NCBI GenBank assembly: GCA_963770895.1
Contig: CAVYRF010000002.1
Coordinates: forward strand, 2,912,001-2,976,000
DNA from: an uncultured Acidobacteriota bacterium
GTDB taxonomy: Bacteria > Acidobacteriota > Thermoanaerobaculia > Multivoradales > UBA5704
Length of the DNA stretch: 64,000 bases
Direction: 5' to 3'
Shown: piece by piece, positions 1 through 64,000 of the stretch
How the letters are laid out: each line of letters starts with the position of its first letter
How positions within the stretch are numbered: the stretch's first letter is position 1
Position numbers and translations under genes: made by a program
Notes under the pieces: model-generated
Database searches by the model: none
The model's input: only the letters and a program-made list of their open reading frames with translations
What the model was told of the DNA's origin: nothing

Positions 1-198
1 GAGCCCGACCCGCTCACCGAGCGCGAGCGCCAGGTCCTCCGCCTGGCGGGCGTCGGGCTCTCCACCGCCGCCGTGGCGGGCCAGCTCCACCTGTCCGAAG
101 GGACCGTGCGCAACTACCTGTCCGAAGCCATCGGCAAGCTGCACGCCACCAACCGCGTCGACGCCGCGCGCATCGCCCGCGACCGGGGCTGGCTCTGA
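1..198 (+). CDS. NarL/DesR-family response regulator, C-terminal LuxR HTH (5' truncated by window)
   Basis: Frame 1 reads EPDPLTERERQVLRLAGVGLSTAAVAGQLHLSEGTVRNYLSEAIGKLHATNRVDAARIARDRGWL*, a typical LuxR-type HTH. Confidence 0.9.
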   Translation, partial: EPDPLTERERQVLRLAGVGLSTAAVAGQLHLSEGTVRNYLSEAIGKLHATNRVDAARIARDRGWL

Positions 199-1328
199 CC
201 GCTGCAGAGGGCGCGTGCCTGCGGGTCTGGCGGGCCGACCGCGGCGACGCCCGGCAGCGGCTCGACCTGGCCCTGGTGCGCCACCTGGCTGGCGTGGAGG
301 AGGCCTCCCGCAGCCGGCTGCAAGGTTGGATCGGCGCCGGGCAGGTGCGGGTCAACGGTCGGGTCGCGCGGCGGGCGGCCGAGAGGCTGGCGGTGGGGGA
401 CCAGGTGGAGGTGGTGCTGCCGGCGCCGCCGCCGGCGCGCCAGCCGCCGGTGGCGCAGCCGCTGCCGCTCGCCATCCTCTACGAAGACCAGCACCTTTTG
501 GTGTTGGACAAGCCGGCGGGCCTGGTCGTGCATCCCGCCTGCGGCCATCGCGACGGCACGCTGGTCAACGCCGTCGCCTGGCATCTGCTCGCCGGCGCTG
601 GCGACGGCAGCAATGGTGACGGCAGCAATGGTGACGGCAGCAATGGCGACGCCGGCGGCGGCAGCGCCAGCGACCCGGAAGAGGGCGCGTCGGCGGCCGA
701 GATGCGGCCGGGCCTGGTCAGCCGCCTGGACCGCGACACCTCGGGAGTCCTGCTGGTGGCCAAGACCCGAGCCGCCCACGCCGGCCTGGCGCGGGCGGTG
801 GCGGTGCGCACGCTGCGCAAGGACTACCTGGCCGTGGTCTACGGCCGGGCGCCGCTCAGCAAGGGCCGCATCGAGCTGCGGTTGCAGCGCGATCCCGGCG
901 ACCGCCGCCGCATGGTGGCGACGCGCGGCGAGGGGCTGACCGCGGTCACCCTCTACGAGCTGCTGGCCGAAGCGGGTTCGCCGGGCGACGGCGGCTGGCT
1001 GTCGCTGCTCGCGTGCCGGCTGGTGACCGGCCGCACCCACCAGATCCGCGTGCACCTGGCGGCCAGCGGCCTGCCGATCGTCGGCGACCGCATCTACGGC
1101 GAGCCGCGCCACCGCGGTATCGGCGATCCGGCGCTCGCCGCCCTCTGCCGCGACTTTCCGCGCCAGGCCCTGCACGCCTGGCGGCTCACCCTGCGCCACC
1201 CCGTCGGCGGTCAGACGCTCGCTTTCGAGGCCCCCCTGCCGGCCGATCTGCGCCGCCTGTGCGCCGGCGCCAGCGCCGCTGCGGACGGCGGCGCGCGGGA
1301 TGCCTGGATGCCTGCCCTCGACGGCTGA
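195..1328 (+). CDS. rluD: RluA/RluD-family pseudouridine synthase
   Basis: S4-like QRLD..., ILYED, DKPAGLVVHP, catalytic SRLDRDTSG, TGRTHQIRVHLA, IVGD..YG, RQALHA. Conserved sequence extends upstream of GTG 276; start placed at CTG 195 overlapping the upstream TGA (uncertain). Confidence 0.88.
   Translation: MTAAEGACLRVWRADRGDARQRLDLALVRHLAGVEEASRSRLQGWIGAGQVRVNGRVARRAAERLAVGDQVEVVLPAPPPARQPPVAQPLPLAILYEDQHLLVLDKPAGLVVHPACGHRDGTLVNAVAWHLLAGAGDGSNGDGSNGDGSNGDAGGGSASDPEEGASAAEMRPGLVSRLDRDTSGVLLVAKTRAAHAGLARAVAVRTLRKDYLAVVYGRAPLSKGRIELRLQRDPGDRRRMVATRGEGLTAVTLYELLAEAGSPGDGGWLSLLACRLVTGRTHQIRVHLAASGLPIVGDRIYGEPRHRGIGDPALAALCRDFPRQALHAWRLTLRHPVGGQTLAFEAPLPADLRRLCAGASAAADGGARDAWMPALDG
600..650 (+). 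repeat. 15-bp tandem repeat x3 (GDGSN) inside rluD
   Basis: ggcgacggcagcaat / ggtgacggcagcaat / ggtgacggcagcaat / ggcgac. Confidence 0.9.
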
Positions 1329-1491
1329 GGCGGCGGTGCTCCCTGCCGGGAGTGCCGGGCCAGGCGACAGCCCCGGCCGATCTGCCGGTTGGCAACGCCG
1401 CGCTTCAGCGTGGAGCCTGGCATGGCTTGCCTGTTTGCCGGATGCGGACCGGCTGCGGCGGGCGCCGGCAGCGCGTGAGAGAATTACGCCG

Positions 1492-2202
1492 ATGCAGAAC
1501 CCGCCTTTTGAGGTCCGCCTGTCTCTGGCCGGCTGGAGTCTTCTTTGGGTGCGGCTCCGCCTGGCGCCGGCGGCCGACGGCGTAGAGGCGCCGGCGGCAG
1601 GCGGAGCGAGCGGCGCCGATCGGCTGGCCGACGGCTTGGTGTCGGTGCGGGCGCAGGTGGCGGCGCGGGCGCGCCAGCGGTTGGGTGGCGACGCAGGACG
1701 CCTGGCGCAGGAGCCCGTGCCGGCGGCGGTGCGGGCGCTGTTCCGGGCTGCCGGATGCGATCCGACGCGCTACCGCCCATCGTCCGAGGCGCTGCTGCGG
1801 CGGCTGCTGAAGGGCGAGGAGCTGCCGGTCATCCAACCCCTGGTGGACCTGAACAACTGCCTGTCGGTGCAGCTGGCCGTGCCGTGCGGCATGGTGGCCG
1901 GCGACATCCTGGCCCCCCCGGTCGAGCTGCGCGCCGGCACGCCGGGGGAGGAATTCGCGTCGCTGCGCGGCCCCTTCAACCTGGCCGGCAAGCCGCTGCT
2001 GGCGGACGCCGGAGGCCCGCTCGGCACGCCGATCACCGACGGCGAGCGCGGCCAGATCCGCGCCGCAACCCGGCACGCCTGGCTGATCGCCTACCTGCCG
2101 GCCGCCCTCATCCCGCCTGAGGCGGCCCTCACCTGCCTGCAAACGCTGCTCGCCGCCGCCCCTGTGGCAACCGTGGAGCTGGCCGCCGCCTCGCCGGGCT
2201 GA
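1492..2202 (+). CDS. B3/B4 domain protein (PheT-like tRNA-editing domain)
   Basis: GCDPTRYRPSSEALLRRLLKG..LPVIQPLVDLNNCLS motif and D..GPLGTP.TD. Confidence 0.8.
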   Translation: MQNPPFEVRLSLAGWSLLWVRLRLAPAADGVEAPAAGGASGADRLADGLVSVRAQVAARARQRLGGDAGRLAQEPVPAAVRALFRAAGCDPTRYRPSSEALLRRLLKGEELPVIQPLVDLNNCLSVQLAVPCGMVAGDILAPPVELRAGTPGEEFASLRGPFNLAGKPLLADAGGPLGTPITDGERGQIRAATRHAWLIAYLPAALIPPEAALTCLQTLLAAAPVATVELAAASPG

Positions 2203-2208
2203 TCCGCC

Positions 2209-2463
2209 GTGCCTTTCGTCTACCTGCTGCGTTGCAGCGACGGCACCTTCTATGCCGGTGCTGCCGTCGACGTGGCGCGGCGGCTGGCAGCGCACCTCGC
2301 GGGGCGGGCCTCGCGCTACACGCGCGGCCGGCTCCCGGTCGAGCTGGCCTGGTGCCAGGAGGTCGACAGCTGGGGCGCCGCGCTGCGCCTGGAGCGGCGC
2401 ATCAAGCGCCTGCAACGCCCCGCCAAGGAACGGCTGGTCGCCGCCGGCCACCCGGTGGTCTAG
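2209..2463 (+). CDS. GIY-YIG nuclease family protein (UPF0213-like)
   Basis: FVYLLRCSDGTFYAG...RRL..H..G.ASRYTRGR.PVEL...ALRLERRIK. Confidence 0.88.
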   Translation: MPFVYLLRCSDGTFYAGAAVDVARRLAAHLAGRASRYTRGRLPVELAWCQEVDSWGAALRLERRIKRLQRPAKERLVAAGHPVV

Positions 2464-3527
2464 CGGGCGGTGGTCTGGCCGGGCTCGTACTTCCAGGCGG
2501 TCAGGGTGCTGGCGCCGTCGGCGAAGCGGGTGTCGACGTAATCGGCAAAGTCGATGCGGCGGTCCAGGACGCCGGCCTGGATCATGAGGTCGCGCACCAG
2601 GTCGAAGTCGCCCTTACGCGGTGCCAGGCGGGTGTAGACGACGCGTTGCAGGTCGCGGGTGAGGGCCCAGCGCAGCAGGTCCGGCGGCTGGCTGTAGTAG
2701 TAGCGGCCGACAAAATCGGCGGCGTCGTCGCGGTGGGGGCGCCCCTGGTCCAGCCACAGGCCGGAGCGGGCGATACCGTCCACCAGCACCTGCACGGCCT
2801 GCGGGCGGCGATCGATCAGGTCGTCGCGCACCACCAGCACGCACGACATGTAGTCGGGCCAGTACTCCTGGGCCTTGAACAGCGTGCGGCCGAAGCCCGC
2901 GATCTCGGCTTGCGAGGGGAATGGCTCGCCCATCGAGAAGGCGTCGATGGCCGCCACGGCGAGCGCGCCCACCACGTCGGGCGGCGCCATCTCGACGATG
3001 TGCACGTCCTTGCGGCTCAGGCCGTGCTGCGCCAGGGCGCGCAGCAGGATGAGGTATTCGTCCGAGAAGCGGCTGGGGATGGCGATGGTCTTGCCGGCCA
3101 GGTCGGCGACCGCATGCACCGGGCCGTCCTTGCGCACCACCACCGCGCTGCCGTAGCGGTGGCCCAGGTAGACCACCTTGATCGGCACCCCCTGGGCGCG
3201 CAGCGCGATGGCGAGCGGCGCCACCAGGAAGCCGGCCTGGATGCGATCGGCGATCAGCGCCTCCTTGATTTCGGGGAAGCCCTGAAACTTCTTCGGGATG
3301 AAAAGGTTCCCATCCAGCGAATAGTGCGAAATGTAATCGGTCACCGGACAGGTGAGGTGGCAGGTGACCGGGATGTAGGCGACGTTGAGCTTGCGCTGCC
3401 CGGCCGGCCGCCATTCGTTGAGCAGTGCCGACCAGTTGACGTTCAGCCACAGGTGCGCCGCGGTGACGGCCACCAGCCACACGGCAATCAGGGCGAACAC
3501 CACCCGCCGCGGCCGGCGCGCGCTCAC
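2460..3527 (-). CDS. ABC transporter substrate-binding protein (NMT1/CmpA-like, nitrate/sulfonate type)
   Basis: C-terminal part of ORF 2460..5285; GTG at 3527 overlaps the permease stop; N-terminal TM anchor, LAGKTIAIP, MAPPD, GEPFP motifs. Confidence 0.82.
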   Translation of the reverse strand: MSARRPRRVVFALIAVWLVAVTAAHLWLNVNWSALLNEWRPAGQRKLNVAYIPVTCHLTCPVTDYISHYSLDGNLFIPKKFQGFPEIKEALIADRIQAGFLVAPLAIALRAQGVPIKVVYLGHRYGSAVVVRKDGPVHAVADLAGKTIAIPSRFSDEYLILLRALAQHGLSRKDVHIVEMAPPDVVGALAVAAIDAFSMGEPFPSQAEIAGFGRTLFKAQEYWPDYMSCVLVVRDDLIDRRPQAVQVLVDGIARSGLWLDQGRPHRDDAADFVGRYYYSQPPDLLRWALTRDLQRVVYTRLAPRKGDFDLVRDLMIQAGVLDRRIDFADYVDTRFADGASTLTAWKYEPGQTTAR

Positions 3528-4321
3528 CGCCGCCCCTCCGCCAGGAAACCCCAGCGCACCGGCCGCAGGCGCTCGACGCGGCGCGCCGCCAGGTCCAGCA
3601 GCAGGCCGATGGCGCCGATCAGCAGGATCGCCGCCAGGACCAGGTCGTAGCGCTTGCCGGCGTTGCGCGCGTCGATGATCAGGTAGCCCAGGCCGGAGTC
3701 GATGGCGATCATCTCCGCCGCCACCACCACCAGCCATGCCACGCCGAGCGCCACGCGCAGCCCCACCAGCACCCGCGGCAGCGCCGCCGGCAGCACCACG
3801 CGCGCCAGCACGGCGGCGGGCGACAGGCCGAAATTGCGCGCCGCCTGCACGTACACCCGCGGCACGCTCTGCACGCCGGCCATCGCCGCGACCACGATCG
3901 GGAAGACGGCGGCCAGAAAGATCAGGAACACCGCGGCAACGTTGCTGATGCCGAACAGCACGATGGCGACCGGGATCCAGGCCAGCGGGCTGATCGGCCG
4001 CAGCAGCTGTACCAGCGGATTGCAAACCTTTTCCAGCCGCGCCCACCAACCCATGGCGAGGCCCGCCGGCAGGCCGACCGCGAGCGCCGCGCCGTAGCCG
4101 CCGGCGACCCGCAGCAGCGAGTCCAGCACGTACCTGCCCAGCACGCCGCGGCGGCGCAGCTCGCCGAAGGCGCGCACCACCGCGAGCGGCGGCGGGAACA
4201 CCTTGTGCTGCGCGTGCTCCGCGGCCAGCTGCCAGAGCGCCACCACCGCCGCCGCCGCCGCGACCGGCAGCGCCACGGCCAACAGGCGATCCTGCCAGGG
4301 CGTGCGGTCGGGGTCGGTCAT
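3524..4321 (-). CDS. ABC transporter permease (SsuC/NrtB-like)
   Basis: LLRPISPLAWIP, AARNFG (EAA loop), VVAAEMI..SGLGYLI. Confidence 0.9.
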   Translation of the reverse strand: MTDPDRTPWQDRLLAVALPVAAAAAVVALWQLAAEHAQHKVFPPPLAVVRAFGELRRRGVLGRYVLDSLLRVAGGYGAALAVGLPAGLAMGWWARLEKVCNPLVQLLRPISPLAWIPVAIVLFGISNVAAVFLIFLAAVFPIVVAAMAGVQSVPRVYVQAARNFGLSPAAVLARVVLPAALPRVLVGLRVALGVAWLVVVAAEMIAIDSGLGYLIIDARNAGKRYDLVLAAILLIGAIGLLLDLAARRVERLRPVRWGFLAEGRR

Positions 4322-4345
4322 GTCCGGTCGGTCCTGGCTGCCGCG

Positions 4346-5191
4346 TCAGACCCGGTGCGACAAGCCGATTTCGGCGAAGATGCCGTCGCGCAGCTCCAGG
4401 TAGCGGCGCGAGCTCAGGTCGCGCGGGTGGGGGATGTCGATCTCGACGATCCGCCGCACGCGCGACGGCCGCTGCGACAACACCACCACCCGGTCGGCCA
4501 GCTGCACCGCCTCTTCGATGTCGTGGGTGACAAACAGAATCGTCTTGCGCGCGGCCTCCTGCCAGATCCGCAGCAGCTCCCGCCGCATCGTCAGGCGCGT
4601 GATCGAGTCCAGGGCGCCGAAAGGCTCGTCCATGAACAGCATGTCGGGGTCCACCGCCAGCGCCCGCGCCACTTCGACGCGCTGCTTCATGCCGCCCGAC
4701 AGCTCGTGCGGATAGGCCTCCTGGAACCCTTCCAGGCCGACCAGGCGCACCAGGCGCCCCACCGTCTCTTCCCGCTCCGCCACCGGCCGCCCCGCCAGGC
4801 CGAACGCGATGTTGCCGGCGACCGTCAGCCAGGGAAAGATCCCCTGCTCCTGGAACACCCGGATGCGTCGCGGGTCCGGCCCGCGCACCTGCTCGCCGTC
4901 GATCCGCACGCTGCCGGCGTCGGGCCGCAAGAAGCCGCCGATCACGTTGAGCAACGTCGTCTTGCCGCACCCCGACGCCCCCACCAGGCAGACCAGCTGG
5001 CCCGCGGCCACGGCCAAGTCGACGCCGTCGAGCACCGGCGTCACCGCCCCCCGCGTGCCGAAGGAGACGCGCACCCCGGCGACCTCCAGCTTGACCCGCG
5101 CCGCGTCCGCCGCGCCCGCAACGCCCGGCGCGTCCGCAACGCCCGGCGCGTCCGGCAGGCCCTGCGCCCCGGGACCGGCGGCGCCGCTCAT
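4346..5191 (-). CDS. ABC transporter ATP-binding protein (SsuB/NrtD-like)
   Basis: GASGCGKT, LSGGMKQR, MDEPFGALD, FVTHDIEEA; start at ATG 5191 (MSGAAGP). Confidence 0.9.
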   Translation of the reverse strand: MSGAAGPGAQGLPDAPGVADAPGVAGAADAARVKLEVAGVRVSFGTRGAVTPVLDGVDLAVAAGQLVCLVGASGCGKTTLLNVIGGFLRPDAGSVRIDGEQVRGPDPRRIRVFQEQGIFPWLTVAGNIAFGLAGRPVAEREETVGRLVRLVGLEGFQEAYPHELSGGMKQRVEVARALAVDPDMLFMDEPFGALDSITRLTMRRELLRIWQEAARKTILFVTHDIEEAVQLADRVVVLSQRPSRVRRIVEIDIPHPRDLSSRRYLELRDGIFAEIGLSHRV

Positions 5192-5985
5192 CGCGTCCCC
5201 CCTTGCCAGCCCGAATGGCCCCACTGCAGCGCCGGCAGGCGTTCCAGGCGGCGGACCCCCAGGTCGAGCAGCAGCCCCGCCGCACCGATCAGCACCATGC
5301 CCGCCACCACCAGGTCGTAGCGATTGCCGGCGTTGCGGGCATCCACGATCAGGAACCCCAGCCCCGAGCTGACCGCGATCATCTCCGCCGCCACCACCAC
5401 CAGCCAGGCGATGCCGAGCGTCAGCCGCATGCCCAGCACCAGGTCGGGCATCAGTGCCGGCAGGATCACCGCCCGCACCAGCCGCCCCCCCTGCAACCCG
5501 AAGTTGCGCCCCGCCTGGAGATAGACCGGCGGAATCCGCCGCACGCCGTTGCGCACCGCCAGCGTCAGCGGCAGGAACGACGCGACAAAGATGATCGCGA
5601 TCGCCGCCAGGTCGCCCACCCCCAGCCACAGGATCGAAAACGGGATCCACGCCAGCGGCGACACCGGCCGCAGCAGCTCCAGAAGAGGTGTGGCAGCCAT
5701 CTCCCCATATCTGTGCCGCCCCAGCCAGATTCCGACCGGCACCGCCAGCGCCACCGCCGGCACATACCCCCACGTCACCCGGAACAGCGACGCCACCAGG
5801 TGCCGCACCAGCGCCCCCGACCGCGCCAGCTGCACGATCGCCCGCCCCACCTCCAGCGGCCCCGGCAGCAGCCCCCCGGGCGCCGCCCGCACCGCCAGCC
5901 ACCACACCGCCAGCATGCCGCCCAGCCCAGCACACCCCAACACCCAGCCAGGCAGCGAACGCATTCGGGCGGCAGAGGTTTCCAT
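5188..5985 (-). CDS. ABC transporter permease (second paralog)
   Basis: LLRPVSPLAWIP, QAGRNFG, VVAAEMIAVSSGLGFLI. Confidence 0.9.
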   Translation of the reverse strand: METSAARMRSLPGWVLGCAGLGGMLAVWWLAVRAAPGGLLPGPLEVGRAIVQLARSGALVRHLVASLFRVTWGYVPAVALAVPVGIWLGRHRYGEMAATPLLELLRPVSPLAWIPFSILWLGVGDLAAIAIIFVASFLPLTLAVRNGVRRIPPVYLQAGRNFGLQGGRLVRAVILPALMPDLVLGMRLTLGIAWLVVVAAEMIAVSSGLGFLIVDARNAGNRYDLVVAGMVLIGAAGLLLDLGVRRLERLPALQWGHSGWQGGTR

Positions 5986-6103
5986 GGACGGGGCCTAGAG
6001 AAGGGGATGGTATCGCTCGCTGAGCGTCGCCGCCCGCGGCAACGAGAGCGCCCGGATCAGCGGATTGTCTGGCACAGTGTCGCGATGCGCGCCCATTTGA
6101 CGG

Positions 6104-6129
6104 AATGCTAACACCTTTGGGCAGGTGTT
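6104..6129 (-). promoter_or_regulatory. Palindromic operator-like site with adjacent -10-like hexamer upstream of ABC importer operon
   Basis: AACACCT-N6-AGGTGTT inverted repeat (6110-6129); on the minus strand TAGCAT follows immediately. Confidence 0.4.
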
Positions 6130-6297
6130 CGCAGGCGCTGGAGCGGGTCACACCCTCCCCCCGTCGGCCAGGGTCGCCGGCGACCCGCAGACCGGCGTTG
6201 GCCGCCGCACGAGCGGGCCATGAAGCCGTTCAGCCTCGGCGATGGCCTGGCCGTCGTCTGCAATATCTGCATTCCTGCCGTGCGGTAAAATAGCCGC

Positions 6298-9200
6298 ATG
6301 CCAGACCACGGCGGGAGGCTCGCGATCGTTGTGCGGGGGACCGAGATCGTGGGCACCGACCCGCCTCGGCTTGCCCGGCAGAAGCTGGCGCGGATCACCT
6401 TGGATTCGATGGTTCAATTCGTCGGGCTGTTGGATGCGCAGGGTACGGTGCTGGAGATCAACAAGGTGGCGCTCGACGCCGTGGGGGTCGAACTCGCCGA
6501 GGTCGAGGGGAAGCCGTTTTGGACCACCTTCTGGTGGCAGGTGTCGGATGAGATCCGGGCGATCCTGCGGGAGTCGATCGCGCGCGCGGCGCAGGGCGAG
6601 TTCGTGCGCTGGGATACGGAGATCTACGGGCGCGCTGGCGGCAAGGAGACGATCGTCATCGACGCCTCGCTTTGCCCGGTGGCGGATGACGATGGCAATG
6701 TCGTGTTCATCTGTGCCGAGGGCCGCGACATCACGGCGAAAAAGGCGCAGGAGCGGGAGATCGCCGCGAAAAACGTCGAGCTGCAGGGGCTGCTCGAGCG
6801 CATTCGCGAGCTCGACGAGATCAAGACGCAGTTCTTTGCCAACGTGAGCCACGAGCTGCGCACGCCGCTGGCGCTCATCCTCGGCCCCGCGCAGCGGCTG
6901 AGTGACGACGACGGCACGATGGATCGCGCGCAGCGGCGCGAGTCGGCGCAGGTCGTGACGCGCAACGCGCGGATGCTGCTCAAGCACGTCAACGATCTGC
7001 TCGACATGTCGAAGCTCGAGGCCGGCAAGCTGAAGATCGAGCTGCAAGACGTCGACGTCGCCGCGCTGACGCGCTTCCTGGCGTCGCATTTCGCCGTCCT
7101 GGCCGACGAGCGCGGCATCGCTCTCACGGTCGACGCCGGCGAACCCTGCCCGGCGGCCGTCGATCCCGACAAGCTGCAGCGGGTGTTCATGAACCTGCTG
7201 GCGAACGCGTTCAAGTTCACCCCTGCGGGGGGCAGCGTGCGCTGCGCGCTGCAACGCTCCGCGCACGAGCTGCGCGTCACGGTCGACGATTCCGGTCCCG
7301 GGGTCGAGCCAAGTCTCCGCAAGGCCATTTTCGAGCGCTTCCGCCAGGGCGACGGCGGCAGCAATCGCAAAGTGGGCGGCACCGGGCTCGGTCTGGCGAT
7401 CGCGAAGGAGTTCGTCGAGATGCACCAGGGCCGGATCGAGGTGACGGACTCGGACCTGGGCGGCGCTCGCTTTGAGGTCATGTTGCCGCTGCACCGCACG
7501 ACTGCCGGTGCGCTGGCAGGCGCGGCCGGGCCTGAAGCCGGTGTCGCTCGCGATGTGCTCGACGGCTTGATTGCCGAGCTGCAGCCGAGCGATCCGCCTC
7601 GCGTGACCGCGCTCGCGGCCGCGGCCGCGAGCGCGACACCGGGCGCGGGCGTCCGGCCGCGCATCCTGGTGGTGGAAGACAACGCGGATATGAACCGCTT
7701 CGTCACCCAGTGCCTGGCCGCCGACTACGAGGTGATCTCCGCCTTCGACGGCGGCGAGGGGCTGGAGATGGCGCTGCGCTTCCTCCCTGCGCTCGTCGTC
7801 TCCGACATCATGATGCCGAAGGTTAGCGGCGACGAGATGGTCGCCAGGATGCGCCAGCAGCCGGAGCTGCGGCAGACGCCGATCCTGCTGCTCTCCGCCA
7901 AGGCCGACGAGGCTTTGATGGTGAAGCTGCTTGACAGCGGCGCCCAGGACTTCATTGTGAAGCCGTTTTCCGAAAGGGATCTGGCGGTGCGCGTTCGCAA
8001 CCTTGTCCTGGCCCAGCAAGCGCGGAGCGAAACTGAGCTGCAAAAGCGGCTGCTGCATTCGCTTTTCATGCAGGCGCCGGCGCTGATCGCGGTGCTGCGT
8101 GGCCCGCAGCACCGGATCGAGCTGGCCAATCCGCCGATCTGCCAGGTTTGGGGCCACACCGAGCGCGAGGTAATGGGGCGGCCGTTTTTCGAGGTGATGG
8201 CCGAGCTGGGCGACCTGGAGTTCCCATCCCTGCTCGACAAGGTGTACCGCGAGGGCACCCCGTATGTCGGCAAGGAGACCCGCGTTACCTTCGACCGCGG
8301 CGAGGCCGGCACCGAGACGCTATTCTTGAACTTCGTCTATTCCCCGTTGCGCAACGCGGGCGGCCAGATCGACGGCATCTTTGTCATCGCGTCCGACGTT
8401 ACGGAGCAGGTGGTGGCGCGCCAGCAGGTCGACGGCCTGCGCCAGGCCGCGGAAGCCGCCAGCCGCGCCAAGGACGAGTTCCTGGCGATGCTCGGTCACG
8501 AGCTGCGCAATCCGTTGTCGCCGGTGGTGACGGCGTTGGAGCTGATGAAACTGCAAGATCCGCACGGGTCGGAGCGGGCGCGGACCATCATCGAGCGCCA
8601 GGTGCACAACCTCATCCGCCTGGTGGACGACCTTCTCGACGTGTCGCGGATCGCCCGCGGCAAGGTGGAGCTGAAGACGGAAACGGTGGAGATCGCTGAG
8701 GTGCTGGCGGAGGCCATCGAGACCGCGAGCCCGCTGGTCGAGCAGCGCGCTCACACTTTGCGCGTCGAGGTGGCGGCGAGCGGCCTGAGCGTCAACGCCG
8801 ACACGACGCGGTTGAGCCAGGTGATCTCGAACCTGCTGACGAATGCGGCGAAGTACACCCCGCCGGGAGGCGAGATCGCGGTCGCGGCGGCGCGGCTCGG
8901 CGACGAAGTCGTGCTGCGCGTTCGCGACACGGGCATCGGCATCGCGCCGGAGATTTTGCCGCACATCTTCGATCTCTTCGTGCAGGATCGCCAGACCGTC
9001 GAGCGTGCGCAGGGCGGGCTGGGCATTGGGTTGACGATCGTGCGCAATCTCGTCGAGCGGCACGGTGGCTCGGTGTCTGCGCATAGCGCCGGGCCGGGGC
9101 TAGGCAGCGAGTTCGTCGTGCGCCTGCCGGCGTCCGTCGCGACCGCCGATCCAGCCGGTGCGCTCCAGGCGCCGACGGGTCCGCCAGACGCGGTCTTGCG

Positions 9201-9573
9201 CGCGGGGGCGCCGCGCGTCCTGGTCGTCGACGACAACGAGGACGCCGCGACGACGCTCGCCCAGCTGCTCGCCCACCTGGGCCACGACACGCGGGTGGCG
9301 CACGACGCGCCTGCCGCCCTGCGAATCGCCGCGGATTTTCTGCCGGATGTCGCCGTGGTCGACATCGGTTTGCCGGTGATGGACGGCTACGAGCTGGCCG
9401 CCCATTTGCGGGAGATGCCGGGCCTCGCGGACCTCCACCTGATCGCGCTCACCGGCTATAGCCAGGAGTCGGATCGTCGCAAGTCGCAGGCGGCCGGCTT
9501 TGATCACCACCTGGTAAAGCCCGTCGGCGTCGACGCCCTGGAAGCGGCGATGAGCGCCGCCAGTCGGCGCTAG
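6298..9573 (+). CDS. Hybrid sensor kinase PAS-HisKA-HATPase-REC-PAS-HisKA-HATPase-REC
   Basis: Two H-boxes (SHELRTPL, GHELRNPL), two N/G boxes (NLLANAFKFT/GTGLGL; NLLTNAAKYT/GLGIGL), two receiver domains (VSDIMMP; VVDIGLP). Confidence 0.93.
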   Translation: MPDHGGRLAIVVRGTEIVGTDPPRLARQKLARITLDSMVQFVGLLDAQGTVLEINKVALDAVGVELAEVEGKPFWTTFWWQVSDEIRAILRESIARAAQGEFVRWDTEIYGRAGGKETIVIDASLCPVADDDGNVVFICAEGRDITAKKAQEREIAAKNVELQGLLERIRELDEIKTQFFANVSHELRTPLALILGPAQRLSDDDGTMDRAQRRESAQVVTRNARMLLKHVNDLLDMSKLEAGKLKIELQDVDVAALTRFLASHFAVLADERGIALTVDAGEPCPAAVDPDKLQRVFMNLLANAFKFTPAGGSVRCALQRSAHELRVTVDDSGPGVEPSLRKAIFERFRQGDGGSNRKVGGTGLGLAIAKEFVEMHQGRIEVTDSDLGGARFEVMLPLHRTTAGALAGAAGPEAGVARDVLDGLIAELQPSDPPRVTALAAAAASATPGAGVRPRILVVEDNADMNRFVTQCLAADYEVISAFDGGEGLEMALRFLPALVVSDIMMPKVSGDEMVARMRQQPELRQTPILLLSAKADEALMVKLLDSGAQDFIVKPFSERDLAVRVRNLVLAQQARSETELQKRLLHSLFMQAPALIAVLRGPQHRIELANPPICQVWGHTEREVMGRPFFEVMAELGDLEFPSLLDKVYREGTPYVGKETRVTFDRGEAGTETLFLNFVYSPLRNAGGQIDGIFVIASDVTEQVVARQQVDGLRQAAEAASRAKDEFLAMLGHELRNPLSPVVTALELMKLQDPHGSERARTIIERQVHNLIRLVDDLLDVSRIARGKVELKTETVEIAEVLAEAIETASPLVEQRAHTLRVEVAASGLSVNADTTRLSQVISNLLTNAAKYTPPGGEIAVAAARLGDEVVLRVRDTGIGIAPEILPHIFDLFVQDRQTVERAQGGLGIGLTIVRNLVERHGGSVSAHSAGPGLGSEFVVRLPASVATADPAGALQAPTGPPDAVLRAGAPRVLVVDDNEDAATTLAQLLAHLGHDTRVAHDAPAALRIAADFLPDVAVVDIGLPVMDGYELAAHLREMPGLADLHLIALTGYSQESDRRKSQAAGFDHHLVKPVGVDALEAAMSAASRR

Positions 9574-9733
9574 CCCGGCTCGGCCAGGTTTTGGCAAGAC
9601 GCTTCGCCGTGGGCCCCCCGGCCCGATCGCGGTCGCGCCGCAGGCGCGCCGCGGTCGGGGCAACTCGTGCGCGGGCCGAGCCGGTTTTTCCCCTAGCGCC
9701 GCCGCAGTTTTCTCAAGCGCAGCCGTCCTCGGT

Positions 9734-9742
9734 TGCTATACT
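9734..9742 (+). promoter_or_regulatory. Extended -10 promoter of small peptide gene
   Basis: TGcTATACT, followed by RBS AAGGGGG shortly before ATG 9779. Confidence 0.55.
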
Positions 9743-9778
9743 GCGATCTTCCGTTCACTTTCTTTAAGGGGGATTTCC

Positions 9779-9934
9779 ATGAAGAAGGAACTGCGTCCGC
9801 AGGCCCGGAAGATCACGATTGCCAAGGAGACTCTGCGCCGGATGGCAGAGGGCCAGCTGCGCGAGGTCGCGGGTGGCATCTTCACCGCGGGTGGCACGTC
9901 CTGCGGCCCGAACAACCCCTGCTACGTAGACTGA
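9779..9934 (+). CDS. Putative lanthipeptide/RiPP precursor with double-glycine leader (51 aa)
   Basis: Manual translation MKKELRPQARKITIAKETLRRMAEGQLREVAGG-IFTAGGTSCGPNNPCYVD*; KITIAKETL leader motif, L..VAGG cleavage motif, Ser/Thr/Cys core, strong RBS. Confidence 0.8.
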   Translation: MKKELRPQARKITIAKETLRRMAEGQLREVAGGIFTAGGTSCGPNNPCYVD

Positions 9935-9978
9935 TCGGGTAGTACGGTACCAGCCCGGCACTGCCGGGTGCAGGTACG

Positions 9979-10012
9979 ACGGCGGCGCCTCTGCGCCGCC
10001 GTTTTCCATTTT
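9979..10012 (+). terminator. Intrinsic terminator after precursor gene
   Basis: ACGGCGGCGC-ctct-GCGCCGCCGT 10-bp stem followed by TTTCCATTTT. Confidence 0.7.
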
Positions 10013-10038
10013 GCGCCCGGTTGGCGGCCTAGCTATAG

Positions 10039-10680
10039 CTAGAGCGCGCTGGCTTCCCGTCGCACGAAAGCAAGAAGCCCTTGTCTAAAAGCCTGGAAGC
10101 TGCCTGACCGGTTTCTTTCCGGGTCCATATGGACGGAAATATCGTGGGCAGCCTGGATCTTGGCGAGGCCTCCGGGGTGATAGCCCGCCTTGTTCAGAAC
10201 CCGTTCCAACGCCTCGGCTGTGCCACCGGCGATGGCGTCTGGGTCTCTGTAAGGTGCCCGCTGGCATAGACTCGCCGGAACTCCAGGATAGGCAGTGCAG
10301 AGCGCGGCGTTGTCGCCGAAGAACCAGGCTTCCAACTCTTCGATCGCCAGTCGATTGAGGACCTGTGGCAAGTTCATTTTCCCGGCTTGGGAGACCGTCA
10401 GGAGGCCGGCCTGGCCGGCTGCCGCTTCCAGATCGCTCTTCAAGCGTCGACAGTCCGCCTGGTCGCGATCGACGAGCACCACGACGCCCCAGCCCTCGGG
10501 GAGCCAGCGCCGATATCCACGCAACCTCGCGCCGAGATTTCGCAGAAGGTTGCTCTTGCCGGCGTGCTGGTAAATCTTGAAGGTGACTTCAGCACCCAGG
10601 ATGCGAGGCAGGAGCTGGTCCAAAGCTGTCTCGGCGGAAGGTTCCTCGACCAGGACCTCGAGGTGGGAGAGGGACGGCAT
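10039..10680 (-). CDS. DUF4276-like (TOPRIM-related) protein
   Basis: LEVLVEEPSAE...VVVLVDRD...EELEAWF, N.S.SF motif; coupled to the upstream ATPase. Confidence 0.75.
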   Translation of the reverse strand: MPSLSHLEVLVEEPSAETALDQLLPRILGAEVTFKIYQHAGKSNLLRNLGARLRGYRRWLPEGWGVVVLVDRDQADCRRLKSDLEAAAGQAGLLTVSQAGKMNLPQVLNRLAIEELEAWFFGDNAALCTAYPGVPASLCQRAPYRDPDAIAGGTAEALERVLNKAGYHPGGLAKIQAAHDISVHMDPERNRSGSFQAFRQGLLAFVRREASAL

Positions 10681-11897
10681 CAGTGGCCAGGCAGAGTCTG
10701 GCCTCCGCTGGCGCGGAGAGGATCGCCGACTTCAAAATGACCCTCCAGCCATAAGTCGCCCAGCGCGGCGCCCTGACTCATGAACGCTTCGATGCCCTTC
10801 ATGTCCGCCGCACGCCTGGCCTGCGTGAAGCCAGCTTCGTCGCGGAACAGCATCCACACCTCGGACGATTTCAGCGCGTTCACGAAAAACGGCGAGTGAG
10901 AGCTGACCAGGAGCTGCGAGCGACTCGTTGCCTTACGGCACTCCTCAGCCAACGCGGGCAGGAGTCGAGGGTGTAGATAGTTCTCCGGCTCTTCCAGCCC
11001 AATCAGCTGCGGCGGGTCGGGGTCGTTGAGAATGGTCAGGTAGGCCAGCATCTTGAGCGTGCCGTCCGAGACGTAGCGCGCAAGAATCGGCCGCTCGAAC
11101 GGGGTATCCTTGATCTGTAGCAGGAGACGCCCGTCGTCCATCACGTCGGCATTCACCGACTCAAGCCGAGGGACCCGCTGGGCGAGCGTCCTGAGGATCT
11201 GACTCAGCCGGTCCGGGTACTGTTCCTTCAGGTGCTGCACCACGTTCGGGAGGTTGTCGCCACTTGCAGAGAGGCGCTCCTGCGGGCCCGCTTCGGCCAG
11301 CCCACGAGCGCTATCGGCACTCAGGTAGGAGAGATACCAACCGGTGACGAACTTCCGCAAGGCGCTGACCCGCGGATGTTTGGCAAATTGGCCCAAGGTG
11401 CTGACGGCAATCGCTTCAGGCGAGACCAGGCGTTCGTCGACACGCTCTGCCTCCTGGTCCGGCTCCTCCCCGGATATCACCCGGCCAGCGCCCAGGTGAA
11501 AATCCAGGAACTTGAAGGGGGCGCCGAAGCTGCCCCGCTTCCATCGCAGCCATTCCTCGGCCACAACCGGGCCTTTGGAGCTCTCGTCAATGGCAAGGTG
11601 GTAGGTGATTTTGGGCCTGCCCGGTTCGCGGTATCCGAGCTCGATGATGATGGGGCCGTCAGTTCCGCGCGTGCGCAATTCCTTAAATCTCCCGCGCCGG
11701 TCCCAGGCTTTCCTCAATCCTTGGGTGAAGCATTCGGAGAGAAATGCAAACACATCGAACAGCGTGGACTTTCCGCTGCCGTTAGGGCCCAGAAATACCG
11801 TGAGGGGCGTCAGGTCCTTCAGCGTCAGGTCCCGGAGGGCTCGGTACCGCTCGACGCGCAATGATTCGATACGCGGCACCTGTTGCGAGTCAGCCAT
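10680..11897 (-). CDS. AAA_21/ABC-type ATPase
   Basis: Walker A GPNGSGKS, signature VSDGT, Walker [14 protein letters not shown]. Confidence 0.87.
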
Positions 11898-12184
11898 TGC
11901 CCTCTAGCCTATCTCGTCTCGCGACGACCCGGTGGGTGCAGTGTCTCAGCGGTTGCCCCGACCTCGGCGCGCCTGCGGCGCGTCGCGATCGGGCCGGGGG
12001 GCGATGGCGGAGCGTCTTGCCGAGTGCGGACGGCGAGCTGCCGTTTGACAGCGGCGGCGGGTTCGGCTTGAATACGGGGCGCACTTGCGGACACGGCGGT
12101 ACGGCGCGCTCCGCCGATGGCTGGCACGCTGGGGCTGGGGGCGAGCGGCGATGGCTGGGCGCCGGCCAGGGGAGGGCTGAGGTC

Positions 12185-12985
12185 ATGGGCCAGGTAGTGG
12201 CTCTGGGACGGCGGGGGTTTGGCGCCACGGCGCGGCGGGACGCGTGGTGGCTGCAGCCCCTGGCCGTGCTGCTGGGGCTGGGAACGTTCATCGTGTATTC
12301 GACCTGGGCGGCGTTCCAGGGCGCTCACTACACGTGGGGGCCGTATCTGTCGCCGTTCTATTCGCCGGAGCTGTTCGGCAGCTCGCCGCATGCGTGGTTC
12401 GGCCCCAAGCCGGGGTGGTTTCCGGGTTGGCTGCCGTTTTCGCCGGCGCTGTTGATCCTGTGGATGCCGGGCGGCTTCCGGCTGACCTGCTACTACTACC
12501 GGGGCGCCTACTACAAGGCGTTTTGGGCCGACCCGCCGGCGTGCACGGTGGGCGAGCCGCGCAAATCGTACCTGGGCGAAAAGTCGTTCCCGCTGATCCT
12601 GCAGAACGCCCACCGCTACTTCCTGTACCTGGCGCTGCTGTTCCTGGTGGTTTTGGCGCACGACCTGTGGGAAGCGATGTGGTTTGCCGATCCGGCGACC
12701 GGCCAGACGCACTTCGGCATCGGCGTCGGCACGCTGGTACTGGCGACCAACCTGGTGATGCTTTCGGGCTACAGCTTCGGCTGCCACTCGCTGCGTCACC
12801 TGATCGGCGGCGGCCGCGACCTGCTGGCGGGCAGGAAGGTGACGCTGGCCGCGTATCGCTGCGCCGGGTGCTTCAACCGCCGCCACATGCTGTGGGCGTG
12901 GATGAGCCTGTGCACGGTGGGCTTCTCCGACCTGTACATCCGGCTCTGCTCGATGGGGATCTGGACCGACTGGAGGATCTTTTGA
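12185..12985 (+). CDS. Succinate dehydrogenase membrane anchor (mycobacterial Sdh1-type)
   Basis: Multi-TM; YLSPFYSP, FRLTCYYYR.AYY.AFW..PPAC, GCHSLRH; directly upstream of flavoprotein. Confidence 0.8.
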   Translation: MGQVVALGRRGFGATARRDAWWLQPLAVLLGLGTFIVYSTWAAFQGAHYTWGPYLSPFYSPELFGSSPHAWFGPKPGWFPGWLPFSPALLILWMPGGFRLTCYYYRGAYYKAFWADPPACTVGEPRKSYLGEKSFPLILQNAHRYFLYLALLFLVVLAHDLWEAMWFADPATGQTHFGIGVGTLVLATNLVMLSGYSFGCHSLRHLIGGGRDLLAGRKVTLAAYRCAGCFNRRHMLWAWMSLCTVGFSDLYIRLCSMGIWTDWRIF

Positions 12986-14865
12986 CGGCTGAGCACCGCA
13001 GGTTCGAGTACGACGTGCTGGTGATCGGGGCCGGCGGCGCCGGGCTGCGCGCGGCGATCGAGGCATCGGCCGCCGGGGCGAAGGTGGCGGTGCTGTCCAA
13101 GTCGCTGCTGGGCAAGGCGCACACGGTGATGGCGGAGGGCGGCGTGGCGGCGGCGATGGGCAACGTCGACGACCGCGACAACTGGAAGGTGCATTTTGCC
13201 GACACCATGCGCGGCGGCCAGTATCTGAACAACCCGCGCATGGCGGAGATCCATGCCCGCGAGGCGCCGGCGCGGGTGCGCGAGCTGGAGGCGTGGGGGG
13301 CGCTGTTCGACCGCACCGCCGACGGCCGCATCCTGCAGCGCAACTTCGGCGGCCATCGCTATCCGCGCCTGGCGCACGTCGGCGACCGCACCGGCCTGGA
13401 GATGATCCGCACCCTGCAGGACCACGGCATCCACCAGGGGATCGACTTCCACATGGAGACGACGGTCGCCACCCTGCTGCGCGGCGGCCGCAACGGCGAG
13501 GGCGGCGTGGTGGGGGTGGTCGCCTACGACCGCGAGCGCGGCGGGGCGATGGTGTTCACCGCCGGCGCGGTGGTGCTGGCGACCGGCGGCATCGGCCGCG
13601 CCTTTGAGATCACCAGCAACAGCTGGGAGTACACCGGCGACGGCCTGGCGCTGGCCTACGAGGCGGGCGCCGACCTGATCGACATGGAGTTCGTGCAGTT
13701 CCACCCCACCGGCATGGTGTGGCCGCCCAGCGTGCGCGGCATCCTGGTGACCGAAGGGGTGCGCGGCGAAGGGGGCGTGCTGCGCAACCGCGAAGGGCGC
13801 CGCTTCATGTTCGACGACATCCCCGAGAACTACCGCAACCAGACCGCCGACAACGAAGACGAAGGGTGGCGCTACTGCCAGGGCGACAAGACGGCGCGCC
13901 GCCCCCCCGAGCTGCTGACCCGCGACCACGTGGCGCGCTGCATCGTGCGCGAGATCCGCGAGGGGCGGGGGAGCCCGCACGGCGGGGTGTTCCTCGACAT
14001 CTCGTGGATCGCGAGCCGCATCGCCGACGCTCCGGCCCACATCAAGAAAAAGCTCCCCAGCATGTACCACCAGTTCAAGGAGCTGGCGGGCATCGACATC
14101 ACCAAGGAGCCGATGGAGATCGGCCCCACCACCCACTACATGATGGGCGGCGTGCGCGTCGACGCCGAAACCCAGATGTCGACCGTGCCGGGGCTGTTCG
14201 CCGCCGGCGAGTGCGCGGCGGGGCTGCACGGCGCCAACCGCCTGGGCGGCAACTCGCTGTCGGACCTGCTGGTGTTCGGCAAGCTGGCGGGCGAGCACGC
14301 CGCGGCGTTCGCCCGCCGCCGCAAGGCCGCCGCCCCCACCGACACCGCGGCCGGCGCCGCCCCCGTTCCCGCTCCCTCTCCCTCTGACAGTGCGCAGGTC
14401 GAGGCGGCGGTCGCGGCGCTCTACGCGCCGTTCGACCGCCCGCCGGCGGTGGCCGGCGACGGGCCCTACCAGATCCAGCGCAAGCTGCAGACCATGATGC
14501 AGGCCCAGGTCGGCATCGTGCGCCGCCACGACGACATGGCCAACGCCCTGGCCGGCATCGCCGCGCTGCGCGCCGAAGCGGCGGCGGTCGGCGCCACCGG
14601 CAACCGCCAGTACAACCCCGGCTGGCACACGGTGCTGGACCTGCAGAGCATGCTGATCGTCTCCGAAGCGGTGACGCGCGCCGCGATCGAGCGCCAGGAG
14701 AGCCGCGGCGCGCAGTTCCGCGACGACCATCCGGCCAAGGACGACGAGTTCGGCAAGGTCAACCTGGTGGTGCGCAAGGGCGCCGGCGGCGCCATGACGG
14801 TGACGCCCGAACCGGTGGTGCCGATGAGCGACGAGCAACGTGCGATCGTCGAGGAGATGAAGTGA
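12982..14865 (+). CDS. sdhA: Succinate dehydrogenase/fumarate reductase flavoprotein
   Basis: DVLVIGAGGAG, AHTVMAEGG, QFHPTG, TEGVRGEGG, HYMMGG, LHGANRLGGNSL, ESRGA; TTG start overlapping the anchor stop. Confidence 0.93.
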   Translation: MTAEHRRFEYDVLVIGAGGAGLRAAIEASAAGAKVAVLSKSLLGKAHTVMAEGGVAAAMGNVDDRDNWKVHFADTMRGGQYLNNPRMAEIHAREAPARVRELEAWGALFDRTADGRILQRNFGGHRYPRLAHVGDRTGLEMIRTLQDHGIHQGIDFHMETTVATLLRGGRNGEGGVVGVVAYDRERGGAMVFTAGAVVLATGGIGRAFEITSNSWEYTGDGLALAYEAGADLIDMEFVQFHPTGMVWPPSVRGILVTEGVRGEGGVLRNREGRRFMFDDIPENYRNQTADNEDEGWRYCQGDKTARRPPELLTRDHVARCIVREIREGRGSPHGGVFLDISWIASRIADAPAHIKKKLPSMYHQFKELAGIDITKEPMEIGPTTHYMMGGVRVDAETQMSTVPGLFAAGECAAGLHGANRLGGNSLSDLLVFGKLAGEHAAAFARRRKAAAPTDTAAGAAPVPAPSPSDSAQVEAAVAALYAPFDRPPAVAGDGPYQIQRKLQTMMQAQVGIVRRHDDMANALAGIAALRAEAAAVGATGNRQYNPGWHTVLDLQSMLIVSEAVTRAAIERQESRGAQFRDDHPAKDDEFGKVNLVVRKGAGGAMTVTPEPVVPMSDEQRAIVEEMK

Positions 14866-15605
14866 TGGCGCGAGCGACCTTCAAGATCTGGCGCGGCGAC
14901 GCGGCGGGCGGCGAGCTGCGCGACTACGCGACCGAGGTGACCGAGGGCATGGTGGTGCTCGACGCCGTGCACCAGATCCAGGCCGAGTCGGCCGGCGACC
15001 TGGCGGTGCGCTGGAACTGCAAGGCCGGCAAGTGCGGCTCCTGCTCGGCCGAGGTGAACGGCAACCCGCGCCTGATGTGCATGACGCGGCTGTCCGACCT
15101 GCCGCTGGACCAGCCGGTGACGATCGAGCCGATGCGCAGCTTTCCGCCGCTGCGCGACCTGGTGACCGACGTGTCGTTCAACTTTGCCGCCAAGCGCAAG
15201 ATCAAGCAGTTCAAGCCGCGGCCGGCGGACGCCCCCGACGGCACCTGGCGCATCGCGCAGGACGACGTGGAGCGGGTGCAGGAGTTCCGCAAGTGCATCG
15301 AATGCTTCCTCTGCCAGGACGTCTGCCACGTGCTGCGCGAGCATCACCTGCACGACCGCTTCATCGGGCCGCGCCTGCTGGTGTACACGGCGGCGCTCGA
15401 AATGCACCCGCTGGACGTGGAAGACCGTCTGGCCGACCTGCGCCACGAACAGGGGATCGGCTACTGCAACATCACCAAGTGCTGTACCAAGGTGTGCCCC
15501 GAAGGGATTACCATCACGGACAACGCCATCATTCCGCTCAAGGAGCGGGTGGTGGACGAGTTCTTCGATCCCCTGGGCAAGCTGCTGCGCGTCTTCCGCC
15601 GCTGA
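14865..15605 (+). CDS. sdhB: Succinate dehydrogenase iron-sulfur subunit
   Basis: CKAGKCGSC...C, CIECFLCQDVC, CNITKCCTKVCP. Confidence 0.93.
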   Translation: MARATFKIWRGDAAGGELRDYATEVTEGMVVLDAVHQIQAESAGDLAVRWNCKAGKCGSCSAEVNGNPRLMCMTRLSDLPLDQPVTIEPMRSFPPLRDLVTDVSFNFAAKRKIKQFKPRPADAPDGTWRIAQDDVERVQEFRKCIECFLCQDVCHVLREHHLHDRFIGPRLLVYTAALEMHPLDVEDRLADLRHEQGIGYCNITKCCTKVCPEGITITDNAIIPLKERVVDEFFDPLGKLLRVFRR

Positions 15606-15633
15606 CCCACCGGGGTCCGGCAGGAGGCCAACC

Positions 15634-16134
15634 ATGTTCGAGCTCAAGCCGCTCTCCCGCGAAGCCGTCGCCGGCGCCCTGGACAAGGCGCATCGCTACC
15701 GTCTGCTGAGCGAGCCGGTCGAGGCGGAGAGCATCTGCCGCGACATCCTGGAGATCGACCCCGACAACCAGGAGGCGCTGGTCACCCTGGTCCTGGCGCT
15801 GTCCGACCAGTTCGAGGACCACCTGGGGCTGGCATCGGCGGAGGCCAAGGCGGTGCTGTCGCGCATCCGCGACGAATACAGCCGCGTCTACCACGCCGGC
15901 ATCCTGTGCGAGCGGCGCGCCAAGGCTCACATCAAGCGCGGCGGCCCGCGCGCCGGTCACATCGCCTACGAATGGCTGCGCGAAGCGATGGACCACTTCG
16001 AGAAGGCGATCGCCCTGCGCCCGCACGGCAACGACGATTCCATCCTGCGCTGGAACACCTGCGTCCGCACCCTGCGCGCCCATCCGACCCTGGCGCCCGA
16101 CCTGCAGGAAAGCGTCCACCACTGGCTGGAGTGA
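15634..16134 (+). CDS. Hypothetical TPR-like helical protein downstream of sdh
   Basis: RBS AGGAGG; MFELKPLSREAV..ALDKAHRYRLL.EP..AESIC.DIL..DPDNQEAL. Confidence 0.7.
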   Translation: MFELKPLSREAVAGALDKAHRYRLLSEPVEAESICRDILEIDPDNQEALVTLVLALSDQFEDHLGLASAEAKAVLSRIRDEYSRVYHAGILCERRAKAHIKRGGPRAGHIAYEWLREAMDHFEKAIALRPHGNDDSILRWNTCVRTLRAHPTLAPDLQESVHHWLE

Positions 16135-16146
16135 GCGGGCGCGTTA

Positions 16147-16169
16147 AATCCGACCGACCGTGCTATTCT
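16147..16169 (+). promoter_or_regulatory. Putative TetR operator overlapping extended -10 of a leaderless tetR gene
   Basis: aatccgaccgaccgtgct overlaps TGcTATTCT, which lies 6 nt before GTG 16176. Confidence 0.5.
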
Positions 16170-16175
16170 AGGGCC

Positions 16176-16775
16176 GTGACCAAGGGCGAACAGACGCGGC
16201 GCGAGATCGTCGACCGGGCGCTGGTGATGGCCGGCGAAGTCGGCCTGGAACGGCTGTCGCTGGGCAACCTGGCGGCCGACGTGCAGCTTTCCAAGAGCGG
16301 CCTGTTCGCCCACTTCAAGTCCAAGGAAGCGCTGCAGCTGGCGGTGCTGCAGCAGGCGATCGACAGTTTCGTGCGCGAGGTGGTGCAGCCGGCCCTGGGC
16401 CTGCCGCGCGGCGAGCCGCGGGTGCTCATGCTGTTCGACCGGTTCCTGACCTGGATCATCGGCGGCGGCCGGCGCGGCAGCTGCATCTTCATGGCGCTCA
16501 ATCACGAATACGACGACCGGCCGGGCGCGGTGCGCGACCTGCTGGTCGAATCGCAGCGCGAGTGGCAGCGCACGCTGGCGCGCGCGGCGCAGATCGCCGT
16601 CGAGGAAGGGCACTTTCGCGCCGGGCTGGACGCCGAGCAGTTCGCCTACGAAGTCGAGGGGATCGGCATGGCCTATCAGCAGGCCCACAAGCTCCTCGCC
16701 GATCCCAAAGCCGAAACCAAGGCCCACGCCGCCTTTGCGGCGCTCCTGGCGCGAAGCAGCCAGGGCGTGCAGTAG
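16176..16775 (+). CDS. TetR/AcrR-family regulator
   Basis: KGEQTRREIV..A...GLE..SLG.LA....LSKSGLFAHFKSKEAL. Confidence 0.9.
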   Translation: MTKGEQTRREIVDRALVMAGEVGLERLSLGNLAADVQLSKSGLFAHFKSKEALQLAVLQQAIDSFVREVVQPALGLPRGEPRVLMLFDRFLTWIIGGGRRGSCIFMALNHEYDDRPGAVRDLLVESQREWQRTLARAAQIAVEEGHFRAGLDAEQFAYEVEGIGMAYQQAHKLLADPKAETKAHAAFAALLARSSQGVQ

Positions 16776-16793
16776 AGGCCGGGAGGAACGCCA

Positions 16794-17687
16794 ATGCTGG
16801 ACGCGACGTCAGGCAGCTCCTTCGTTCCGCCACAAAAAAGCACGACCGATCGTCCTAAGGCGCTTCTGGTGCCCGGCTGGATGCGGACCGGCTTCCGCGT
16901 CACCGGGGCGGTGGCGCCGGGCGCCGCGGCCCTGCTCGCGCGGCAGGTCTTTTTCACCCCGCCGCGGACGCCGCTGCGCGTGGCCGAGAGCGCGGTGCTG
17001 GCGCGCGGCGAGCGCTTTTCGCTGGTGGCGGCGGGCGGCCAGGTGGTCGGCCACAGCTGGGGCGAAGGGCCGACGGTGCTGCTGGTCCATGGCTGGGGCG
17101 GCCATGCCGGGCACATGACGGCGCTGGTCGATCCGCTGCTCGCCGCCGGATTCCGCGCCGTCGCGCTCGACCTGCCGGCGCACGGCGAGTCGGCGGGGCG
17201 GCTGTCGTCGCTGGTGCATTTCGGCGCCGCCCTGGCGCGGGCGGCGGCGCTGTTCGGGCCGGTGCACGGCCTGGTGGCGCACTCCTTCGGCGCCGCCGGC
17301 AGCACCTACCAGATGTCGCGCGGCCTGGCGGTGGGGCGCGCCGTGTTCGTCGCCCCGCCGGCGCGCTTCGACGGCGTCTGGTCGCGCTTCCGCGAGTCCT
17401 TCGGCGTCGGCGACGAGGTGTGGCGGCGCATGGTCGCCGACGTCGAGCGGTGGCTCGCGGTGAGCTTCGCCGACATCGCGCCGGTCGACCTGGCGCCGGC
17501 GATGACCACGCCGCTGCTCATCCTGCACGACCAGGGCGACCGCGAGGTGCCGATCGCCGAGGGCGCCGAGCTGGCCAGCCGCTGGCCGGGCGCCGTGCTG
17601 GTGCGGCGGGAGGGGCTGGGCCACTTGCGCATCCTGCGCGACGGCTCCGCGGTCGCCCAGGCGGTGGCCTTCCTGGCCGCCGCGTAG
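16794..17687 (+). CDS. Alpha/beta hydrolase
   Basis: LLVHGWGG, DLPAHG, nucleophile AHSFG, HD..D, GLGH. Confidence 0.87.
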   Translation: MLDATSGSSFVPPQKSTTDRPKALLVPGWMRTGFRVTGAVAPGAAALLARQVFFTPPRTPLRVAESAVLARGERFSLVAAGGQVVGHSWGEGPTVLLVHGWGGHAGHMTALVDPLLAAGFRAVALDLPAHGESAGRLSSLVHFGAALARAAALFGPVHGLVAHSFGAAGSTYQMSRGLAVGRAVFVAPPARFDGVWSRFRESFGVGDEVWRRMVADVERWLAVSFADIAPVDLAPAMTTPLLILHDQGDREVPIAEGAELASRWPGAVLVRREGLGHLRILRDGSAVAQAVAFLAAA

Positions 17688-17759
17688 CGGCCTGGTCCCT
17701 GGCTGCCACGGCTTCCTGCTAGGATGATCGAGCCCGGCAGGGCGTCAAGGAGGATCTGG

Positions 17760-18896
17760 ATGAGCCCGAATCCGTTGCAGCAGCTGACCGCGCTGGGCCA
17801 GAGCGTCTGGTACGACTACATTCGCCGCGACCTCTACCAGGGGCCGGAGCTGCGCCAGCTGATCGCCGGCGACAGCTTGCGCGGCATGACCTCCAATCCG
17901 ACCATCTTCCAGCAGGCGATCGCCGCCACCCAGCTGTACGACGAAGACATCCGCCGGCTGGGCGAACAGGGGCTGCCGGCGGCGGAGATCTTCGAGCGCC
18001 TGGAGGTGGAAGACGTGAGCGCCGCCGCCGATGCGTTCCGCGGCGTCTACGACGCGTCCAATGGCGCGGACGGCTACGTTTCGATCGAGGTGGCCCCCCA
18101 TCTGGCGCTCGACGGCCCAGGCTCCATCGCGGAAGCGCGGCGGTTGTGGCGGGAGTGCGGGCGGCCCAACGTGATGGTCAAGATCCCGGGCACGGTGCCG
18201 GGGCTGGCCGCCATCCAGGACTGCCTGGCGCAAGGGATCAACATCAACATCACGCTGCTGTTTTCGGTCGAGCGGCACCGCCAGGTCATGGAGGCCTACC
18301 TGGCGGCGCTGGAAGCGCGCGTCGCCGCCGGGCAGCCGATCGACCGCATCCATTCGGTGGCCAGCTTCTTTGTCAGCAGGGTGGACACCAACGTCGACAA
18401 GAAGCTGGACGCGATCGCCGGCGACGCCGGCCGCCCCGACGCCGATCGCCAGCTGGCGCGCCAGCTGCGCGGCAAGACCGCCATCGCCAACGCACGGCTG
18501 GCCTATCGCGCCTTCGAAGAGGTGTTCGGCGGCGAGCGCTTTGCGCGGCTCAAGGAGCACGGCGCCAACCGCCAGCGGCCGCTGTGGGCATCCACCTCGA
18601 CCAAGGACAAGGCCTATCCCGACCTGTATTACGTCGAGGAGCTGATCGCCCCCGACAGCGTTGACACGGTGCCGCGCGAAACCTTTGACGCCTATCGCGA
18701 TCACGGCAAGCCGCAGGTGCGCATCCACGACGACCTGGCGGGCGCCGAGGCGACGTTCGCCGGCCTGGCCAAGCTGGGCATCGACGAGCAGCAGGTCTAC
18801 AAGGAGCTGGAGGACGAAGGCATCCGCAAGTTCGGCGAGTCGTACGACACCTTGCTGGCGGCGCTGGCCGAAAAGGAGAAGGCTGTTCGCGTGTGA
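17760..18896 (+). CDS. tal: Transaldolase
   Basis: GQSVWYD, GMTSNPTIF, NVMVKIPGT, ININITLLFS, VASFFVSRVD, RPLWAST; RBS AAGGAGG. Confidence 0.95.
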   Translation: MSPNPLQQLTALGQSVWYDYIRRDLYQGPELRQLIAGDSLRGMTSNPTIFQQAIAATQLYDEDIRRLGEQGLPAAEIFERLEVEDVSAAADAFRGVYDASNGADGYVSIEVAPHLALDGPGSIAEARRLWRECGRPNVMVKIPGTVPGLAAIQDCLAQGININITLLFSVERHRQVMEAYLAALEARVAAGQPIDRIHSVASFFVSRVDTNVDKKLDAIAGDAGRPDADRQLARQLRGKTAIANARLAYRAFEEVFGGERFARLKEHGANRQRPLWASTSTKDKAYPDLYYVEELIAPDSVDTVPRETFDAYRDHGKPQVRIHDDLAGAEATFAGLAKLGIDEQQVYKELEDEGIRKFGESYDTLLAALAEKEKAVRV

Positions 18897-19056
18897 TGGC
18901 TGGCCGGTGTCGGCCCAGCCGGCCGCACCGGGCGGCTCCTGGCTGCTCCGAGCGGCTCCTGGCGGCTCCGGATAGACGAGTGGGGAGCGCGGCGCGTACT
19001 AGATCTGAAGCCGCCTCCCACCGCCCGTCCTCGTCTGGGAGAGGGTCATCCCCACG

Positions 19057-19872
19057 ATGTACGACGCCTTCTACGGCTTTCAGGAACCGCCCTTCAACAT
19101 CACGCCCGATCCGCGCTTCCTCTTCTTCAGCGACCGGCACCGGGAAGCGTTCAACCACGTCCTGTTCGGCATCCGCGAGCGCAAGGGGTTCATCCAGCTG
19201 ACCGGCGAGGTGGGCGCCGGCAAGACCACGGTGTGCCGCGCCATCCTTGAGGAGCTGGGGCCGGGCGTGCGCACGGCGCTGATCCTGAATCCCTGCCTGA
19301 CCAGCACCCAGCTGCTGCGCGCCATCCTCATCGAATACGGTCTCCGGGCGCCGTCCAAGGCCGATCGCGTCACGCTGCTCGGCACCCTCAACCAGTTCCT
19401 GCTCGACCAGGTGGCGGCCGGCAACGACGTGGTGCTGCTGATCGACGAAGCGCAGGACCTGGACAGCGAGCTGCTCGAGCAGGTGCGGCTGCTGTCCAAC
19501 CTCGAAACCGACCAGCGCAAGCTGCTGCAGATCGTGCTCATCGGCCAGCCCGAGCTGCGCGACATGCTGGAGGAGAAGCGGCTGCGCCAGCTGCGCCAGC
19601 GCATCACCATCCGCTACCACCTGGCGCCGCTCACCCGCGAGGAGACGGAGTTCTACATCCAGCACCGGCTGCACGTCGCCGGCGGCAACGGCCGGCCGAG
19701 CTTCAGCCGCTGGGCGATCCGCGCCGTGCACCGCTATTCGCGCGGCGTGCCGCGCCTGATCAACGCGGTGTGCGACAAGACCTTGCTGTGCGGTTACGTG
19801 GCCGGCACCGACGAGCTGCTGGTGCGCCACGTGCGCCGCGCCGTGCGCGAGCTGGAGGGGAAGGCATCATGA
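19057..19872 (+). CDS. ExeA/GspA-family AAA ATPase
   Basis: MY.AFYGF.E.PF..TPDP.FLF, TGEVGAGKT, LIDEAQ, IGQPEL, GVPRLIN. Confidence 0.9.
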   Translation: MYDAFYGFQEPPFNITPDPRFLFFSDRHREAFNHVLFGIRERKGFIQLTGEVGAGKTTVCRAILEELGPGVRTALILNPCLTSTQLLRAILIEYGLRAPSKADRVTLLGTLNQFLLDQVAAGNDVVLLIDEAQDLDSELLEQVRLLSNLETDQRKLLQIVLIGQPELRDMLEEKRLRQLRQRITIRYHLAPLTREETEFYIQHRLHVAGGNGRPSFSRWAIRAVHRYSRGVPRLINAVCDKTLLCGYVAGTDELLVRHVRRAVRELEGKAS

Positions 19873-20930
19873 GCCTGATCGACGAGGCGCTCAAGCGGGC
19901 GCGGCTGGACGCGGCACGCCAGGATGCGGCGCGCCAGGGCGGCGCCCAGGGCGGCGGTTTCGCCACCCCCTGGACGCACATGCCGCAGGGGCGCCGCCGT
20001 GCCGCCGCTCCCCCTCACCTGGCGCTGATCGCCGGCATGGCCCTGTCGGTGCTGATCGGCGCCGTCGGCGTCATGCTGTTCATCCGCTCCTCGCGTGCCG
20101 CCGGCCCCGCCGCCGGCAACCTCGCCGCCGCGGCGGCGCCGGACGCGGCCGGCGCGGTGGCCGCCGGTGGCCAGGCCGGCAGCGTCGGCGACGGCGGTAC
20201 GGACGCCGTTGCCACCACCACCGGAGCCGGTGCCGGGCGCCTGGATCGCGCCGCTCGCGCCGCGGCGCGCGCCGCGGCCGGCCGCACCGGCATCGCCAGT
20301 GGCGTCAACAGCGCCGGCGGCGAACGGGATGAGCCAGCCGCCGGCAGGGCCGAGCCGACCGAGCGGCGGGCTGGCCTCCGGGGCGGTGCCGCCGGTGCCG
20401 GTGCCGCGGCTGCGGACGCCGCGCCTTCCGGCGGCGTGCCGGCATCCGCGTACGCCGCCGCCCCTGCCGCCGCCCCTGCCGCCGCCGTCCCCGGCGTCGG
20501 CATCACCAGCGCTGCGCCCGGCCTGGCGGCCGGCGCGGGGGGCGCGGCCGGCGGCGCAACGCCGGCGCAGGGGGCGGCGCAGGAGCCGGCTGCCACCACC
20601 GTGATCCCCAGGTTGCCCGCCCCACCGCGGGCCGCGGCCGTGGCGGCGGTCCCCCTGGCCGCCGCGCCGCCTGCTCCGGCCGCCCCCAAGGCCGCCGTGC
20701 ACATGGTGGAGGACGGCGGCAGCTACGCCGGCGAGGTGAAGCTGGACGACGGCAGCACCGTCAAGCTGTCGGGCATCGCCTATACCGAGGCCAGCCCGGC
20801 GGCGGTGATCAACGGCAAGGTGCTGGGGCCCGGCCAGAGCGTCGACGACGTGACGGTGGACCGCATCGAGCCCGACCGGGTGACCCTGCGTCACCGCTCG
20901 GGCATCGTGTTCTACCTGCGCCCGAACTGA
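19869..20930 (+). CDS. ExeB/GspB-like membrane-anchored protein
   Basis: MSLIDEALKRA N-terminus, one TM, Ala/Pro linker, C-terminal LSGIAY...AAVING..LGPG..VD..TV.RIEPDRV domain. Confidence 0.72.
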   Translation: MSLIDEALKRARLDAARQDAARQGGAQGGGFATPWTHMPQGRRRAAAPPHLALIAGMALSVLIGAVGVMLFIRSSRAAGPAAGNLAAAAAPDAAGAVAAGGQAGSVGDGGTDAVATTTGAGAGRLDRAARAAARAAAGRTGIASGVNSAGGERDEPAAGRAEPTERRAGLRGGAAGAGAAAADAAPSGGVPASAYAAAPAAAPAAAVPGVGITSAAPGLAAGAGGAAGGATPAQGAAQEPAATTVIPRLPAPPRAAAVAAVPLAAAPPAPAAPKAAVHMVEDGGSYAGEVKLDDGSTVKLSGIAYTEASPAAVINGKVLGPGQSVDDVTVDRIEPDRVTLRHRSGIVFYLRPN

Positions 20931-21059
20931 AACGCTGGCGGTGGTTGCCACCGGACGGCGCTTTCTGCTGAGATGGGCTGCGGCCGTCGCGGCTGCGCCG
21001 ACCGGAGTCAGGCCGGCGCGCGCGCAGCCCCGCACCGGGCGGCGGCCAAAAGGGAGGTC

Positions 21060-21692
21060 ATGAGCGCGAGCACAGAACCGATCACGCACCTGTTCACCGA
21101 CGTGGGAGGGGTCCTGGCGACCAACGGCTGGGACCACGAGCTGCGCTACCGCACCGCCGACCACTTCGCCGTCGACCGCGCCGAGATGGATGACCGGCAC
21201 CACCTCACCTACGACGTCTACGAGTCGGGCAAGATGTCGCTGGCGGCCTACCTGGACAGCATCATCTTCTACAAGCCGCGCTCCTTCAGCCGCGACGACG
21301 TGATCGCCTACATCCTCGGCCAGGGGCGTGCCTTCCCCGACATGCTCGACCTGGTGGGGCGGGTCAAGCGCCGCCACGGCCTCAAGGTGGCGGTGGTGAG
21401 CAACGAAGGGCGCGAGCTGACCGTCGACCGTATCGCCCGCTTCGGGCTCGACAGGATCGCGGATTTCTTCATCGTCTCGGGCTTCGTGCACCTGCGCAAG
21501 CCCGACCAGGACATCTTCCGCCTGGCCCTGGACATCGCCCAGGTTTCGCCGCGGCGGGTCGTCTACCTGGAAGACCGGCCGCTCTTCGTGGACGTGGCGG
21601 CGGGTCTGGGGCTGCACGCCATCCGGCACCAGGATTGTGAATCCACACGCCAACGCCTGGCCGAGCTGGGCCTGGGCGATCAGGAGAGCTAG
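21060..21692 (+). CDS. HAD-family phosphatase
   Basis: LFTDVGGVL, VVSNE, RKPD..IF, YLEDR. Confidence 0.87.
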   Translation: MSASTEPITHLFTDVGGVLATNGWDHELRYRTADHFAVDRAEMDDRHHLTYDVYESGKMSLAAYLDSIIFYKPRSFSRDDVIAYILGQGRAFPDMLDLVGRVKRRHGLKVAVVSNEGRELTVDRIARFGLDRIADFFIVSGFVHLRKPDQDIFRLALDIAQVSPRRVVYLEDRPLFVDVAAGLGLHAIRHQDCESTRQRLAELGLGDQES

Positions 21693-21694
21693 CA

Positions 21695-23212
<1,518 letters not shown>

Positions 23213-23258
23213 CACCGAACATCGCGGCATCGCGGCACTGCAAACCTGGAGGGTTGCC

Positions 23259-24716
23259 ATGGCAAGGCGCGGCGATCACCTGGAGCGCTGGCGGGGGTGG
23301 GAGAGCGGTCCCTGGCCGAAGCTGCTGGTGGTGGCCGCGGTGGCCGCGCTGACCGGCGGCGGTTGGTGCGCCAGGGTGGCGGCGCTGCCGGCGACGTCGG
23401 TGCTGTCGGCGATGTCGGCGACATCGGCCGGTGAGGGGCCGGCGCCGCGCGGCTGCATCCTGATCTCGATCGACACGCTGCGCTACGACCACCTGGGCTG
23501 TGACGGGTACGCCCTCCCCACCAGCCCGCGGATCGACCGCTTCCGCCAGGACGCCGTGCTGTTCCTCGCCGCCATCGCCCAGGCGCCGTCGACGCTCGCC
23601 TCGCACGCTTCGATGCTGACGTCGCTGCTGCCGCCGCAGCACGGCGCATCGTTCAAGAACGGCACGGCGCTCGCCCCCGGCGTGCTGACGCTGGCCGAGC
23701 TGCTGCGGCGCCGCGGCATCGCCACCGCCTCCTTCAACGACGGCGGCCAGATCTCCCCCGAGTTCGGCCTGGGGCGCGGCTTCGACCGCTACCGCTCGCA
23801 GCAGGTCGGGCCGCGCACCGCGCACCTTGCCACACAGGTCGCCCAGACGATCGCCTGGCTGCGGCAGCACCCGGCGCGGCCGTTCTTCCTCTTCCTGCAC
23901 ACCTACGAGGTGCACCACCCCTACACGCCGGACGCCGCGCACCTGGCGCTGTTCGAGCCGGGACCCTACCGCGGCCCGCTGCCGGCGACGGAGACGTCCT
24001 TTGAGACGCTGGCGCGGATCAACGACGGGTTCCTGCGCCTGGGCGCAGGCGACCTGCGCCACGTCACGGACACCTACGACGGCGAGATCCGCGAGATGGA
24101 CGACGCCTTCGGCACCCTGATCGAGTTTCTCGTCGCCAGCGGCCTGTACGACCAGACGGCGATCCTCTTCACCTCCGACCATGGCGAAGAGTTTGGCGAG
24201 CACGGCAAGGTCGGGTGGCACTCCCACACTCTGTACGACGAGCTGCTGCGGGTGCCGCTGTTGATCAAGTATCCGGGTTCGGCGCACGCCGGCGGCTCGG
24301 TGACGCGCCAGGTGCGCAGCATCGACCTGGCGCCGACCGTCCTGCGCCTGATGGAGCTGCCGGCGGCCGCGGCCTTTCAGGGCCGCGACCTGACGCCGCT
24401 GGTGCAAGGCCACGTGGAGCCGGCGCGACTGGCGGTGGGCAACCTGGACGGCGGCGGCGTGCCCGCCATCCGCACCCAGGGTTGGAAGCTGATCGCCAAT
24501 CACCTGTTCGACCTGGTCCACGACCCCGGCGAGACGCTCGACGTCTCGGCGCGCTACCCCGACATCGCCGCCTTCCTGGCGGCGCGCCGGGACGCCCTGC
24601 TGGCCGGCGCGCCGCCCGCGCGCGGCCCCGTCGCGCACCTGAGCGCCCGCGCCAGCGCCGAGCTGGCCAGCCTCGGCTACATCGACGCCGGCGGCCCCGT
24701 CCTCGACCCCGACTGA
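23259..24716 (+). CDS. Sulfatase-like hydrolase
   Basis: ILISIDTLR.DH, STLASHASM, FFLFLHTYEVHHPY, TSDHGEEF.EHG, LRVPL. Confidence 0.83.
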   Translation: MARRGDHLERWRGWESGPWPKLLVVAAVAALTGGGWCARVAALPATSVLSAMSATSAGEGPAPRGCILISIDTLRYDHLGCDGYALPTSPRIDRFRQDAVLFLAAIAQAPSTLASHASMLTSLLPPQHGASFKNGTALAPGVLTLAELLRRRGIATASFNDGGQISPEFGLGRGFDRYRSQQVGPRTAHLATQVAQTIAWLRQHPARPFFLFLHTYEVHHPYTPDAAHLALFEPGPYRGPLPATETSFETLARINDGFLRLGAGDLRHVTDTYDGEIREMDDAFGTLIEFLVASGLYDQTAILFTSDHGEEFGEHGKVGWHSHTLYDELLRVPLLIKYPGSAHAGGSVTRQVRSIDLAPTVLRLMELPAAAAFQGRDLTPLVQGHVEPARLAVGNLDGGGVPAIRTQGWKLIANHLFDLVHDPGETLDVSARYPDIAAFLAARRDALLAGAPPARGPVAHLSARASAELASLGYIDAGGPVLDPD

Positions 24717-24776
24717 GCCGCTCAGGCCGCGGCGGCGGAGCGGCGCCAGGGAGGCGTGCGCTATCATGCTAGATCG

Positions 24777-25991
24777 ATGACAGCGCCACCCGTCTACACC
24801 AATGAAGAGCTGGAGCGGATGCTGGCTGACCTTGAGTCCGACCTGGTCGAGCGCAAGGAATCTTTCAAGGGTGACATCCCGGGAAAAGTTCGCGAGGCCG
24901 TCTGTGCATTTTCAAATGATCTCCCTGATCATCGGCGCCCTGGCGTCATAATAATCGGTGTTCGCGATGACGGTTCGCCGTCAGGGCTGCCCATCACGGA
25001 TGAGCTGCTGTTGCAGTTGGCGGACATGAAAACAGATGGCAACATATTGCCGCCGCCCTCGCTCACCGTTGCCAAGAAGGTCTTAAGGGGCAGCGACGTC
25101 GCCGTTGTGACAGTGCAGCCAGCGGACTCTCCGCCGGTTCGATTCAAAGGTCGTGTCTTCATTCGCATCAGCTCGCGGCGAGGCATTGCATCCCTGCAAG
25201 ATGAAAGGATCTTGAATGAGAAGCGCCGCTATGGCGACCGGCCCTTCGACGTACATGGTGTTCCAGCAGCCATCTTGACTGACCTTGATCACCGGAGATT
25301 CGAGGAGGAATATCTTCCGTCGGCCGTCGCCCGCGATGTCTTGGCTGCCAACGAGCGGACTCTTGAGCAGCGCCTTGCCGCCGCCAAGATGGTGGTTTCG
25401 GCGGACGAGCCGATACCGACGGTGCTCGGCATCCTGGTCCTGGGCACCCGCACGCGGGACTTCCTGCCAGGTGCCTATATCCAGTTCTTGCGGATAGCAG
25501 GTCGCGATCTTGCCGACCCTATCGTCGACGCTCAGCAGATCGACGGCGCGCTGACGGACCTGTTGCGGCTCATCGATACCAAGCTCTTGGCGCACAATCG
25601 AACGAGTGTGGAGATCAACCCCGATTCGCAAGAGCGCAGGCGATCGCTATATCCGCTTGCTGCGATTCAGCAGCTTGTGCGCAACGCTGTTATGCATCGG
25701 ACCTACGAGGCGACCAATGCCCCGATCCGAGTCCATTGGTATGACGATCGAATCGAGATCCTGAGCCCTGGGGGGCCTTTCGGCTCTGTTACAGTCAAGA
25801 ACTTTGGGCAGCCCGGTATCGCCGACTATCGAAACCCCAATCTGGCGGAAGCTTTGCGAGTCCTAGGGTATGTGCAGCGATTCGGTGTCGGTATTGCGAT
25901 CGCAAGAAGAGCGCTGGTAGAAAACAGCAATCCACTTCCGGAATTTGTAGTGGAGCAGTCGCATGTGGGCGTCATTCTAAGGATGTCATGA
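24777..25991 (+). CDS. Schlafen/AlbA_2 domain + HATPase_c_4 protein
   Basis: ESDLVERKES, AVCAFSN, GVIIIGVRDDG; C-terminal QLVRNAVMHR.Y, RIEILSPGG, RNPNLA, VQRFGVGI. Confidence 0.82.
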   Translation: MTAPPVYTNEELERMLADLESDLVERKESFKGDIPGKVREAVCAFSNDLPDHRRPGVIIIGVRDDGSPSGLPITDELLLQLADMKTDGNILPPPSLTVAKKVLRGSDVAVVTVQPADSPPVRFKGRVFIRISSRRGIASLQDERILNEKRRYGDRPFDVHGVPAAILTDLDHRRFEEEYLPSAVARDVLAANERTLEQRLAAAKMVVSADEPIPTVLGILVLGTRTRDFLPGAYIQFLRIAGRDLADPIVDAQQIDGALTDLLRLIDTKLLAHNRTSVEINPDSQERRRSLYPLAAIQQLVRNAVMHRTYEATNAPIRVHWYDDRIEILSPGGPFGSVTVKNFGQPGIADYRNPNLAEALRVLGYVQRFGVGIAIARRALVENSNPLPEFVVEQSHVGVILRMS

Positions 25992-26983
25992 TGAATACGA
26001 TAGCATTCTTCAATAATAAGGGTGGTGTCGGCAAAACCACTCTTGTTTATCATCTGTCATGGATGTTTGCTGATTTGGGAATCAAGGTGTTGGCGGTCGA
26101 TCTTGATCCGCAGGCTAACCTGAGTGGCATGTTCCTGCCCGACGAGAAAATCGAGGCATTGTGGCCTGAGGGCGAACACCCCAATACGGTGTATGGCGCG
26201 ATCCGGCCACTGTTCGACGGGACCGGCGACGTGGCTTCGCCGCATGTCGAATCGATTTCCGACAAGCTGTACCTCCTCGTTGGTGATCTCGATCTGGCGG
26301 ACTCGGAAGATGAGTTGGGAAGCCAATGGCCGGAATGCCTGGACCGGAAGCCGCGGGCCTTTCGAGTTCTTTCGACGTTCTGGCGCGCTATCGAGGCGGC
26401 TGCCGTAGCTCGCCAGGCGAATCTGGTGCTTATCGACGTCGGCCCCAACCTGGGAGCTATCAATCGCGCCGCGCTGATTTGCGCGCGGCATGTCGTGATC
26501 CCCTTGGCCCCGGATATCTTCTCTCTGCAGGGCTTGAAGAACCTTGGGCCGGCGCTGCGGCGCTGGCGAGAGCAGTGGCGGGAGAGGCGCGACCGTAATC
26601 CTCTGCCGGCTTTATCTATCCCGCCGGGTGAGATGACACCTGCCGGATACATAGTACTGCAGCATGCCGTGCGGTTGGATCGGCCAGTGAAGGCCTATCT
26701 CCGCTGGATGGGGCGAATCCCGGGTATCTATCATCGGGCTGTGCTCGACCAGATGGACACGCCTTCCGATCTGCGCGTGCAGGACGATCCACATCGCCTC
26801 GCTGCGCTCAAGCACTATCGGAGCCTGATGCCTCTGGCCCAGGAGGCTCGTAAGCCGATGTTTTTTCTCACTTCAGCCGATGGTGCCATCGGTGGACATG
26901 CCAAAGCCGTACAGGATTGCTATCGCGACTTCAGCGACCTCGCCCATAGTATCGCCAAGCGTTGTGGTGTGGCCTTGCCTTGA
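25988..26983 (+). CDS. ParA/Soj-family ATPase
   Basis: IAFFNNKGGVGKTT, VDLDPQANLS, LIDVGPNLGAINR, PD.FSLQGL. Confidence 0.88.
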   Translation: MMNTIAFFNNKGGVGKTTLVYHLSWMFADLGIKVLAVDLDPQANLSGMFLPDEKIEALWPEGEHPNTVYGAIRPLFDGTGDVASPHVESISDKLYLLVGDLDLADSEDELGSQWPECLDRKPRAFRVLSTFWRAIEAAAVARQANLVLIDVGPNLGAINRAALICARHVVIPLAPDIFSLQGLKNLGPALRRWREQWRERRDRNPLPALSIPPGEMTPAGYIVLQHAVRLDRPVKAYLRWMGRIPGIYHRAVLDQMDTPSDLRVQDDPHRLAALKHYRSLMPLAQEARKPMFFLTSADGAIGGHAKAVQDCYRDFSDLAHSIAKRCGVALP

Positions 26984-27070
26984 GTGACTGTTCGCCGGCT
27001 GCTGATTGACCGGCGCCCGGATCGCGCGGAGTCCCGTGCCCGACGGATTGCTGATCGTCGCCGGCGCCGC

Positions 27071-29479
27071 TCAGGCGGCGGTGCGGCGCAGGACGTCGAA
27101 CAGGCGGTCGATGTCCTGCTGGTCGTTGTACAGGTGCGGCGCGATGCGGATGGAGTCGCCGCGGATGCTGACGTGGACCCTGGCGTCGCGCAGCGCCTGG
27201 GGCAGGGCGGCGGCAAGGCCGCCGCGCGGGCGGACGCCGATCATGTGGGCGGAGCGCTCCGCCGCCGGCAGGATGCCGTAGCCCAGGTCGGCGGCGTGCT
27301 GCGCGGCGCGGTCGGTGAGCGGCTTGAGCGCCGCTTCGATGGCGGGCACGCCCCAGGCGAGCAGCTGGCGCAGGGCGGCGATCGCCATCGGCGCCAGGAC
27401 GAACTGGGGGAACTCGCCCATGTCGAAGCGGCGGGCGCCGGGGCGGTAGGCGTCGGTGTACAGCGTGAGGCTGGAGAAGTCTTCGCTGCCGGCGCGCGCC
27501 AGCCACGAATGCTCCAGCGGCACGCCGGCGTTGCGCCACCTGGGGGCGGCGTACAGGTAGCCCAGGCCGTAGGGGCCGAGCAGCCATTTGTAGCCGACGG
27601 CGACCAGGAAGTCGGGTTGCACGGCGGCCAGGTCCAGGACGCCGGCGCCGAGAAACTGGCTGGCGTCGACCACCAAGGCGGCGCCGACGGCGCGGGCGCG
27701 GGCGCCGACCGCGGCGAGATCGACCCTGCTGCCGTCGGTCCAGTGGCAGGGAGGCACGGCGACGATCGCCGTCCTGTCGTCGATGGCGCGCAGCAGGGCG
27801 GCGGTCCAGCTCTCGCCGTCCTGGCGGAGCGCCGTCACCACCTGCCCCTGGCGCTTCTGGGCCAGCTCGCGCCACGCGTACACGTTGGACGGGAACTGTT
27901 GATCCAGCACGACGATGGTCTGGCCGGCGGCGCAAGGCAGGTTGGCGGCGGCGACCGCGATGCCGTAGCTGGCGGCGGGCACCAGTGCCACGCCGTCGGC
28001 GTCTGCCCCCATGACCTGCGCCGCCAGGCCGCGCAGCTCTTCGGCGCCGGTGAACCACTCCGCCGACGACAGGCGCCAGGGCGCCGCCTTGGCCCTGACC
28101 GCATCCAGGCCCGCGGCGGTCACCGCCCGCAGCTGCGGCGCCATGTTGGCGCAGTTGAGGAACGTCACGCCGTCGGGGATCTCAAACAGGCCGCGGGCGG
28201 GAGCCAGGACCGCCGACGCCGACGCCCGCGCCGACGAGGCGGGCGGCCCAGCCGCGCCGGACGCCGCGCCGTCGGCAGCGACGGTTGCGCCGGGTGCGGC
28301 GGTGCCGGCCGGCACGGCGACGCGGGCCGGCTGGGTGATCGCCTGGTTGATGGCGGCCAGGCAGCGGTCGATCTCGTCTTCGGTGTTGTAGAAATGCGGT
28401 GCGATGCGCAGGCGGCCGGCGCGCGCGGCGGTGACGATGCGCTGCTCCAGGAGCCGGTCGACCAGGGTCTGGGCGGCGATCGTGGGATGGGTGGCGGTGA
28501 CGATGCCCGACGTTTCGCCGGCACGGCGCGGGGCGGCCAGCCGCAGGCCGCAGGCGGTCAAGCCGGCGGCGGCGCGCTCGGCCAGGGCCAGCACGCGTGC
28601 TTCGATGGCGGCGGCGCCGGCGGCCAGCAGCAGGTCGAGCGAGCCGCCCAGGCCGTGCACGCCGTAGGTGTTGAGGGTGCCGCTTTCCAGCCGCTTGGCG
28701 CCGTCCGCCCAATCGACGTCGAATTCGGTCCACGCCAGCATGTCGCGCATCGAGCGCCAGCCGCTGCGGGTCGGGCGCAAGCGCTCGATCACGCGGTCGG
28801 ACACATAGAGCAGGGCGATGCCCTCGGGGCCGAGCAGCCATTTGTGGGCGGAGGCCGCGGCGACGTCCACCAGGTCGCGCTCCACGTCGAAGGCCAGGGC
28901 GCCCAGCCCCTGGATGGCGTCCACCACGAACAGCGCATCCGCCGCGCGGCAGGCGGCGCCGATGCGCGCCAGGTCGTGGCGGAAGCCGGTCGCGTACTGC
29001 ACCCACGACAGGGCCACCGCGCGGGTGCGTCCGTCGATGGCGGCGACGACCTCCGCCGGGTCGATGCGCCCCTCCCGCTCCGCCACGACGCGGTATTCCA
29101 CGCCGCGGTCGGCCAGGTGCATCCACGGATAGACGTTGGATGGAAAGTCGCCGGCGGCGCCGACCACGTTGTCGCCCGGCCGCCAATCCAGCCCCTCGGC
29201 CACCGCCGACAGCGCGGTGGAGGTGTTTTCTACGAACGCCACCTCCTGCGGCCGCCGCGCGCCCAGCAGGCGCGCCCCGAGCGCCCGCACGCGCTCCGCC
29301 TCGTCGTTGCGCTGCGGCCACTGGCGATCGCCGGACGCCGCGACCGACGCCGCCAGGGCGCCCATCCTTTGGGCGGCGCGCCCGGCGAGCGGACCGATGC
29401 CGGCGTGGTTCAGGTAGAACCACTGGCGGGTGACCGGGAACTCATCTCTCCAGGAGGCGATCGCGTCGGTTGGCATCAT
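27071..29479 (-). CDS. Tandem fusion of two class V PLP-dependent aminotransferase domains
   Basis: Domain 1 YLNHAG, VDAIQ, SAHKWLLGP, RIAPHFYN; domain 2 FLNCAN, VDASQ, VGYKWLLGP, RIAPHLYN. Confidence 0.85.
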   Translation of the reverse strand: MMPTDAIASWRDEFPVTRQWFYLNHAGIGPLAGRAAQRMGALAASVAASGDRQWPQRNDEAERVRALGARLLGARRPQEVAFVENTSTALSAVAEGLDWRPGDNVVGAAGDFPSNVYPWMHLADRGVEYRVVAEREGRIDPAEVVAAIDGRTRAVALSWVQYATGFRHDLARIGAACRAADALFVVDAIQGLGALAFDVERDLVDVAAASAHKWLLGPEGIALLYVSDRVIERLRPTRSGWRSMRDMLAWTEFDVDWADGAKRLESGTLNTYGVHGLGGSLDLLLAAGAAAIEARVLALAERAAAGLTACGLRLAAPRRAGETSGIVTATHPTIAAQTLVDRLLEQRIVTAARAGRLRIAPHFYNTEDEIDRCLAAINQAITQPARVAVPAGTAAPGATVAADGAASGAAGPPASSARASASAVLAPARGLFEIPDGVTFLNCANMAPQLRAVTAAGLDAVRAKAAPWRLSSAEWFTGAEELRGLAAQVMGADADGVALVPAASYGIAVAAANLPCAAGQTIVVLDQQFPSNVYAWRELAQKRQGQVVTALRQDGESWTAALLRAIDDRTAIVAVPPCHWTDGSRVDLAAVGARARAVGAALVVDASQFLGAGVLDLAAVQPDFLVAVGYKWLLGPYGLGYLYAAPRWRNAGVPLEHSWLARAGSEDFSSLTLYTDAYRPGARRFDMGEFPQFVLAPMAIAALRQLLAWGVPAIEAALKPLTDRAAQHAADLGYGILPAAERSAHMIGVRPRGGLAAALPQALRDARVHVSIRGDSIRIAPHLYNDQQDIDRLFDVLRRTAA

Positions 29480-29627
29480 CCCTCTCGCTCTCGATCAGGC
29501 ATCAGGCCCGGGAATAAACCACTCGCTTCGCAGTCTGACACAGTGACATGAAGACCACCTCGCGCAGCGCGCAGCGCACGCTCGTCACCGACCGGCGCCC
29601 GCGCCCTTGTGTTAGCATCCGCTTGTA

Positions 29628-29969
29628 ATGTCCCGACTGCGCGCTGTCCTGCTGCTTTCGCTGCTGGTGCTGCCGCTGGCGCGGGGCAACGCGTTTGGCG
29701 GACGGACCTCCGGCGACACCGGCGACGGCTGCACCATGAGCTGCTGCCGCGCCGGCGCGCACATGCCGGCGGCGTCGGCGTGCGCGGTCCGGCATGCCAG
29801 CTGCCTGCCGCGCCCGGCGGCGGCGTCCCTGTCGGCTTTGCCGCCGTTGGTGGCGCCCGCCGCAACGCGGCTGGTTGCGCCGGCCGCCAGCGGCACCCTC
29901 GACCGCGGCACCGTGGGCTGCCCGCTGCCCGCCTTTGCCGGTCCCCCCGACCAGCCGCCTCGCGGCTGA
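29628..29969 (+). CDS. Small Cys/Met-containing exported protein (DUF2946-like)
   Basis: Signal-like N-terminus, GCTMSCC..HM..C...C, C-terminal PPDQPPR; precedes a probable outer-membrane protein. Confidence 0.5.
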   Translation: MSRLRAVLLLSLLVLPLARGNAFGGRTSGDTGDGCTMSCCRAGAHMPAASACAVRHASCLPRPAAASLSALPPLVAPAATRLVAPAASGTLDRGTVGCPLPAFAGPPDQPPRG

Positions 29970-30127
29970 CCGCCAGCTCCCACAGACCGAAGCGTTCCTG
30001 CTGCCCGGTGGCCGGCCGGCGCGATCTCCATCGCGTCCCTGCCAGGCGCGACGTCCATCGTGTCCATGCCATGCGGGTGCCTGCTCAACTGTCTGGCGGC
30101 CTCCCTGGGGGAGGCGGGGGATCGATC

Positions 30128-31207
30128 ATGTTTTCCATCGTGTGCGTTGCACGCTTGCGTTCGTTTGTTCGCCGCCGCCGAACGCTGGCTACGGCCGGCG
30201 CGGCCGGCGCGGCAGGCCTGGCCCGCCTGGCCGTGGCGGCATGTGCCGCGGCGCTTCTGGCGGCGCCGGGCGCGGCCTGGGGCTGTGCCTGCGGCTGCGG
30301 CATCTTCGACGTCGGCGCCAGCACCTACATGGCGTCCGACTCCGACAGCGGCTGGTCGATTTCGCTGCAGTACAGCTACATGAACCAGAACCACAACGGC
30401 GAGGGTGCGTCGCGCGGTGCCGCGGCGGACAACCAGGACAAGGACCTCAAGAGCAGCTTTTACTTTCTCGGCGTGCAATACATGTTCAATCGCAGCTGGA
30501 GCATGATGCTGGAGCTGCCGGTCGTCAACCGGTCGCTCACCACGACGGACGACGGCACCGTGTTCGGGCCCGCCGGCAGCATCTATACCGGCCGCATCAC
30601 GGACCTGGGCGACCTGCAGATCATGGGCCTGTATTCGGGCCTTTCAGCCGACCTGTCGACGGTGTTGCTGTTCGGCGTGCAGCTGCCCACCGGCAACTAC
30701 ACCGGTCCCACCGGGCCGCTCGGCGGCCAGGAGATCGACCGCGATTCGCTGCCCGGATCGGGTGCCACCGAACCGCTCCTGGGCTTCTACCACGTCGGCG
30801 GCCTGAGCGCCGACAACAGCCTGGCCTGGTACGTACAGGGCCGCTACGAATTCGCCGTGGCCACGCGCAACGACTACCGTCCGGGCAACGAGTTTGACGG
30901 CGCGCTGGGGCTTACCTACAACTTTGGCAAGGTGGGACCCCTCACCAAGCTGGCGCCGGTGCTCAGCCTGCTGGGCAGCCAGCGGGCGCACGACAGCGGC
31001 CTGAATGCCGATCCGCCCAACTCCGGCTACGGCCGCCTGCTGATCGCGCCCGGCATCGACCTGCGCGTCAACAAGATCAGGATCTACGGCGACGTGGAGC
31101 TGCCGATCTATCAGAACGTCAACGCCGCCGACTTTGCGATCACCGGCAACTCAGGCCAGCTGGAAACCTCGGTGGCGTTCAAGCTCCAGGTTGCCTACGA
31201 TTTTTGA
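30128..31207 (+). CDS. Probable outer-membrane beta-barrel/transporter with N-terminal CACGC motif
   Basis: Signal peptide ending AWG-CACGCG, amphipathic strands, LGD...LPTG motif, C-terminal QVAYDF. Confidence 0.7.
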   Translation: MFSIVCVARLRSFVRRRRTLATAGAAGAAGLARLAVAACAAALLAAPGAAWGCACGCGIFDVGASTYMASDSDSGWSISLQYSYMNQNHNGEGASRGAAADNQDKDLKSSFYFLGVQYMFNRSWSMMLELPVVNRSLTTTDDGTVFGPAGSIYTGRITDLGDLQIMGLYSGLSADLSTVLLFGVQLPTGNYTGPTGPLGGQEIDRDSLPGSGATEPLLGFYHVGGLSADNSLAWYVQGRYEFAVATRNDYRPGNEFDGALGLTYNFGKVGPLTKLAPVLSLLGSQRAHDSGLNADPPNSGYGRLLIAPGIDLRVNKIRIYGDVELPIYQNVNAADFAITGNSGQLETSVAFKLQVAYDF

Positions 31208-31249
31208 ACGCATCCGGCCGCGCCGCGGATCACGACCTTGGAGAACCTC

Positions 31250-31780
31250 ATGCGTACACCTGTTCGCGTCTTCGTCGTCGCTGCCGCGATGGCGGCCGCC
31301 GCGTTGCTGACGGCGCCGGCATTCGGTCCCGTTGCAGCGCGGGCGGCTGCCGGCCCCCAGCCCCCCGAGCTTGTCGTGGCGACCGTGCATGGTGACACCT
31401 TCGATCTGGCGGCGCTGCGCGGCCGGGTGGTGCTGGTCAACTTCTGGGCCACATGGTGCGCGCCCTGCCGCCAGGAGATGCCGGCACTCGACGCCTTTTA
31501 CAAGAGCTATCACGCGCGGGGCGTCGAGCTGATCGGCGTCAGCGCCGACAAGAAGCGGGATGCCGCCGAGGTGCGCAAGGTGGCGGCGGGGGTCGGTTAC
31601 CCGGTGGCCATGGCCAGCGAAGCGACCAAGAACAGCTTCGGCGCGCCGAGCGCGCTCCCGGTCACCTACCTCATCGACCGCACCGGCGCCGTGCGCGCCG
31701 AGCTGCGGCCCAAGTCCGCGCCGCTCACCGCGGACGACCTGGCCGCAGCGGTTTCGCCGCTGCTGTCCGCAACCCCCTGA
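31250..31780 (+). CDS. TlpA-family thiol-disulfide reductase
   Basis: GRVVLVNFWATWCAPCRQEMP, LPVTYLIDR.G. Confidence 0.9.
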   Translation: MRTPVRVFVVAAAMAAAALLTAPAFGPVAARAAAGPQPPELVVATVHGDTFDLAALRGRVVLVNFWATWCAPCRQEMPALDAFYKSYHARGVELIGVSADKKRDAAEVRKVAAGVGYPVAMASEATKNSFGAPSALPVTYLIDRTGAVRAELRPKSAPLTADDLAAAVSPLLSATP

Positions 31781-31855
31781 CCCGCCGCGGCGCGCCGCCG
31801 CCGCGCGGCGGTGGATCGGGCGCGGCAACGGCGGGTGAGCTGGCGGCCGGGTCGG

Positions 31856-32722
31856 TCAGGTCAGGACGCGCTTTTCGAAAAAGCGCAGGCCGACCGCGAG
31901 CAGCGCGGCCAGGCCGGCGGTGAGCAGGCCGAAGACCGCGATCACCGGCATGTGCGGCACTTGCGGCGCCAGGGCCGCGCGCAGCCCTTCGCTCATGTAG
32001 ACGACGGGGTTGATCAGCACCAGCACCTGCAGGATGGGGATGGTGTGGAGCGCGACCCAGGGGTAGTAGACGCAACCCAGGAGGGTGAGCGGCACCAGCA
32101 GGAGGGCGAACAGGAAGTTGATGCGGCGGGGCGACACGATCGTGCCCAGGACCAGGCCCAGCGCGGCGCCGACCAGGGCGCCCAGGGGCAGGACGGTCGC
32201 GAACAGCAGGGGGTGGGACCAGTCGACGCTCGCCGCGAAGCCCGAGGCGACCCACACCGCCGGCAGCACCAGCAGGCCGGCAAACAGGGCCTGAATGGCG
32301 CCGCTGATCACCTTGCACAGGCCGACCACCCGCACCGGGACGGGGGCCATCACCCGGTCTTCGATCTCCTTGGTGCCGTAGAACTCGGTCACCAGCGGCA
32401 GCGCCACCGCGGTGAACCCCTGGAACATGAGGGTGTTCGCCATCAGGCCCGGCAGCAGCATGCTGGCAAAGGCGGCGGCGCCGTGGCCGCCGATGTCCTG
32501 GCCGACGCGCGGAAAGACATAGGCAAAGACGAAGGCGAACAGCGCGGGCTGGACGGAGGTGCGCAGCACGAAGGCGGCGCCGTCCTGAAACAGGACCCGC
32601 AGATCGCGCTCGATCAAGGCCAGCGCCGTGGCCAGGCCGGCGGTGAACGGCACCCCGGCGCGGGCGCTCGCCGGGTTGGATGGCGTGGCCGCGGGCGTGG
32701 CGGAGGCCAGGGAGGTGCTCAA
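31856..32722 (-). CDS. ABC-2 type exporter permease
   Basis: Six TM segments, LPGL, EIEDRVMAP, NPVVYMSEGLR. Confidence 0.87.
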   Translation of the reverse strand: MSTSLASATPAATPSNPASARAGVPFTAGLATALALIERDLRVLFQDGAAFVLRTSVQPALFAFVFAYVFPRVGQDIGGHGAAAFASMLLPGLMANTLMFQGFTAVALPLVTEFYGTKEIEDRVMAPVPVRVVGLCKVISGAIQALFAGLLVLPAVWVASGFAASVDWSHPLLFATVLPLGALVGAALGLVLGTIVSPRRINFLFALLLVPLTLLGCVYYPWVALHTIPILQVLVLINPVVYMSEGLRAALAPQVPHMPVIAVFGLLTAGLAALLAVGLRFFEKRVLT

Positions 32723-33798
32723 GCGCGGTACTCCTTTCCGGTGAGCTTCAGGAACACGGCTTCCAGGCTGGGTTGGGCGATCGAGAGGTCGCGCAGCTCG
32801 CCGCCGGCGCGGCCCACGGCGGCCACGACGCCGCCCACCAGCTGCGGATGCGCATGCGCCTGGACGCGGATGGTCATGCCCGTCGGGTCGGTTTCGGCGG
32901 CGATCACCCCCGCCAGCCCGGACAGCTCGCGGGCGACGCCGCCGCCCTGGTCGGCGGCGGCCAGGGTGACCTTGATCAGGCGCTCGGCCTGCACCGCGTC
33001 TTTCAATCCCTGCGCGGTGTCAAGCGCCAGCAGGTGGCCGCGGTCGACGATGGCGATGCGCGCGCAGAGCCGCTCGGCTTCTTCCATGTAGTGGGTGGTC
33101 AGGACGATGGTCTGGCCGCCGCGGTTGAGCGCTTCCAGGTCTTCCCACAGGCGCAGCCGCGTCTGCGGGTCGAGGCCGGCGGTGGGCTCGTCCAGGAAGA
33201 GCACTTCCGGCCGGTGCAGCAGGGCGCGCGCGATCAGCACCCGCTGCGCCAGGCCGCCGGACAGCTGCGCCACCGGCACGCGCGCCTTGTCCGCCAGCAT
33301 GAACCGCTCCAGCAGCTCGCCCGCGCGGCGCCGGCACTCGGCGCGCGGCAGCCGGAAGTAGCGTCCGTGGAAGTACAGGTTGTCGAAGACCGAGAGGCTC
33401 CGGTCGAGCGTGTTGGTTTGCGTCACCGCGGCCAGCTTTTCGCGCGCCAGCGCGGGCTGCGCCACCACGTCGATCCCCGCCACGCTGGCCCGCCCCGAAG
33501 TCGGGATGACGCGCGTCGTGAGCATGCCGATCGTGGTCGTCTTGCCGGCCCCATTGGGACCCAGCAGGCCAAAGAACTCGCCCGCCTGCACGGTGAGGTC
33601 GAGCCGGTCCACCGCCAGCACCCCGCCGCGCGCCGCACCGGGCATCGAGCGGTCGCCGTTGCCAGGACTGCCGGCGCCGGGACTGCTGGTGGCCGGCGCC
33701 GCGGCGGCCTGCGGTGCGCGTTGCGGCGGCGCGCCATTGCCGGCGGGAGCGCCATACCGTTTGGTCAGTTGTGCGCAGACGATAGCTGGGTCCGACAT
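32719..33798 (-). CDS. ABC exporter ATP-binding protein (DrrA/NodI-like)
   Basis: GPNGAGKTT, LSGGLAQR, FLDEPTAGLDP, TTHYMEEAE; start at ATG 33798. Confidence 0.9.
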   Translation of the reverse strand: MSDPAIVCAQLTKRYGAPAGNGAPPQRAPQAAAAPATSSPGAGSPGNGDRSMPGAARGGVLAVDRLDLTVQAGEFFGLLGPNGAGKTTTIGMLTTRVIPTSGRASVAGIDVVAQPALAREKLAAVTQTNTLDRSLSVFDNLYFHGRYFRLPRAECRRRAGELLERFMLADKARVPVAQLSGGLAQRVLIARALLHRPEVLFLDEPTAGLDPQTRLRLWEDLEALNRGGQTIVLTTHYMEEAERLCARIAIVDRGHLLALDTAQGLKDAVQAERLIKVTLAAADQGGGVARELSGLAGVIAAETDPTGMTIRVQAHAHPQLVGGVVAAVGRAGGELRDLSIAQPSLEAVFLKLTGKEYRA

Positions 33799-33952
33799 GG
33801 TCCTCCTGATGACGTCCGGTAGCAGCGGCGCGGCGCGCCGGGGCTGGGCGCGAGCGGCGAGCGGCGAGCGCGGGACGAAGCTTACACGCGCGGGGCGGTC
33901 TGTGGGCGGCGCCCCTGCGTGCTCCTGGACCGCCAGGCTGTATGCTTCAAGC

Positions 33953-34333
33953 ATGGACATGCAACTGTTTCGCACCGACCGTTCGCTGGCGCAGCCGACG
34001 GATACGCCGCAGTACTTCGAAGGGCAGGTCTCGATGCAGGGATTAGTGGTCGGCGAAAGCTCGCAGGAGCTCGACATCCGCGCCGTGTACTTCGAGGACG
34101 GAGCCCGCACCATCCCGCATACGCATTCGACCGACCAGGTGCTGTACGTGGTGTCGGGTACCTGCGTCGTGGCCGACGAATCGGGCCGCCGCCAGGCGGG
34201 GCCGGGCGAATACGTGCTGCTGCCGGCCAACCGGTGGCATTGGCACGGCGCGGCGCCAGGCCAATCCATGTGCCACGTCTCCATCCGCCAGCCCGGCCCG
34301 ACCGACTGGACCGTCGAGCGGCGCGACTGGTAG
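33953..34333 (+). CDS. Cupin domain protein
   Basis: GART.PHTHS.DQ.L.V.SG...HWHGA...MCH; TATGCT 6 nt before ATG. Confidence 0.85.
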   Translation: MDMQLFRTDRSLAQPTDTPQYFEGQVSMQGLVVGESSQELDIRAVYFEDGARTIPHTHSTDQVLYVVSGTCVVADESGRRQAGPGEYVLLPANRWHWHGAAPGQSMCHVSIRQPGPTDWTVERRDW

Positions 34334-34579
34334 CGGCCGAGCCCGGATCGGCCACTCGCGCGGCGACCGATGGTCGCTTCATGATGGGCTGCTCCCCGGC
34401 GCCGGCGGGACGAGCGCATTGGTCTTATACCGCGACTCGCCTTTGAGTCTGAGCTGGTAGGCGTTGTGGACCAATCGAGAGAATTCTGCCGATGACGACG
34501 ACACCCACTCCTGACACCCGCAGGCTCCTGCTCAGCGACTGGCCGGCCGTCGCCGATCAACCCTGGCAAGCAGGGGCCT

Positions 34580-35001
34580 CGCGGGACCGCCGGCACGGCT
34601 ACCGTGCCGGCGACGCCGCGCTGGCCGAGGTCAGCCGCCGCCTGCGCGCCGGCGTGCGCGCCCGCGACGCCGGCGGCCGCTACGGCGGCGAAGAGTTCCT
34701 CATCGTCCTCGCCGCCTGCGACGAAGCCCACGCGGCCGCATCGCCGAAGACCTGCGCGCCCGAGTGGCCGCCGAACCGGTGACCGCGGCCCACCTCCAAC
34801 TGGCCGTGACCCTCAGCTTCGGCGTCGCCGCAACCTCGGTTGCCGCGGGGCCCGCCGCACTACCCCACCGCCCCCGCCAGCACCGCCACCTTGATCGCCG
34901 CCGCCGATCAGGCGCACTACCGCGCCAAAGCCGCCGGCCGCGACCGCATCGAGCTGGCCTCCGGCCGCCCCCTCGCAATGCCGGCGCCGCCCCAACGCTG
35001 A
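34580..35001 (+). pseudogene. Frameshifted GGDEF diguanylate cyclase remnant
   Basis: DRRHGYRAGDAAL...GRYGGEEF, then VTLSFGVA and LIAAADQAHYRAKAAGRDR in other frames; N-terminal part missing. Confidence 0.8.
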
Positions 35002-35094
35002 GACCCAACCGGCCCGCAACCGCCTCCTGCTCAGGACAGTGTCGGAGCGAGGCCGCCTCGGCATACAGCGCGCCGAGGGCGGCCGGGCTGCCGG

Positions 35095-35331
35095 TCACTC
35101 GCAGGCGTCGAGGCACTCTATATAGACTGCGAGGCAGGTCTTACTGCACGCGGCCTGTTGCCCAGCCGGGAGCGTCTTGCAGTTCGCCTGGCACGCCACG
35201 TCGTTGGGCGCGCACTCCTTGGTATTGCAACTTACGGCGGCATGTGCCTTCTGGCCGGTCATCAAAAGGGTGGTGCCCACCGTCAGGAGCACGAAGGCGA
35301 GCTTGAGGGTGGCGGCTGACAGTCGTCTCAT
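35095..35331 (-). CDS. Small secreted 8-cysteine protein
   Basis: RBS AAGGAAG; signal peptide ending AHA; mature part has C-x4-C followed by three C-x3-C pairs. Confidence 0.7.
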   Translation of the reverse strand: MRRLSAATLKLAFVLLTVGTTLLMTGQKAHAAVSCNTKECAPNDVACQANCKTLPAGQQAACSKTCLAVYIECLDACE

Positions 35332-35539
35332 GGATTCTTCCTTTCAAGAATGAGGCCCAGAAGTTAGGTGCCGGGAGTCACCGTACCCGCGACGAGGCAT
35401 GGGCGGACCGGCGGACCGCCTGAAGATTTCGCGGTCCCGGTCGGAGAGGGACCGCGGCGCCGGCTCCGGGCCTGCCTGAGAAGGGTGATGCCTCGGACTG
35501 GATCGCGGCCCGGGAGGGCGAGGGGTGCACCGCCGGCGA

Positions 35540-36255
35540 GATGCGGCGCGAGCTCGCCGCCGGGAAGTGGGTGCGGCTCACCCCTACATGGCGAACCGGC
35601 TGCTGTCCCTGGCCTCGAAAGTCTGGTCGCTGGCGCAGCGCTGGCAGTGGTTCCCGCACGACCGCAGCAACCTGCTGCTCGCCACGATCGGTATGCGGAA
35701 CCCGCACGGGGGCGCGGTCTCAGCCGCGAAGAGCTGGGCCGCATCGGCGCTGCGCTCGAACAGGAAGACGACGCGGCAGCCGTGGCGGCCTTCAAGTTCT
35801 GCCTGTTGACCGGTGCGCGACCGGCGGAGGTGGTCGCCGCGCGGTGGGAGCAAATCGATGTGGTGGACCGCACCTGGAGGCTCAAGGCCGCGAAGACCGG
35901 CCCGCGCGTGGTGATCCTGGGAGCGGTGGCGGCAGAAGTGCTCGCGGCGCTGCCCGAGCGGCCCGTGGGTGTTCGTGCGCCCGGCGGCCAGCGCCAACCA
36001 CATCCCTAGCCTGCGTCCTCTTTGGGAGGCCGTCACGGCCCGCGCCGAGGTTCCTGCCGGTGTCCGGCTGTAGACGCCACGCGGCATGCCTTCGGCACGG
36101 CGGCGGCCGAGCTGGGCGTAGACCGCGAAGTCCGCAAGCTTCTGATGGGGCACGCGCCCGGGACGGATGCCCACGACCGCTACACCCATCGGAGCCAATC
36201 CCTGGTCGCGGCGGCCGACCTCGTGAGCGGATGGCTACGCGCGGCGCTTGACCGA
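35540..36255 (+). pseudogene. Tyrosine recombinase/integrase pseudogene
   Basis: Pieces in different frames: PYMANRLLSL, LSREEL.RI...LLTGARPAEV...W..ID...KTGPR, TRHAFGT...LMGH...DRYTH. Confidence 0.85.
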
Positions 36256-36406
36256 GCTGCGCTATATCGAAGGCTTCCTGGACTCGGTACGCCGCTCGGC
36301 CGATGACTCGGACCTGCCGCCGGAGGAGGAAGACCTGGCCATCTTCGCCGGCCGCTTGGCCCGCCAGGTCGGCGCCATCGTTGAGGCGATCGAGGTCCGG
36401 CTGTGA
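36248..36406 (+). CDS. Small hypothetical protein (52 aa)
   Basis: TTG start; MTELRYIEGFLDSVRRSADDSDLPPEEEDLAIFAGRLARQVGAIVEAIEVRL*; GTGA overlap with next ORF. Confidence 0.5.
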   Translation: MTELRYIEGFLDSVRRSADDSDLPPEEEDLAIFAGRLARQVGAIVEAIEVRL

Positions 36407-36711
36407 TCGCGCCCGTTCGCCAGCGCGAGGTCGAGAAGGCGCGCATCACCTTGGTTCGCCTTGTCGGGCTCAAGGGAATCACCCGAAAGGAGATCCAGCG
36501 GCGTCTCCAGGAGCAGGGCCACCGCATCGACGCCACCCGTGTCCTGCGCGGCGAGCTGGACCTGAAGCTGTGGCAACTTGTTGCCATCCTGGAGGTGTTG
36601 GAGATGGCGCCCTTGGAGTTCTTCAAGCTCACCTTTCGAGAGCCCAAGGAGCACAGCCCGTTCCGCCTGCAGCTCGAAGCCATGATGGCCCCCTTCCACG
36701 GGCAGCAGTGA
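36403..36711 (+). CDS. XRE-like helix-turn-helix protein
   Basis: GITRKEIQRRL...TRVLRGELDLKLWQLVAILEVLEM.P.EFF; overlaps neighbours at both ends. Confidence 0.6.
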   Translation: MIAPVRQREVEKARITLVRLVGLKGITRKEIQRRLQEQGHRIDATRVLRGELDLKLWQLVAILEVLEMAPLEFFKLTFREPKEHSPFRLQLEAMMAPFHGQQ

Positions 36712-36998
36712 AGCCCCGCCGCCTCAAGGTCACCACGTTCACCGTCCGGGCCAGTCAGGAGCAGGCCCGGCGGTGGGCGCGGGTGGCGCGCCACCTCGGA
36801 TGCCGTTCCGTCTCGGCCTGGTCGGAAGCGATGGCAGAGGAACAGGCGCGGAGAGTGGACAGGATAATGCTAAATAGGCACCGCGGACTCGGCGGCAAGC
36901 CGCCGCGGTGGACTGGCTGCGCCTCGGCTGGCCAGGTCCTTGACAACTGGCAGGATGCGACAACATCATCGGCGTATGTTGAAGACTGTGACGCTTGA
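36708..36998 (+). CDS. Small hypothetical protein, ribbon-helix-helix-like N-terminus
   Basis: GTGA-coupled; TTFTVRASQEQARRWARVARHLGCRSVSAW. Confidence 0.4.
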   Translation: MKPRRLKVTTFTVRASQEQARRWARVARHLGCRSVSAWSEAMAEEQARRVDRIMLNRHRGLGGKPPRWTGCASAGQVLDNWQDATTSSAYVEDCDA

Positions 36999-37236
36999 CC
37001 CGGATGTCGCCGAGCGAATCGAGCAGGAGGTCCGTCGGGCGGGCAAGCCGGCTCAGGCTGTGGTCAACGACGCTTTACGCATCCGCCTCGGACTGAAGGG
37101 GGATAGGAACGTCCAAGAACCGTTCCACGTCGAGCCCCACAACTTCAGGTTCACAGCCGGGCTCGACCTCAACAAGATGAACCATCTGGCAGACGACTTG
37201 GAGGCTGCGGCAGCCGCGCAGAAGGTCAGGGAGTGA
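36976..37236 (+). CDS. VapB-like RHH antitoxin
   Basis: KTVTLDPDVA..I......K...VVNDALR..L; TTGACA at 36940; overlaps PIN gene. Confidence 0.78.
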   Translation: MLKTVTLDPDVAERIEQEVRRAGKPAQAVVNDALRIRLGLKGDRNVQEPFHVEPHNFRFTAGLDLNKMNHLADDLEAAAAAQKVRE

Positions 37237-37643
37237 TCCTCCCCGATATCAATCTTCTGCTCCACGCCTACAACTCCGATTCCCCCGTGCATGGCGCTGC
37301 ACGCCGATGGTGGGAAGATCGGCTGACGGAAGGCTCTCCCGTCCATCTGCCCTGGGTGGTCCTTCTAGGGTTTCTGCGCCTGGTAACTCACCGCCAGATT
37401 GCCGCGAACCCTCTTCCAGTCTCCGCGGCATGCGAGATTGTCGAGTCGTGGCTTACCAGATCACAAGTTTCTGTGCTTCACCCCGGCGATCGGCATCCTG
37501 CGATCCTCTTCGGCTTTCTCCGGTCCACTGGAGCGGGGGGCAACATGATGCCGCTCAGGCTGGCAGATATGCCCCGTGGCCCGACCTTGAAGCAGGGCGC
37601 GTGGCAATCCTGCCTCCGATGCCAGTTGGCGGCGCCGCCCTGA
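37233..37643 (+). pseudogene. vapC: VapC PIN-domain toxin, C-terminally disrupted
   Basis: MILPDINLLLHAYN.DSP.H..A..WW, FLRLVT, GAGGN; expected C-terminal acidic motifs (D..LAA.A.E, D.DF) are absent after ~37545. Confidence 0.75.
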
Positions 37644-38104
37644 CCGTCTCGCACCGCGATGACGGAGCCGCAAAGCGCTTCGTCCCGTGTCTCCACGAGC
37701 AGCAACGTGCGCGGTTGAGCATGTCCCTCTCGTGAAGTTCAGCAGAGTGCACCAGGATGTGCCCGCAGCATCGCTTCAGGGACCCAAAATGTAGTCACAT
37801 TGCCAGCAGTTCTTGCGGCTGCGGAGTCGCTTGGAGTCCGCGCATTTTATGGCTGGCGCGCATCCCCGCCGCATTGACGATTCCGGCGCCAGTTGTGGCT
37901 GCATTTAGGCTCCAGGAATCGGCACGGTTGAAGAGCGTTCCGAGTCCCCATTTTCCCTCGGCTGACATGGTGAGGGTTCGGAGCAAGAGATAGGGATGTT
38001 CGCTTCGCTAACATCCCAGGCATTCTCGCCTCCGGCTCAAATGCACGACCGCGACCCCTCCAACTCACATCCTGTGAAGGCGCGCCTCTCCGGCGCCGGG
38101 CACA

Positions 38105-38605
38105 TCACCGATCGAGGTCAAAGAACACCTTTTGCATTGCCAGGAACTCAGCGAAAACCTGATGCAAGACCCCGATGAGATCGGGTGCCATGATGACGCC
38201 GCTGTTCGCGAGTTTGACGAGCTGATTCAGGTTGTTGCCTACCCGATTGAGGGCCGCGAGCGCCAACCGCGTGGCAGGAATTCGAGCGATCGGTTTGACG
38301 CCAAGCACCAACTTGCGAATGAACGCCGTCGGCGTGAGCCCACAAGCTCTGGAGTGGGCGCGAAGCGCCTCCATTTGCATCTCGGTGAAGCGGGTACCGG
38401 CAGTACGAGTGAGCTTTACCGCAGGGCCTGTGACAGCGGGAGGAGGAGCCCACGCTGCCGGCTCCGGCTGGCTTTCCAGACTGCGGAGCACCTGGTGGCG
38501 CACCCACGCAGTAGGTGTCATTTCGAGAGACTCTGCCGCGGTAGCAATGCGGACGAATTCCCCAACAGAGAATCTGACGCCCAGAAGCTTGATCCTTGCC
38601 GCCAT
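38105..38605 (-). CDS. mobC: MobC-like relaxosome accessory protein (duplicated RHH)
   Basis: Two VRFS/TRFT..E....A...G(L/M)TPTA(F/W)(I/V)R units and LNRVGNNLNQLVKLAN. Confidence 0.8.
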   Translation of the reverse strand: MAARIKLLGVRFSVGEFVRIATAAESLEMTPTAWVRHQVLRSLESQPEPAAWAPPPAVTGPAVKLTRTAGTRFTEMQMEALRAHSRACGLTPTAFIRKLVLGVKPIARIPATRLALAALNRVGNNLNQLVKLANSGVIMAPDLIGVLHQVFAEFLAMQKVFFDLDR

Positions 38606-39088
38606 CCCCGTTTTCTCTTACGGGCCGGAGAGGAGCATAGTGGTACTGGCAACCTAAAGAAAGGCTGTAATTCCCTGCATTGATGGTATTGCAAGGCTTG
38701 CCATTCCGGGCCACCAGCGCGAACGAACCGCCGCACCCTACTGCATGCGCAAGGCACTCGACAGGAGCCGGCGACCTTCCAACAACCACTCCAGCCTACG
38801 CCAGTGCCCTCGTGGGCGAATTTCGTTAAGAGCCCGGAGAGGACATAGAAAAGGCAGCTATATGCAGCCAGCGACGGCCAGCGACAAATAGATCACTTGC
38901 CGCCTTTTGCCAATGACTCAAAGCTGATTTGACATTCAATGAGTGGTCGGTAGAGTTGTGGCGTATCGCTGCCGGGTGTGCCAGCGTCGTTGCGCAAGGT
39001 CAGGCGAGCGCGAACGCCGCTGATGCGGTCTTCCTCGAAGGCTCGGGCACCCAGGACCGGCGCGATCGTCTCGACTCCGAGGTGCACA

Positions 39089-39289
39089 ATGTCCGACTTG
39101 CTCAACACCCGACAGGCTGCCGAACGTTGCAACCTTTCCGCACGCACCCTGGAGAAGTACCGCGTCGTGGGCGGTGGGCCGCACTTCATCCGCCTGGGAA
39201 GGGCGGTCCGCTACCAGCTCGCAGACCTCGACCATTGGATTGCAGCGGGCCGTCGGCGGACCACCTCGGATAAGCCAATTGGACATTGA
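39089..39289 (+). CDS. Excisionase/AlpA-like HTH protein
   Basis: LLNTRQAAERCNLSARTLEKYRVVGGGPHFIRLGRAVRY...DLD.W; RBS GAGGTG. Confidence 0.88.
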   Translation: MSDLLNTRQAAERCNLSARTLEKYRVVGGGPHFIRLGRAVRYQLADLDHWIAAGRRRTTSDKPIGH

Positions 39290-41097
39290 CAGTCGCGCAC
39301 CTTGCCATGGTCCCCGATCGCGCCAGCCTGGCGGCCATCGAGCGCGCTCTTGCCGCCCGGCAGAGCCGGCGAGAGGGCCGCGAGGTGCGGTTCCTCTGCC
39401 CTGCGCACGACGACCGCCACCCCTCGGCTCGCTGGCATGGCGACAAGCACACCTGGTACTGCGACGCTTGCAGGAATGGAGGCGGCTGGCGGGACCTTGC
39501 CGGCCGCCTCGGTATCGAGCCGCAGGACGCCCTTCCGCCGGACGCTGAGATCGAAGCGGTCTACGACTACAGGGACGGTGACGGCCGCCTGTGCTTTCAG
39601 GTCCTGCGCAAGCGGGGCAAGACCTTCGCCTGCCGCCGGCCGCTTCCCGGTGGCAGCTGGGCCTGGAACCTTGCAGGCGTCGAGCGGCTCCTCTATCGCC
39701 TGCCGGAGACGCTCGTCGCCATCCGCGGCGGTGCGACGATTTATCTCGTCGAGGGTGAGAAAGACGCAGACCGCTTGGCGGTGCTGGGTCTTGCCGCCAC
39801 CACCAATCCCGGCGGCGCCGGCAAGTGGAGCCGCTCGATGAGCGACTCGCTGCGCGGCGCCCGCGTCGTGATCCTGCCTGACCACGATGCCGCTGGCCGC
39901 CACCACGCCAGGATCGTCGCGGTCAGCCTCGCAAACGTGGCTGCCGACGTTCGCATCCTGTCCTTGCCGGGTCTTCCTGAGAAGGGCGACGTATCGGATT
40001 GGATTGCCGGCCGCATGGCCGCCGGGCGTGCAGCCGACGAGCTGCGCCGCGAGCTCGAAGATCTGGCTGCCGCGGCGCCGCCCGCCGAGACGGTCGCTAA
40101 GCCTCGTTCCGTTCGTCCGTCCCGCCTACGCCGCTTGTCCGAGATCCCGCCGCAGAAGGTTGCCTTTCTCTGGTATCCCTACATCCCGTTGGGCAAGGTC
40201 ACGATCCTGGAGGGTGACCCGGGGCAGGGCAAGAGCTGGATCACCGCGGCAATCGCAGCTGCCGGCTCGCGCGGCGCTGGGCTCCCAGGGTCGTCGCCGT
40301 TTGCCCCGTTCCAGACGATCATCTTCACCGGCGAGGATGGCGTGGCGGATACGCTGCGGCCTCGCCTCGACGCCCTGGGGGCCGACTGCCAGCGCATCCT
40401 GGTCCATGACCAGGCGCTCGACCTGGCGCGCGAGGACGACCTCGCCGAGGTGGAGGAAGCGCTGTCCAGCCACCGGCCCCGGCTCGTCATCTTCGACCCA
40501 ATCGTCGCCTACCTCGGCGCCAAGACCGATTTCTACCGGGCCAACGAAGTGCGGTCCGTCCTCGCACCGCTCGCTCGTTTGGCGGATCGCTACGGATGTG
40601 CGGTCCTCGCCGTGCGCCACCTCAACAAGGCCAAGGGGACTCGCAGCATCTACGCCGGGCAAGGCAGCATCGACTTCACCGCTGCCGCCCGCTCGGTGCT
40701 CCTCGCCGGCTGTGCCCGCGACGACGCGGCCGAACACGCCATGGTTCATATCAAGCACAACCTCACTGAGCCGGGTGCGGCCCAGGCGTATGTGATCGAT
40801 GAGCACGGATTCCGCTGGGCTGGCGAGAGCGCGCTGCGGGCCAGCGATCTGCTCGCACCAGAGGCGACTGCCGATGAAATCTCGTCACTGGACGAAGCCT
40901 GCGACTTCCTACGCCGCCAGCTTGCCGACAAGTCGGTGCCGACCCAGAGGATCTGGGAGGCGGCCCGCGAAGCGGGTCTAGCCCACAACACCATACGCCG
41001 CGCCAAGCAGCGAGAAGGCATCGTCGCCGTGCGCAGGGGCTATGGGGAAGGCGGCACCTGGCACTGGACCTACGAGAAACCGGCCGAGACGACCTGA
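39286..41097 (+). CDS. Primase-helicase (Zn finger, TOPRIM, AAA_25/RepA-type helicase)
   Basis: CPAHDD...CDAC, YLVEGEKD, ILPDHDAAG, KGDVSDW, GDPGQGKS, LVIFDP, VRHLNK. Confidence 0.88.
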   Translation: MTVAHLAMVPDRASLAAIERALAARQSRREGREVRFLCPAHDDRHPSARWHGDKHTWYCDACRNGGGWRDLAGRLGIEPQDALPPDAEIEAVYDYRDGDGRLCFQVLRKRGKTFACRRPLPGGSWAWNLAGVERLLYRLPETLVAIRGGATIYLVEGEKDADRLAVLGLAATTNPGGAGKWSRSMSDSLRGARVVILPDHDAAGRHHARIVAVSLANVAADVRILSLPGLPEKGDVSDWIAGRMAAGRAADELRRELEDLAAAAPPAETVAKPRSVRPSRLRRLSEIPPQKVAFLWYPYIPLGKVTILEGDPGQGKSWITAAIAAAGSRGAGLPGSSPFAPFQTIIFTGEDGVADTLRPRLDALGADCQRILVHDQALDLAREDDLAEVEEALSSHRPRLVIFDPIVAYLGAKTDFYRANEVRSVLAPLARLADRYGCAVLAVRHLNKAKGTRSIYAGQGSIDFTAAARSVLLAGCARDDAAEHAMVHIKHNLTEPGAAQAYVIDEHGFRWAGESALRASDLLAPEATADEISSLDEACDFLRRQLADKSVPTQRIWEAAREAGLAHNTIRRAKQREGIVAVRRGYGEGGTWHWTYEKPAETT

Positions 41098-41178
41098 TGC
41101 CACTTCCTTCCCGGCACCAGCTGCAAACATCTGGCCTTCGAAATGCCACATCCAACCGCCGGGCCACGGCCGAAAGCG

Positions 41179-41424
41179 CTCATAGATGCCCAAACTCTGC
41201 ATACATACCCATTGGGCATCTATGGAGGCTTGAACCACGGCGCGGAGGAGATTCCTCGGCCGGAAGCCCGCAGAAATCGCGGCACGGTGGCGCATTGCTT
41301 CGTACGCTGGCGCACACGCGGCAGCTCCGGCGTCGGAGTACTTGTTCCTCTCTGGCGGCCTTGCTTGGGGGGCCGGCATAGATGGGCGCTTGGGCATCTA
41401 TGGAGCCCTTGGGCATCTATGGAG
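41179..41424. repeat. Iteron-like TTGGGCATCTATG(GAG) repeats, direct and inverted
   Basis: Inverted copy 41181-41193, direct copies at 41212, 41390, 41409, partial inverted copy (CATAGATG) at 41377. Confidence 0.8.
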
Positions 41425-42305
41425 CGGTGCCACCGCTCAACCTGGTCGGGCCTGGCAGGAGATCCGCACGACCTCTCGCCGCGCCGGCCTCGTGATCGCC
41501 CTTGCCGCGATCCTGGTGCAGGCTCCCCGTCTCGTCCTCGCCCTGCTCGCCGGCGACCGCCTGCCCGTGGGGCCGGCCGGCGAGCGCGGAAGGAGAGCTT
41601 TTCCTTTCGACGCGGCCAGGCCGTGCGTCTCAAAGCTGACACCGTTGCGAGCCAGGAGTTGTAAAAAACATGCCGGCTCTGCCAGCCGGCAGTGTCCCGG
41701 CACGTGCCGGCAAGCATGTCGGTCGGAATCAGGGCGCCTCCGCCGCCCAGGCCAGCGAGCGGGTTGGCCTTCTGGTCGGTGCCGCAAAGGGTGCCGGCAC
41801 TCTCTGGTGGCACTACGCTCGCGATCGGCACCACCGTGGCCTGCCAAGGTTTCCGCCCAACCGTCCGGGCTGGTAGGGGGGTCGAAATCCGCTGAACTGC
41901 CGCCGAACGATCCGCGCTCCTTCTCCTCCACGCCCCCGCCCTCGGCCTCGCTGCTTCCATCTGCCCGGTATCTGAGAGTGTTCCCGGCGGGCATGCGAAC
42001 CGTCCGTGTGCTCGTCGTGGCTGGGTCGGGACCGACAACCGGCTCTCCCGTCCCGCGAAGGTAACGCCACCCCCACCCTTACCAGACCCGGCATTCCTCC
42101 CTGGGCCTCACCGACTCGGTACACCACCCCAGGGTGGCCGCGAGGCTTGGCCTCTGCCCGATGCGACAGAATGAAGAGTTGCCGATATTTCGATGTCTTT
42201 GACCTGGGCGATGCAGAGCAGGTAGCCTTCGCGGCGAGCCCTTGTCGTTGCTGATCCAGGCCATTCTGGTCGCTCCGTCCGCCGGGTAAGGGGGATGACA
42301 TCCAG

Positions 42306-45300
42306 GTGCCAGCGAACCCCACAGAAGCACTGGTCGCCGATCTGCGAGCCCAGATCGAGGCCGGCGAGGTGCTGGTCATCGCCGGCGCCGGCGTCTCGGT
42401 GGCGGCGACCGCCGAGGGCACGGCGCCAGGCGGTAGCCCCGTCGCTTCGTGGAAGGGCCTGCTGGTGGATGGCATCGAGCGCTCTACGCAGGTGGGATCG
42501 CCTCCGCCTGCGGCGGGCTGGGCGGAGCGGCTCCGGGCCGACCTCGAATCGAAGGATCTTGACGACCTCCTGTCGGTGCCTGAGCGAGTGGCCAGCCGCC
42601 TGGGAGCGCCGAAGGGGGGCGAGTACCGCCGCTGGCTGCGCGAGACGGTCGGCTCCTTGCGAGCCATCGACCGATCGGTGCCGGAGGCGCTGGCCGGGCT
42701 GGGGATGACGATCGCCACCACCAACTACGACGGGCTGCTGGAGGAAGTCACGGGCCGGCCGCCGGTGACCTGGCGGGACGGTACGCGGATGGAACGGGTG
42801 GTGCGCGGCGATGAGGTGGGCATCCTGCATCTCCACGGTCATTGGCAGGACCCAGAGTCGGTGGTGCTGGGCATCCGCAGCTACGAGAAGATCCTTGGCG
42901 ATGCGCCCACCCAGGCGATGCTGAAGGCGGTGCGGTCGCTGCAGACGCTGCTTTTCATCGGCTGCGGCGCCACCCTGGAGGACCCGAACTTCGCGGCGCT
43001 GCTGGCCTGGAGCCGCGGCGTCTTCGCCGGCTCCGAATACCGCCACTTCCGGCTGTGCCGGGACAGCGAGGTGGCGGCCCTCCGTGCCCTCCATGGTCCG
43101 GAGGAGCGTCTGTTCCCGGTTCCCTACGGCCGAGAGCACAGCGATCTGGCGCCGTTCTTGCGGAGCCTGCGGGCTCCGCGGTCGCCGGTGGCGGCACCGT
43201 CCCGGCCGGCGACTGCGGCCTCCTCCGCGGGCGCCGATCCGGTGGTGCCGCGGCTGCCGCCGCCGCGCTACTGCTTCGGTCGCGAGGACGCGGTTGCGCA
43301 GGCCGTGGCCGCGGTCCTCGCCAAGCCGGCGGCGCCGCTAGCGATCCTGGGACCTCCGGGGGTAGGCAAGACGACCGTCGCGGTCACCGCACTGCACGGT
43401 CCACGGGTGGTCAAGCGCTACCGCTCGCGGCGGTTCTTCGTGCGTGCCGATGGGGTCAGCGGGCGCGACGCCCTGGTGGCGGCGGTCGCCTCGGCGATGG
43501 GGCTCGAACCCGGGGCGGGCCTTGAGCAGCGGACCTGGAGCGCGCTGGACCGCGGCGCGGCGCTGCTGGTGATCGACAACGCCGAGACCCCCTGGGATGC
43601 CGATCCGCAGGCGGTCGAAGAGCTGCTCGCACAGCTCGCGGCGGTGCCTGGCCTCGCCCTGGTCGCCACCGTCCGCGGCGACGAGCGCCCCGCGGGACCG
43701 CGATGGACCGAGCCGATCCGGCTACGCCCGCTCGACCCTGCGCCGGCGCGCAGCGCGTTTCTCGCGGTCGCGGGCGAGCGACACCGCTCCGACCCCCATC
43801 TCGACCCGCTGCTCGAAGCCGTCGAGAGGCTGCCGATCGCCATCGACCTGCTCGCCCATCAAGCCGAACCGCTGCCGGGTCTCGCCGAGCTATGGCAGCG
43901 CTGGCAGAGTGAGCGTAGCGCCGTGCTGCGCCGCGCCGGCGGCCGCACCCGCGAGGTCAGCCTTGATGCCTCGGTCGAGCTTTCGCTCCAGAGCCCACGG
44001 ATGACCCAGTGCGGCGAGCGGCTGGCAAGCCTGCTCGCCCAGCTGCCCGGCGGCATTGCCCCTGAGGATCTGGGCGCGTTGTTGGGCGGGGAGGGTGCCA
44101 CCGCAGCAGCCGAGCTACGCAGGACCGGCCTCGCGGCCCCGGACGTAGCCCGGTTGCGCCTGCTGGCTCCCATCCGCGAGGTGCTTCGCCGCCTGCGCCC
44201 GCCACAGCCCGAGGATCATCTGCGGCTGGTCGCCCACTTCCTCGAGCTCGCCCGGCTCGGAAAGCGAGTGGGGGCCGAGGGGGGCGCAGGGGTTGCGCGG
44301 AGGCTGGAGACCGAGCTGGGCAACCTGGAGGCAATCCTTGCGAGCGCCCTGGAGGCCCCCGATCCCGAGCCCGCCATAGCCGCCGCGCTGGATCTCGGCA
44401 GGTTCCAGCGCTTCACCGGACTGGGAGGCTCGGCTCTGCTGGATCAGGCCGCATCGGCAGCCGGATCGGTCCTTCTCCAGGCTCAGTGCCTCCGTGCACG
44501 GGCAGATCTAGCCCTTGCCCGCTCCGACCACGACGGCGCGCGGTCGCGCTACGAGGAGGCCCTGCCGCTCTTCCGCCGGGTGGGCGACGTGCTCGGCGAG
44601 GCCAACTGCATCCAGAGCCTCGGCGACATCGCCCAGCGGCGCTCCGACCACGACGGCGCGCGGTCGCGCTACGAGGAGGCCCTGCCGCTCTACCGCCGGG
44701 TGGGCTCCGTGCTCGGCGAGGCCAACTGCATCCAGAGCCTCGGCGACATCGCCCTGCGGCGCTCCGACCACGATGGCGCGCAGTCGCGCTACGAGGAGGC
44801 CCTGCCGCTCTACCGCCGGGTGGGCGACGTGCTCGGCGAGGCCAACTGCATCCAGAGACTCGGCGACATCGCCCTGCGGCGCTCCGACCACGATGGCGCG
44901 CAGTCGCGCTACGAGGAGGCCCTGCCGCTCTACCGCCGGGTGGGCGACGTGCTCGGCGAGGCCAACTGCATCAAGAGCCTCGGCGACATCGCCCAGCGGC
45001 GCTCCGACCACGACGGCGCGCGGTCGCGCTACGAGGAGGCCCTGCCGCTCTTCCGCCGGGTGGGCGACGTGCTCGGCGAGGCCAACTGCATCCAGAGCCT
45101 CGGCGACATCGCCCTGCGGCGCTCCGACCACGACGGCGCGCGGTCGCGCTACGAGGAGGCCCTGCCGCTCTACCGCCGGGTGGGCTCCGTGCTCGGCGAG
45201 GCCAACTGCATCCAGAGCCTCGGCGACATCGCCCTCGAGCGCTCCGACCACGACGGCGCGCGGTCGCGCTACGAGGAGGCCCTGCCGCTCTTCCGCCGGG

Positions 45301-45614
45301 TGGGCGACGTGCTCGGCGAGGCCAACTGCGTTTTCGGTCTCGGCGATGTCGCGGCTGCCATCGGAGAAGCAGGGATAGGACGTCAGCTGATCGGCCAAGC
45401 GCTTTCGCTCTACCTTGGGATCGCCGAGCCCTATTCGGTCGGTCGGGCACATCGAAGGTTGGCCGAGCTCGCCGCGGACTCGGCATCACGGCAGGAGCAC
45501 CTGGAGGCTGCCCGCCAAGCGTTGGCAGGCATCGGGCGCTTCGATCTCGTAGCGGACCTCGACAGCGATCTCGACGCCGTCGGCGCCAAACCCGAGGGGA
45601 ACGGGGGCGGCTGA
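42306..45614 (+). CDS. SIR2-like - STAND NTPase - TPR protein (NLR/Avs-like)
   Basis: IAGAGVS, TTNYD, HLHG, LFIGCG (SIR2_2); GPPGVGKT, LLVIDNAE (Walker A/B), ERLPIAI; 40-aa TPR repeats. Confidence 0.88.
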   Translation: MPANPTEALVADLRAQIEAGEVLVIAGAGVSVAATAEGTAPGGSPVASWKGLLVDGIERSTQVGSPPPAAGWAERLRADLESKDLDDLLSVPERVASRLGAPKGGEYRRWLRETVGSLRAIDRSVPEALAGLGMTIATTNYDGLLEEVTGRPPVTWRDGTRMERVVRGDEVGILHLHGHWQDPESVVLGIRSYEKILGDAPTQAMLKAVRSLQTLLFIGCGATLEDPNFAALLAWSRGVFAGSEYRHFRLCRDSEVAALRALHGPEERLFPVPYGREHSDLAPFLRSLRAPRSPVAAPSRPATAASSAGADPVVPRLPPPRYCFGREDAVAQAVAAVLAKPAAPLAILGPPGVGKTTVAVTALHGPRVVKRYRSRRFFVRADGVSGRDALVAAVASAMGLEPGAGLEQRTWSALDRGAALLVIDNAETPWDADPQAVEELLAQLAAVPGLALVATVRGDERPAGPRWTEPIRLRPLDPAPARSAFLAVAGERHRSDPHLDPLLEAVERLPIAIDLLAHQAEPLPGLAELWQRWQSERSAVLRRAGGRTREVSLDASVELSLQSPRMTQCGERLASLLAQLPGGIAPEDLGALLGGEGATAAAELRRTGLAAPDVARLRLLAPIREVLRRLRPPQPEDHLRLVAHFLELARLGKRVGAEGGAGVARRLETELGNLEAILASALEAPDPEPAIAAALDLGRFQRFTGLGGSALLDQAASAAGSVLLQAQCLRARADLALARSDHDGARSRYEEALPLFRRVGDVLGEANCIQSLGDIAQRRSDHDGARSRYEEALPLYRRVGSVLGEANCIQSLGDIALRRSDHDGAQSRYEEALPLYRRVGDVLGEANCIQRLGDIALRRSDHDGAQSRYEEALPLYRRVGDVLGEANCIKSLGDIAQRRSDHDGARSRYEEALPLFRRVGDVLGEANCIQSLGDIALRRSDHDGARSRYEEALPLYRRVGSVLGEANCIQSLGDIALERSDHDGARSRYEEALPLFRRVGDVLGEANCVFGLGDVAAAIGEAGIGRQLIGQALSLYLGIAEPYSVGRAHRRLAELAADSASRQEHLEAARQALAGIGRFDLVADLDSDLDAVGAKPEGNGGG
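44520..45348 (+). repeat. Seven near-identical 120-bp tandem repeats encoding TPR units
   Basis: gctccgaccacga... recurs at 44521, 44641, 44761, 44881, 45001, 45121, 45241. Confidence 0.97.
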
Positions 45615-45858
45615 GACCGCGCGCCACATGGCTAGCCGGTCACATTTCGGCGACCACCCCTCCCCAGCCCCACGCCAGCCTGACACGACGGATGACGCCT
45701 GCCCCGGCAACGATCCCGGGGAGGCACTCGCGCCATGGCTATGTTCCGCCTCCTCATTGCACACTAGCGCCCGCCCATCCTCTCCGCGGCTTGCTTCCCC
45801 TGCGCTTCCCCTCGCGGATTGGGCGGGACGCCCTTATCTCTCAAACCACTGATTCTAT

Positions 45859-45908
45859 TGGAGCCGACGATCGGGATTGAACCGATGACCTGCTGATTAC
45901 GAATCAGC
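45859..45908 (-). tRNA. tRNA-Thr(CGT) 3' fragment (probable att site), lacking canonical D-arm
   Basis: Minus strand GCTGA-TTCGTAA-TCAGC AGGTC ATCGG-TTCAATC-CCGAT CGTCGGC T CCA; no AGCTCAG/TGGTAGAGC D-arm upstream. Confidence 0.85.
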
Positions 45909-46069
45909 CGGACGGAACGAAGTCGGCCAACGGCACGGAGGAGAGGTTGTCAGCGGTCGAGCTCACACGGACAGGACGCTATCATGCGCCCGATGCGGTT
46001 CTCCGGCTGGGCGCAGCGGTATGGTCGAAGCGTATGCCAAGCCGGCGGCCGGATCTGGGGTAGTAGCCG

Positions 46070-47779
46070 ATGAACCTCTACGACTTGTTTGCCATCGCAG
46101 GCCAGCGCTCGCCGGAACGCGTGGCGTTGAGCATGCCGGTGGCCAGCGCCGTTCCGCAACCGCAGGAGTTCGCGTCAGATGAGGTGTTGCCTCGGCAGGT
46201 GACCGCTATCGAATGGAGCTATTTCGAGCTGCTGATGCGCGCCGGTGCGCTGGCGGAGGGGTTGTGGGGCTGGGGCTTGCGGCCGGGGGATCGGGTCGCT
46301 TGCTGGCTTGGCAACCGGCCGGAGCTGGTCGTGCTGCACCTGGCCCTGCTGCGGCTGGGTGCGGTGTTGGTGCCGCTCAACCTGGCATACCGCCGGCGGG
46401 AGATCGGTCACATCCTGGCGGATGCGGCGCCACGCTTGCTGGTGGCGGAAACGGCCCAGCGCGAGCTGCTGGCCGAGGTGGATGCTGCCGACCGGGCAAC
46501 CCTGGAGGCGGTGCTGTCGGTCGAGGACCTGGCCGGCGGCCTGCTGGCGGGCGGCATCGCGGCTGCAGATGAGACGGCGGCCGGCGGGACGGGGCGGGCG
46601 GTGGCGCTGGGCGGCGACCAGCTGGCGATGTTGCTGTATACATCGGGCACGACGGGGCCCAGCAAGGGGGCGATGCTGAGCCATAACAATCTGCTGGCGA
46701 CGGTGACCGGCTTGCTGGCGGCCTGGGCTTGGCGGGCCGATGACCGGTTGTTGCTGACGCTGCCGCTGTTTCATGTGCATGGCCTGGTGGTGGGGCTGGA
46801 TTGCGCCTTGGCGGCGGGCGCCACGGTCGAGCTGCGGCGGCGGTTCGATGCCGCGGCGGTGGTGGATGAGCTGGAGGGCGGTGTGGCGACGCTGTTCTTT
46901 GGCGTGCCGACGCTCTATGTGCGCTTGGTCGGGGAGCTGGCGCGGCGGGGTGCGGCGCGGCGGGCGGGCTCGGTCGCGGGCGCGGCGCCCGAGAACGCTG
47001 GGCACGCGGATGCGGCGCACGGGGGCGGCGCGGAAACGGGCTCAGCGCACCTGGACGGCGGGGGTGCGGCCCGGGGCAGCGGCATCGCGGGGATGCGGCT
47101 GTTCTGCTCGGGCAGCGCGCCCTTGGCCCCCGATACGTTTGCGGGGTTTTTGCGGCTGACGGGGCATGCGATCCTGGAACGATATGGGATGACGGAAACG
47201 GGGATGTTGCTGGGCAATCCCTACCTGGGGCCGCGGGTGGCGGGGGAGGTGGGTGGGCCGTTTCCCGGCGTGTCGGTGCGGGTGGTGGACGAAGCGGGCG
47301 GCGACGTGGTGGCTGGGGAGACGGGGGAGCTGCTGGTGCGCGGGGGGAACGTGTTTGCGGGGTATTGGCGGGCGCCGGACAAGACGGCCGCGAGCTTTGT
47401 TGCCGACGCGGTGGGGCGGCGATGGTTCCGCACCGGCGACCTGGCGCGCCAGGACGCGGCGGCGGGGACGTTCACCCTGCTGGGCCGGCGTCACGAACTG
47501 ATCCTGTCCGGCGGGTTCAACGTCTATCCGCGCGAGATCGAGGAGACGTTGCTGGGGTTCCCCGGAGTTCTGGAGGCGGCGGTGGTGGGGCGCCCGCATG
47601 CGGAGTGGGGCGAGGTGCCGGTGGCCTACCTGGTCGCCGCGGCGCCGATGGACGAAGCGGCTCTGCTTGCCCATTGCCGGAGCCAGCTGGCGGGTTTCAA
47701 GGTGCCGCGCGAGGTGCGCTACGTGGAGACGCTGCCGCGCAACGCCCTCGGCAAGCTGCAAAAACACCTGTTGCGCTGA
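46070..47779 (+). CDS. Acyl-CoA synthetase (MatB/malonyl-CoA ligase-like)
   Basis: YTSGTTGPSKG, LPLFHVHGL, SGSAPL, ILERYGMTE, WFRTGD, SGGFNVYP.EIE, PRNALGK. Confidence 0.9.
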   Translation: MNLYDLFAIAGQRSPERVALSMPVASAVPQPQEFASDEVLPRQVTAIEWSYFELLMRAGALAEGLWGWGLRPGDRVACWLGNRPELVVLHLALLRLGAVLVPLNLAYRRREIGHILADAAPRLLVAETAQRELLAEVDAADRATLEAVLSVEDLAGGLLAGGIAAADETAAGGTGRAVALGGDQLAMLLYTSGTTGPSKGAMLSHNNLLATVTGLLAAWAWRADDRLLLTLPLFHVHGLVVGLDCALAAGATVELRRRFDAAAVVDELEGGVATLFFGVPTLYVRLVGELARRGAARRAGSVAGAAPENAGHADAAHGGGAETGSAHLDGGGAARGSGIAGMRLFCSGSAPLAPDTFAGFLRLTGHAILERYGMTETGMLLGNPYLGPRVAGEVGGPFPGVSVRVVDEAGGDVVAGETGELLVRGGNVFAGYWRAPDKTAASFVADAVGRRWFRTGDLARQDAAAGTFTLLGRRHELILSGGFNVYPREIEETLLGFPGVLEAAVVGRPHAEWGEVPVAYLVAAAPMDEAALLAHCRSQLAGFKVPREVRYVETLPRNALGKLQKHLLR

Positions 47780-47856
47780 GCGTGCCGGGGCGCGGAAAGC
47801 GTGGCGCTGAGCGCTGCGCCGGGTGCTATTCTGCGACCCAGCTTACGAGGTGACCC

Positions 47857-50282
<2,426 letters not shown>

Positions 50283-50286
<4 letters not shown>

Positions 50287-50830
50287 CGTGATGAGCGTGA
50301 TGAGCCCGGAGCCGGGCCGGGCACCGGGCGCTCGGTCCCGCACTGTCCGGTGGACAGGTAGGTGCCGCCCAACATCGTGCCGCAGACCTTGATGGCGGCC
50401 AGGCCGGCGGCCCCCTTCTCATAGGGATCGGCGTCGAGCACGGCGAAGTCGGCGAACTTGCCGGGCTCGATGCTGCCCACCTTGGCGTCCAGGCGCAGCA
50501 CGAAGGCCGCGTCGATGGTGATGGCACGCAGGGCCTGGTCCAGGGTCAGGCGTTCGTCGGGGCCGAAGACCTTGGCGCCGGTAGCGTAGCCTTGCCGGTT
50601 GGCGGCGATCCAGGCGGCGAGCAGGGGCTGCGGCACGGCGATGGGAAAATCCGAATGGAGGGCCGTCGGCACCCCGGCGCTCACCAGGGAGCGCAAGCGC
50701 GCCGTCGTGTCGGAGCGGTCCGCGCCGATCAGGCTCTCGTTGATCTGGGCGCGCAGGTAGACATAGTAGATGTTGACGCTGGCGAGGTCGCCCAAGGCCC
50801 GCAGGCGGCGGGCCTGGTCCGGCCGCGAGG
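50283..50830 (-). pseudogene. Amidohydrolase_3 family C-terminal fragment
   Basis: ALHSDFPI, ERLTLDQALRAITIDAA, GSIEPGKFADFAVL; the N-terminal majority of the family is missing. Confidence 0.72.
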
Positions 50831-51005
50831 GAGACGAAGGATGCGCTGCACAGCCAAGAGTCGACAAGGCGCCGCCGCGACAAGGCCCATACCACCCCTC
50901 CCTCATGCTCAAACCTGTGTTCGCATCCGCAGCGCGACTACGCTAAGTCATGCAGGTACCTCGGTCAAGAAGTCGGGCCGGCACCGCCGGCACCGCGCCA
51001 CCTCA

Positions 51006-52040
51006 TCAGCGGGGTTTGGTGGCGGCGAAGAGGATGGCTCCAGAGTTCTTGAGCTGACGCCGCGTCTCGTCGGCGGCGGGATCGAGCAGGCGTCCGGCGC
51101 TCCACCACAGGCGGTGCAGGGCCAGGAGCGGCGCGGCCAGGGCGCGCGCCAGCCAGCGCGGGCTTTGCGGGAAGAGGCCCATGTGCGCCAGCGCCACCAG
51201 GCCGGGCCAGCCGCCGCTGGGGCCGATCCGTTCGACGTGGAAACCGGCAAAGCGCAGCGCGTTGAGGGTGCCCAGGTGGGTGTGGTGGTGAAAGCTGTCC
51301 TGGTGGAACGGCTCCAGGAAGGCGACGGTGCCGAGCAGCCTGCCGCCGGGCCGCAGCACGCGAAACGCTTCCTGCATCATGAGGAGCGGATAGGGCACGT
51401 GCTCGAGCACCGCGACGGTGAGCACGAAGCCGAAAGCGCCGTCGCGGAAAGGCAGGGCCTGCGCGTCTCCCAGGATGGTCGCTTCAGGCGTCGAATAGTC
51501 GAGCCCCACGTATTCGTATCCCGCCAGCTGGCACACTTCGCGGTGCACCTCGGCGCCGCAACCCAGATCCAGCGCCAGCTCGCGCTCGCCGCCTGCCGCG
51601 TCCGCCCCGGCGCCGGCCGGCTGGGCGCGCGGAAACCAGCTGCGCAGATCGTTCGGCAGGTGGCATGGGCCCTGGACCCGCGACACGTCGACCTGGGGGG
51701 CGGGGTTGGCGGGGAACCGCCCCCACGCCACCTCGGCATCGTCGAGCGGCTGTTCCAACGTGACGTCGATCTGCCGCCGCGTCGGCCGCCGCAAGCGCAG
51801 GTCGGGTTGGCCGCTGGGGGCGTCGGCGAACCCCGTGCCGCAGGCGACGCAGCGCACTCCGGCGGCAGTGCTCGACGCCGGGGACGGAGCCAGCGGCGCC
51901 ACGCCAGCCGTGGGCATGGCCGTCGCCGGCGGCACGGTCGGAGTCATGGGAACCATGGGCGCCAGGGCGCCGCCGCAGTGCGGGCAGGCCAGGACGTCCC
52001 GGATGCGCTGGGACAGCGCCGGTCGCGGAGAAGGAGTCAG
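51006..52040 (-). CDS. Class I SAM methyltransferase with N-terminal Trm112-like Zn knuckle
   Basis: LACPHC...CVAC, LDLGCG, GDAQALPF, VLEHV, RVLRPGG; start uncertain (CTG 52040). Confidence 0.8.
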   Translation of the reverse strand: MTPSPRPALSQRIRDVLACPHCGGALAPMVPMTPTVPPATAMPTAGVAPLAPSPASSTAAGVRCVACGTGFADAPSGQPDLRLRRPTRRQIDVTLEQPLDDAEVAWGRFPANPAPQVDVSRVQGPCHLPNDLRSWFPRAQPAGAGADAAGGERELALDLGCGAEVHREVCQLAGYEYVGLDYSTPEATILGDAQALPFRDGAFGFVLTVAVLEHVPYPLLMMQEAFRVLRPGGRLLGTVAFLEPFHQDSFHHHTHLGTLNALRFAGFHVERIGPSGGWPGLVALAHMGLFPQSPRWLARALAAPLLALHRLWWSAGRLLDPAADETRRQLKNSGAILFAATKPR

Positions 52041-52573
52041 TTCCAGCCTTCGCGGGCGCGCAGGGCGGTGATGTGGGCCGTGTGATGGCGGCCGTGCCAG
52101 GCGTACAGGGCGATGAGCTGTTCCAGGGTGAAGGTGCCGGTTTCCGGGTTGGTCATCTTGCGCGGCCACTGGGAGTCATCGACGTCGGCCAGGACCAGGG
52201 CCCAACGGGCATGCAGCGCCGCCAGCAGATCGAGCGACACCGCCACCGGCGCCGACCTGGCTTCCGGCTGCTCCGCCCATCGCTTTTCGACGTAGGGGCG
52301 GACGATCGGCTCCTCTTCGGTCAGGGCCAGCTTGCAGCGCACGTAGGCGTTCAGATGGCTGTCCGGCACGTGATGGACGACCTGGCGCACCGTCCAGCCG
52401 CCCGGCCGGTAGGGGGTGTCGAGCTGCGTCTCGTTCAGGCCGGCGACCGCCGCCCGCAGCTTGGCGGGGGTGTCGCCGATCGCCGCGACGGCAGCCGCCC
52501 GCTCCTGGGGACTGAGGCTTGCCGGGCGGGTGAACCGCCCGATGGGATAGCGCAAATCGGTCTCTTCGCTCAT
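52037..52573 (-). CDS. YfiT/BstA (DinB superfamily) thiol transferase
   Basis: DLRYPIG.F, LDTPYRPGGWTVRQVVHHVPDSH, YAWHGRHH.AHI. Confidence 0.9.
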   Translation of the reverse strand: MSEETDLRYPIGRFTRPASLSPQERAAAVAAIGDTPAKLRAAVAGLNETQLDTPYRPGGWTVRQVVHHVPDSHLNAYVRCKLALTEEEPIVRPYVEKRWAEQPEARSAPVAVSLDLLAALHARWALVLADVDDSQWPRKMTNPETGTFTLEQLIALYAWHGRHHTAHITALRAREGWN

Positions 52574-52621
52574 GTCGCGAGTATATCTGCCCGCCTGGCC
52601 GGAGCACGCCGCCCGCGGTGG

Positions 52622-54301
52622 TCAGCGGCCGCCGCCGCCGCCAGGCGGGCTGGGGCCGTGCTGTTGCAGCAGCGCGGCCAGGCCGCGGCGGGCGTCGATG
52701 GAGTCCGGGTGGTAGGCGAGAGTGCGGCGCAGCTCGGCGATGGCGAGATCGGGGCGGCCGACGTCGTCGAGGGCCATCGCCAGGACGATGCGGCCGCGCT
52801 CGTCCGCCGGTTCGAGCGCCAGGGCATCGGTCAGCGGCGCCAGGGCGGCGCCCGGCTGTCCCCAGGCGCGCAGGGCGTTGCCCAGCGCGATGCGGGGGTA
52901 GGCAAGGCGCGGCGCCTGCGCGATGGCGGCGCGGTAGCGGGCGAGCGCCCCGGCGCGATCGCCCAGCGCCCGCAGCTCCTCGGCGACGTTGGCGTCGGCA
53001 AGGAAGCTCTCCTCGACCGTGAGCGAGTGCTGGAAGAGGGTGAGATTGTCGTGCCAGTAGCGCACCTGCTGCCGGGTCATTGCCGCCAGGGTGAGCAGCA
53101 CGGCCGCGGCGCCGGCGGCCGGCAGCGCCTGGCGCCAGGGCGGCTGCAGCAGCCGGCGAGCGAGCGCCGCCGCCGACCAGCTCACGGCGACCGCCAGTCC
53201 GATCGACGGCAGGTAGGTGTAGCGGTCGGCCATCGACTGCCAGCCGACCTGCAGGATGCCGCAGACCGGCAGCAGCGTGATGCCATACCAGAGCCAGCCG
53301 ACCGCCAGGTAGGGGGCGCGCCGCGCGACCGGCGGCGCCAATACCACCGCGGTGATCGCCGCCAGCAGCGCCGCCGCCGCCGCCGCCCGCCCCGCCGGCA
53401 CCTCCTGGAACGGATAGAACACCGCCAGGTGCGCCGGGTAGAAGGTCTTCCCCAGGTAGGCCACATAGGAGGTCGCGGCGTTCGCCAGGCGCAGCGGCAG
53501 ACTGGCGGTGGCGCCCGACGCCAGGGGGCCCGATTGGGTCACCAGCGCGATCACCCCGGCGGCAAGGGCGAGCGCCGCGAGCGGCGCCTTTTCGGCCAGC
53601 AGGAAGCGCGCCGATCGACCGTCCTCCGCCCCTGCCCGCCGCCAGCGCCGCAACGGCCAGACGTCGAGCAGCAGCAGCACCAGCGGCAGGGTGACGGCCA
53701 TCGGTTTGGCCATCAGGCTGGCGGCGAACAGCGCCGCGACCGGCAGGTAGCGGCCGGCGGACGGCCGGCGGGTGTAGCGCAGCCAGACCGCCAGGGTGAG
53801 CATCCAGCAGAGGCCGCAGAGCACGTCCTTGCGCTCGGCGATCCAGGCCACCGATTCGACGCGCAGGGGGTGCACCGCATAGAGGGCGGCGGCGGCGGCG
53901 CTGCGCCAGGGGGCGCTGGTCATGCGGCGCCAGACCTCGTACACCAGCAGCACGGTGAGCAGGTGGAGCAGCAGGCTGGTCAGGTGGTGCCAGCGCGGGT
54001 CCAGCCCGAACAGCTGGACGTCGAGCATGTGGGAGGCCAGGGTGAGCGGGTGCCAGTTGTCGGCCACCTTGGCGGTGAGCGCCCAGCGCAGCCCGGCGGC
54101 GCTCAATCCGCCGCGGACGTACGGGTTGGCCAGGACGTATTGCGGGTCGTCGAAGTTGACGAAGCCGTCGCGCAGGACCGGCAGGAAGGCGATGACCGTC
54201 AGCAGCGCCAGGCCCAGCGGCAGGTAGACGGCCGGGCGCGGCGCGTCCGCTGCCGGCGATCGGCTTGGCTGCGGGCTGGAGGCGGGCTGCATGGGCTCCA
54301 T
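52622..54301 (-). CDS. TMTC-like GT-C membrane glycosyltransferase with C-terminal TPR
   Basis: FVNFDD..YV, NWHPLT, HPLRVESVAWIAERKD, ADRYTYLP, TPR tail. Confidence 0.82.
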   Translation of the reverse strand: MEPMQPASSPQPSRSPAADAPRPAVYLPLGLALLTVIAFLPVLRDGFVNFDDPQYVLANPYVRGGLSAAGLRWALTAKVADNWHPLTLASHMLDVQLFGLDPRWHHLTSLLLHLLTVLLVYEVWRRMTSAPWRSAAAAALYAVHPLRVESVAWIAERKDVLCGLCWMLTLAVWLRYTRRPSAGRYLPVAALFAASLMAKPMAVTLPLVLLLLDVWPLRRWRRAGAEDGRSARFLLAEKAPLAALALAAGVIALVTQSGPLASGATASLPLRLANAATSYVAYLGKTFYPAHLAVFYPFQEVPAGRAAAAAALLAAITAVVLAPPVARRAPYLAVGWLWYGITLLPVCGILQVGWQSMADRYTYLPSIGLAVAVSWSAAALARRLLQPPWRQALPAAGAAAVLLTLAAMTRQQVRYWHDNLTLFQHSLTVEESFLADANVAEELRALGDRAGALARYRAAIAQAPRLAYPRIALGNALRAWGQPGAALAPLTDALALEPADERGRIVLAMALDDVGRPDLAIAELRRTLAYHPDSIDARRGLAALLQQHGPSPPGGGGGR

Positions 54302-54329
54302 CGGGCGTGCGAACGGCGCCTGGGCGGCG

Positions 54330-55235
54330 CTACTTGGCGGCCGCCCGGTTGCAGGTCTCCTCGCGCAGCTTCACCCAGTTGCCGTTGACGTTGACCTGAA
54401 AGACATGCAGGAAGCGGGAGGCGCTGCGCCGTGTGTAGGTGTCGCGCGCCTCGAACTGGACGCCGAAGCGGTGCCCCGACCCCTCGAAGCTCAGCTTTTC
54501 CGCGATCCAACCGGGCGTGGCCTCGGCGATGCTGCCCTCCTGGTTGTCCACCAGCACCGAGGCGATCGCCTGCGCCACCGGGTCCCAGCCCCACTGGCTG
54601 ATCGAGCTGTAGGGCACGGGGTTGGTGGCCGACTTGGGCTCCGTATAGGCGGATTGCACCCAGAAGCCGTCCAGCTGCCAGGCAAAGGCGACGGTCGCCG
54701 CGGTGGGGTGCTCGGGGCCCGGACCGTAGCTGTGGCCGGTGCAGTTCCATTCGCCGTCGAACCACTTGACGTCCGCCAGGATCTTATTGGGCACCGCCGG
54801 CTTGGGCGGCGGCGGCGGCGGCTTGGCCGGCGCCGTGGCGGTCTTGCCCTTGCCCGCATCCTTCGACTTCTTGTCCTTGCCGGACGCCGGAGGGGTGGCC
54901 GGCGCCGCCGGCGTCTCGGCCGCGGGCGTGGTCGTCGCGGTCGCGGGCGGCGTCTCGGCGGAGCCGCTGCCTGCCGCCGGCGACGCCCGATCGCTGCCGG
55001 CGCCGGCTGCCGGCGCTGCTGGCGCCGAACCGCTGCCGGCTGCCGCGCCCTGATCCTGGCCGCCCGCCGCCGGCGAGGCGCTGGCTCCCGTCGCTCCCGT
55101 CGTTGCGCCGCTGGCTGGCGCCACCGGCGCCGCCTGGGCCGCCGAGCCGTTACCGGCCTGGCCGGCCCTGGCGGCTGGCAGGGCGAGGACGGCGGCGGCG
55201 ACGACCCCGGCCGCGACGGCGAGGCGGCGGCGCAT
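54330..55235 (-). CDS. Secreted protein, Ala/Pro-rich linker and DUF1579-like beta domain
   Basis: Signal peptide MRRRLAVAAG..ARA; C-terminal WFDGEWNC.G...WQLDGFW...GWDP; ATG overlaps lanC stop (TGATG). Confidence 0.65.
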   Translation of the reverse strand: MRRRLAVAAGVVAAAVLALPAARAGQAGNGSAAQAAPVAPASGATTGATGASASPAAGGQDQGAAAGSGSAPAAPAAGAGSDRASPAAGSGSAETPPATATTTPAAETPAAPATPPASGKDKKSKDAGKGKTATAPAKPPPPPPKPAVPNKILADVKWFDGEWNCTGHSYGPGPEHPTAATVAFAWQLDGFWVQSAYTEPKSATNPVPYSSISQWGWDPVAQAIASVLVDNQEGSIAEATPGWIAEKLSFEGSGHRFGVQFEARDTYTRRSASRFLHVFQVNVNGNWVKLREETCNRAAAK

Positions 55236-56680
55236 CAACCGGTCACCAGGGGATCGGTGACGGCCGACAGCAGCATCACCCGGTCCCACGCGGGCTCGAA
55301 CGAGCAGAGGCCGCCGAGCAACGCCAGACCGATGCCGGTGGCGCCTTCGAGAAAGCCCGGCTCGTCGCGCCAGTTCGGTTCCGAGGTGGTGTCCGGCATC
55401 TCGAACGACTGGTAGCCGGCGACCCCCTTGCCGGGACGGCGATGCGCCAGCGTCCGCTCGAACCAGAAACGGCTGACTTCGCGCAGGCGGGGATTGCCGG
55501 TTTCCTGGTAGAAGCGATTGAACAGGTGGGCGAGCCCGGCCGCGCCGTGGCAGAGGCCGGCGTCGCGGACTCCCGCCTGGTCGGTCGGGCGCGCTGCGGC
55601 GTCCAGCACCATGTCGGTCGCAAACTTCTCCCAGGCTGGTTCACCGCAGGCGCGGGCGGCTACCAGCAGCGCGGCGGCGATGCCGGGATCGCCGTAGCAC
55701 CAGGCCACGCGCGAGCGCCGACTTTCCACCCCGTCCGCCAGGGCGGTGCCGAACCAGGACTCCTCGCCGGCCGGCAGGCGCTGCTGTAGCAGCCAGCTGA
55801 CGGCGCCGGCGGTCAGGTCGCGAGCCCGGCGCGCGACCACCGCGGCGCGCTCCGCCAGCCGTGCCTGCTCTTGCGGCGCCCCCGCCGCGGCCCCGGCGGC
55901 CGCCATCCGGCCGGTCGCCGCCGCGACCGCCGACAGGGTGGCGATGGCGCCCGGCACCCCGTGCGCCATACCCAGGTTGTAATAGCCGTCCTTGTAGATC
56001 TCCCGCTGCCAGTCGGGCAGCAGCTCGGGAGAGGTGTGCCAGGTCACGCCCTCGGGCTTGCGGCGGGCGGTTTCGTCCAGGCGGTCGACCAGCCGCTCGA
56101 CGCACGCCAGGGCGCTGGCGCGCGGCAAGCGCTCCAGGACGTAGACGCCAAAGCCGCTCAGCCCGCGGATCAGGTCGTAGTCACCGGTCCAGGGCGTGTG
56201 CTCAAGGAAGCTGGTCAACGCGCCGTCGATTTCGCCCAGCGGGTCGTCGCCGTCGCCGGCCTCACCGTCCGCCGCGGCATTCTGCGCCGCCGCCGCCGCC
56301 GCCGGCTCCGGGGCGGCGTCCGCCGCCTCGTCGTCGACATCGGCAAAGCGATCGCTGTACAGGTGTTGGGCGGTCCACGCCACGCCGGTGAAGCCGCCGT
56401 ACAGGTCGGGCGGCAGGGGCGTCGCGGCCAGCGCGTCGGTGGCGGAGTCCAGGAGGTTGCCGGCGCGCTCCTGGTCGGAGGCCGTCGCGCGGCCGCCGCG
56501 CGTCCGGTAGGCGTAGAACAGCGCCTGCCCCGACCTGCCGGAGGCCAGGGAGGGGTGGTCGCCTGTATCGCCCTCGTAGCGGGGCGGCACCGGCTTGACG
56601 AGCGCTTCGGCGATCTCGGCAACCGACTGCCAGCACTCTTCGGCCAACGGTCCATCCAGAATGGGTTCCCAGGTCTTCAT
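55235..56680 (-). CDS. lanC: Stand-alone lanthionine synthetase C (LanC-like cyclase)
   Basis: YDLIRGLSG, NLGMAHGVPG, AWCYGDPG, GLCHGAAG (Zn ligands Cys/Cys/His), GFLEGATGIGL. Confidence 0.9.
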   Translation of the reverse strand: MKTWEPILDGPLAEECWQSVAEIAEALVKPVPPRYEGDTGDHPSLASGRSGQALFYAYRTRGGRATASDQERAGNLLDSATDALAATPLPPDLYGGFTGVAWTAQHLYSDRFADVDDEAADAAPEPAAAAAAQNAAADGEAGDGDDPLGEIDGALTSFLEHTPWTGDYDLIRGLSGFGVYVLERLPRASALACVERLVDRLDETARRKPEGVTWHTSPELLPDWQREIYKDGYYNLGMAHGVPGAIATLSAVAAATGRMAAAGAAAGAPQEQARLAERAAVVARRARDLTAGAVSWLLQQRLPAGEESWFGTALADGVESRRSRVAWCYGDPGIAAALLVAARACGEPAWEKFATDMVLDAAARPTDQAGVRDAGLCHGAAGLAHLFNRFYQETGNPRLREVSRFWFERTLAHRRPGKGVAGYQSFEMPDTTSEPNWRDEPGFLEGATGIGLALLGGLCSFEPAWDRVMLLSAVTDPLVTG

Positions 56681-56739
56681 GGCGTATTTGTATCAGCTTC
56701 TCCGCGGCGCCAGGCAAGAACCGGCTACAGTAGACGGCT

Positions 56740-58263
56740 ATGAAGGCGCCCTCTTATTACGTGCCGGTCATCGCCCTCGGCGCCCTGTCGCTGCTCGCCG
56801 CGAGCGCCGCGCCTTCCACCCCCGCCGCGGCGCCGGATCTGCCGCCGCTCGCGCCGCTGCCGGCGCCGCTCGCCAGGCGGATGCCCGACCTGGTGCAGAC
56901 GGCGGAGCGCTATCGCGGCCTGTCGCTGGTGCGGCGCGTGCCGTGGGGGGTGATGTCCGAAGGCGACCTGGCCCGCGAGGTGGCCGACGACTTCCGCCAG
57001 GATCTGCCGCCGGAGCGGCTGGCCGCGGTCGAGCTGAGCCTGAAGACGTTCGGCCTGATCCCCGAGGTGATGGATCTGAAGACCTACTATCCGCGGCTGC
57101 TGACCAGCGAGATCGCGGGCTTCTACGATTCGCACCGCAAGGTGCTGGCGCTGGTCGATCACCAGGGGGGCCTGTTCGGCCAGGACGCGGTGCGTCAGTT
57201 CGGCGCCGACACGGTGCACCAGATGGAGGACGGACTGCTGGCGCACGAGCTGACCCATGCCCTGCAGGACCAGCACTTCGATCTCGACCGCCTGGACGAC
57301 CCCGACCCGATGTCGGACAGCGGCGTCGCCCACCTGGCGCTGATCGAAGGCGACGCGTCGATCGTCATGCTCGACGCCCTGGTGCAGGTGCCGATCGAAA
57401 ACGTCCCTGAAGCGCCCGCCGTGCTGGCGAAGTTCTTCGGCGCCGCGAGCGGCGACACGCCGGGGGCAGGCGGCGCCGGTCTCCCCGGCGAGGCGGAGAT
57501 GGCGGACGCGCCGCCCTGGCTGCGCGACATGCTGCTGTTCAGCTACACCCAGGGCGCCGCCTTCTGCCTCGACGTGCGGCGGCGGGGCGGCCAGAGGCTG
57601 CTCGACTACGCCTTCGGCAACGATCCGCCGCGCTCGTCGGAGCAGATCCTGCATCCCGAGAAGTGGTACGGGCACCGCGACGACCCGGTGGTGATCGTGT
57701 GGCCCGAGTTGAGCGCCGCGCTGCCCGGCTACGCCAAGGCGGCCGAAGGGCAGCTGGGCGAGGAAGGCATCCGGGTGCTGCTCAAGACCGCTCTGCACGA
57801 TGCGGCGGCGGCCGATACGGCGGCCGCCGGCTGGGGCGGCGACCGCTTTGCCGTCTACCTTGCCGCCACCGGCGGCAGCGGCGCCAGCGGCGCGGCCGGC
57901 TCTCCCGGCGCATCATCGGACGCCAAGGCAGGCGCCGCCGCCGCGGATGCCGGCACGGCGGGCGTCACCGGGCGGCTGCTGGCATGGATCACCGATTGGG
58001 ACACCGCCCAGGACGCGACGGAGTTCCAGGCCGCCGCCGGGCGGCTGGGCAGCGACTGGACCGTCGTCCGCAGCGGCGACCGGCGGGTGGCCGTGCTGCG
58101 CGGCCAGGTCCCGGCGGCGGCGCGTGCCGGCGTCCTGGCCGCCCTGGCCGGCGCCCGCGCCGAGCGGCCGCAGAACCGCGATCTGGACCTGGCCCACCTG
58201 CCGCCCGTGCCACCGCTGCCACACGTGCCACCGGCGCCGCCGCTGCCGCCGGTCAGGCGGTGA
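56740..58263 (+). CDS. Secreted zincin-like protein (HExxH)
   Basis: Signal peptide; AGFYD, LAHELTHALQDQHF, ALIEGDA, Y..G..F, PP.SSEQILHPEK, AAAGWGGD. Confidence 0.75.
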   Translation: MKAPSYYVPVIALGALSLLAASAAPSTPAAAPDLPPLAPLPAPLARRMPDLVQTAERYRGLSLVRRVPWGVMSEGDLAREVADDFRQDLPPERLAAVELSLKTFGLIPEVMDLKTYYPRLLTSEIAGFYDSHRKVLALVDHQGGLFGQDAVRQFGADTVHQMEDGLLAHELTHALQDQHFDLDRLDDPDPMSDSGVAHLALIEGDASIVMLDALVQVPIENVPEAPAVLAKFFGAASGDTPGAGGAGLPGEAEMADAPPWLRDMLLFSYTQGAAFCLDVRRRGGQRLLDYAFGNDPPRSSEQILHPEKWYGHRDDPVVIVWPELSAALPGYAKAAEGQLGEEGIRVLLKTALHDAAAADTAAAGWGGDRFAVYLAATGGSGASGAAGSPGASSDAKAGAAAADAGTAGVTGRLLAWITDWDTAQDATEFQAAAGRLGSDWTVVRSGDRRVAVLRGQVPAAARAGVLAALAGARAERPQNRDLDLAHLPPVPPLPHVPPAPPLPPVRR

Positions 58264-60568
58264 GCTCGGCGGTGGCGGGGACCGCCGGCTCGATCTGGGC
58301 GTCCACCAGGGCGCGATAGACGCCGCCCTGCGCCATCAGGGCGCCATGGTCGCCGCGCTCGACGATGCGCCCATGCTCCATGACCAGGATGAGATCGGCG
58401 TGGCGCACCGTGCTCAGGCGGTGGGCGATGACGATGCGCGTCGAGCGCAGCGTCGCCAGGCTCTGCTGCACCGCCGCTTCGGTCACGGCGTCGAGCGCGC
58501 TGGTCGCTTCGTCCAGGATCAGCACCTTGGGCCGGTGCACCAGGGCGCGCGCCAGGGCGAGGCGCTGGCGCTGGCCGCCGGAGAGGGAGGCGCCGCCGTC
58601 CGCCAGGACGCTTTCGTAGCCCATCGGCATGGCCTGGATGTCGTCGTGGATATGCGCCATGCGCGCCGCTTCGATGACGCGCGACAGCGGCAGCGTGGGG
58701 TCGTTGAGCGCGATGTTGCTGCGGATGCTGAGGCCGAACAGGAAGGAGCTCTGGGCGACGAAGCCCAGCTGGCTGCGCAGCCAGCGCAGGTCCAGGTCGG
58801 CCAGGTCGAGCCCGTCGTACAGGATGCGTCCGCTTTCGGGGGTGTAGAGGCCGGCGAGCAGGCCGGCGAGCGTCGACTTGCCCGAACCCGAGGAGCCGAC
58901 CACCGCCACCAGCTGGCCGGGCAGCAGGTCGACCGAGGCTTCCGACACCACCGGCGGCGTCAACGGCGAGTAGTGGAACGACACCCCGTCGAGGGTGACG
59001 CGGCCGCGCAGCGCCGACGGCCGCTGGCGCGCCAGCTGCTCCTGCTCGCGCGGTGTTTCCAGCACGTCGTTCAGGCGGTCCAGGTAGCTGCCCAGCAGCT
59101 GCATCTGCGTGCCGGTCTGCACCAGGGTGGTCAGCGGCGTGAGGAAGCCGGAAGCCAGGGCGGAGAGCGCCAGCATGGTGCCCAGCGTCAGGTCGCCGCG
59201 CATCACCAGCACGGCGCCATAGATCAGCACCAGCAGCGGCGACAGCGTCCCCATCGCGTCGAGCAGCGAGCTGATGCTCGCGTCCAGGCGGCCGCGGTCG
59301 AGCGACACGTTCAGCTCCTTGACGAAGAGGTGGGCGCAGCGGTCCACCGCGCGGTCTTCGGCGCCGCTCGCCTTGAGAGTTTCGATCCCCTGCAGCACCT
59401 GCACCTGGTAGCCGCGCGAATCGGCCTGCGTCTGCAGCGACTCCGACATGAGGTCGCGCTGGCGGCGCCGGGTCACCAGGAAGGCGATCACGCGCAGGGC
59501 GCCCAACCCCGCGACCAGCAGTCCCATGCGCAGGTCGGCGACCACCAGGAATACCAGGTAGAGGACCACCATGACGCCGTCGAAGATGCCCGAGATGGCG
59601 TTCGAGGTGAGGATCTCGCGGATGGTCGAGTTGCTGTTGAGCCGCATCAGCAGGTCGCCGGCCGAGCGCTGCTGAAAAAACAGGTAGGGCAGGTGCACCA
59701 GGTGGTCCAGGAACTGCAGCGTCATGCGGGCGTCCAGCCGGGTGCGCAGGTGGAGCAGCAGGAACGAGCGCACCAGTGTCGCCAGCAGCTTGAACCCCAC
59801 CAGGCCGGCGCAGCCGACGCTGAGCACCAGCAGCAGGTGCTGGTCGCTGCGCGGCACCACGCGGTCGACCAGCAGGCCGGTCAGGATCGGCACCGCCAGC
59901 GAGAACACCTGGATGATCACCGAGGTGGTCAGGATCTGCGCCATCAGCCCCGATTCGCCGAGCACGTCGCGCACCTGCCGCCATACGGCATGCCGCTTGT
60001 CGGCCGACGGTGCAAAATCCTCGGTGGTTTCGAAGCTGACCGCCACGCCGGTGAAGGCGCGGTCCAGCTCCTGGCGCGACACCAGGCGCCGGCCGCCGCC
60101 CGGATCGACCACCCAGGCGCCGCGATGGTCCATGCGCTCGAACACCACGAAGTGATTGAACCGCCAGTGCAGGATCGAGGCGGGGTCGAGGAAGCGCAGG
60201 GCGTCGATGTCGCGGATCTTGATGCCGCGCCCGCGCAGCCCGTATTGCTGCGCGGTTTCCACCAGCGTCAGCGCGTCGGTGCCGAGGCGGCTGAACCCCA
60301 TGGCCGTACGCAGCTCGTCGAGCGGCACCGACTTGCCGAAATAGCCCAGCACCATGCCCAGGCAGGCGGGGCCGCAGTCGGTCGCCGCGGTCTGCTGGAT
60401 CTGCGGGATGCGGCGCCCGCGCCTGCCCAGGCGCAGCCCGCGCAGGGCGGGAAACCGCTGCGACAGGGAGGGGCCGGACGGTGGCGGACCTGCCGCGGGC
60501 TTGGCCGCGGCGGGGGTCGGGGTCGAGCCGGGGGTCGGGGTCGGCGGATCGAGTGGCGGTGTGGGCAT
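58253..60568 (-). CDS. Peptidase C39-containing ABC transporter (PCAT/LanT)
   Basis: QQTAATDCGPACL, ILHWRFNHFVV, TM domain, GSSGSGKS, LSGGQRQR, LDEATSALD, IAHRLST. Confidence 0.93.
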   Translation of the reverse strand: MPTPPLDPPTPTPGSTPTPAAAKPAAGPPPSGPSLSQRFPALRGLRLGRRGRRIPQIQQTAATDCGPACLGMVLGYFGKSVPLDELRTAMGFSRLGTDALTLVETAQQYGLRGRGIKIRDIDALRFLDPASILHWRFNHFVVFERMDHRGAWVVDPGGGRRLVSRQELDRAFTGVAVSFETTEDFAPSADKRHAVWRQVRDVLGESGLMAQILTTSVIIQVFSLAVPILTGLLVDRVVPRSDQHLLLVLSVGCAGLVGFKLLATLVRSFLLLHLRTRLDARMTLQFLDHLVHLPYLFFQQRSAGDLLMRLNSNSTIREILTSNAISGIFDGVMVVLYLVFLVVADLRMGLLVAGLGALRVIAFLVTRRRQRDLMSESLQTQADSRGYQVQVLQGIETLKASGAEDRAVDRCAHLFVKELNVSLDRGRLDASISSLLDAMGTLSPLLVLIYGAVLVMRGDLTLGTMLALSALASGFLTPLTTLVQTGTQMQLLGSYLDRLNDVLETPREQEQLARQRPSALRGRVTLDGVSFHYSPLTPPVVSEASVDLLPGQLVAVVGSSGSGKSTLAGLLAGLYTPESGRILYDGLDLADLDLRWLRSQLGFVAQSSFLFGLSIRSNIALNDPTLPLSRVIEAARMAHIHDDIQAMPMGYESVLADGGASLSGGQRQRLALARALVHRPKVLILDEATSALDAVTEAAVQQSLATLRSTRIVIAHRLSTVRHADLILVMEHGRIVERGDHGALMAQGGVYRALVDAQIEPAVPATAELTA

Positions 60569-62562
60569 CAGCGGGAGCCGTTCTTGAAAATTGCCTTGAG
60601 GCCGGGCACCAGGGTGACCAGGATCTTTTCGGAGCGGACTTCGACCTCGGCATTGCCGTGCATGCCGTTGTGGAAGCGGTAGGTGCGCCCCTCGGCGGTG
60701 AAGGTGGGCCGCGGCAGGGCGGCCTTCAGGATGACCACCGGTCCGGTGAGCTGCACCGTGTCGCTGATCTCGGCGCCCAGGTAGCGCTTTGCTTCGCTGG
60801 GTCCGACCACCTCTTCGCCGACCGATTCGACGGTGAGCTTCTGGTAGGCATAGCGGTAGCCGGCGATCTCGAAGCGGATGGGCATGCCGCGCCGGACCTG
60901 GGGGCGAAATTCGCCGGGCAGCAGGACGACGACCGTCGGCCGGTCCTGATCCCGCACGATCGACAGCACCAGCTCGCCGGCGTTGAGGTATTGGCCGGGG
61001 CGCACGCGCACGTCGCTCGCCACGCCGGCGGAGGGCGCCCGCAAGATGCGCTCGCCCAGCCGCGTCGAGGCCAGCTGGCGCTGGGTGCGCAAGCCGATCA
61101 GCGCCTGCTCGGCGCCGGTGTCGGAAGGATCGCGCAGGCGGTTGAGCAGCTGCAGGTCGAACTCCTGGTCGAGGCGCGCCAGCTCGGCGGCCTCCTGGGC
61201 CTGGTGCAGCCGGATGAGCGGCTGGCCGGCGCGCACCCGTTCCCCCGGAGTCACGTCGACCGCGGTCACGGTGCCTCCCGATTCCGCGGTCACGTCGTCG
61301 CGGGTGCCCAGCCACACGACGCCGATCCCGGAGGCGTATTCCTTGATGTGCGCCACCGTGGCGAACGCCAGCGACGCGGCCAGGACGGCGAGCAGGGTCC
61401 AGTAGGTCCAGCGCGTCCACGCCGGCGAGATGCGCAGCGGGTCGTTGGGCTCGTCGAGCGTCTGGTAGCGCTCCAGCGCTTCGCGGCGGAACAGGGCGTC
61501 GTCGCCCAGCACCTCTTCGGGGCGCGGCGGTGGCAGGAAGGGCGCCGCCGGCGCCGCCAGGCGCTCCAGCAGGTCGAGCTGCGCGACGCCGAACTCTGCT
61601 TCGCGCGCCGACCGCACGACCACCAGCACGGCGAGCACGCGGCCTTCGTCGTCGCGCACCGGCGCGGCCATCAGCCGCTCGGAGCCGTCGCCTTCCGGGT
61701 CGTCGGCTTCGCGGTCGTAGCGGGCGTCGCGGCCCGACCGCGCCACGATCAGGCCGATGCCGCTGCGCAGCACGAAGCTGGCGATGCCGACGGCGGCGCT
61801 GTCGCGGCGCTCGCTGCCGGTGGCGCGGTCGCGCGTCCATAGGGTGTCGTCGCGCGGGTCGTACAGCAGGCAGTAGGCGCGCTGCGCGTCCACCGCTTCC
61901 CGCGCCGCCTCGGCGAGCACTTCCGAGCGTTCGCCCAGCCCTGCCACCACGGCCAGCTGGCGCAGGACCTCGGCGATTTCGAAGCGCGGTTGCAGGCGGG
62001 GGGCCGCGTGGGCCTGTCCGTCGCCGCCGGCGTTGCCGTCGGCGCCGTCGGCGGCGGCGACCGCGGCGGCGTGGCGCGCCTGGTACAGGCGCACGGCGTT
62101 GCCGATCAGCGCCGCCAGCTCGTCGGGCGACGGCGAGCGCTGGCTGAGGTAGTAGATGCGATCTTCGGCGATCAGGTCCTGGAACAGCAGCGGGTCGGGC
62201 CCCGCCGCGGCGACGATATGGAGCGGCGCGAGGTTGGTGGCGGCGGGGACCGTGGACGGGCCGGCGGCGTGCGCCGGGGCGCCCCCTGGCGACTCCTCCG
62301 CGGGATACTGATCGGCGATGAGCTGCCGCGCTTCCTCGCCGGAGTAGCGCTCTCCCAGGCAGACCACGGCGACCTGGCGGTCGCCGGCCAGCCGGTACGC
62401 CGCCGGCGGATCGGCCGCGGCAACCACCTCGATGCCGCGCGCCAGGCGCCCCAGGCGCGCCCGCAGCGCTTCGGCGGCGTCGCGCTCGAACCCCACCAGG
62501 AGCACCACGGGAGGTTCACCGGTGGGGGAGAAGTGATGGATGGAGGCGAGGGCGTCAGACAT
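60568..62562 (-). CDS. Pseudo-receiver - GAF - HlyD membrane-fusion adaptor
   Basis: Degenerate REC-like N-terminus, GAF (LLYD...GIA..V...D.RY...D....LMAAPV...G.VLAVL), LFRREAL + TM, lipoyl-like VTA..GGTV..V.V.PG.RV, LRAP..G, GMHG.AEV. Confidence 0.8.
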   Translation of the reverse strand: MSDALASIHHFSPTGEPPVVLLVGFERDAAEALRARLGRLARGIEVVAAADPPAAYRLAGDRQVAVVCLGERYSGEEARQLIADQYPAEESPGGAPAHAAGPSTVPAATNLAPLHIVAAAGPDPLLFQDLIAEDRIYYLSQRSPSPDELAALIGNAVRLYQARHAAAVAAADGADGNAGGDGQAHAAPRLQPRFEIAEVLRQLAVVAGLGERSEVLAEAAREAVDAQRAYCLLYDPRDDTLWTRDRATGSERRDSAAVGIASFVLRSGIGLIVARSGRDARYDREADDPEGDGSERLMAAPVRDDEGRVLAVLVVVRSAREAEFGVAQLDLLERLAAPAAPFLPPPRPEEVLGDDALFRREALERYQTLDEPNDPLRISPAWTRWTYWTLLAVLAASLAFATVAHIKEYASGIGVVWLGTRDDVTAESGGTVTAVDVTPGERVRAGQPLIRLHQAQEAAELARLDQEFDLQLLNRLRDPSDTGAEQALIGLRTQRQLASTRLGERILRAPSAGVASDVRVRPGQYLNAGELVLSIVRDQDRPTVVVLLPGEFRPQVRRGMPIRFEIAGYRYAYQKLTVESVGEEVVGPSEAKRYLGAEISDTVQLTGPVVILKAALPRPTFTAEGRTYRFHNGMHGNAEVEVRSEKILVTLVPGLKAIFKNGSR

Positions 62563-62690
62563 GGTGGAGCGCCGGGCAGGGGCTGGCGGCAGCCGTCGCC
62601 GCAGTGGCGGCGACGGCATCGGCCGTGCGGCGGCGGCGCGGCACGCGGTGCTGCCGTGCCGCTTTGCGCACCCTGGTAGAGTAAAGTCGA

Positions 62691-63737
62691 ATGGCCATGC
62701 TTCCCGTTGAACGCCCCAGGTTTGCCAGATCGGTCGCCCCAGCGCTGTTGCGGCTGGTGACGGCGGGCGGTGGCGCGCTGCTGCTCAGTGTGGCCGGCTG
62801 TTCACGCCCGGTTGGGCTCGCCGCCGGGCCCGCTGGCCAACCCCATGATTCTGCCACGTTTTCGCCCTCCGCTGCCAGGCCGCGGCCGGCGGCGGCAGCG
62901 GCTTCGCCCATGTCTTTGAGTGCGTCCGGGGCCGCGGCGGGAGCCGCCGCGCCGGCCGGCGGCGGCGGTGCGCTCCAGGCGTCGGCGGGCCGGCAGGCGG
63001 GTTTCGTCGGTGTCGTGCTGGCGCGCCAGGCCATCACCGTGGCGGCGGAGGCGGACGGCCGGCTGGCCACGATCGCGGTGCGCGCCGGCGACACGGTCCA
63101 TCGCGGGCAGGAGCTGGCGACGGTTTCGACCGAGGAGATGAGCAACGAGCTGGTGGTCGTTCAGGCGACGGTGAGCGCGGCGCGCAGCGACGAGCGCCGC
63201 GCCGAGCTGGAGGTCGAGCGCGCCAAGGACCACATGGCGCGCCGCCAGCTGCACCCCGAGCTCTACTCGGACGAGGACCTGGCGTCGTCGCGCAACGCCT
63301 ACCAGGAAGCGGGGGTGGCGCTCGACAGCGCCAAGGCGCGCGTCGACGAGGAGGTGGGCCACCTGCGCCAGCTGCAGACGCGGCTGCAGCACGCGGTGCT
63401 GCGGGCGCCGATCGACGGCCGGGTGGCGCTGCGCTACCTGGATGCAGGCGCGCTGGTGCGGGCGGGCGGGCCGGTGGTGCGGCTGATCAGCGCCAACGAT
63501 TTCATGTTGCGCTTCGCCGTGCCGCCCGAGCAGGCGGCCGCGATCCACAAGGGGCAGGGCATCGAAGTGCGCCTGGATTCGCTCCCCCTGACGCTGCCCG
63601 GCCGCGTGTCGCAGGTGACGCCGCGCATCGATCCCGCGTCGCAGATGGTGTTCATCGAAGCCGATCTGACGGTGCCCGGCGATTGGGCGGGCCGGCTCGA
63701 AGACGGCCTGTCCGGCCGCGTCACCGTGCACGGCTGA
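62691..63737 (+). CDS. Efflux RND-type periplasmic adaptor (MFP)
   Basis: Lipobox-like VAGC, V.A..DGRL..I.V..GD.V..GQ.L, coiled coil, LRAPIDGRV, GRVSQV.P.IDP. Confidence 0.87.
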   Translation: MAMLPVERPRFARSVAPALLRLVTAGGGALLLSVAGCSRPVGLAAGPAGQPHDSATFSPSAARPRPAAAAASPMSLSASGAAAGAAAPAGGGGALQASAGRQAGFVGVVLARQAITVAAEADGRLATIAVRAGDTVHRGQELATVSTEEMSNELVVVQATVSAARSDERRAELEVERAKDHMARRQLHPELYSDEDLASSRNAYQEAGVALDSAKARVDEEVGHLRQLQTRLQHAVLRAPIDGRVALRYLDAGALVRAGGPVVRLISANDFMLRFAVPPEQAAAIHKGQGIEVRLDSLPLTLPGRVSQVTPRIDPASQMVFIEADLTVPGDWAGRLEDGLSGRVTVHG

Positions 63738-63770
63738 AGCCCCGGCGCGGCGTGCACCCGGGGCTCGGCA

Positions 63771-64000
63771 CTAGCCGGCCGCGGGCGGCGCCTGCCCAGG
63801 CTCGCGGACGGTCACCCGCAGCGATGCCACGCGGGTGCGCTGCATCTCCAGCACTTCCAGGGTGATCGGTCCCAGCTCCACGCGGTCGCCCACCTCGGGG
63901 TTGCGGCCCAGCTCCGAAAAGACGACGCCGCCGATGGTGTCCTCGTCGCGGTCGCTCAGCTCCAGCCCCAGAGCCTCTTCCAGCTCTTCGATCAGCATGC
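63771..64000 (-). CDS. Hemolysin/CorC-family protein, C-terminal transporter-associated domain (partial)
   Basis: IEELEE.LG..L...DEDTIGGVVFSELGRNPEVGD. Confidence 0.82.
   Translation of the reverse strand, partial: MLIEELEEALGLELSDRDEDTIGGVVFSELGRNPEVGDRVELGPITLEVLEMQRTRVASLRVTVREPGQAPPAAG

Follow-up and report, generated by a model that had tools for sequence, protein, structure and literature searches.

The question raised by this locus is whether a 51-aa ORF that has no modification gene at its side encodes a lanthipeptide precursor and, if so, which enzymes of the host could modify and export its product. A preliminary description of the DNA had presented the ORF as an orphan precursor with a double-glycine leader, expressed as its own transcription unit and modified and exported in trans. 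The window (i.e. the whole stretch of 64,000 nt that was analysed, with a G+C content of 70.4 %) is part of an 8.16 Mb genome in 3 contigs, referred to below as G000, from an uncultured soil member of the Thermoanaerobaculia (Acidobacteriota). The features of the window upon which the argument draws are as follows.

9575–9689, forward strand: terminator-like element, a long hairpin (9575–9684) followed by UUUUU, directly 3′ of the kinase stop codon
9734–9742, forward strand: extended −10-like match TGCTATACT, read from the sequence, a candidate promoter only
9767–9773, forward strand: Shine–Dalgarno sequence AAGGGGG, read from the sequence, 5 nt 5′ of the ATG
9779–9934, forward strand: 51-aa precursor ORF, translating to MKKELRPQARKITIAKETLRRMAEGQLREVAGGIFTAGGTSCGPNNPCYVD
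9779–9877, forward strand: leader, residues 1–33, MKKELRPQARKITIAKETLRRMAEGQLREVAGG, with a Gly-Gly end; −4 (V), −7 (L), −12 (M) and −15 (L) are hydrophobic
9878–9934, forward strand: core, residues 34–51, IFTAGGTSCGPNNPCYVD, plus stop codon; 2 Thr, 1 Ser, 2 Cys
9978–10013, forward strand: terminator-like hairpin and T-rich tail of the intrinsic type; the hairpin (9978–10003) has 11 pairs, 9 of them G-C, and a loop of 4
55235–56680, reverse strand: LanC-like protein of 481 aa, candidate cyclase in trans; its HG, WCYG and CHG zinc-ligand motifs (His, Cys, Cys-His) align to solved LanC-like proteins
58253–60568, reverse strand: C39-peptidase ABC exporter of the LanT/PCAT type, about 771 aa, start MPTPP; candidate leader protease and exporter
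60568–62619 (ORF bounds as listed), reverse strand: HlyD-family membrane-fusion protein (HlyD_3, GAF_2), upstream of the exporter and likely its periplasm-spanning partner

Each of the elements first reported for this locus, namely the 51-aa reading frame, the AAGGGGG sequence, the −10-like match and the terminator-like hairpin, was found again in its place. Given its GC3 of 0.83, compared with 0.56–0.75 in four overlapping ORFs, and its membership of a family with 98 members in the genome, the ORF stands beyond what would be expected by chance. A reading as a spurious ORF was ruled out on the grounds of the Shine–Dalgarno sequence, GC3, metagenomic homologues and this family of 98; and, as judged from the first two of these together with the terminator-like hairpins on either side and the conservation of the homologues, the ORF is real.

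Whether it also forms a transcription unit of its own is answered in part. The ORF is bracketed, and set apart from the upstream kinase gene, by a terminator-like hairpin on each side. Bases 9935–10015 fold with a minimum free energy (MFE) of −43.6 kcal/mol (z −3.56), with 0 of 200 shuffles as stable, and the hairpin after the kinase gene has an MFE of −73.9 kcal/mol (z −2.20), with 4 of 200 shuffles as stable. Across the family, terminator-like hairpins accompany 17 of the 98 members, against 35 of 300 random 100-mers, which is no enrichment. With regard to initiation, a sigma-70 promoter scan of 9400–10300 returned 0 sites, as a −35 hexamer is absent at the 51-aa ORF. The pattern TGnTAnnnT occurs upstream of 11 of the 98 family members compared with 14.8 % of 271 control upstream regions, and thus is not enriched; a −10-like hexamer lies upstream of 8 of 98, compared with 11.8 % of controls. 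A k-mer enrichment analysis of the regions upstream of the 98 genes against the same 271 control regions likewise gave no family-wide motif. A search of sequencing runs found no RNA run for this sequence, only one of DNA or unspecified type, with 0.44 of the words. Since there is no −35 and the pattern is not enriched in the family, the promoter assignment amounts to one consensus match. A separate transcription unit is therefore a prediction from sequence signals, with a promoter that goes uncorroborated.

Turning to the encoded peptide, the sole NCBIfam family that it matches is NF038153 (lant_leader_L1a, class I lanthipeptide), with a score of 19.9 bits and an E-value of 5.9e-4, which does not reach the curated cut-off of 22 bits; a Pfam search of the peptide gave no match. 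The NF038153 alignment places residues 9–33 of the peptide on positions 8–32 of the 32 in the profile. Hydrophobic residues at −4, −7, −12 and −15 constitute the recognition pattern of double-glycine leaders, and these same positions are conserved as hydrophobic amongst the family leaders. G32 and G33 of the window peptide align to the GG column of the family, and every conserved leader position of the family is retained in it. Class I precursors of the Bacteroidetes, in the portion of the study of Walker et al. (2020, PMC7268733) drawn upon here, have an LxLxKx5L leader motif, often a Gly-Gly end, and a C39 protease in the cluster. The counterpart of this motif in the window peptide is I12-x-I14-x-K16-x5-M22, with a conservative replacement at all three Leu positions. 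The predicted class I lanthipeptide leader with a double-glycine site, as first proposed, is accordingly supported by the NF038153 match, by the family consensus and by agreement with that portion of Walker et al. (2020, PMC7268733). The core composition was likewise as originally given, and provides both the Ser/Thr needed for dehydration and the Cys needed for thioethers (2 Thr, 1 Ser and 2 Cys). A second Gly-Gly lies within the core (TAGG, Gly39) and offers a second possible site, rendering the cut site ambiguous.

A six-frame search of the genome for small ORFs with the same leader, as suggested at the outset, was run with a regular expression for the leader motif and with a family HMM. 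The former matched 57 six-frame positions in G000, whilst the latter, built from 42 of the regular-expression matches and run on all six-frame segments of the genome, returned 98 small ORFs at E ≤ 0.05 (118 at E ≤ 10), with a clean gap in E-values from 0.019 to 0.61. NF038153 itself gives 43 matches over G000 at E ≤ 10, three of which are above the cut-off (28.5, 28.3 and 27.5 bits), and none above the cut-off in 14 control genomes; at E ≤ 0.01 it is matched by 8 of 21 aligned family members. The family is also abundant in public data, where 8485 cluster representatives among 1.84 billion match the leader profile at E ≤ 0.001 (35 at 1e-10).

Members of the family in G000 are 42–75 aa long, with a mean GC3 of 0.84. 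An ATG start occurs at the aligned position in 90 of the 98, and a strong Shine–Dalgarno sequence precedes 86 of the 98, compared with 4.0 % of 5000 random ATGs. Their leaders follow the consensus MKKxxKKLxLxRETLRxL....LxxAAGG, with L at the three positions of the LxLx(R/K)ETLxxL motif in 76, 85 and 91 of the 98 members; they end in GG (54 members), AG (19) or GA (8), with Gly/Ala at −1 and −2. Cores range from 12 to 48 aa (median 24) and comprise 16.3 % Cys, 15.3 % Thr and 8.4 % Ser, with Cys present in 96 of the 98 and Ser+Thr at least equal to Cys in 97. The commonest Cys count is 4, and two-Cys cores, such as that of the window peptide, are found in just 9 of the 98. Mean pairwise identity of the leaders is 41 %, just 2 pairs reach 70 % identity overall, and the best paralogue of the window peptide shares 44.7 % identity over 38 aa; by the measure of their sequences, the family copies are old and diverse. 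They are also dispersed: for 91 of the 98, the nearest LanB, LanC or C39 Pfam match is >10 kb off. None is within 10 kb of LanB and six are within 10 kb of a LanC, these LanCs being stand-alone, without a LanB. The term 'orphan' is thus apt insofar as no modification gene is adjacent, but understates a peptide that is one of 98 dispersed paralogues.

In the immediate surroundings of the peptide gene, upstream lies a PAS/HisKA/receiver hybrid histidine kinase gene (6298–9573), and downstream, on the opposite strand at 10039–11897, are genes for a DUF4276 protein and an AAA_21 ATPase, with succinate dehydrogenase genes beyond this pair. The DUF4276/AAA_21 pair matches the PADLOC candidate defence pair HEC-01B/HEC-01A with 286 and 539 bits. 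As the preliminary description had it, there is no modification gene amongst these neighbours (hybrid kinase, candidate defence pair and succinate dehydrogenase). Farther along, the window contains the genes for the LanC-like protein, the C39 exporter and HlyD-family proteins. From the 51-aa ORF, the nearest LanC is 45 kb away, the C39 exporter 48 kb downstream and LanB 2.2 Mb distant.

The enzymes presupposed by modification in trans are nonetheless present in the genome: a LanB, several LanCs and a C39 exporter with aligned catalytic motifs. Within the window, the exporter joins a C39 domain at 59969–60478 to a full ABC_membrane and ABC_tran architecture, and its peptidase domain aligns to LahT150 (PDB 6MPZ) with an E-value of 2.5e-27. 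The Cys and His motifs of the two are aligned, by which the C39 domain appears catalytically intact. The window LanC also gave a match to NisC. Elsewhere in the genome, PF04738 matches two genes. The first, at G000:C2:5180050-5183583, encodes a LanB of 1177 aa that is full-length, with both the N and the C domain (PF04738, 550 bits; PF14028, 236 bits). Its partner is a divergent LanC of 536 aa, and the two lie amid housekeeping genes, which encode RNase II, chorismate synthase and an M14 peptidase. The other, of 925 aa, has the N-domain only and adjoins an NRPS, and was set aside as not belonging to a lanthipeptide pathway. No family precursor is found in the 1.5-kb gap beside the full-length LanB, nor within 10 kb of it. 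The LanC domain has 14 matches in G000, in about 13 genes, two of which are LanM, and C39 has nine matches, three of them strong.

What connects the dispersed precursors to these enzymes is comparison with related genomes. Three genomes of the same order have, between them, four canonical clusters in which same-leader precursors stand directly beside a full-length LanB.

L159: C39-ABC exporter, six tandem precursors, LanB
L160: LanB, two precursors, two LanCs
L161: precursor, LanB, methyltransferase
L162: C39-ABC exporter, precursor, LanC, LanB

Two of these loci also hold a LanC, and two a C39-ABC exporter. The LanB of G000 is 46–49 % identical to the LanBs of L159–L162, the window exporter shows 58.7 % identity over 732 aa to the cluster LanT of a relative (compared with 38–41 % for the next candidate in G000), and, for the cluster LanCs, the window LanC ranks first or second amongst their G000 matches. 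More broadly, a family precursor lies within 4 kb of LanB in 20 of 77 LanB-homologue loci, from several phyla. None was found at the seven LanB loci closest to that of G000 (L062–L068), and the six nearest relatives that were inspected share the order LanB–LanC–RNase II; the clade has thus stably kept its enzyme locus free of precursors.

Co-occurrence was assessed in 41 genomes (G000 and 40 relatives), which are kin, such that the counts are descriptive and overstate independence. Amongst the matches listed, the family profile matches 0 to 60 times per genome in the relatives and at least 91 times in G000, with 16–60 matches in most genomes of the same genus. Three or more precursor matches were found in 22 genomes, and 0–1 in 19. 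Of the 22 precursor-rich genomes, 20 have a LanB of the full-length type, defined by a PF14028 score of ≥209 bits, versus 2 of the 19 precursor-poor ones, all of these being kin. The two precursor-rich exceptions have a split LanB (G005) or one broken over several frames (G024), and the two precursor-poor genomes with a LanB are G002 and G030 (0–1 precursors). When 151 genomes from across the class were sampled, this order alone showed expansions of ≥7 copies amongst the matches listed.

On account of the clusters of relatives, the homology of the window exporter and LanC to their components, and the co-occurrence with LanB, modification and export in trans are well supported by comparison. 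Most probably, the 51-aa ORF specifies a lanthipeptide precursor, from which a modified peptide with rings would be made. More specifically, we put at roughly 0.7 the probability that it is a genuine class I LanA encoded far from its enzymes, with LanB, LanC and the C39 exporter acting in trans on about 98 precursors.

The same leader and exporter could also serve a simpler end, in that the product might be a secreted double-glycine peptide but not a lanthipeptide, exported unmodified or with a disulfide, in the manner of a class II bacteriocin or signalling peptide. This route needs only an intact C39 exporter and a leader ending in Gly-Gly whose residues −4/−7/−12/−15 are hydrophobic; the two Cys of the core could make one disulfide, and LanB is not nearby. 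Such a peptide would, however, leave the association with LanB unexplained, given that leaders of this type directly neighbour LanB at four loci of relatives, and occur at 20 of the 77 LanB loci compared, and that expansion of the family follows LanB. The cores, moreover, are rich in Thr/Ser besides Cys (Ser+Thr ≥ Cys in 97 of 98), and the sole named family to be matched is a lanthipeptide leader. Export without thioether formation is consequently held to be unlikely.

The identity of the modifying enzyme is a separate matter, as the ORF might be a RiPP precursor for enzymes other than LanB, whether a LanM, a stand-alone LanC aided by a dehydratase that has gone unrecognised, or a maturase of the radical-SAM or YcaO kind. 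Class II precursors classically have Gly-Gly leaders, according to the portion of PMC7268733 cited here, and G000 does possess two LanM genes and some 13 genes with a LanC domain; one family member is found 3.5 kb from a LanM, and six are within 10 kb of a LanC lacking a LanB beside it. Both LanM genes, however, adjoin precursors of their own, which have an unrelated leader. LanM occurs in 17 of the 22 precursor-rich and 4 of the 19 precursor-poor kin genomes, whilst 5 of the 22, including G018 (100 % complete, with 32 precursors), G022 and G008, yielded none. Precursor expansion thus follows LanB better than LanM across the 41 related genomes. For the remaining maturases, there are 31 radical-SAM matches in G000, and 4 of the 98 family members lie within 10 kb of one, compared with about 7.4 expected by chance, whilst none is near the single YcaO of the genome. 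Taken together, modification by enzymes other than LanB is unlikely, and a class I pathway acting in trans continues to be preferred.

It remains to consider whether this particular copy is maintained. The absence of conserved homologues had been named as an outcome that would count against the peptide, and such homologues do exist. In metagenomic data, P0004 is 96 % identical to the window peptide, with 2 substitutions, both in the leader, and an identical core, and P0005 is 63 % identical, with the core VATAGGTSCVQSCYSH, which keeps TAGGTSC and the second Cys-Tyr. The unchanged core at 96 % identity and the retention of TAGGTSC at 63 % argue for purifying selection on the core. An ortholog is absent from the nine same-genus genomes searched, where the best matches are 41–47 % identical and driven by the leader, and a metagenome scan for the DNA context of the 96 % and 63 % homologues gave one distant locus only, of 35 % identity. 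Synteny based on the kinase gene in same-genus genomes was also tried and discarded, as the relatives that it revealed (44–50 % identical, in 3 of 5 genomes) are probably paralogues. That the window peptide is a decaying or silent family copy, translatable but no longer expressed or processed, might be suggested by the lack of an ortholog in those nine genomes, by its place amongst the members poorest in Cys, by a promoter without corroboration and by its position adjoining a candidate defence island, but is very unlikely in view of the conserved homologues P0004 and P0005, with their unchanged core and core motif respectively, of the intact frame, ATG, Shine–Dalgarno sequence and GC3, and of the retention of all conserved leader positions.

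For the class I LanA acting as a substrate in trans, the following course can be proposed. The 51-aa precursor would first be translated, and its leader would recruit the single full-length LanB of G000, which would glutamylate Thr36, Thr40 and/or Ser41 and eliminate to dehydro residues. A LanC would then add Cys42 and Cys48 to dehydro residues, forming at most two thioether rings; candidates for this role are the LanC adjacent to LanB, that at 55235–56680 of the window, or both. The C39 domain of the exporter at 58253–60568 would cut after Gly32-Gly33, and the exporter, with its HlyD partner, would secrete a product of 18 residues. All of the approximately 98 precursors would share these few enzymes, in effect making up a prochlorosin-like library run on class I enzymes. 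Extended to the lineage, this leads to the proposition that these Thermoanaerobaculia maintain a combinatorial class I library in which one LanB, a few LanCs and one C39 exporter, encoded at stable loci devoid of precursors, process around 100 dispersed, hypervariable precursors per genome, a proposition whose chances we consider to be evenly balanced.

Were this so, the system would be a class I counterpart of prochlorosin/ProcM, and would imply an unusually substrate-tolerant LanB. Class I LanB/LanC would then be as permissive as class II enzymes, with around 100 natural substrates, and would offer a natural substrate set for work on LanB/LanC tolerance and on the control of ring patterns; natural systems of the ProcM/SyncM type are already tools for peptide libraries. 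For the source organism, a large part of the repertoire of small secreted peptides would be invisible to cluster-based annotation. The system would also bring out how much escapes genome mining confined to a few genes around LanC (cited portion of PMC7268733), the leader profile having matched 8485 representatives.

Class I lanthipeptide precursors with a Gly-Gly leader, the kind that the window peptide appears to join, are already known. The organisation proposed here appears to be undescribed, in that a single LanB locus would serve around 100 class I precursors per genome, which are dispersed and hypervariable. The natural cases of one enzyme with many substrates that are named in the consulted portion of a 2025 lanthipeptide review (PMC12328550) are class II only (ProcM and SyncM), and a 2026 paper on Thermoanaerobaculia RiPPs, in the part available, deals with LanM and GMC-oxidase clusters (PMC13083261). 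Neither a many-precursor class I system nor this family in Thermoanaerobaculia was found in the literature covered, i.e. main texts, mostly from outside the subscription journals.

Amongst known systems, that of nisin (NisA/NisB/NisC/NisT/NisP) shares leader-guided dehydration by LanB and cyclisation by LanC, here predicted from Pfam architecture. It differs in its FNLD-box leader, subtilisin-type protease and single operon, whereas the window peptide has another leader type, predicted removal by C39 and dispersed genes. The exporter resembles those of the LahT/PCAT type (PDB 6MPZ, 4RY2) in its double-glycine peptidase with aligned Cys/His and its full ABC architecture, but is encoded with an HlyD partner in a diderm host, and its substrates are predicted ones.

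With the class I/pinensin group of the Bacteroidetes (NF038153), the likeness is in the peptide and the enzymes alike: a basic N-terminus, LxLx(K/R)ETL..L and a GG leader, together with a C39 protease-exporter, separate LanB and LanC, and a core rich in Cys/Ser/Thr. The leader of pinensin itself presumably resembles that of the window peptide. The differences are the high-GC Acidobacteriota host, the sub-cut-off score, the unclustered gene and the approximately 98 members per genome. Adjacency to LanB and LanC, a trait of class I precursors, is absent at the window gene, whilst same-leader precursors of relatives do adjoin LanB. The combination of a Gly-Gly leader and a C39 protease described by Walker et al. 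(2020) is present, but with the C39 gene 48 kb off and unclustered.

In its overall logic, the system resembles that of the prochlorosins and ProcM (SyncM), which, in the cited portions of PMC7268733 and PMC12328550, likewise feature many precursors with a conserved Gly-Gly leader and hypervariable cores, most of them remote from the synthetase, and a C39 exporter. In both, the synthetases are very few relative to their substrates. Prochlorosins, however, are made by a bifunctional class II LanM acting on Nif11-type leaders, whereas here a class I tRNA-dependent LanB with a separate LanC would act on an unrelated leader, and the host phylum of the former is that of marine picocyanobacteria and not Acidobacteriota. 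For ProcM, the use of one enzyme set for all substrates has been shown, whilst for G000 it is inferred. The system of the window is thus prochlorosin-like in its working, but is not a member of the prochlorosin class.

Four members of the 98-strong precursor family in the window's own genome (G000, contigs C1 and C2) are found near stand-alone LanC cyclase genes, from which they are separated by 145-316 bp, with no LanB dehydratase gene near these cyclases (loci L057, L058 and L059):

C1:1579906, core without Cys
C1:1568272
C1:1011293
C2:2709152, core without Cys

The two members whose cores contain no Cys also have in common a distinct leader variant, RI(A/N)xETLLPL. The LanC-adjoining members may be subject to another, LanC-dependent chemistry.

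A recurrent GCGCAC ... TATA-like element is located 5′ of some family genes (e.g. C2:2709152, C2:5020187, C2:1043719 and C1:1579906), and is absent 5′ of the window peptide gene. The sequence GCACAC occurs upstream of 10 of the 98 genes, against an expectation of approximately 2. Amongst near-identical paralogues in this genome, only one pair is far apart, C2:3876774 and C2:4747628; these display 88 % identity, with cores differing by a single residue. This near-identity, together with the similarity of their upstream DNA, suggests a recent segmental duplication.

Other genes in G000 that encode LanM or a LanB domain:

C2:4507910-4510687 (L060:7910-10687), 925-aa protein with the LanB N-terminal (glutamylation-type) domain only
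C2:276424 (-), LanM class II synthetase with its own adjacent precursor
C2:4307653 (-), LanM with its own adjacent precursor

The first is directly adjoined by a large NRPS gene and does not belong to a lanthipeptide cluster. The precursors beside both LanM genes carry an AWKDP/AWRDE-type leader, which is unrelated to that of the 98-member family. In the related genome G024, which has 24 family matches, LanB (G024:C3:1391806-1394854) is split over several frames, one piece having an internal TGA, which reflects a disrupted gene or else a mistake in the assembly.

Within the window, one further reading frame is squeezed between LanC and the C39 peptidase exporter, on the strand opposite to both:

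56740-58263 (+), 507-aa ORF, GC3 0.91

A Pfam search at 1e-5 returned no match for this ORF; a protein-atlas lead points to DUF8230 (score 0.96).

The window also contains several putative defence-type genes, with matches to domain and PADLOC models:

10039-11897 (-), DUF4276 protein and AAA_21 ATPase
24756-25991 (+), Schlafen/AlbA_2 and HATPase_c_4 protein
39286-41097 (+), AAA_25 protein
42306-45614 (+), SIR2_2/AAA_22/TPR protein, 1102 aa

The SIR2_2 gene, with weak ThsA- and LmuA-type matches, and the nearby AAA_25 gene, with a DRT-associated 'RTasDnaG-like' match, together look like a defence-island region. The Schlafen-type protein weakly matches pAgo-associated models. The DUF4276/AAA_21 pair, convergent to the peptide gene, scores 286 bits against HEC-01B and 539 bits against HEC-01A, which PADLOC lists together as a candidate defence system.

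Follow-up and report, generated by a model that had tools for sequence, protein, structure and literature searches.

A lone LanC and a PCAT exporter as probable parts of a dispersed class I lanthipeptide system in a soil Acidobacteriota

The genes between positions 54,330 and 63,737 of the window (the whole 64,000-nucleotide stretch of DNA analysed here) probably constitute two working parts of a class I lanthipeptide system that is unclustered and spread over the 8.16-Mb genome of its host, a soil Acidobacteriota. Leader peptides numbering 82–86 at 73 loci, a LanB located 2.2 Mb away and a PCAT exporter like those of compact clusters in related genomes together support this dispersed class I reading. 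From the observed gene content, motifs, counts, homology and neighbourhoods we infer the catalytic steps, the action in trans and the pairing of LanC with the peptides.

Pfam and NCBIfam searches, ORFs and motif positions confirmed the five genes that an earlier sequence-only reading had named at this locus, encoding a LanC, a PCAT, a GAF–HlyD adaptor, a lipoprotein adaptor and a secreted HExxH protein (Table 1), with gene limits set from lists of ORFs plus a GC3 heuristic rather than by a gene finder. Position 54,330, previously given as the start of the locus, belongs to a secreted protein of 319 residues that had gone unmentioned. HlyD has its own gene and is not fused to the exporter; the TGA stop of this gene and the ATG of the PCAT gene share one base (the genes are translationally coupled), and its product is fused instead to a GAF domain.

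Table 1 Features of the locus and the leader peptide in the same window
Feature	Length (aa)	Position	Strand	Evidence
Precursor peptide, double-glycine leader of class I 'L1a' type	51	9779–9934	+	ORF; leader HMM E = 1.3e-9
Secreted protein, Ala/Pro-rich linker and C-terminal domain	319	54330–55289	−	Hydrophobic N-terminus
Stand-alone LanC-type lanthionine cyclase	481	55235–56680	−	PF05147, E = 4.7e-29
Secreted HExxH protein, putative metallopeptidase family	507	56740–58263	+	HELTH169; hydrophobic N-terminus
PCAT, LanT-type: C39 peptidase, six-helix ABC membrane domain, ATPase	771	58253–60568	−	Pfam
GAF–HlyD adaptor	683	60568–62619	−	GAF_2 at 233–359; HlyD_3 at 526–617
Second membrane-fusion adaptor, lipoprotein	348	62691–63737	+	TIGR01730; VAGC lipobox at 34

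Neither Lant_dehydr_N nor Lant_dehydr_C had a match anywhere in the window, and family and leader searches returned no dehydratase and no precursor among the locus genes, as the sequence-only reading had stated. A class I lanthipeptide cluster would pair LanC with LanB and place LanA beside the enzymes; this locus does neither. The leader profile had no match in 54,330–63,737; its nearest match, 45 kb off, is the 9779 peptide, which is indeed the only leader-type peptide in the window. A conventional lanA–lanB pair just past the window, which would speak against dispersal, was not found there: the flanks hold CorC, GroES/GroEL and RHS genes. The absence of LanB and precursor from the locus is explained by a gene set scattered over the genome.

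Whole-genome searches located this set. A family search gave two Lant_dehydr_N matches, both outside the window, and a single full-length LanB (C2:5180050–5183583). Nine of the 14 LanC-domain matches are lone LanCs, and three of the nine C39 matches are PCATs, numbers at odds with the proposal that one machinery serves all precursors. One of the other two PCATs is 37% identical to that of the window and the third fell below the 1e-120 threshold; judged by sequence, both are far less like cluster-borne PCATs than the window PCAT is. Of the 82 peptides, just two have a LanC, LanB or PCAT gene within 10 kb.

The peptides form a real family. Our leader profile was built in three rounds (18, 61 and 82 peptides), with no match to the reversed six-frame control in any round, and an independent tool found 86. 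One leader is common to the family and all 82 cores differ from each other; 81 of them contain at least two Cys and at least two Ser/Thr. The 9779 peptide, with a core of 18 residues (three Ser/Thr and two Cys), was recovered by an independent search at E=4.6e-12 and scored 19.9 bits (E=5.9e-4) against NF038153 (lant_leader_L1a), just under the curated cut-off of 22 bits; a peptide at the related locus L102 scored 23.1 bits, and the model had five matches across the genome at E≤0.01, three of them over the cut-off. Upstream of the peptide genes AAAGGAG is enriched 33-fold, a shared Shine–Dalgarno sequence, and an upstream motif search found no shared promoter motif.

A competing explanation is that the peptides are not class I products here, the PCAT exporting plain disulfide peptides or products of class II–IV or other enzymes, with the lone LanCs uninvolved. 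The genome also encodes two LanMs, one LanKC and one kinase–LanC, which could mature some of the peptides and count against our main reading; the distance between one peptide and a LanM is 3.7 kb, and 80 of 82 have no Lan enzyme within 10 kb. MacB-type permeases recur beside the peptides, at 9 of 73 loci where about 3.4 would be expected, and so do plain ABC exporters, at 5 of 73 (about 0.7 expected). The leader type is moreover not exclusive to lanthipeptides, as one related peptide also matches the radical-SAM RiPP leader model TIGR04149, weakly and below cut-off (E=3e-4), and at L102 a B12 radical-SAM gene adjoins LanC. Yet relatives place the same leader and core style inside LanB/LanC clusters, mini-loci of LanC plus precursor without LanB are common, and the cores, at 15% Thr and 16% Cys, match the composition of clustered LanA genes. 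On balance we consider a non-class-I origin quite unlikely.

The comparison with related genomes favours the dispersed class I reading. Four compact GAF–HlyD–PCAT–LanC–LanB clusters were found, two in genome G027 and one each in G015 and G030; three of them include leader peptides (6, 1 and 1), with none in G015 at E≤0.01. In all four the PCAT is 58–60% identical to that of the window and is directly preceded by a GAF–HlyD homologue (32–42% identity), and the same genes occur at L070, L079, L097, L102 and L103. Among relatives, which are not independent samples, a PCAT at least 57% identical was present in 20 of 21 with at least three leader matches versus 2 of 19 with none or one; G012, whose assembly is 93% complete in 910 contigs, has 35 leader matches but yielded no close PCAT. 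Most LanC-bearing relatives have one strong full-length LanB match, while their matches to the window LanC number as many as 20.

The exporter itself has the domains of a PCAT (C39, 101.7 bits; ABC_membrane, 123.9; ABC_tran, 109.8) and its motifs, including the C39 catalytic Cys and His noticed earlier (DCG64 and HFVV139), Walker A at 558 and LSGGQ at 662. It aligns over its full length with PCAT1 of Clostridium thermocellum (4ry2; E=3.5e-101, residues 57–752) and with ComA (8hf7; E=8.4e-97). Those are monoderm transporters that need no adaptors, whereas the window PCAT has a Pro-rich N-terminal extension of about 50 residues and is accompanied by two periplasmic adaptors, in keeping with a diderm cell. 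A C39–ABC exporter with an HlyD-family adaptor recalls NHLP/Nif11 export (TIGR03796 and TIGR03794). However, the PCAT scores 656.7 bits against TIGR03796, its best NCBIfam match, which falls short of the 853.3-bit equivalog cut-off, the adaptor reaches 27.7 against TIGR03794 (cut-off 156.2) and contains a GAF domain, and no second, peptidase-less ABC subunit adjoins.

No family was assigned to the N-terminal 230 or so residues of the GAF–HlyD adaptor. Hydrophobic windows lie at 274–275 and 405–408, with a membrane span near residue 405 and an HlyD-type periplasmic part beyond it. HlyD_3 is the sole HlyD model over its cut-off (47.8 versus 22.2); TIGR01843 gave 59.7 bits in two stretches, under its cut-off of 208.65. 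The second, divergently oriented adaptor also proved real: it is an RND/ABC-type periplasmic adaptor by TIGR01730 (119.8 bits, cut-off 94.9), encoded opposite the GAF–HlyD gene without a transporter gene of its own downstream, the next gene being CorC on the other strand. Homologues of this adaptor also stand beside the corresponding module in G015 (39%, divergent) and at L097 (37%).

The window LanC matches PF05147 at 101.5 bits (cut-off 23.2; profile positions 5–350), and has no signal peptide and no adjoining LanB or precursor. Its motifs AHG239, WCYG327 and CHG377 are invariant in 11 aligned orthologues and contain what we take, from NisC, to be the Cys/Cys/His zinc ligands, already reported intact, and the catalytic His. 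In a tree this LanC fell in a 19-row clade (SH-aLRT 96) with LanB at no locus, and the nearest relatives outside the clade are LanB-linked cyclases. At 5 of the 18 other clade loci, none with a LanB, one or more precursors with the same leader lie directly downstream of LanC, which suggests that the clade acts within the same peptide family; an adjoining precursor was seen at five other lone-LanC loci (six LanC genes, one locus being a tandem pair), whereas the window LanC has none, a point against the main reading.

These relationships bear on whether the LanC instead acts like eukaryotic LanCL, adding small thiols to dehydroamino acids or electrophiles in proteins as housekeeping repair. Such a role would suit its conserved chromosomal context with housekeeping-type neighbours, the lack of an adjoining LanB or precursor, and the weak similarity in sequence to solved structures of LANCL1 (E=2e-4 to 5e-4). 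The best solved relatives are, however, bacterial 8byk (E=2e-16) and NisC (7e-7), both closer than LANCL1, and the precursors in cis and the LanB-linked nearest relatives also point away from it, making a LanCL-type function highly improbable. The sequence-only reading had named a LanCL-type enzyme in a genome devoid of LanB as a refuting case; a check for it did not find this situation.

How the LanC relates to the exporter next to it is less firm. The two are separate transcription units, split by the convergent/divergent HExxH gene. Ten of the 78 related loci share the HExxH–LanC pair; two of these (L026 and L028) also have a PCAT within 10 kb, and the other eight have none, and there CorC, a GAF histidine kinase and DUF2383 stand in the place of the exporter. 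Since co-transcription is lacking and eight of ten pair loci have no PCAT, the adjacency seen here may be incidental, and the single 'hub' of the sequence-only reading is not supported. Comparison of synteny did find the same module in compact form in G027, G015 and G030; among the related LanC loci examined, LanC and PCAT stand side by side only in the nearest relatives of the window. The proposal of a dispersed class I system with prochlorosin-like logic is thus supported as to scattered precursors, a remote LanB and a cluster-like PCAT, but not as to one hub or one machinery.

The same observations, and the finding that in other families the cluster-borne PCATs go together with LanCs from other clades, would also fit an exporter that serves the scattered peptides, inserted in this genus beside an unrelated, vertically inherited LanC paralogue that accompanies HExxH and may be idle, serve a few peptides or carry out another thiol addition. 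We hold this to be somewhat unlikely, the strongest of the alternatives considered. It sits poorly with the precursors that lie right behind LanC at five clade loci, and matches to the LanC and to the leader fall in largely the same relatives.

Under the dispersed class I reading, the single full LanB would dehydrate the roughly 82–86 scattered leader peptides with hypervariable Cys/Thr-rich cores, the 9779 peptide included, and the window LanC, among nine lone cyclases, would form thioether rings on them. The GAF–HlyD adaptor, PCAT and lipoprotein adaptor would make up the export and leader-cleavage part: the C39 domain is predicted to cleave precursors behind the Gly-Gly of the common leader, and the transporter to expel the cores, presumably with an outer-membrane partner whose gene lies in another part of the genome. 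The GAF region, which is cytoplasmic, may act as a gate on export.

Known systems share some of these features. Published work on the Gram-negative class I clusters of Pedobacter lusitanus (Ped15) and Thalassomonas viridans (viridisins) (PMC9680876) describes separate LanB and LanC, multiple LanAs with a conserved double-glycine leader and Cys/Thr-rich cores, as here, where the 'class I lanthipeptide' leader model NF038153 matches peptides of the genome. As described there, those are compact operons with two to three or a handful of LanAs by LanB/LanC, unlike the present locus, which lacks LanB and LanA, in a genome that has a single LanB and nine lone LanCs and whose 82–86 precursors are spread over 73 loci. 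The prochlorosins of marine picocyanobacteria are class II products of one ProcM/SyncM enzyme with many scattered ProcA genes, of which distant ones were missed by neighbourhood-based mining, according to Walker et al. (PMC7268733); up to 79 substrates are given for SyncM in PMC9872173. Both systems have tens of precursors, mostly remote from the enzyme, with a conserved double-glycine leader, hypervariable cores and PCAT-type export. The prochlorosins differ in relying on one bifunctional LanM rather than a separate LanB and a panel of LanC paralogues, in having Nif11/NHLP rather than L1a leaders, and in phylum and habitat. The locus LanC is a lone one, the two LanMs lie elsewhere and none of four peptides scanned matched Nif11/NHLP models at E≤1; the resemblance is one of logic only. 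Our literature search found no published description of such a dispersed class I system.

More tentatively, and with rather less confidence than for this genome, the whole soil Thermoanaerobaculia family might hold a class I counterpart of the prochlorosins, with one LanB acting in trans. Each genome would carry about 20 to 86 fast-turnover precursor genes that share a single leader but of which no two have the same core, and up to nine LanC paralogues, each with its own ring pattern, so that the cyclase rather than the dehydratase would diversify products. Their release would fall to a single GAF-gated PCAT and its two adaptors, the window representing the export node and a precursor-less cyclase, and the arrangement would have arisen by break-up of the compact cluster type still intact in sister families, which offer a before-and-after comparison of biosynthetic cluster dispersal.

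Class I lanthipeptide mining is neighbourhood-based, typically seeking LanB and LanC with precursors a few genes away, and it cannot see a system in which precursors, dehydratase, cyclases and exporter are all encoded at separate places. If our reading is right, one-leader-many-cores biosynthesis, a combinatorial logic so far known for class II enzymes of marine cyanobacteria, arose independently in an abundant soil phylum, with class I enzymes. The system would then provide a natural test of whether LanC paralogues determine ring topology, and peptide engineering would gain a promiscuous LanB and PCAT whose natural substrates number in the dozens.

The remaining two proteins of the locus are probably neighbours by descent that stand outside the system. 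The secreted HExxH protein, rightly recognized earlier, has no Pfam family and a partial NCBIfam match (Hvo_1808) below cut-off; its orthologues gave only weak DUF6782 matches, also below cut-off, and the atlas lead is DUF8230. Its AF2 model (pLDDT 75) has as best fold 3cmn, an uncharacterised hydrolase (E=4.5e-4), with M1, M30 and collagenase matches all at E>0.08. Twenty-one of the 24 family genomes encode an orthologue, three of them without leader matches, and in relatives without match to the leaders the gene is found without an adjoining LanC; it is probably a bystander. The 319-residue protein, whose start codon is uncertain because its ORF overlaps the 3' end of LanC, matched no Pfam or NCBIfam family (atlas lead DUF1579); it was seen at just three of the 78 related LanC loci and probably has nothing to do with the lanthipeptide system.

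ORF calling combined with Pfam, NCBIfam and motif searches recovered the five genes that a sequence-only reading had named between 54330 and 63737: a LanC cyclase, a peptidase-containing ABC transporter (PCAT), two adaptors and a secreted HExxH protein (see table). Gene calls were heuristic, with real frames picked from ORF lists by third-position G+C and families taken from Pfam and NCBIfam. LanC carries the motifs AHG239, WCYG327 and CHG377, and the exporter carries DCG64, HFVV139, a Walker A motif at 558 and LSGGQ at 662; classification of the exporter as an NHLP equivalog was rejected because its score fell below the cut-off. The HlyD domain proved to be fused not to the exporter, as had been proposed, but to a GAF domain in a separate gene. 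The TGA of this gene and the ATG of the PCAT gene share one base, and the two are therefore translationally coupled. The HExxH gene is convergent with the exporter gene, their 3' ends overlapping by 11 bases, and divergent from LanC, with 59 bases between them.

Genes called at the exporter and cyclase locus
Product	Position	Strand	Family match
Secreted protein, 319 aa	54330-55289	-	no family match
LanC, 481 aa	55235-56680	-	PF05147 E=4.7e-29
Secreted HExxH protein, 507 aa	56740-58263	+	
PCAT (C39-ABC exporter), 771 aa	58253-60568	-	
GAF-HlyD adaptor, 683 aa	60568-62619	-	
Lipoprotein adaptor, 348 aa	62691-63737	+	TIGR01730 over cut-off

Past the second adaptor, outside the window, lie CorC, GroES, GroEL and RHS genes, so this adaptor has no transporter of its own; these genes occupy the place where the sequence-only reading had allowed for a conventional lanA-lanB pair. 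A promoter and terminator scan of 54000-64000 returned no promoter-like and one terminator-like site, compared with 2.1 expected in shuffles. Within the window, an ORF of 209 aa at 50283-50912 (-) matches only the last third of an amidohydrolase profile (Amidohydro_3 317-468 of 472) and may be a truncated gene or have a mis-set start.

The genome (8.16 Mb in three contigs, 71% G+C; assembly 95% complete) contains two matches each to Lant_dehydr_N and Lant_dehydr_C, and its sole gene with both domains of the LanB dehydratase encodes a 1177-aa protein at C2:5180050-5183583, 2.2 Mb from the window. The locus itself thus has no dehydratase, as previously noted, and the genome holds one full LanB. 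That gene is convergent with a gene for a 536-aa LanC and adjoins the chorismate synthase and RNase II genes. The other Lant_dehydr_C match stands alone, without an N domain. A 925-aa protein (C2:4507910-4510687; L140:2910-5687 as an extracted locus) has only the LanB N-terminal, glutamylation-type domain, adjoins a non-ribosomal peptide synthetase (NRPS) gene or module and resembles small-LanB enzymes, which add amino acids to peptides.

There are 14 LanC-domain matches in the genome, from nine lone LanC, two LanM, one RamC-type LanKC and one kinase-LanC (two matches). Three of the nine C39 matches are PCATs, and the other six fall in long frames (1,211-1,661 aa), of which one was examined: a long RHS-repeat protein just past the window (L011:5734-9858, equivalent to window positions 67734-71858), with a weak C39-peptidase-like domain near its N terminus. 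Elsewhere in the genome, leader peptides adjoin six lone LanC genes at five loci, one of which holds a tandem pair; two of the cores there have no cysteine, and no leader peptide stands beside the window LanC or the LanB-linked LanC. Two very divergent lone LanC-like genes, L105 (C2:2707653-2709298) and L106 (C1:1579909-1581510), pair on a long tree branch, and the peptide downstream of each combines a related leader (..K.LRI..ETLLPL..) with a cysteine-free core, which would therefore be unable to form lanthionine.

The window's sole double-glycine-leader precursor, a 51-aa peptide at 9779-9934 (+), has hydrophobic residues at -4, -7 and -12, a spacing that we take to fit double-glycine leaders. 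Its leader matches that of a small ORF found directly downstream of LanC in four LanB-less loci among 78 related LanC loci (consensus MKK..KL.L.RETLR.L...L...AGG), and the same leader is present on precursors inside the LanB/LanC/PCAT clusters of two related loci, L097 and L102. Against NF038153, the NCBIfam 'class I lanthipeptide' leader model (cut-off 22), the window peptide scored 19.9 bits and the L102 peptide 23.1. A profile from seven leaders, run against the complete six-frame translation (108,811 segments; E<=0.001), gave 18, 61 and 82 hits over three rounds, with none in any round in the reversed six-frame set. An independent genome search with a 21-leader alignment yielded at least 86 matches (150 of 386 candidates scored), which supports the scattered precursors that the sequence-only reading had inferred.

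All three contigs carry some of the 82 peptides, which fall into 73 loci: 66 with a single peptide, five with two and two with three. All of their cores are distinct (median 27.5 residues; 16% Cys, 15% Thr and 8% Ser), with a median pairwise identity of 0.38 for leaders versus 0.22 for cores, and 81 contain at least two Cys plus at least two Ser/Thr. Any LanC, LanB or PCAT lies within 10 kb of two of the peptides and within 50 kb of 15. Such distances could point to peptides matured otherwise; given the composition of the cores and the occurrence of the leader inside LanB/LanC/PCAT clusters, we regard this as improbable. We favour, with moderate confidence, the reading that the locus is the export node, together with one cyclase, of a dispersed class I system. 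Precursors from the scattered genes would be dehydrated by the single LanB, and one of the lone LanCs would then close their rings; the C39 domain would cut them after Gly-Gly, and the PCAT with the GAF-HlyD and lipoprotein adaptors would export the peptides via an outer-membrane channel encoded elsewhere.

Upstream of the 82 precursors AAAGGAG was enriched 33-fold; only Shine-Dalgarno 7-mers were enriched, and no common promoter motif was found. A shared sigma-54 promoter was rejected, the strict -24/-12 pattern occurring at one of the 82. Also set aside was the largest 'regulator' cluster among the recurrent neighbours (7 loci), which mixes histidine kinases with sigma-54 activators, grouped through domains that they share, and for which we claim no enrichment. 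Within 4 kb on either side, MacB_PCD/FtsX permeases (47 paralogues genome-wide) adjoin precursors at 9 of 73 loci versus about 3.4 expected, and ABC exporters lacking C39 (10 paralogues) at 5 of 73 versus about 0.7; both are possible immunity or export partners. The position of the window peptide is not conserved: in three related genomes (G001, G003 and G005) no leader peptide adjoins the orthologous histidine kinase gene where it ends.

The 78 related loci were found with a LanC alignment as query (the single window LanC retrieved none), and contigs with the nearest homologues of the window LanC are labelled as Thermoanaerobaculia or Acidobacteriota metagenome bins. With counts in relatives being lower bounds, LanB is present in 41 of these loci, mostly adjoining LanC, PCAT in 17, the HExxH gene in 10 and at least one leader peptide in 28 (47 peptides in total). 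Five loci (L070, L079, L097, L102 and L103) combine LanC and a full LanB with a PCAT 52-58% identical to that of the window, which in four of the five adjoins a GAF and/or HlyD-type gene. Compact clusters of GAF-HlyD, PCAT (at least 57% identical), LanC and LanB occur in relatives G027 (two loci, with six precursors and one), G015 (none) and G030 (one). These genomes are poor in leader matches (7, 7 and 1, respectively); the range is 1-59 per genome in the genus, 0-52 in the family and 0-44 in the order's other families. In G015 the GAF-HlyD gene is divergent from a gene homologous to the second adaptor (39% identical), the same arrangement as in the window, and another such homologue is found in L097 (37%); the two adaptors thus form a conserved module in this type of lanthipeptide cluster.

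Most LanC-bearing relatives have a single strong full-length LanB match, with up to 20 matches to the window LanC per genome. This ratio of one LanB to many LanC, together with the frequency of LanB-less LanC-precursor mini-loci, suggests that cyclase paralogues carry specificity. In one 9.9-Mb relative (G024), with 20 matches to LanC and 24 to the leader, the best LanB-N hits fall in five adjoining pieces that cover most of the profile (C3:1392860-1394854); we read this as either a broken gene, an effect of assembly indels or a copy that has diverged strongly. On C9, a frame of 907 aa also matches both ends of the LanB-N profile.

When 97 LanC sequences were placed in a maximum-likelihood tree (quick search, with SH-aLRT as its sole measure of support and no bootstrap), the window LanC fell in a 19-row clade (support 96) and the LanB-linked LanC of the same genome in another (20 rows, support 98). 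No locus of the window clade contains LanB, and among the other 18 loci there are 5 in which LanC is followed immediately by one or two leader peptides. A LanCL-like role for this LanC, to which the absence of a LanB and a precursor beside it might point, seems very improbable alongside the adjoining peptides of its clade.

The HExxH gene is divergent from LanC in 10 of the 18 other clade loci, and PCAT is absent within 10 kb in 8 of 10 HExxH-LanC loci. In four PCAT-less loci (L031, L032, L040 and L059), CorC, GAF histidine kinase and DUF2383 genes stand at the position of the exporter module; the lineage of the window therefore probably acquired the exporter at this site, with CorC on one side and the HExxH gene on the other. 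This history would also suit a LanC functionally unconnected with its neighbouring exporter, an alternative that we consider unlikely though deserving of some weight. Among 40 relatives, whose kinship makes them non-independent samples, 20 of the 21 genomes with at least three leader matches encode a PCAT sharing 57% identity or more with that of the window, compared with 2 of the 19 that have one leader match or none.

The HExxH protein matched no Pfam family, only partially and below cut-off the NCBIfam model of the Hvo_1808 surface protein, and no solved structure by sequence at E<=1; its orthologues match DUF6782 weakly, and a protein atlas gave DUF8230 as a lead. A model from 11 orthologues (mean pLDDT 75) had a sole fold match at E<0.001, the uncharacterised 'putative hydrolase' 3cmn, with M1, M30 and collagenase domains matching only at E>0.08. 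Of 24 family genomes, 21 encode an orthologue, including three (G011, G014 and G021) that have no leader match and two or three distant LanC-like genes each, located elsewhere and none adjoining the HExxH gene. This distribution does not support a role as dedicated lanthipeptide protease, and we therefore treat the protein as a neighbour by descent; it may trim exported peptides.

Published work describes Gram-negative class I lanthipeptides with double-glycine leaders in compact operons (PMC9680876), and class II prochlorosins in which one enzyme serves scattered precursors (PMC7268733, PMC10783134, PMC9872173). Acidobacteriota class II and class III clusters, including one from Thermoanaerobaculia, were characterised in a recent paper on coral microbiomes, which does not treat the present system (PMC13083261). 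Our literature search, which covered full texts available without subscription but not the Pedobacter papers (Caetano 2020; Bothwell 2021), returned no account of tens of precursors served by a dispersed class I system and no report of many lone LanCs in Acidobacteriota.

The whole stretch is fully syntenic with same-genus G003, in which about 1.9 kb of additional DNA (L024 and L025, joined 17463-19351), with two overlapping ORF calls, separates the HExxH gene from the exporter; this insert is absent from the window. In six related loci, including L026:11490-12386 and G003, LanC is followed directly by an alpha/beta-hydrolase gene; the window lacks it, the 319-aa protein coming straight after LanC. 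Elsewhere in the window, a DUF4276 gene (10039-10680, -) directly follows the 9779 precursor and a 1119-aa SIR2_2-AAA-TPR protein is encoded at 42255-45614 (+); both kinds of protein are frequent in anti-phage defence islands.
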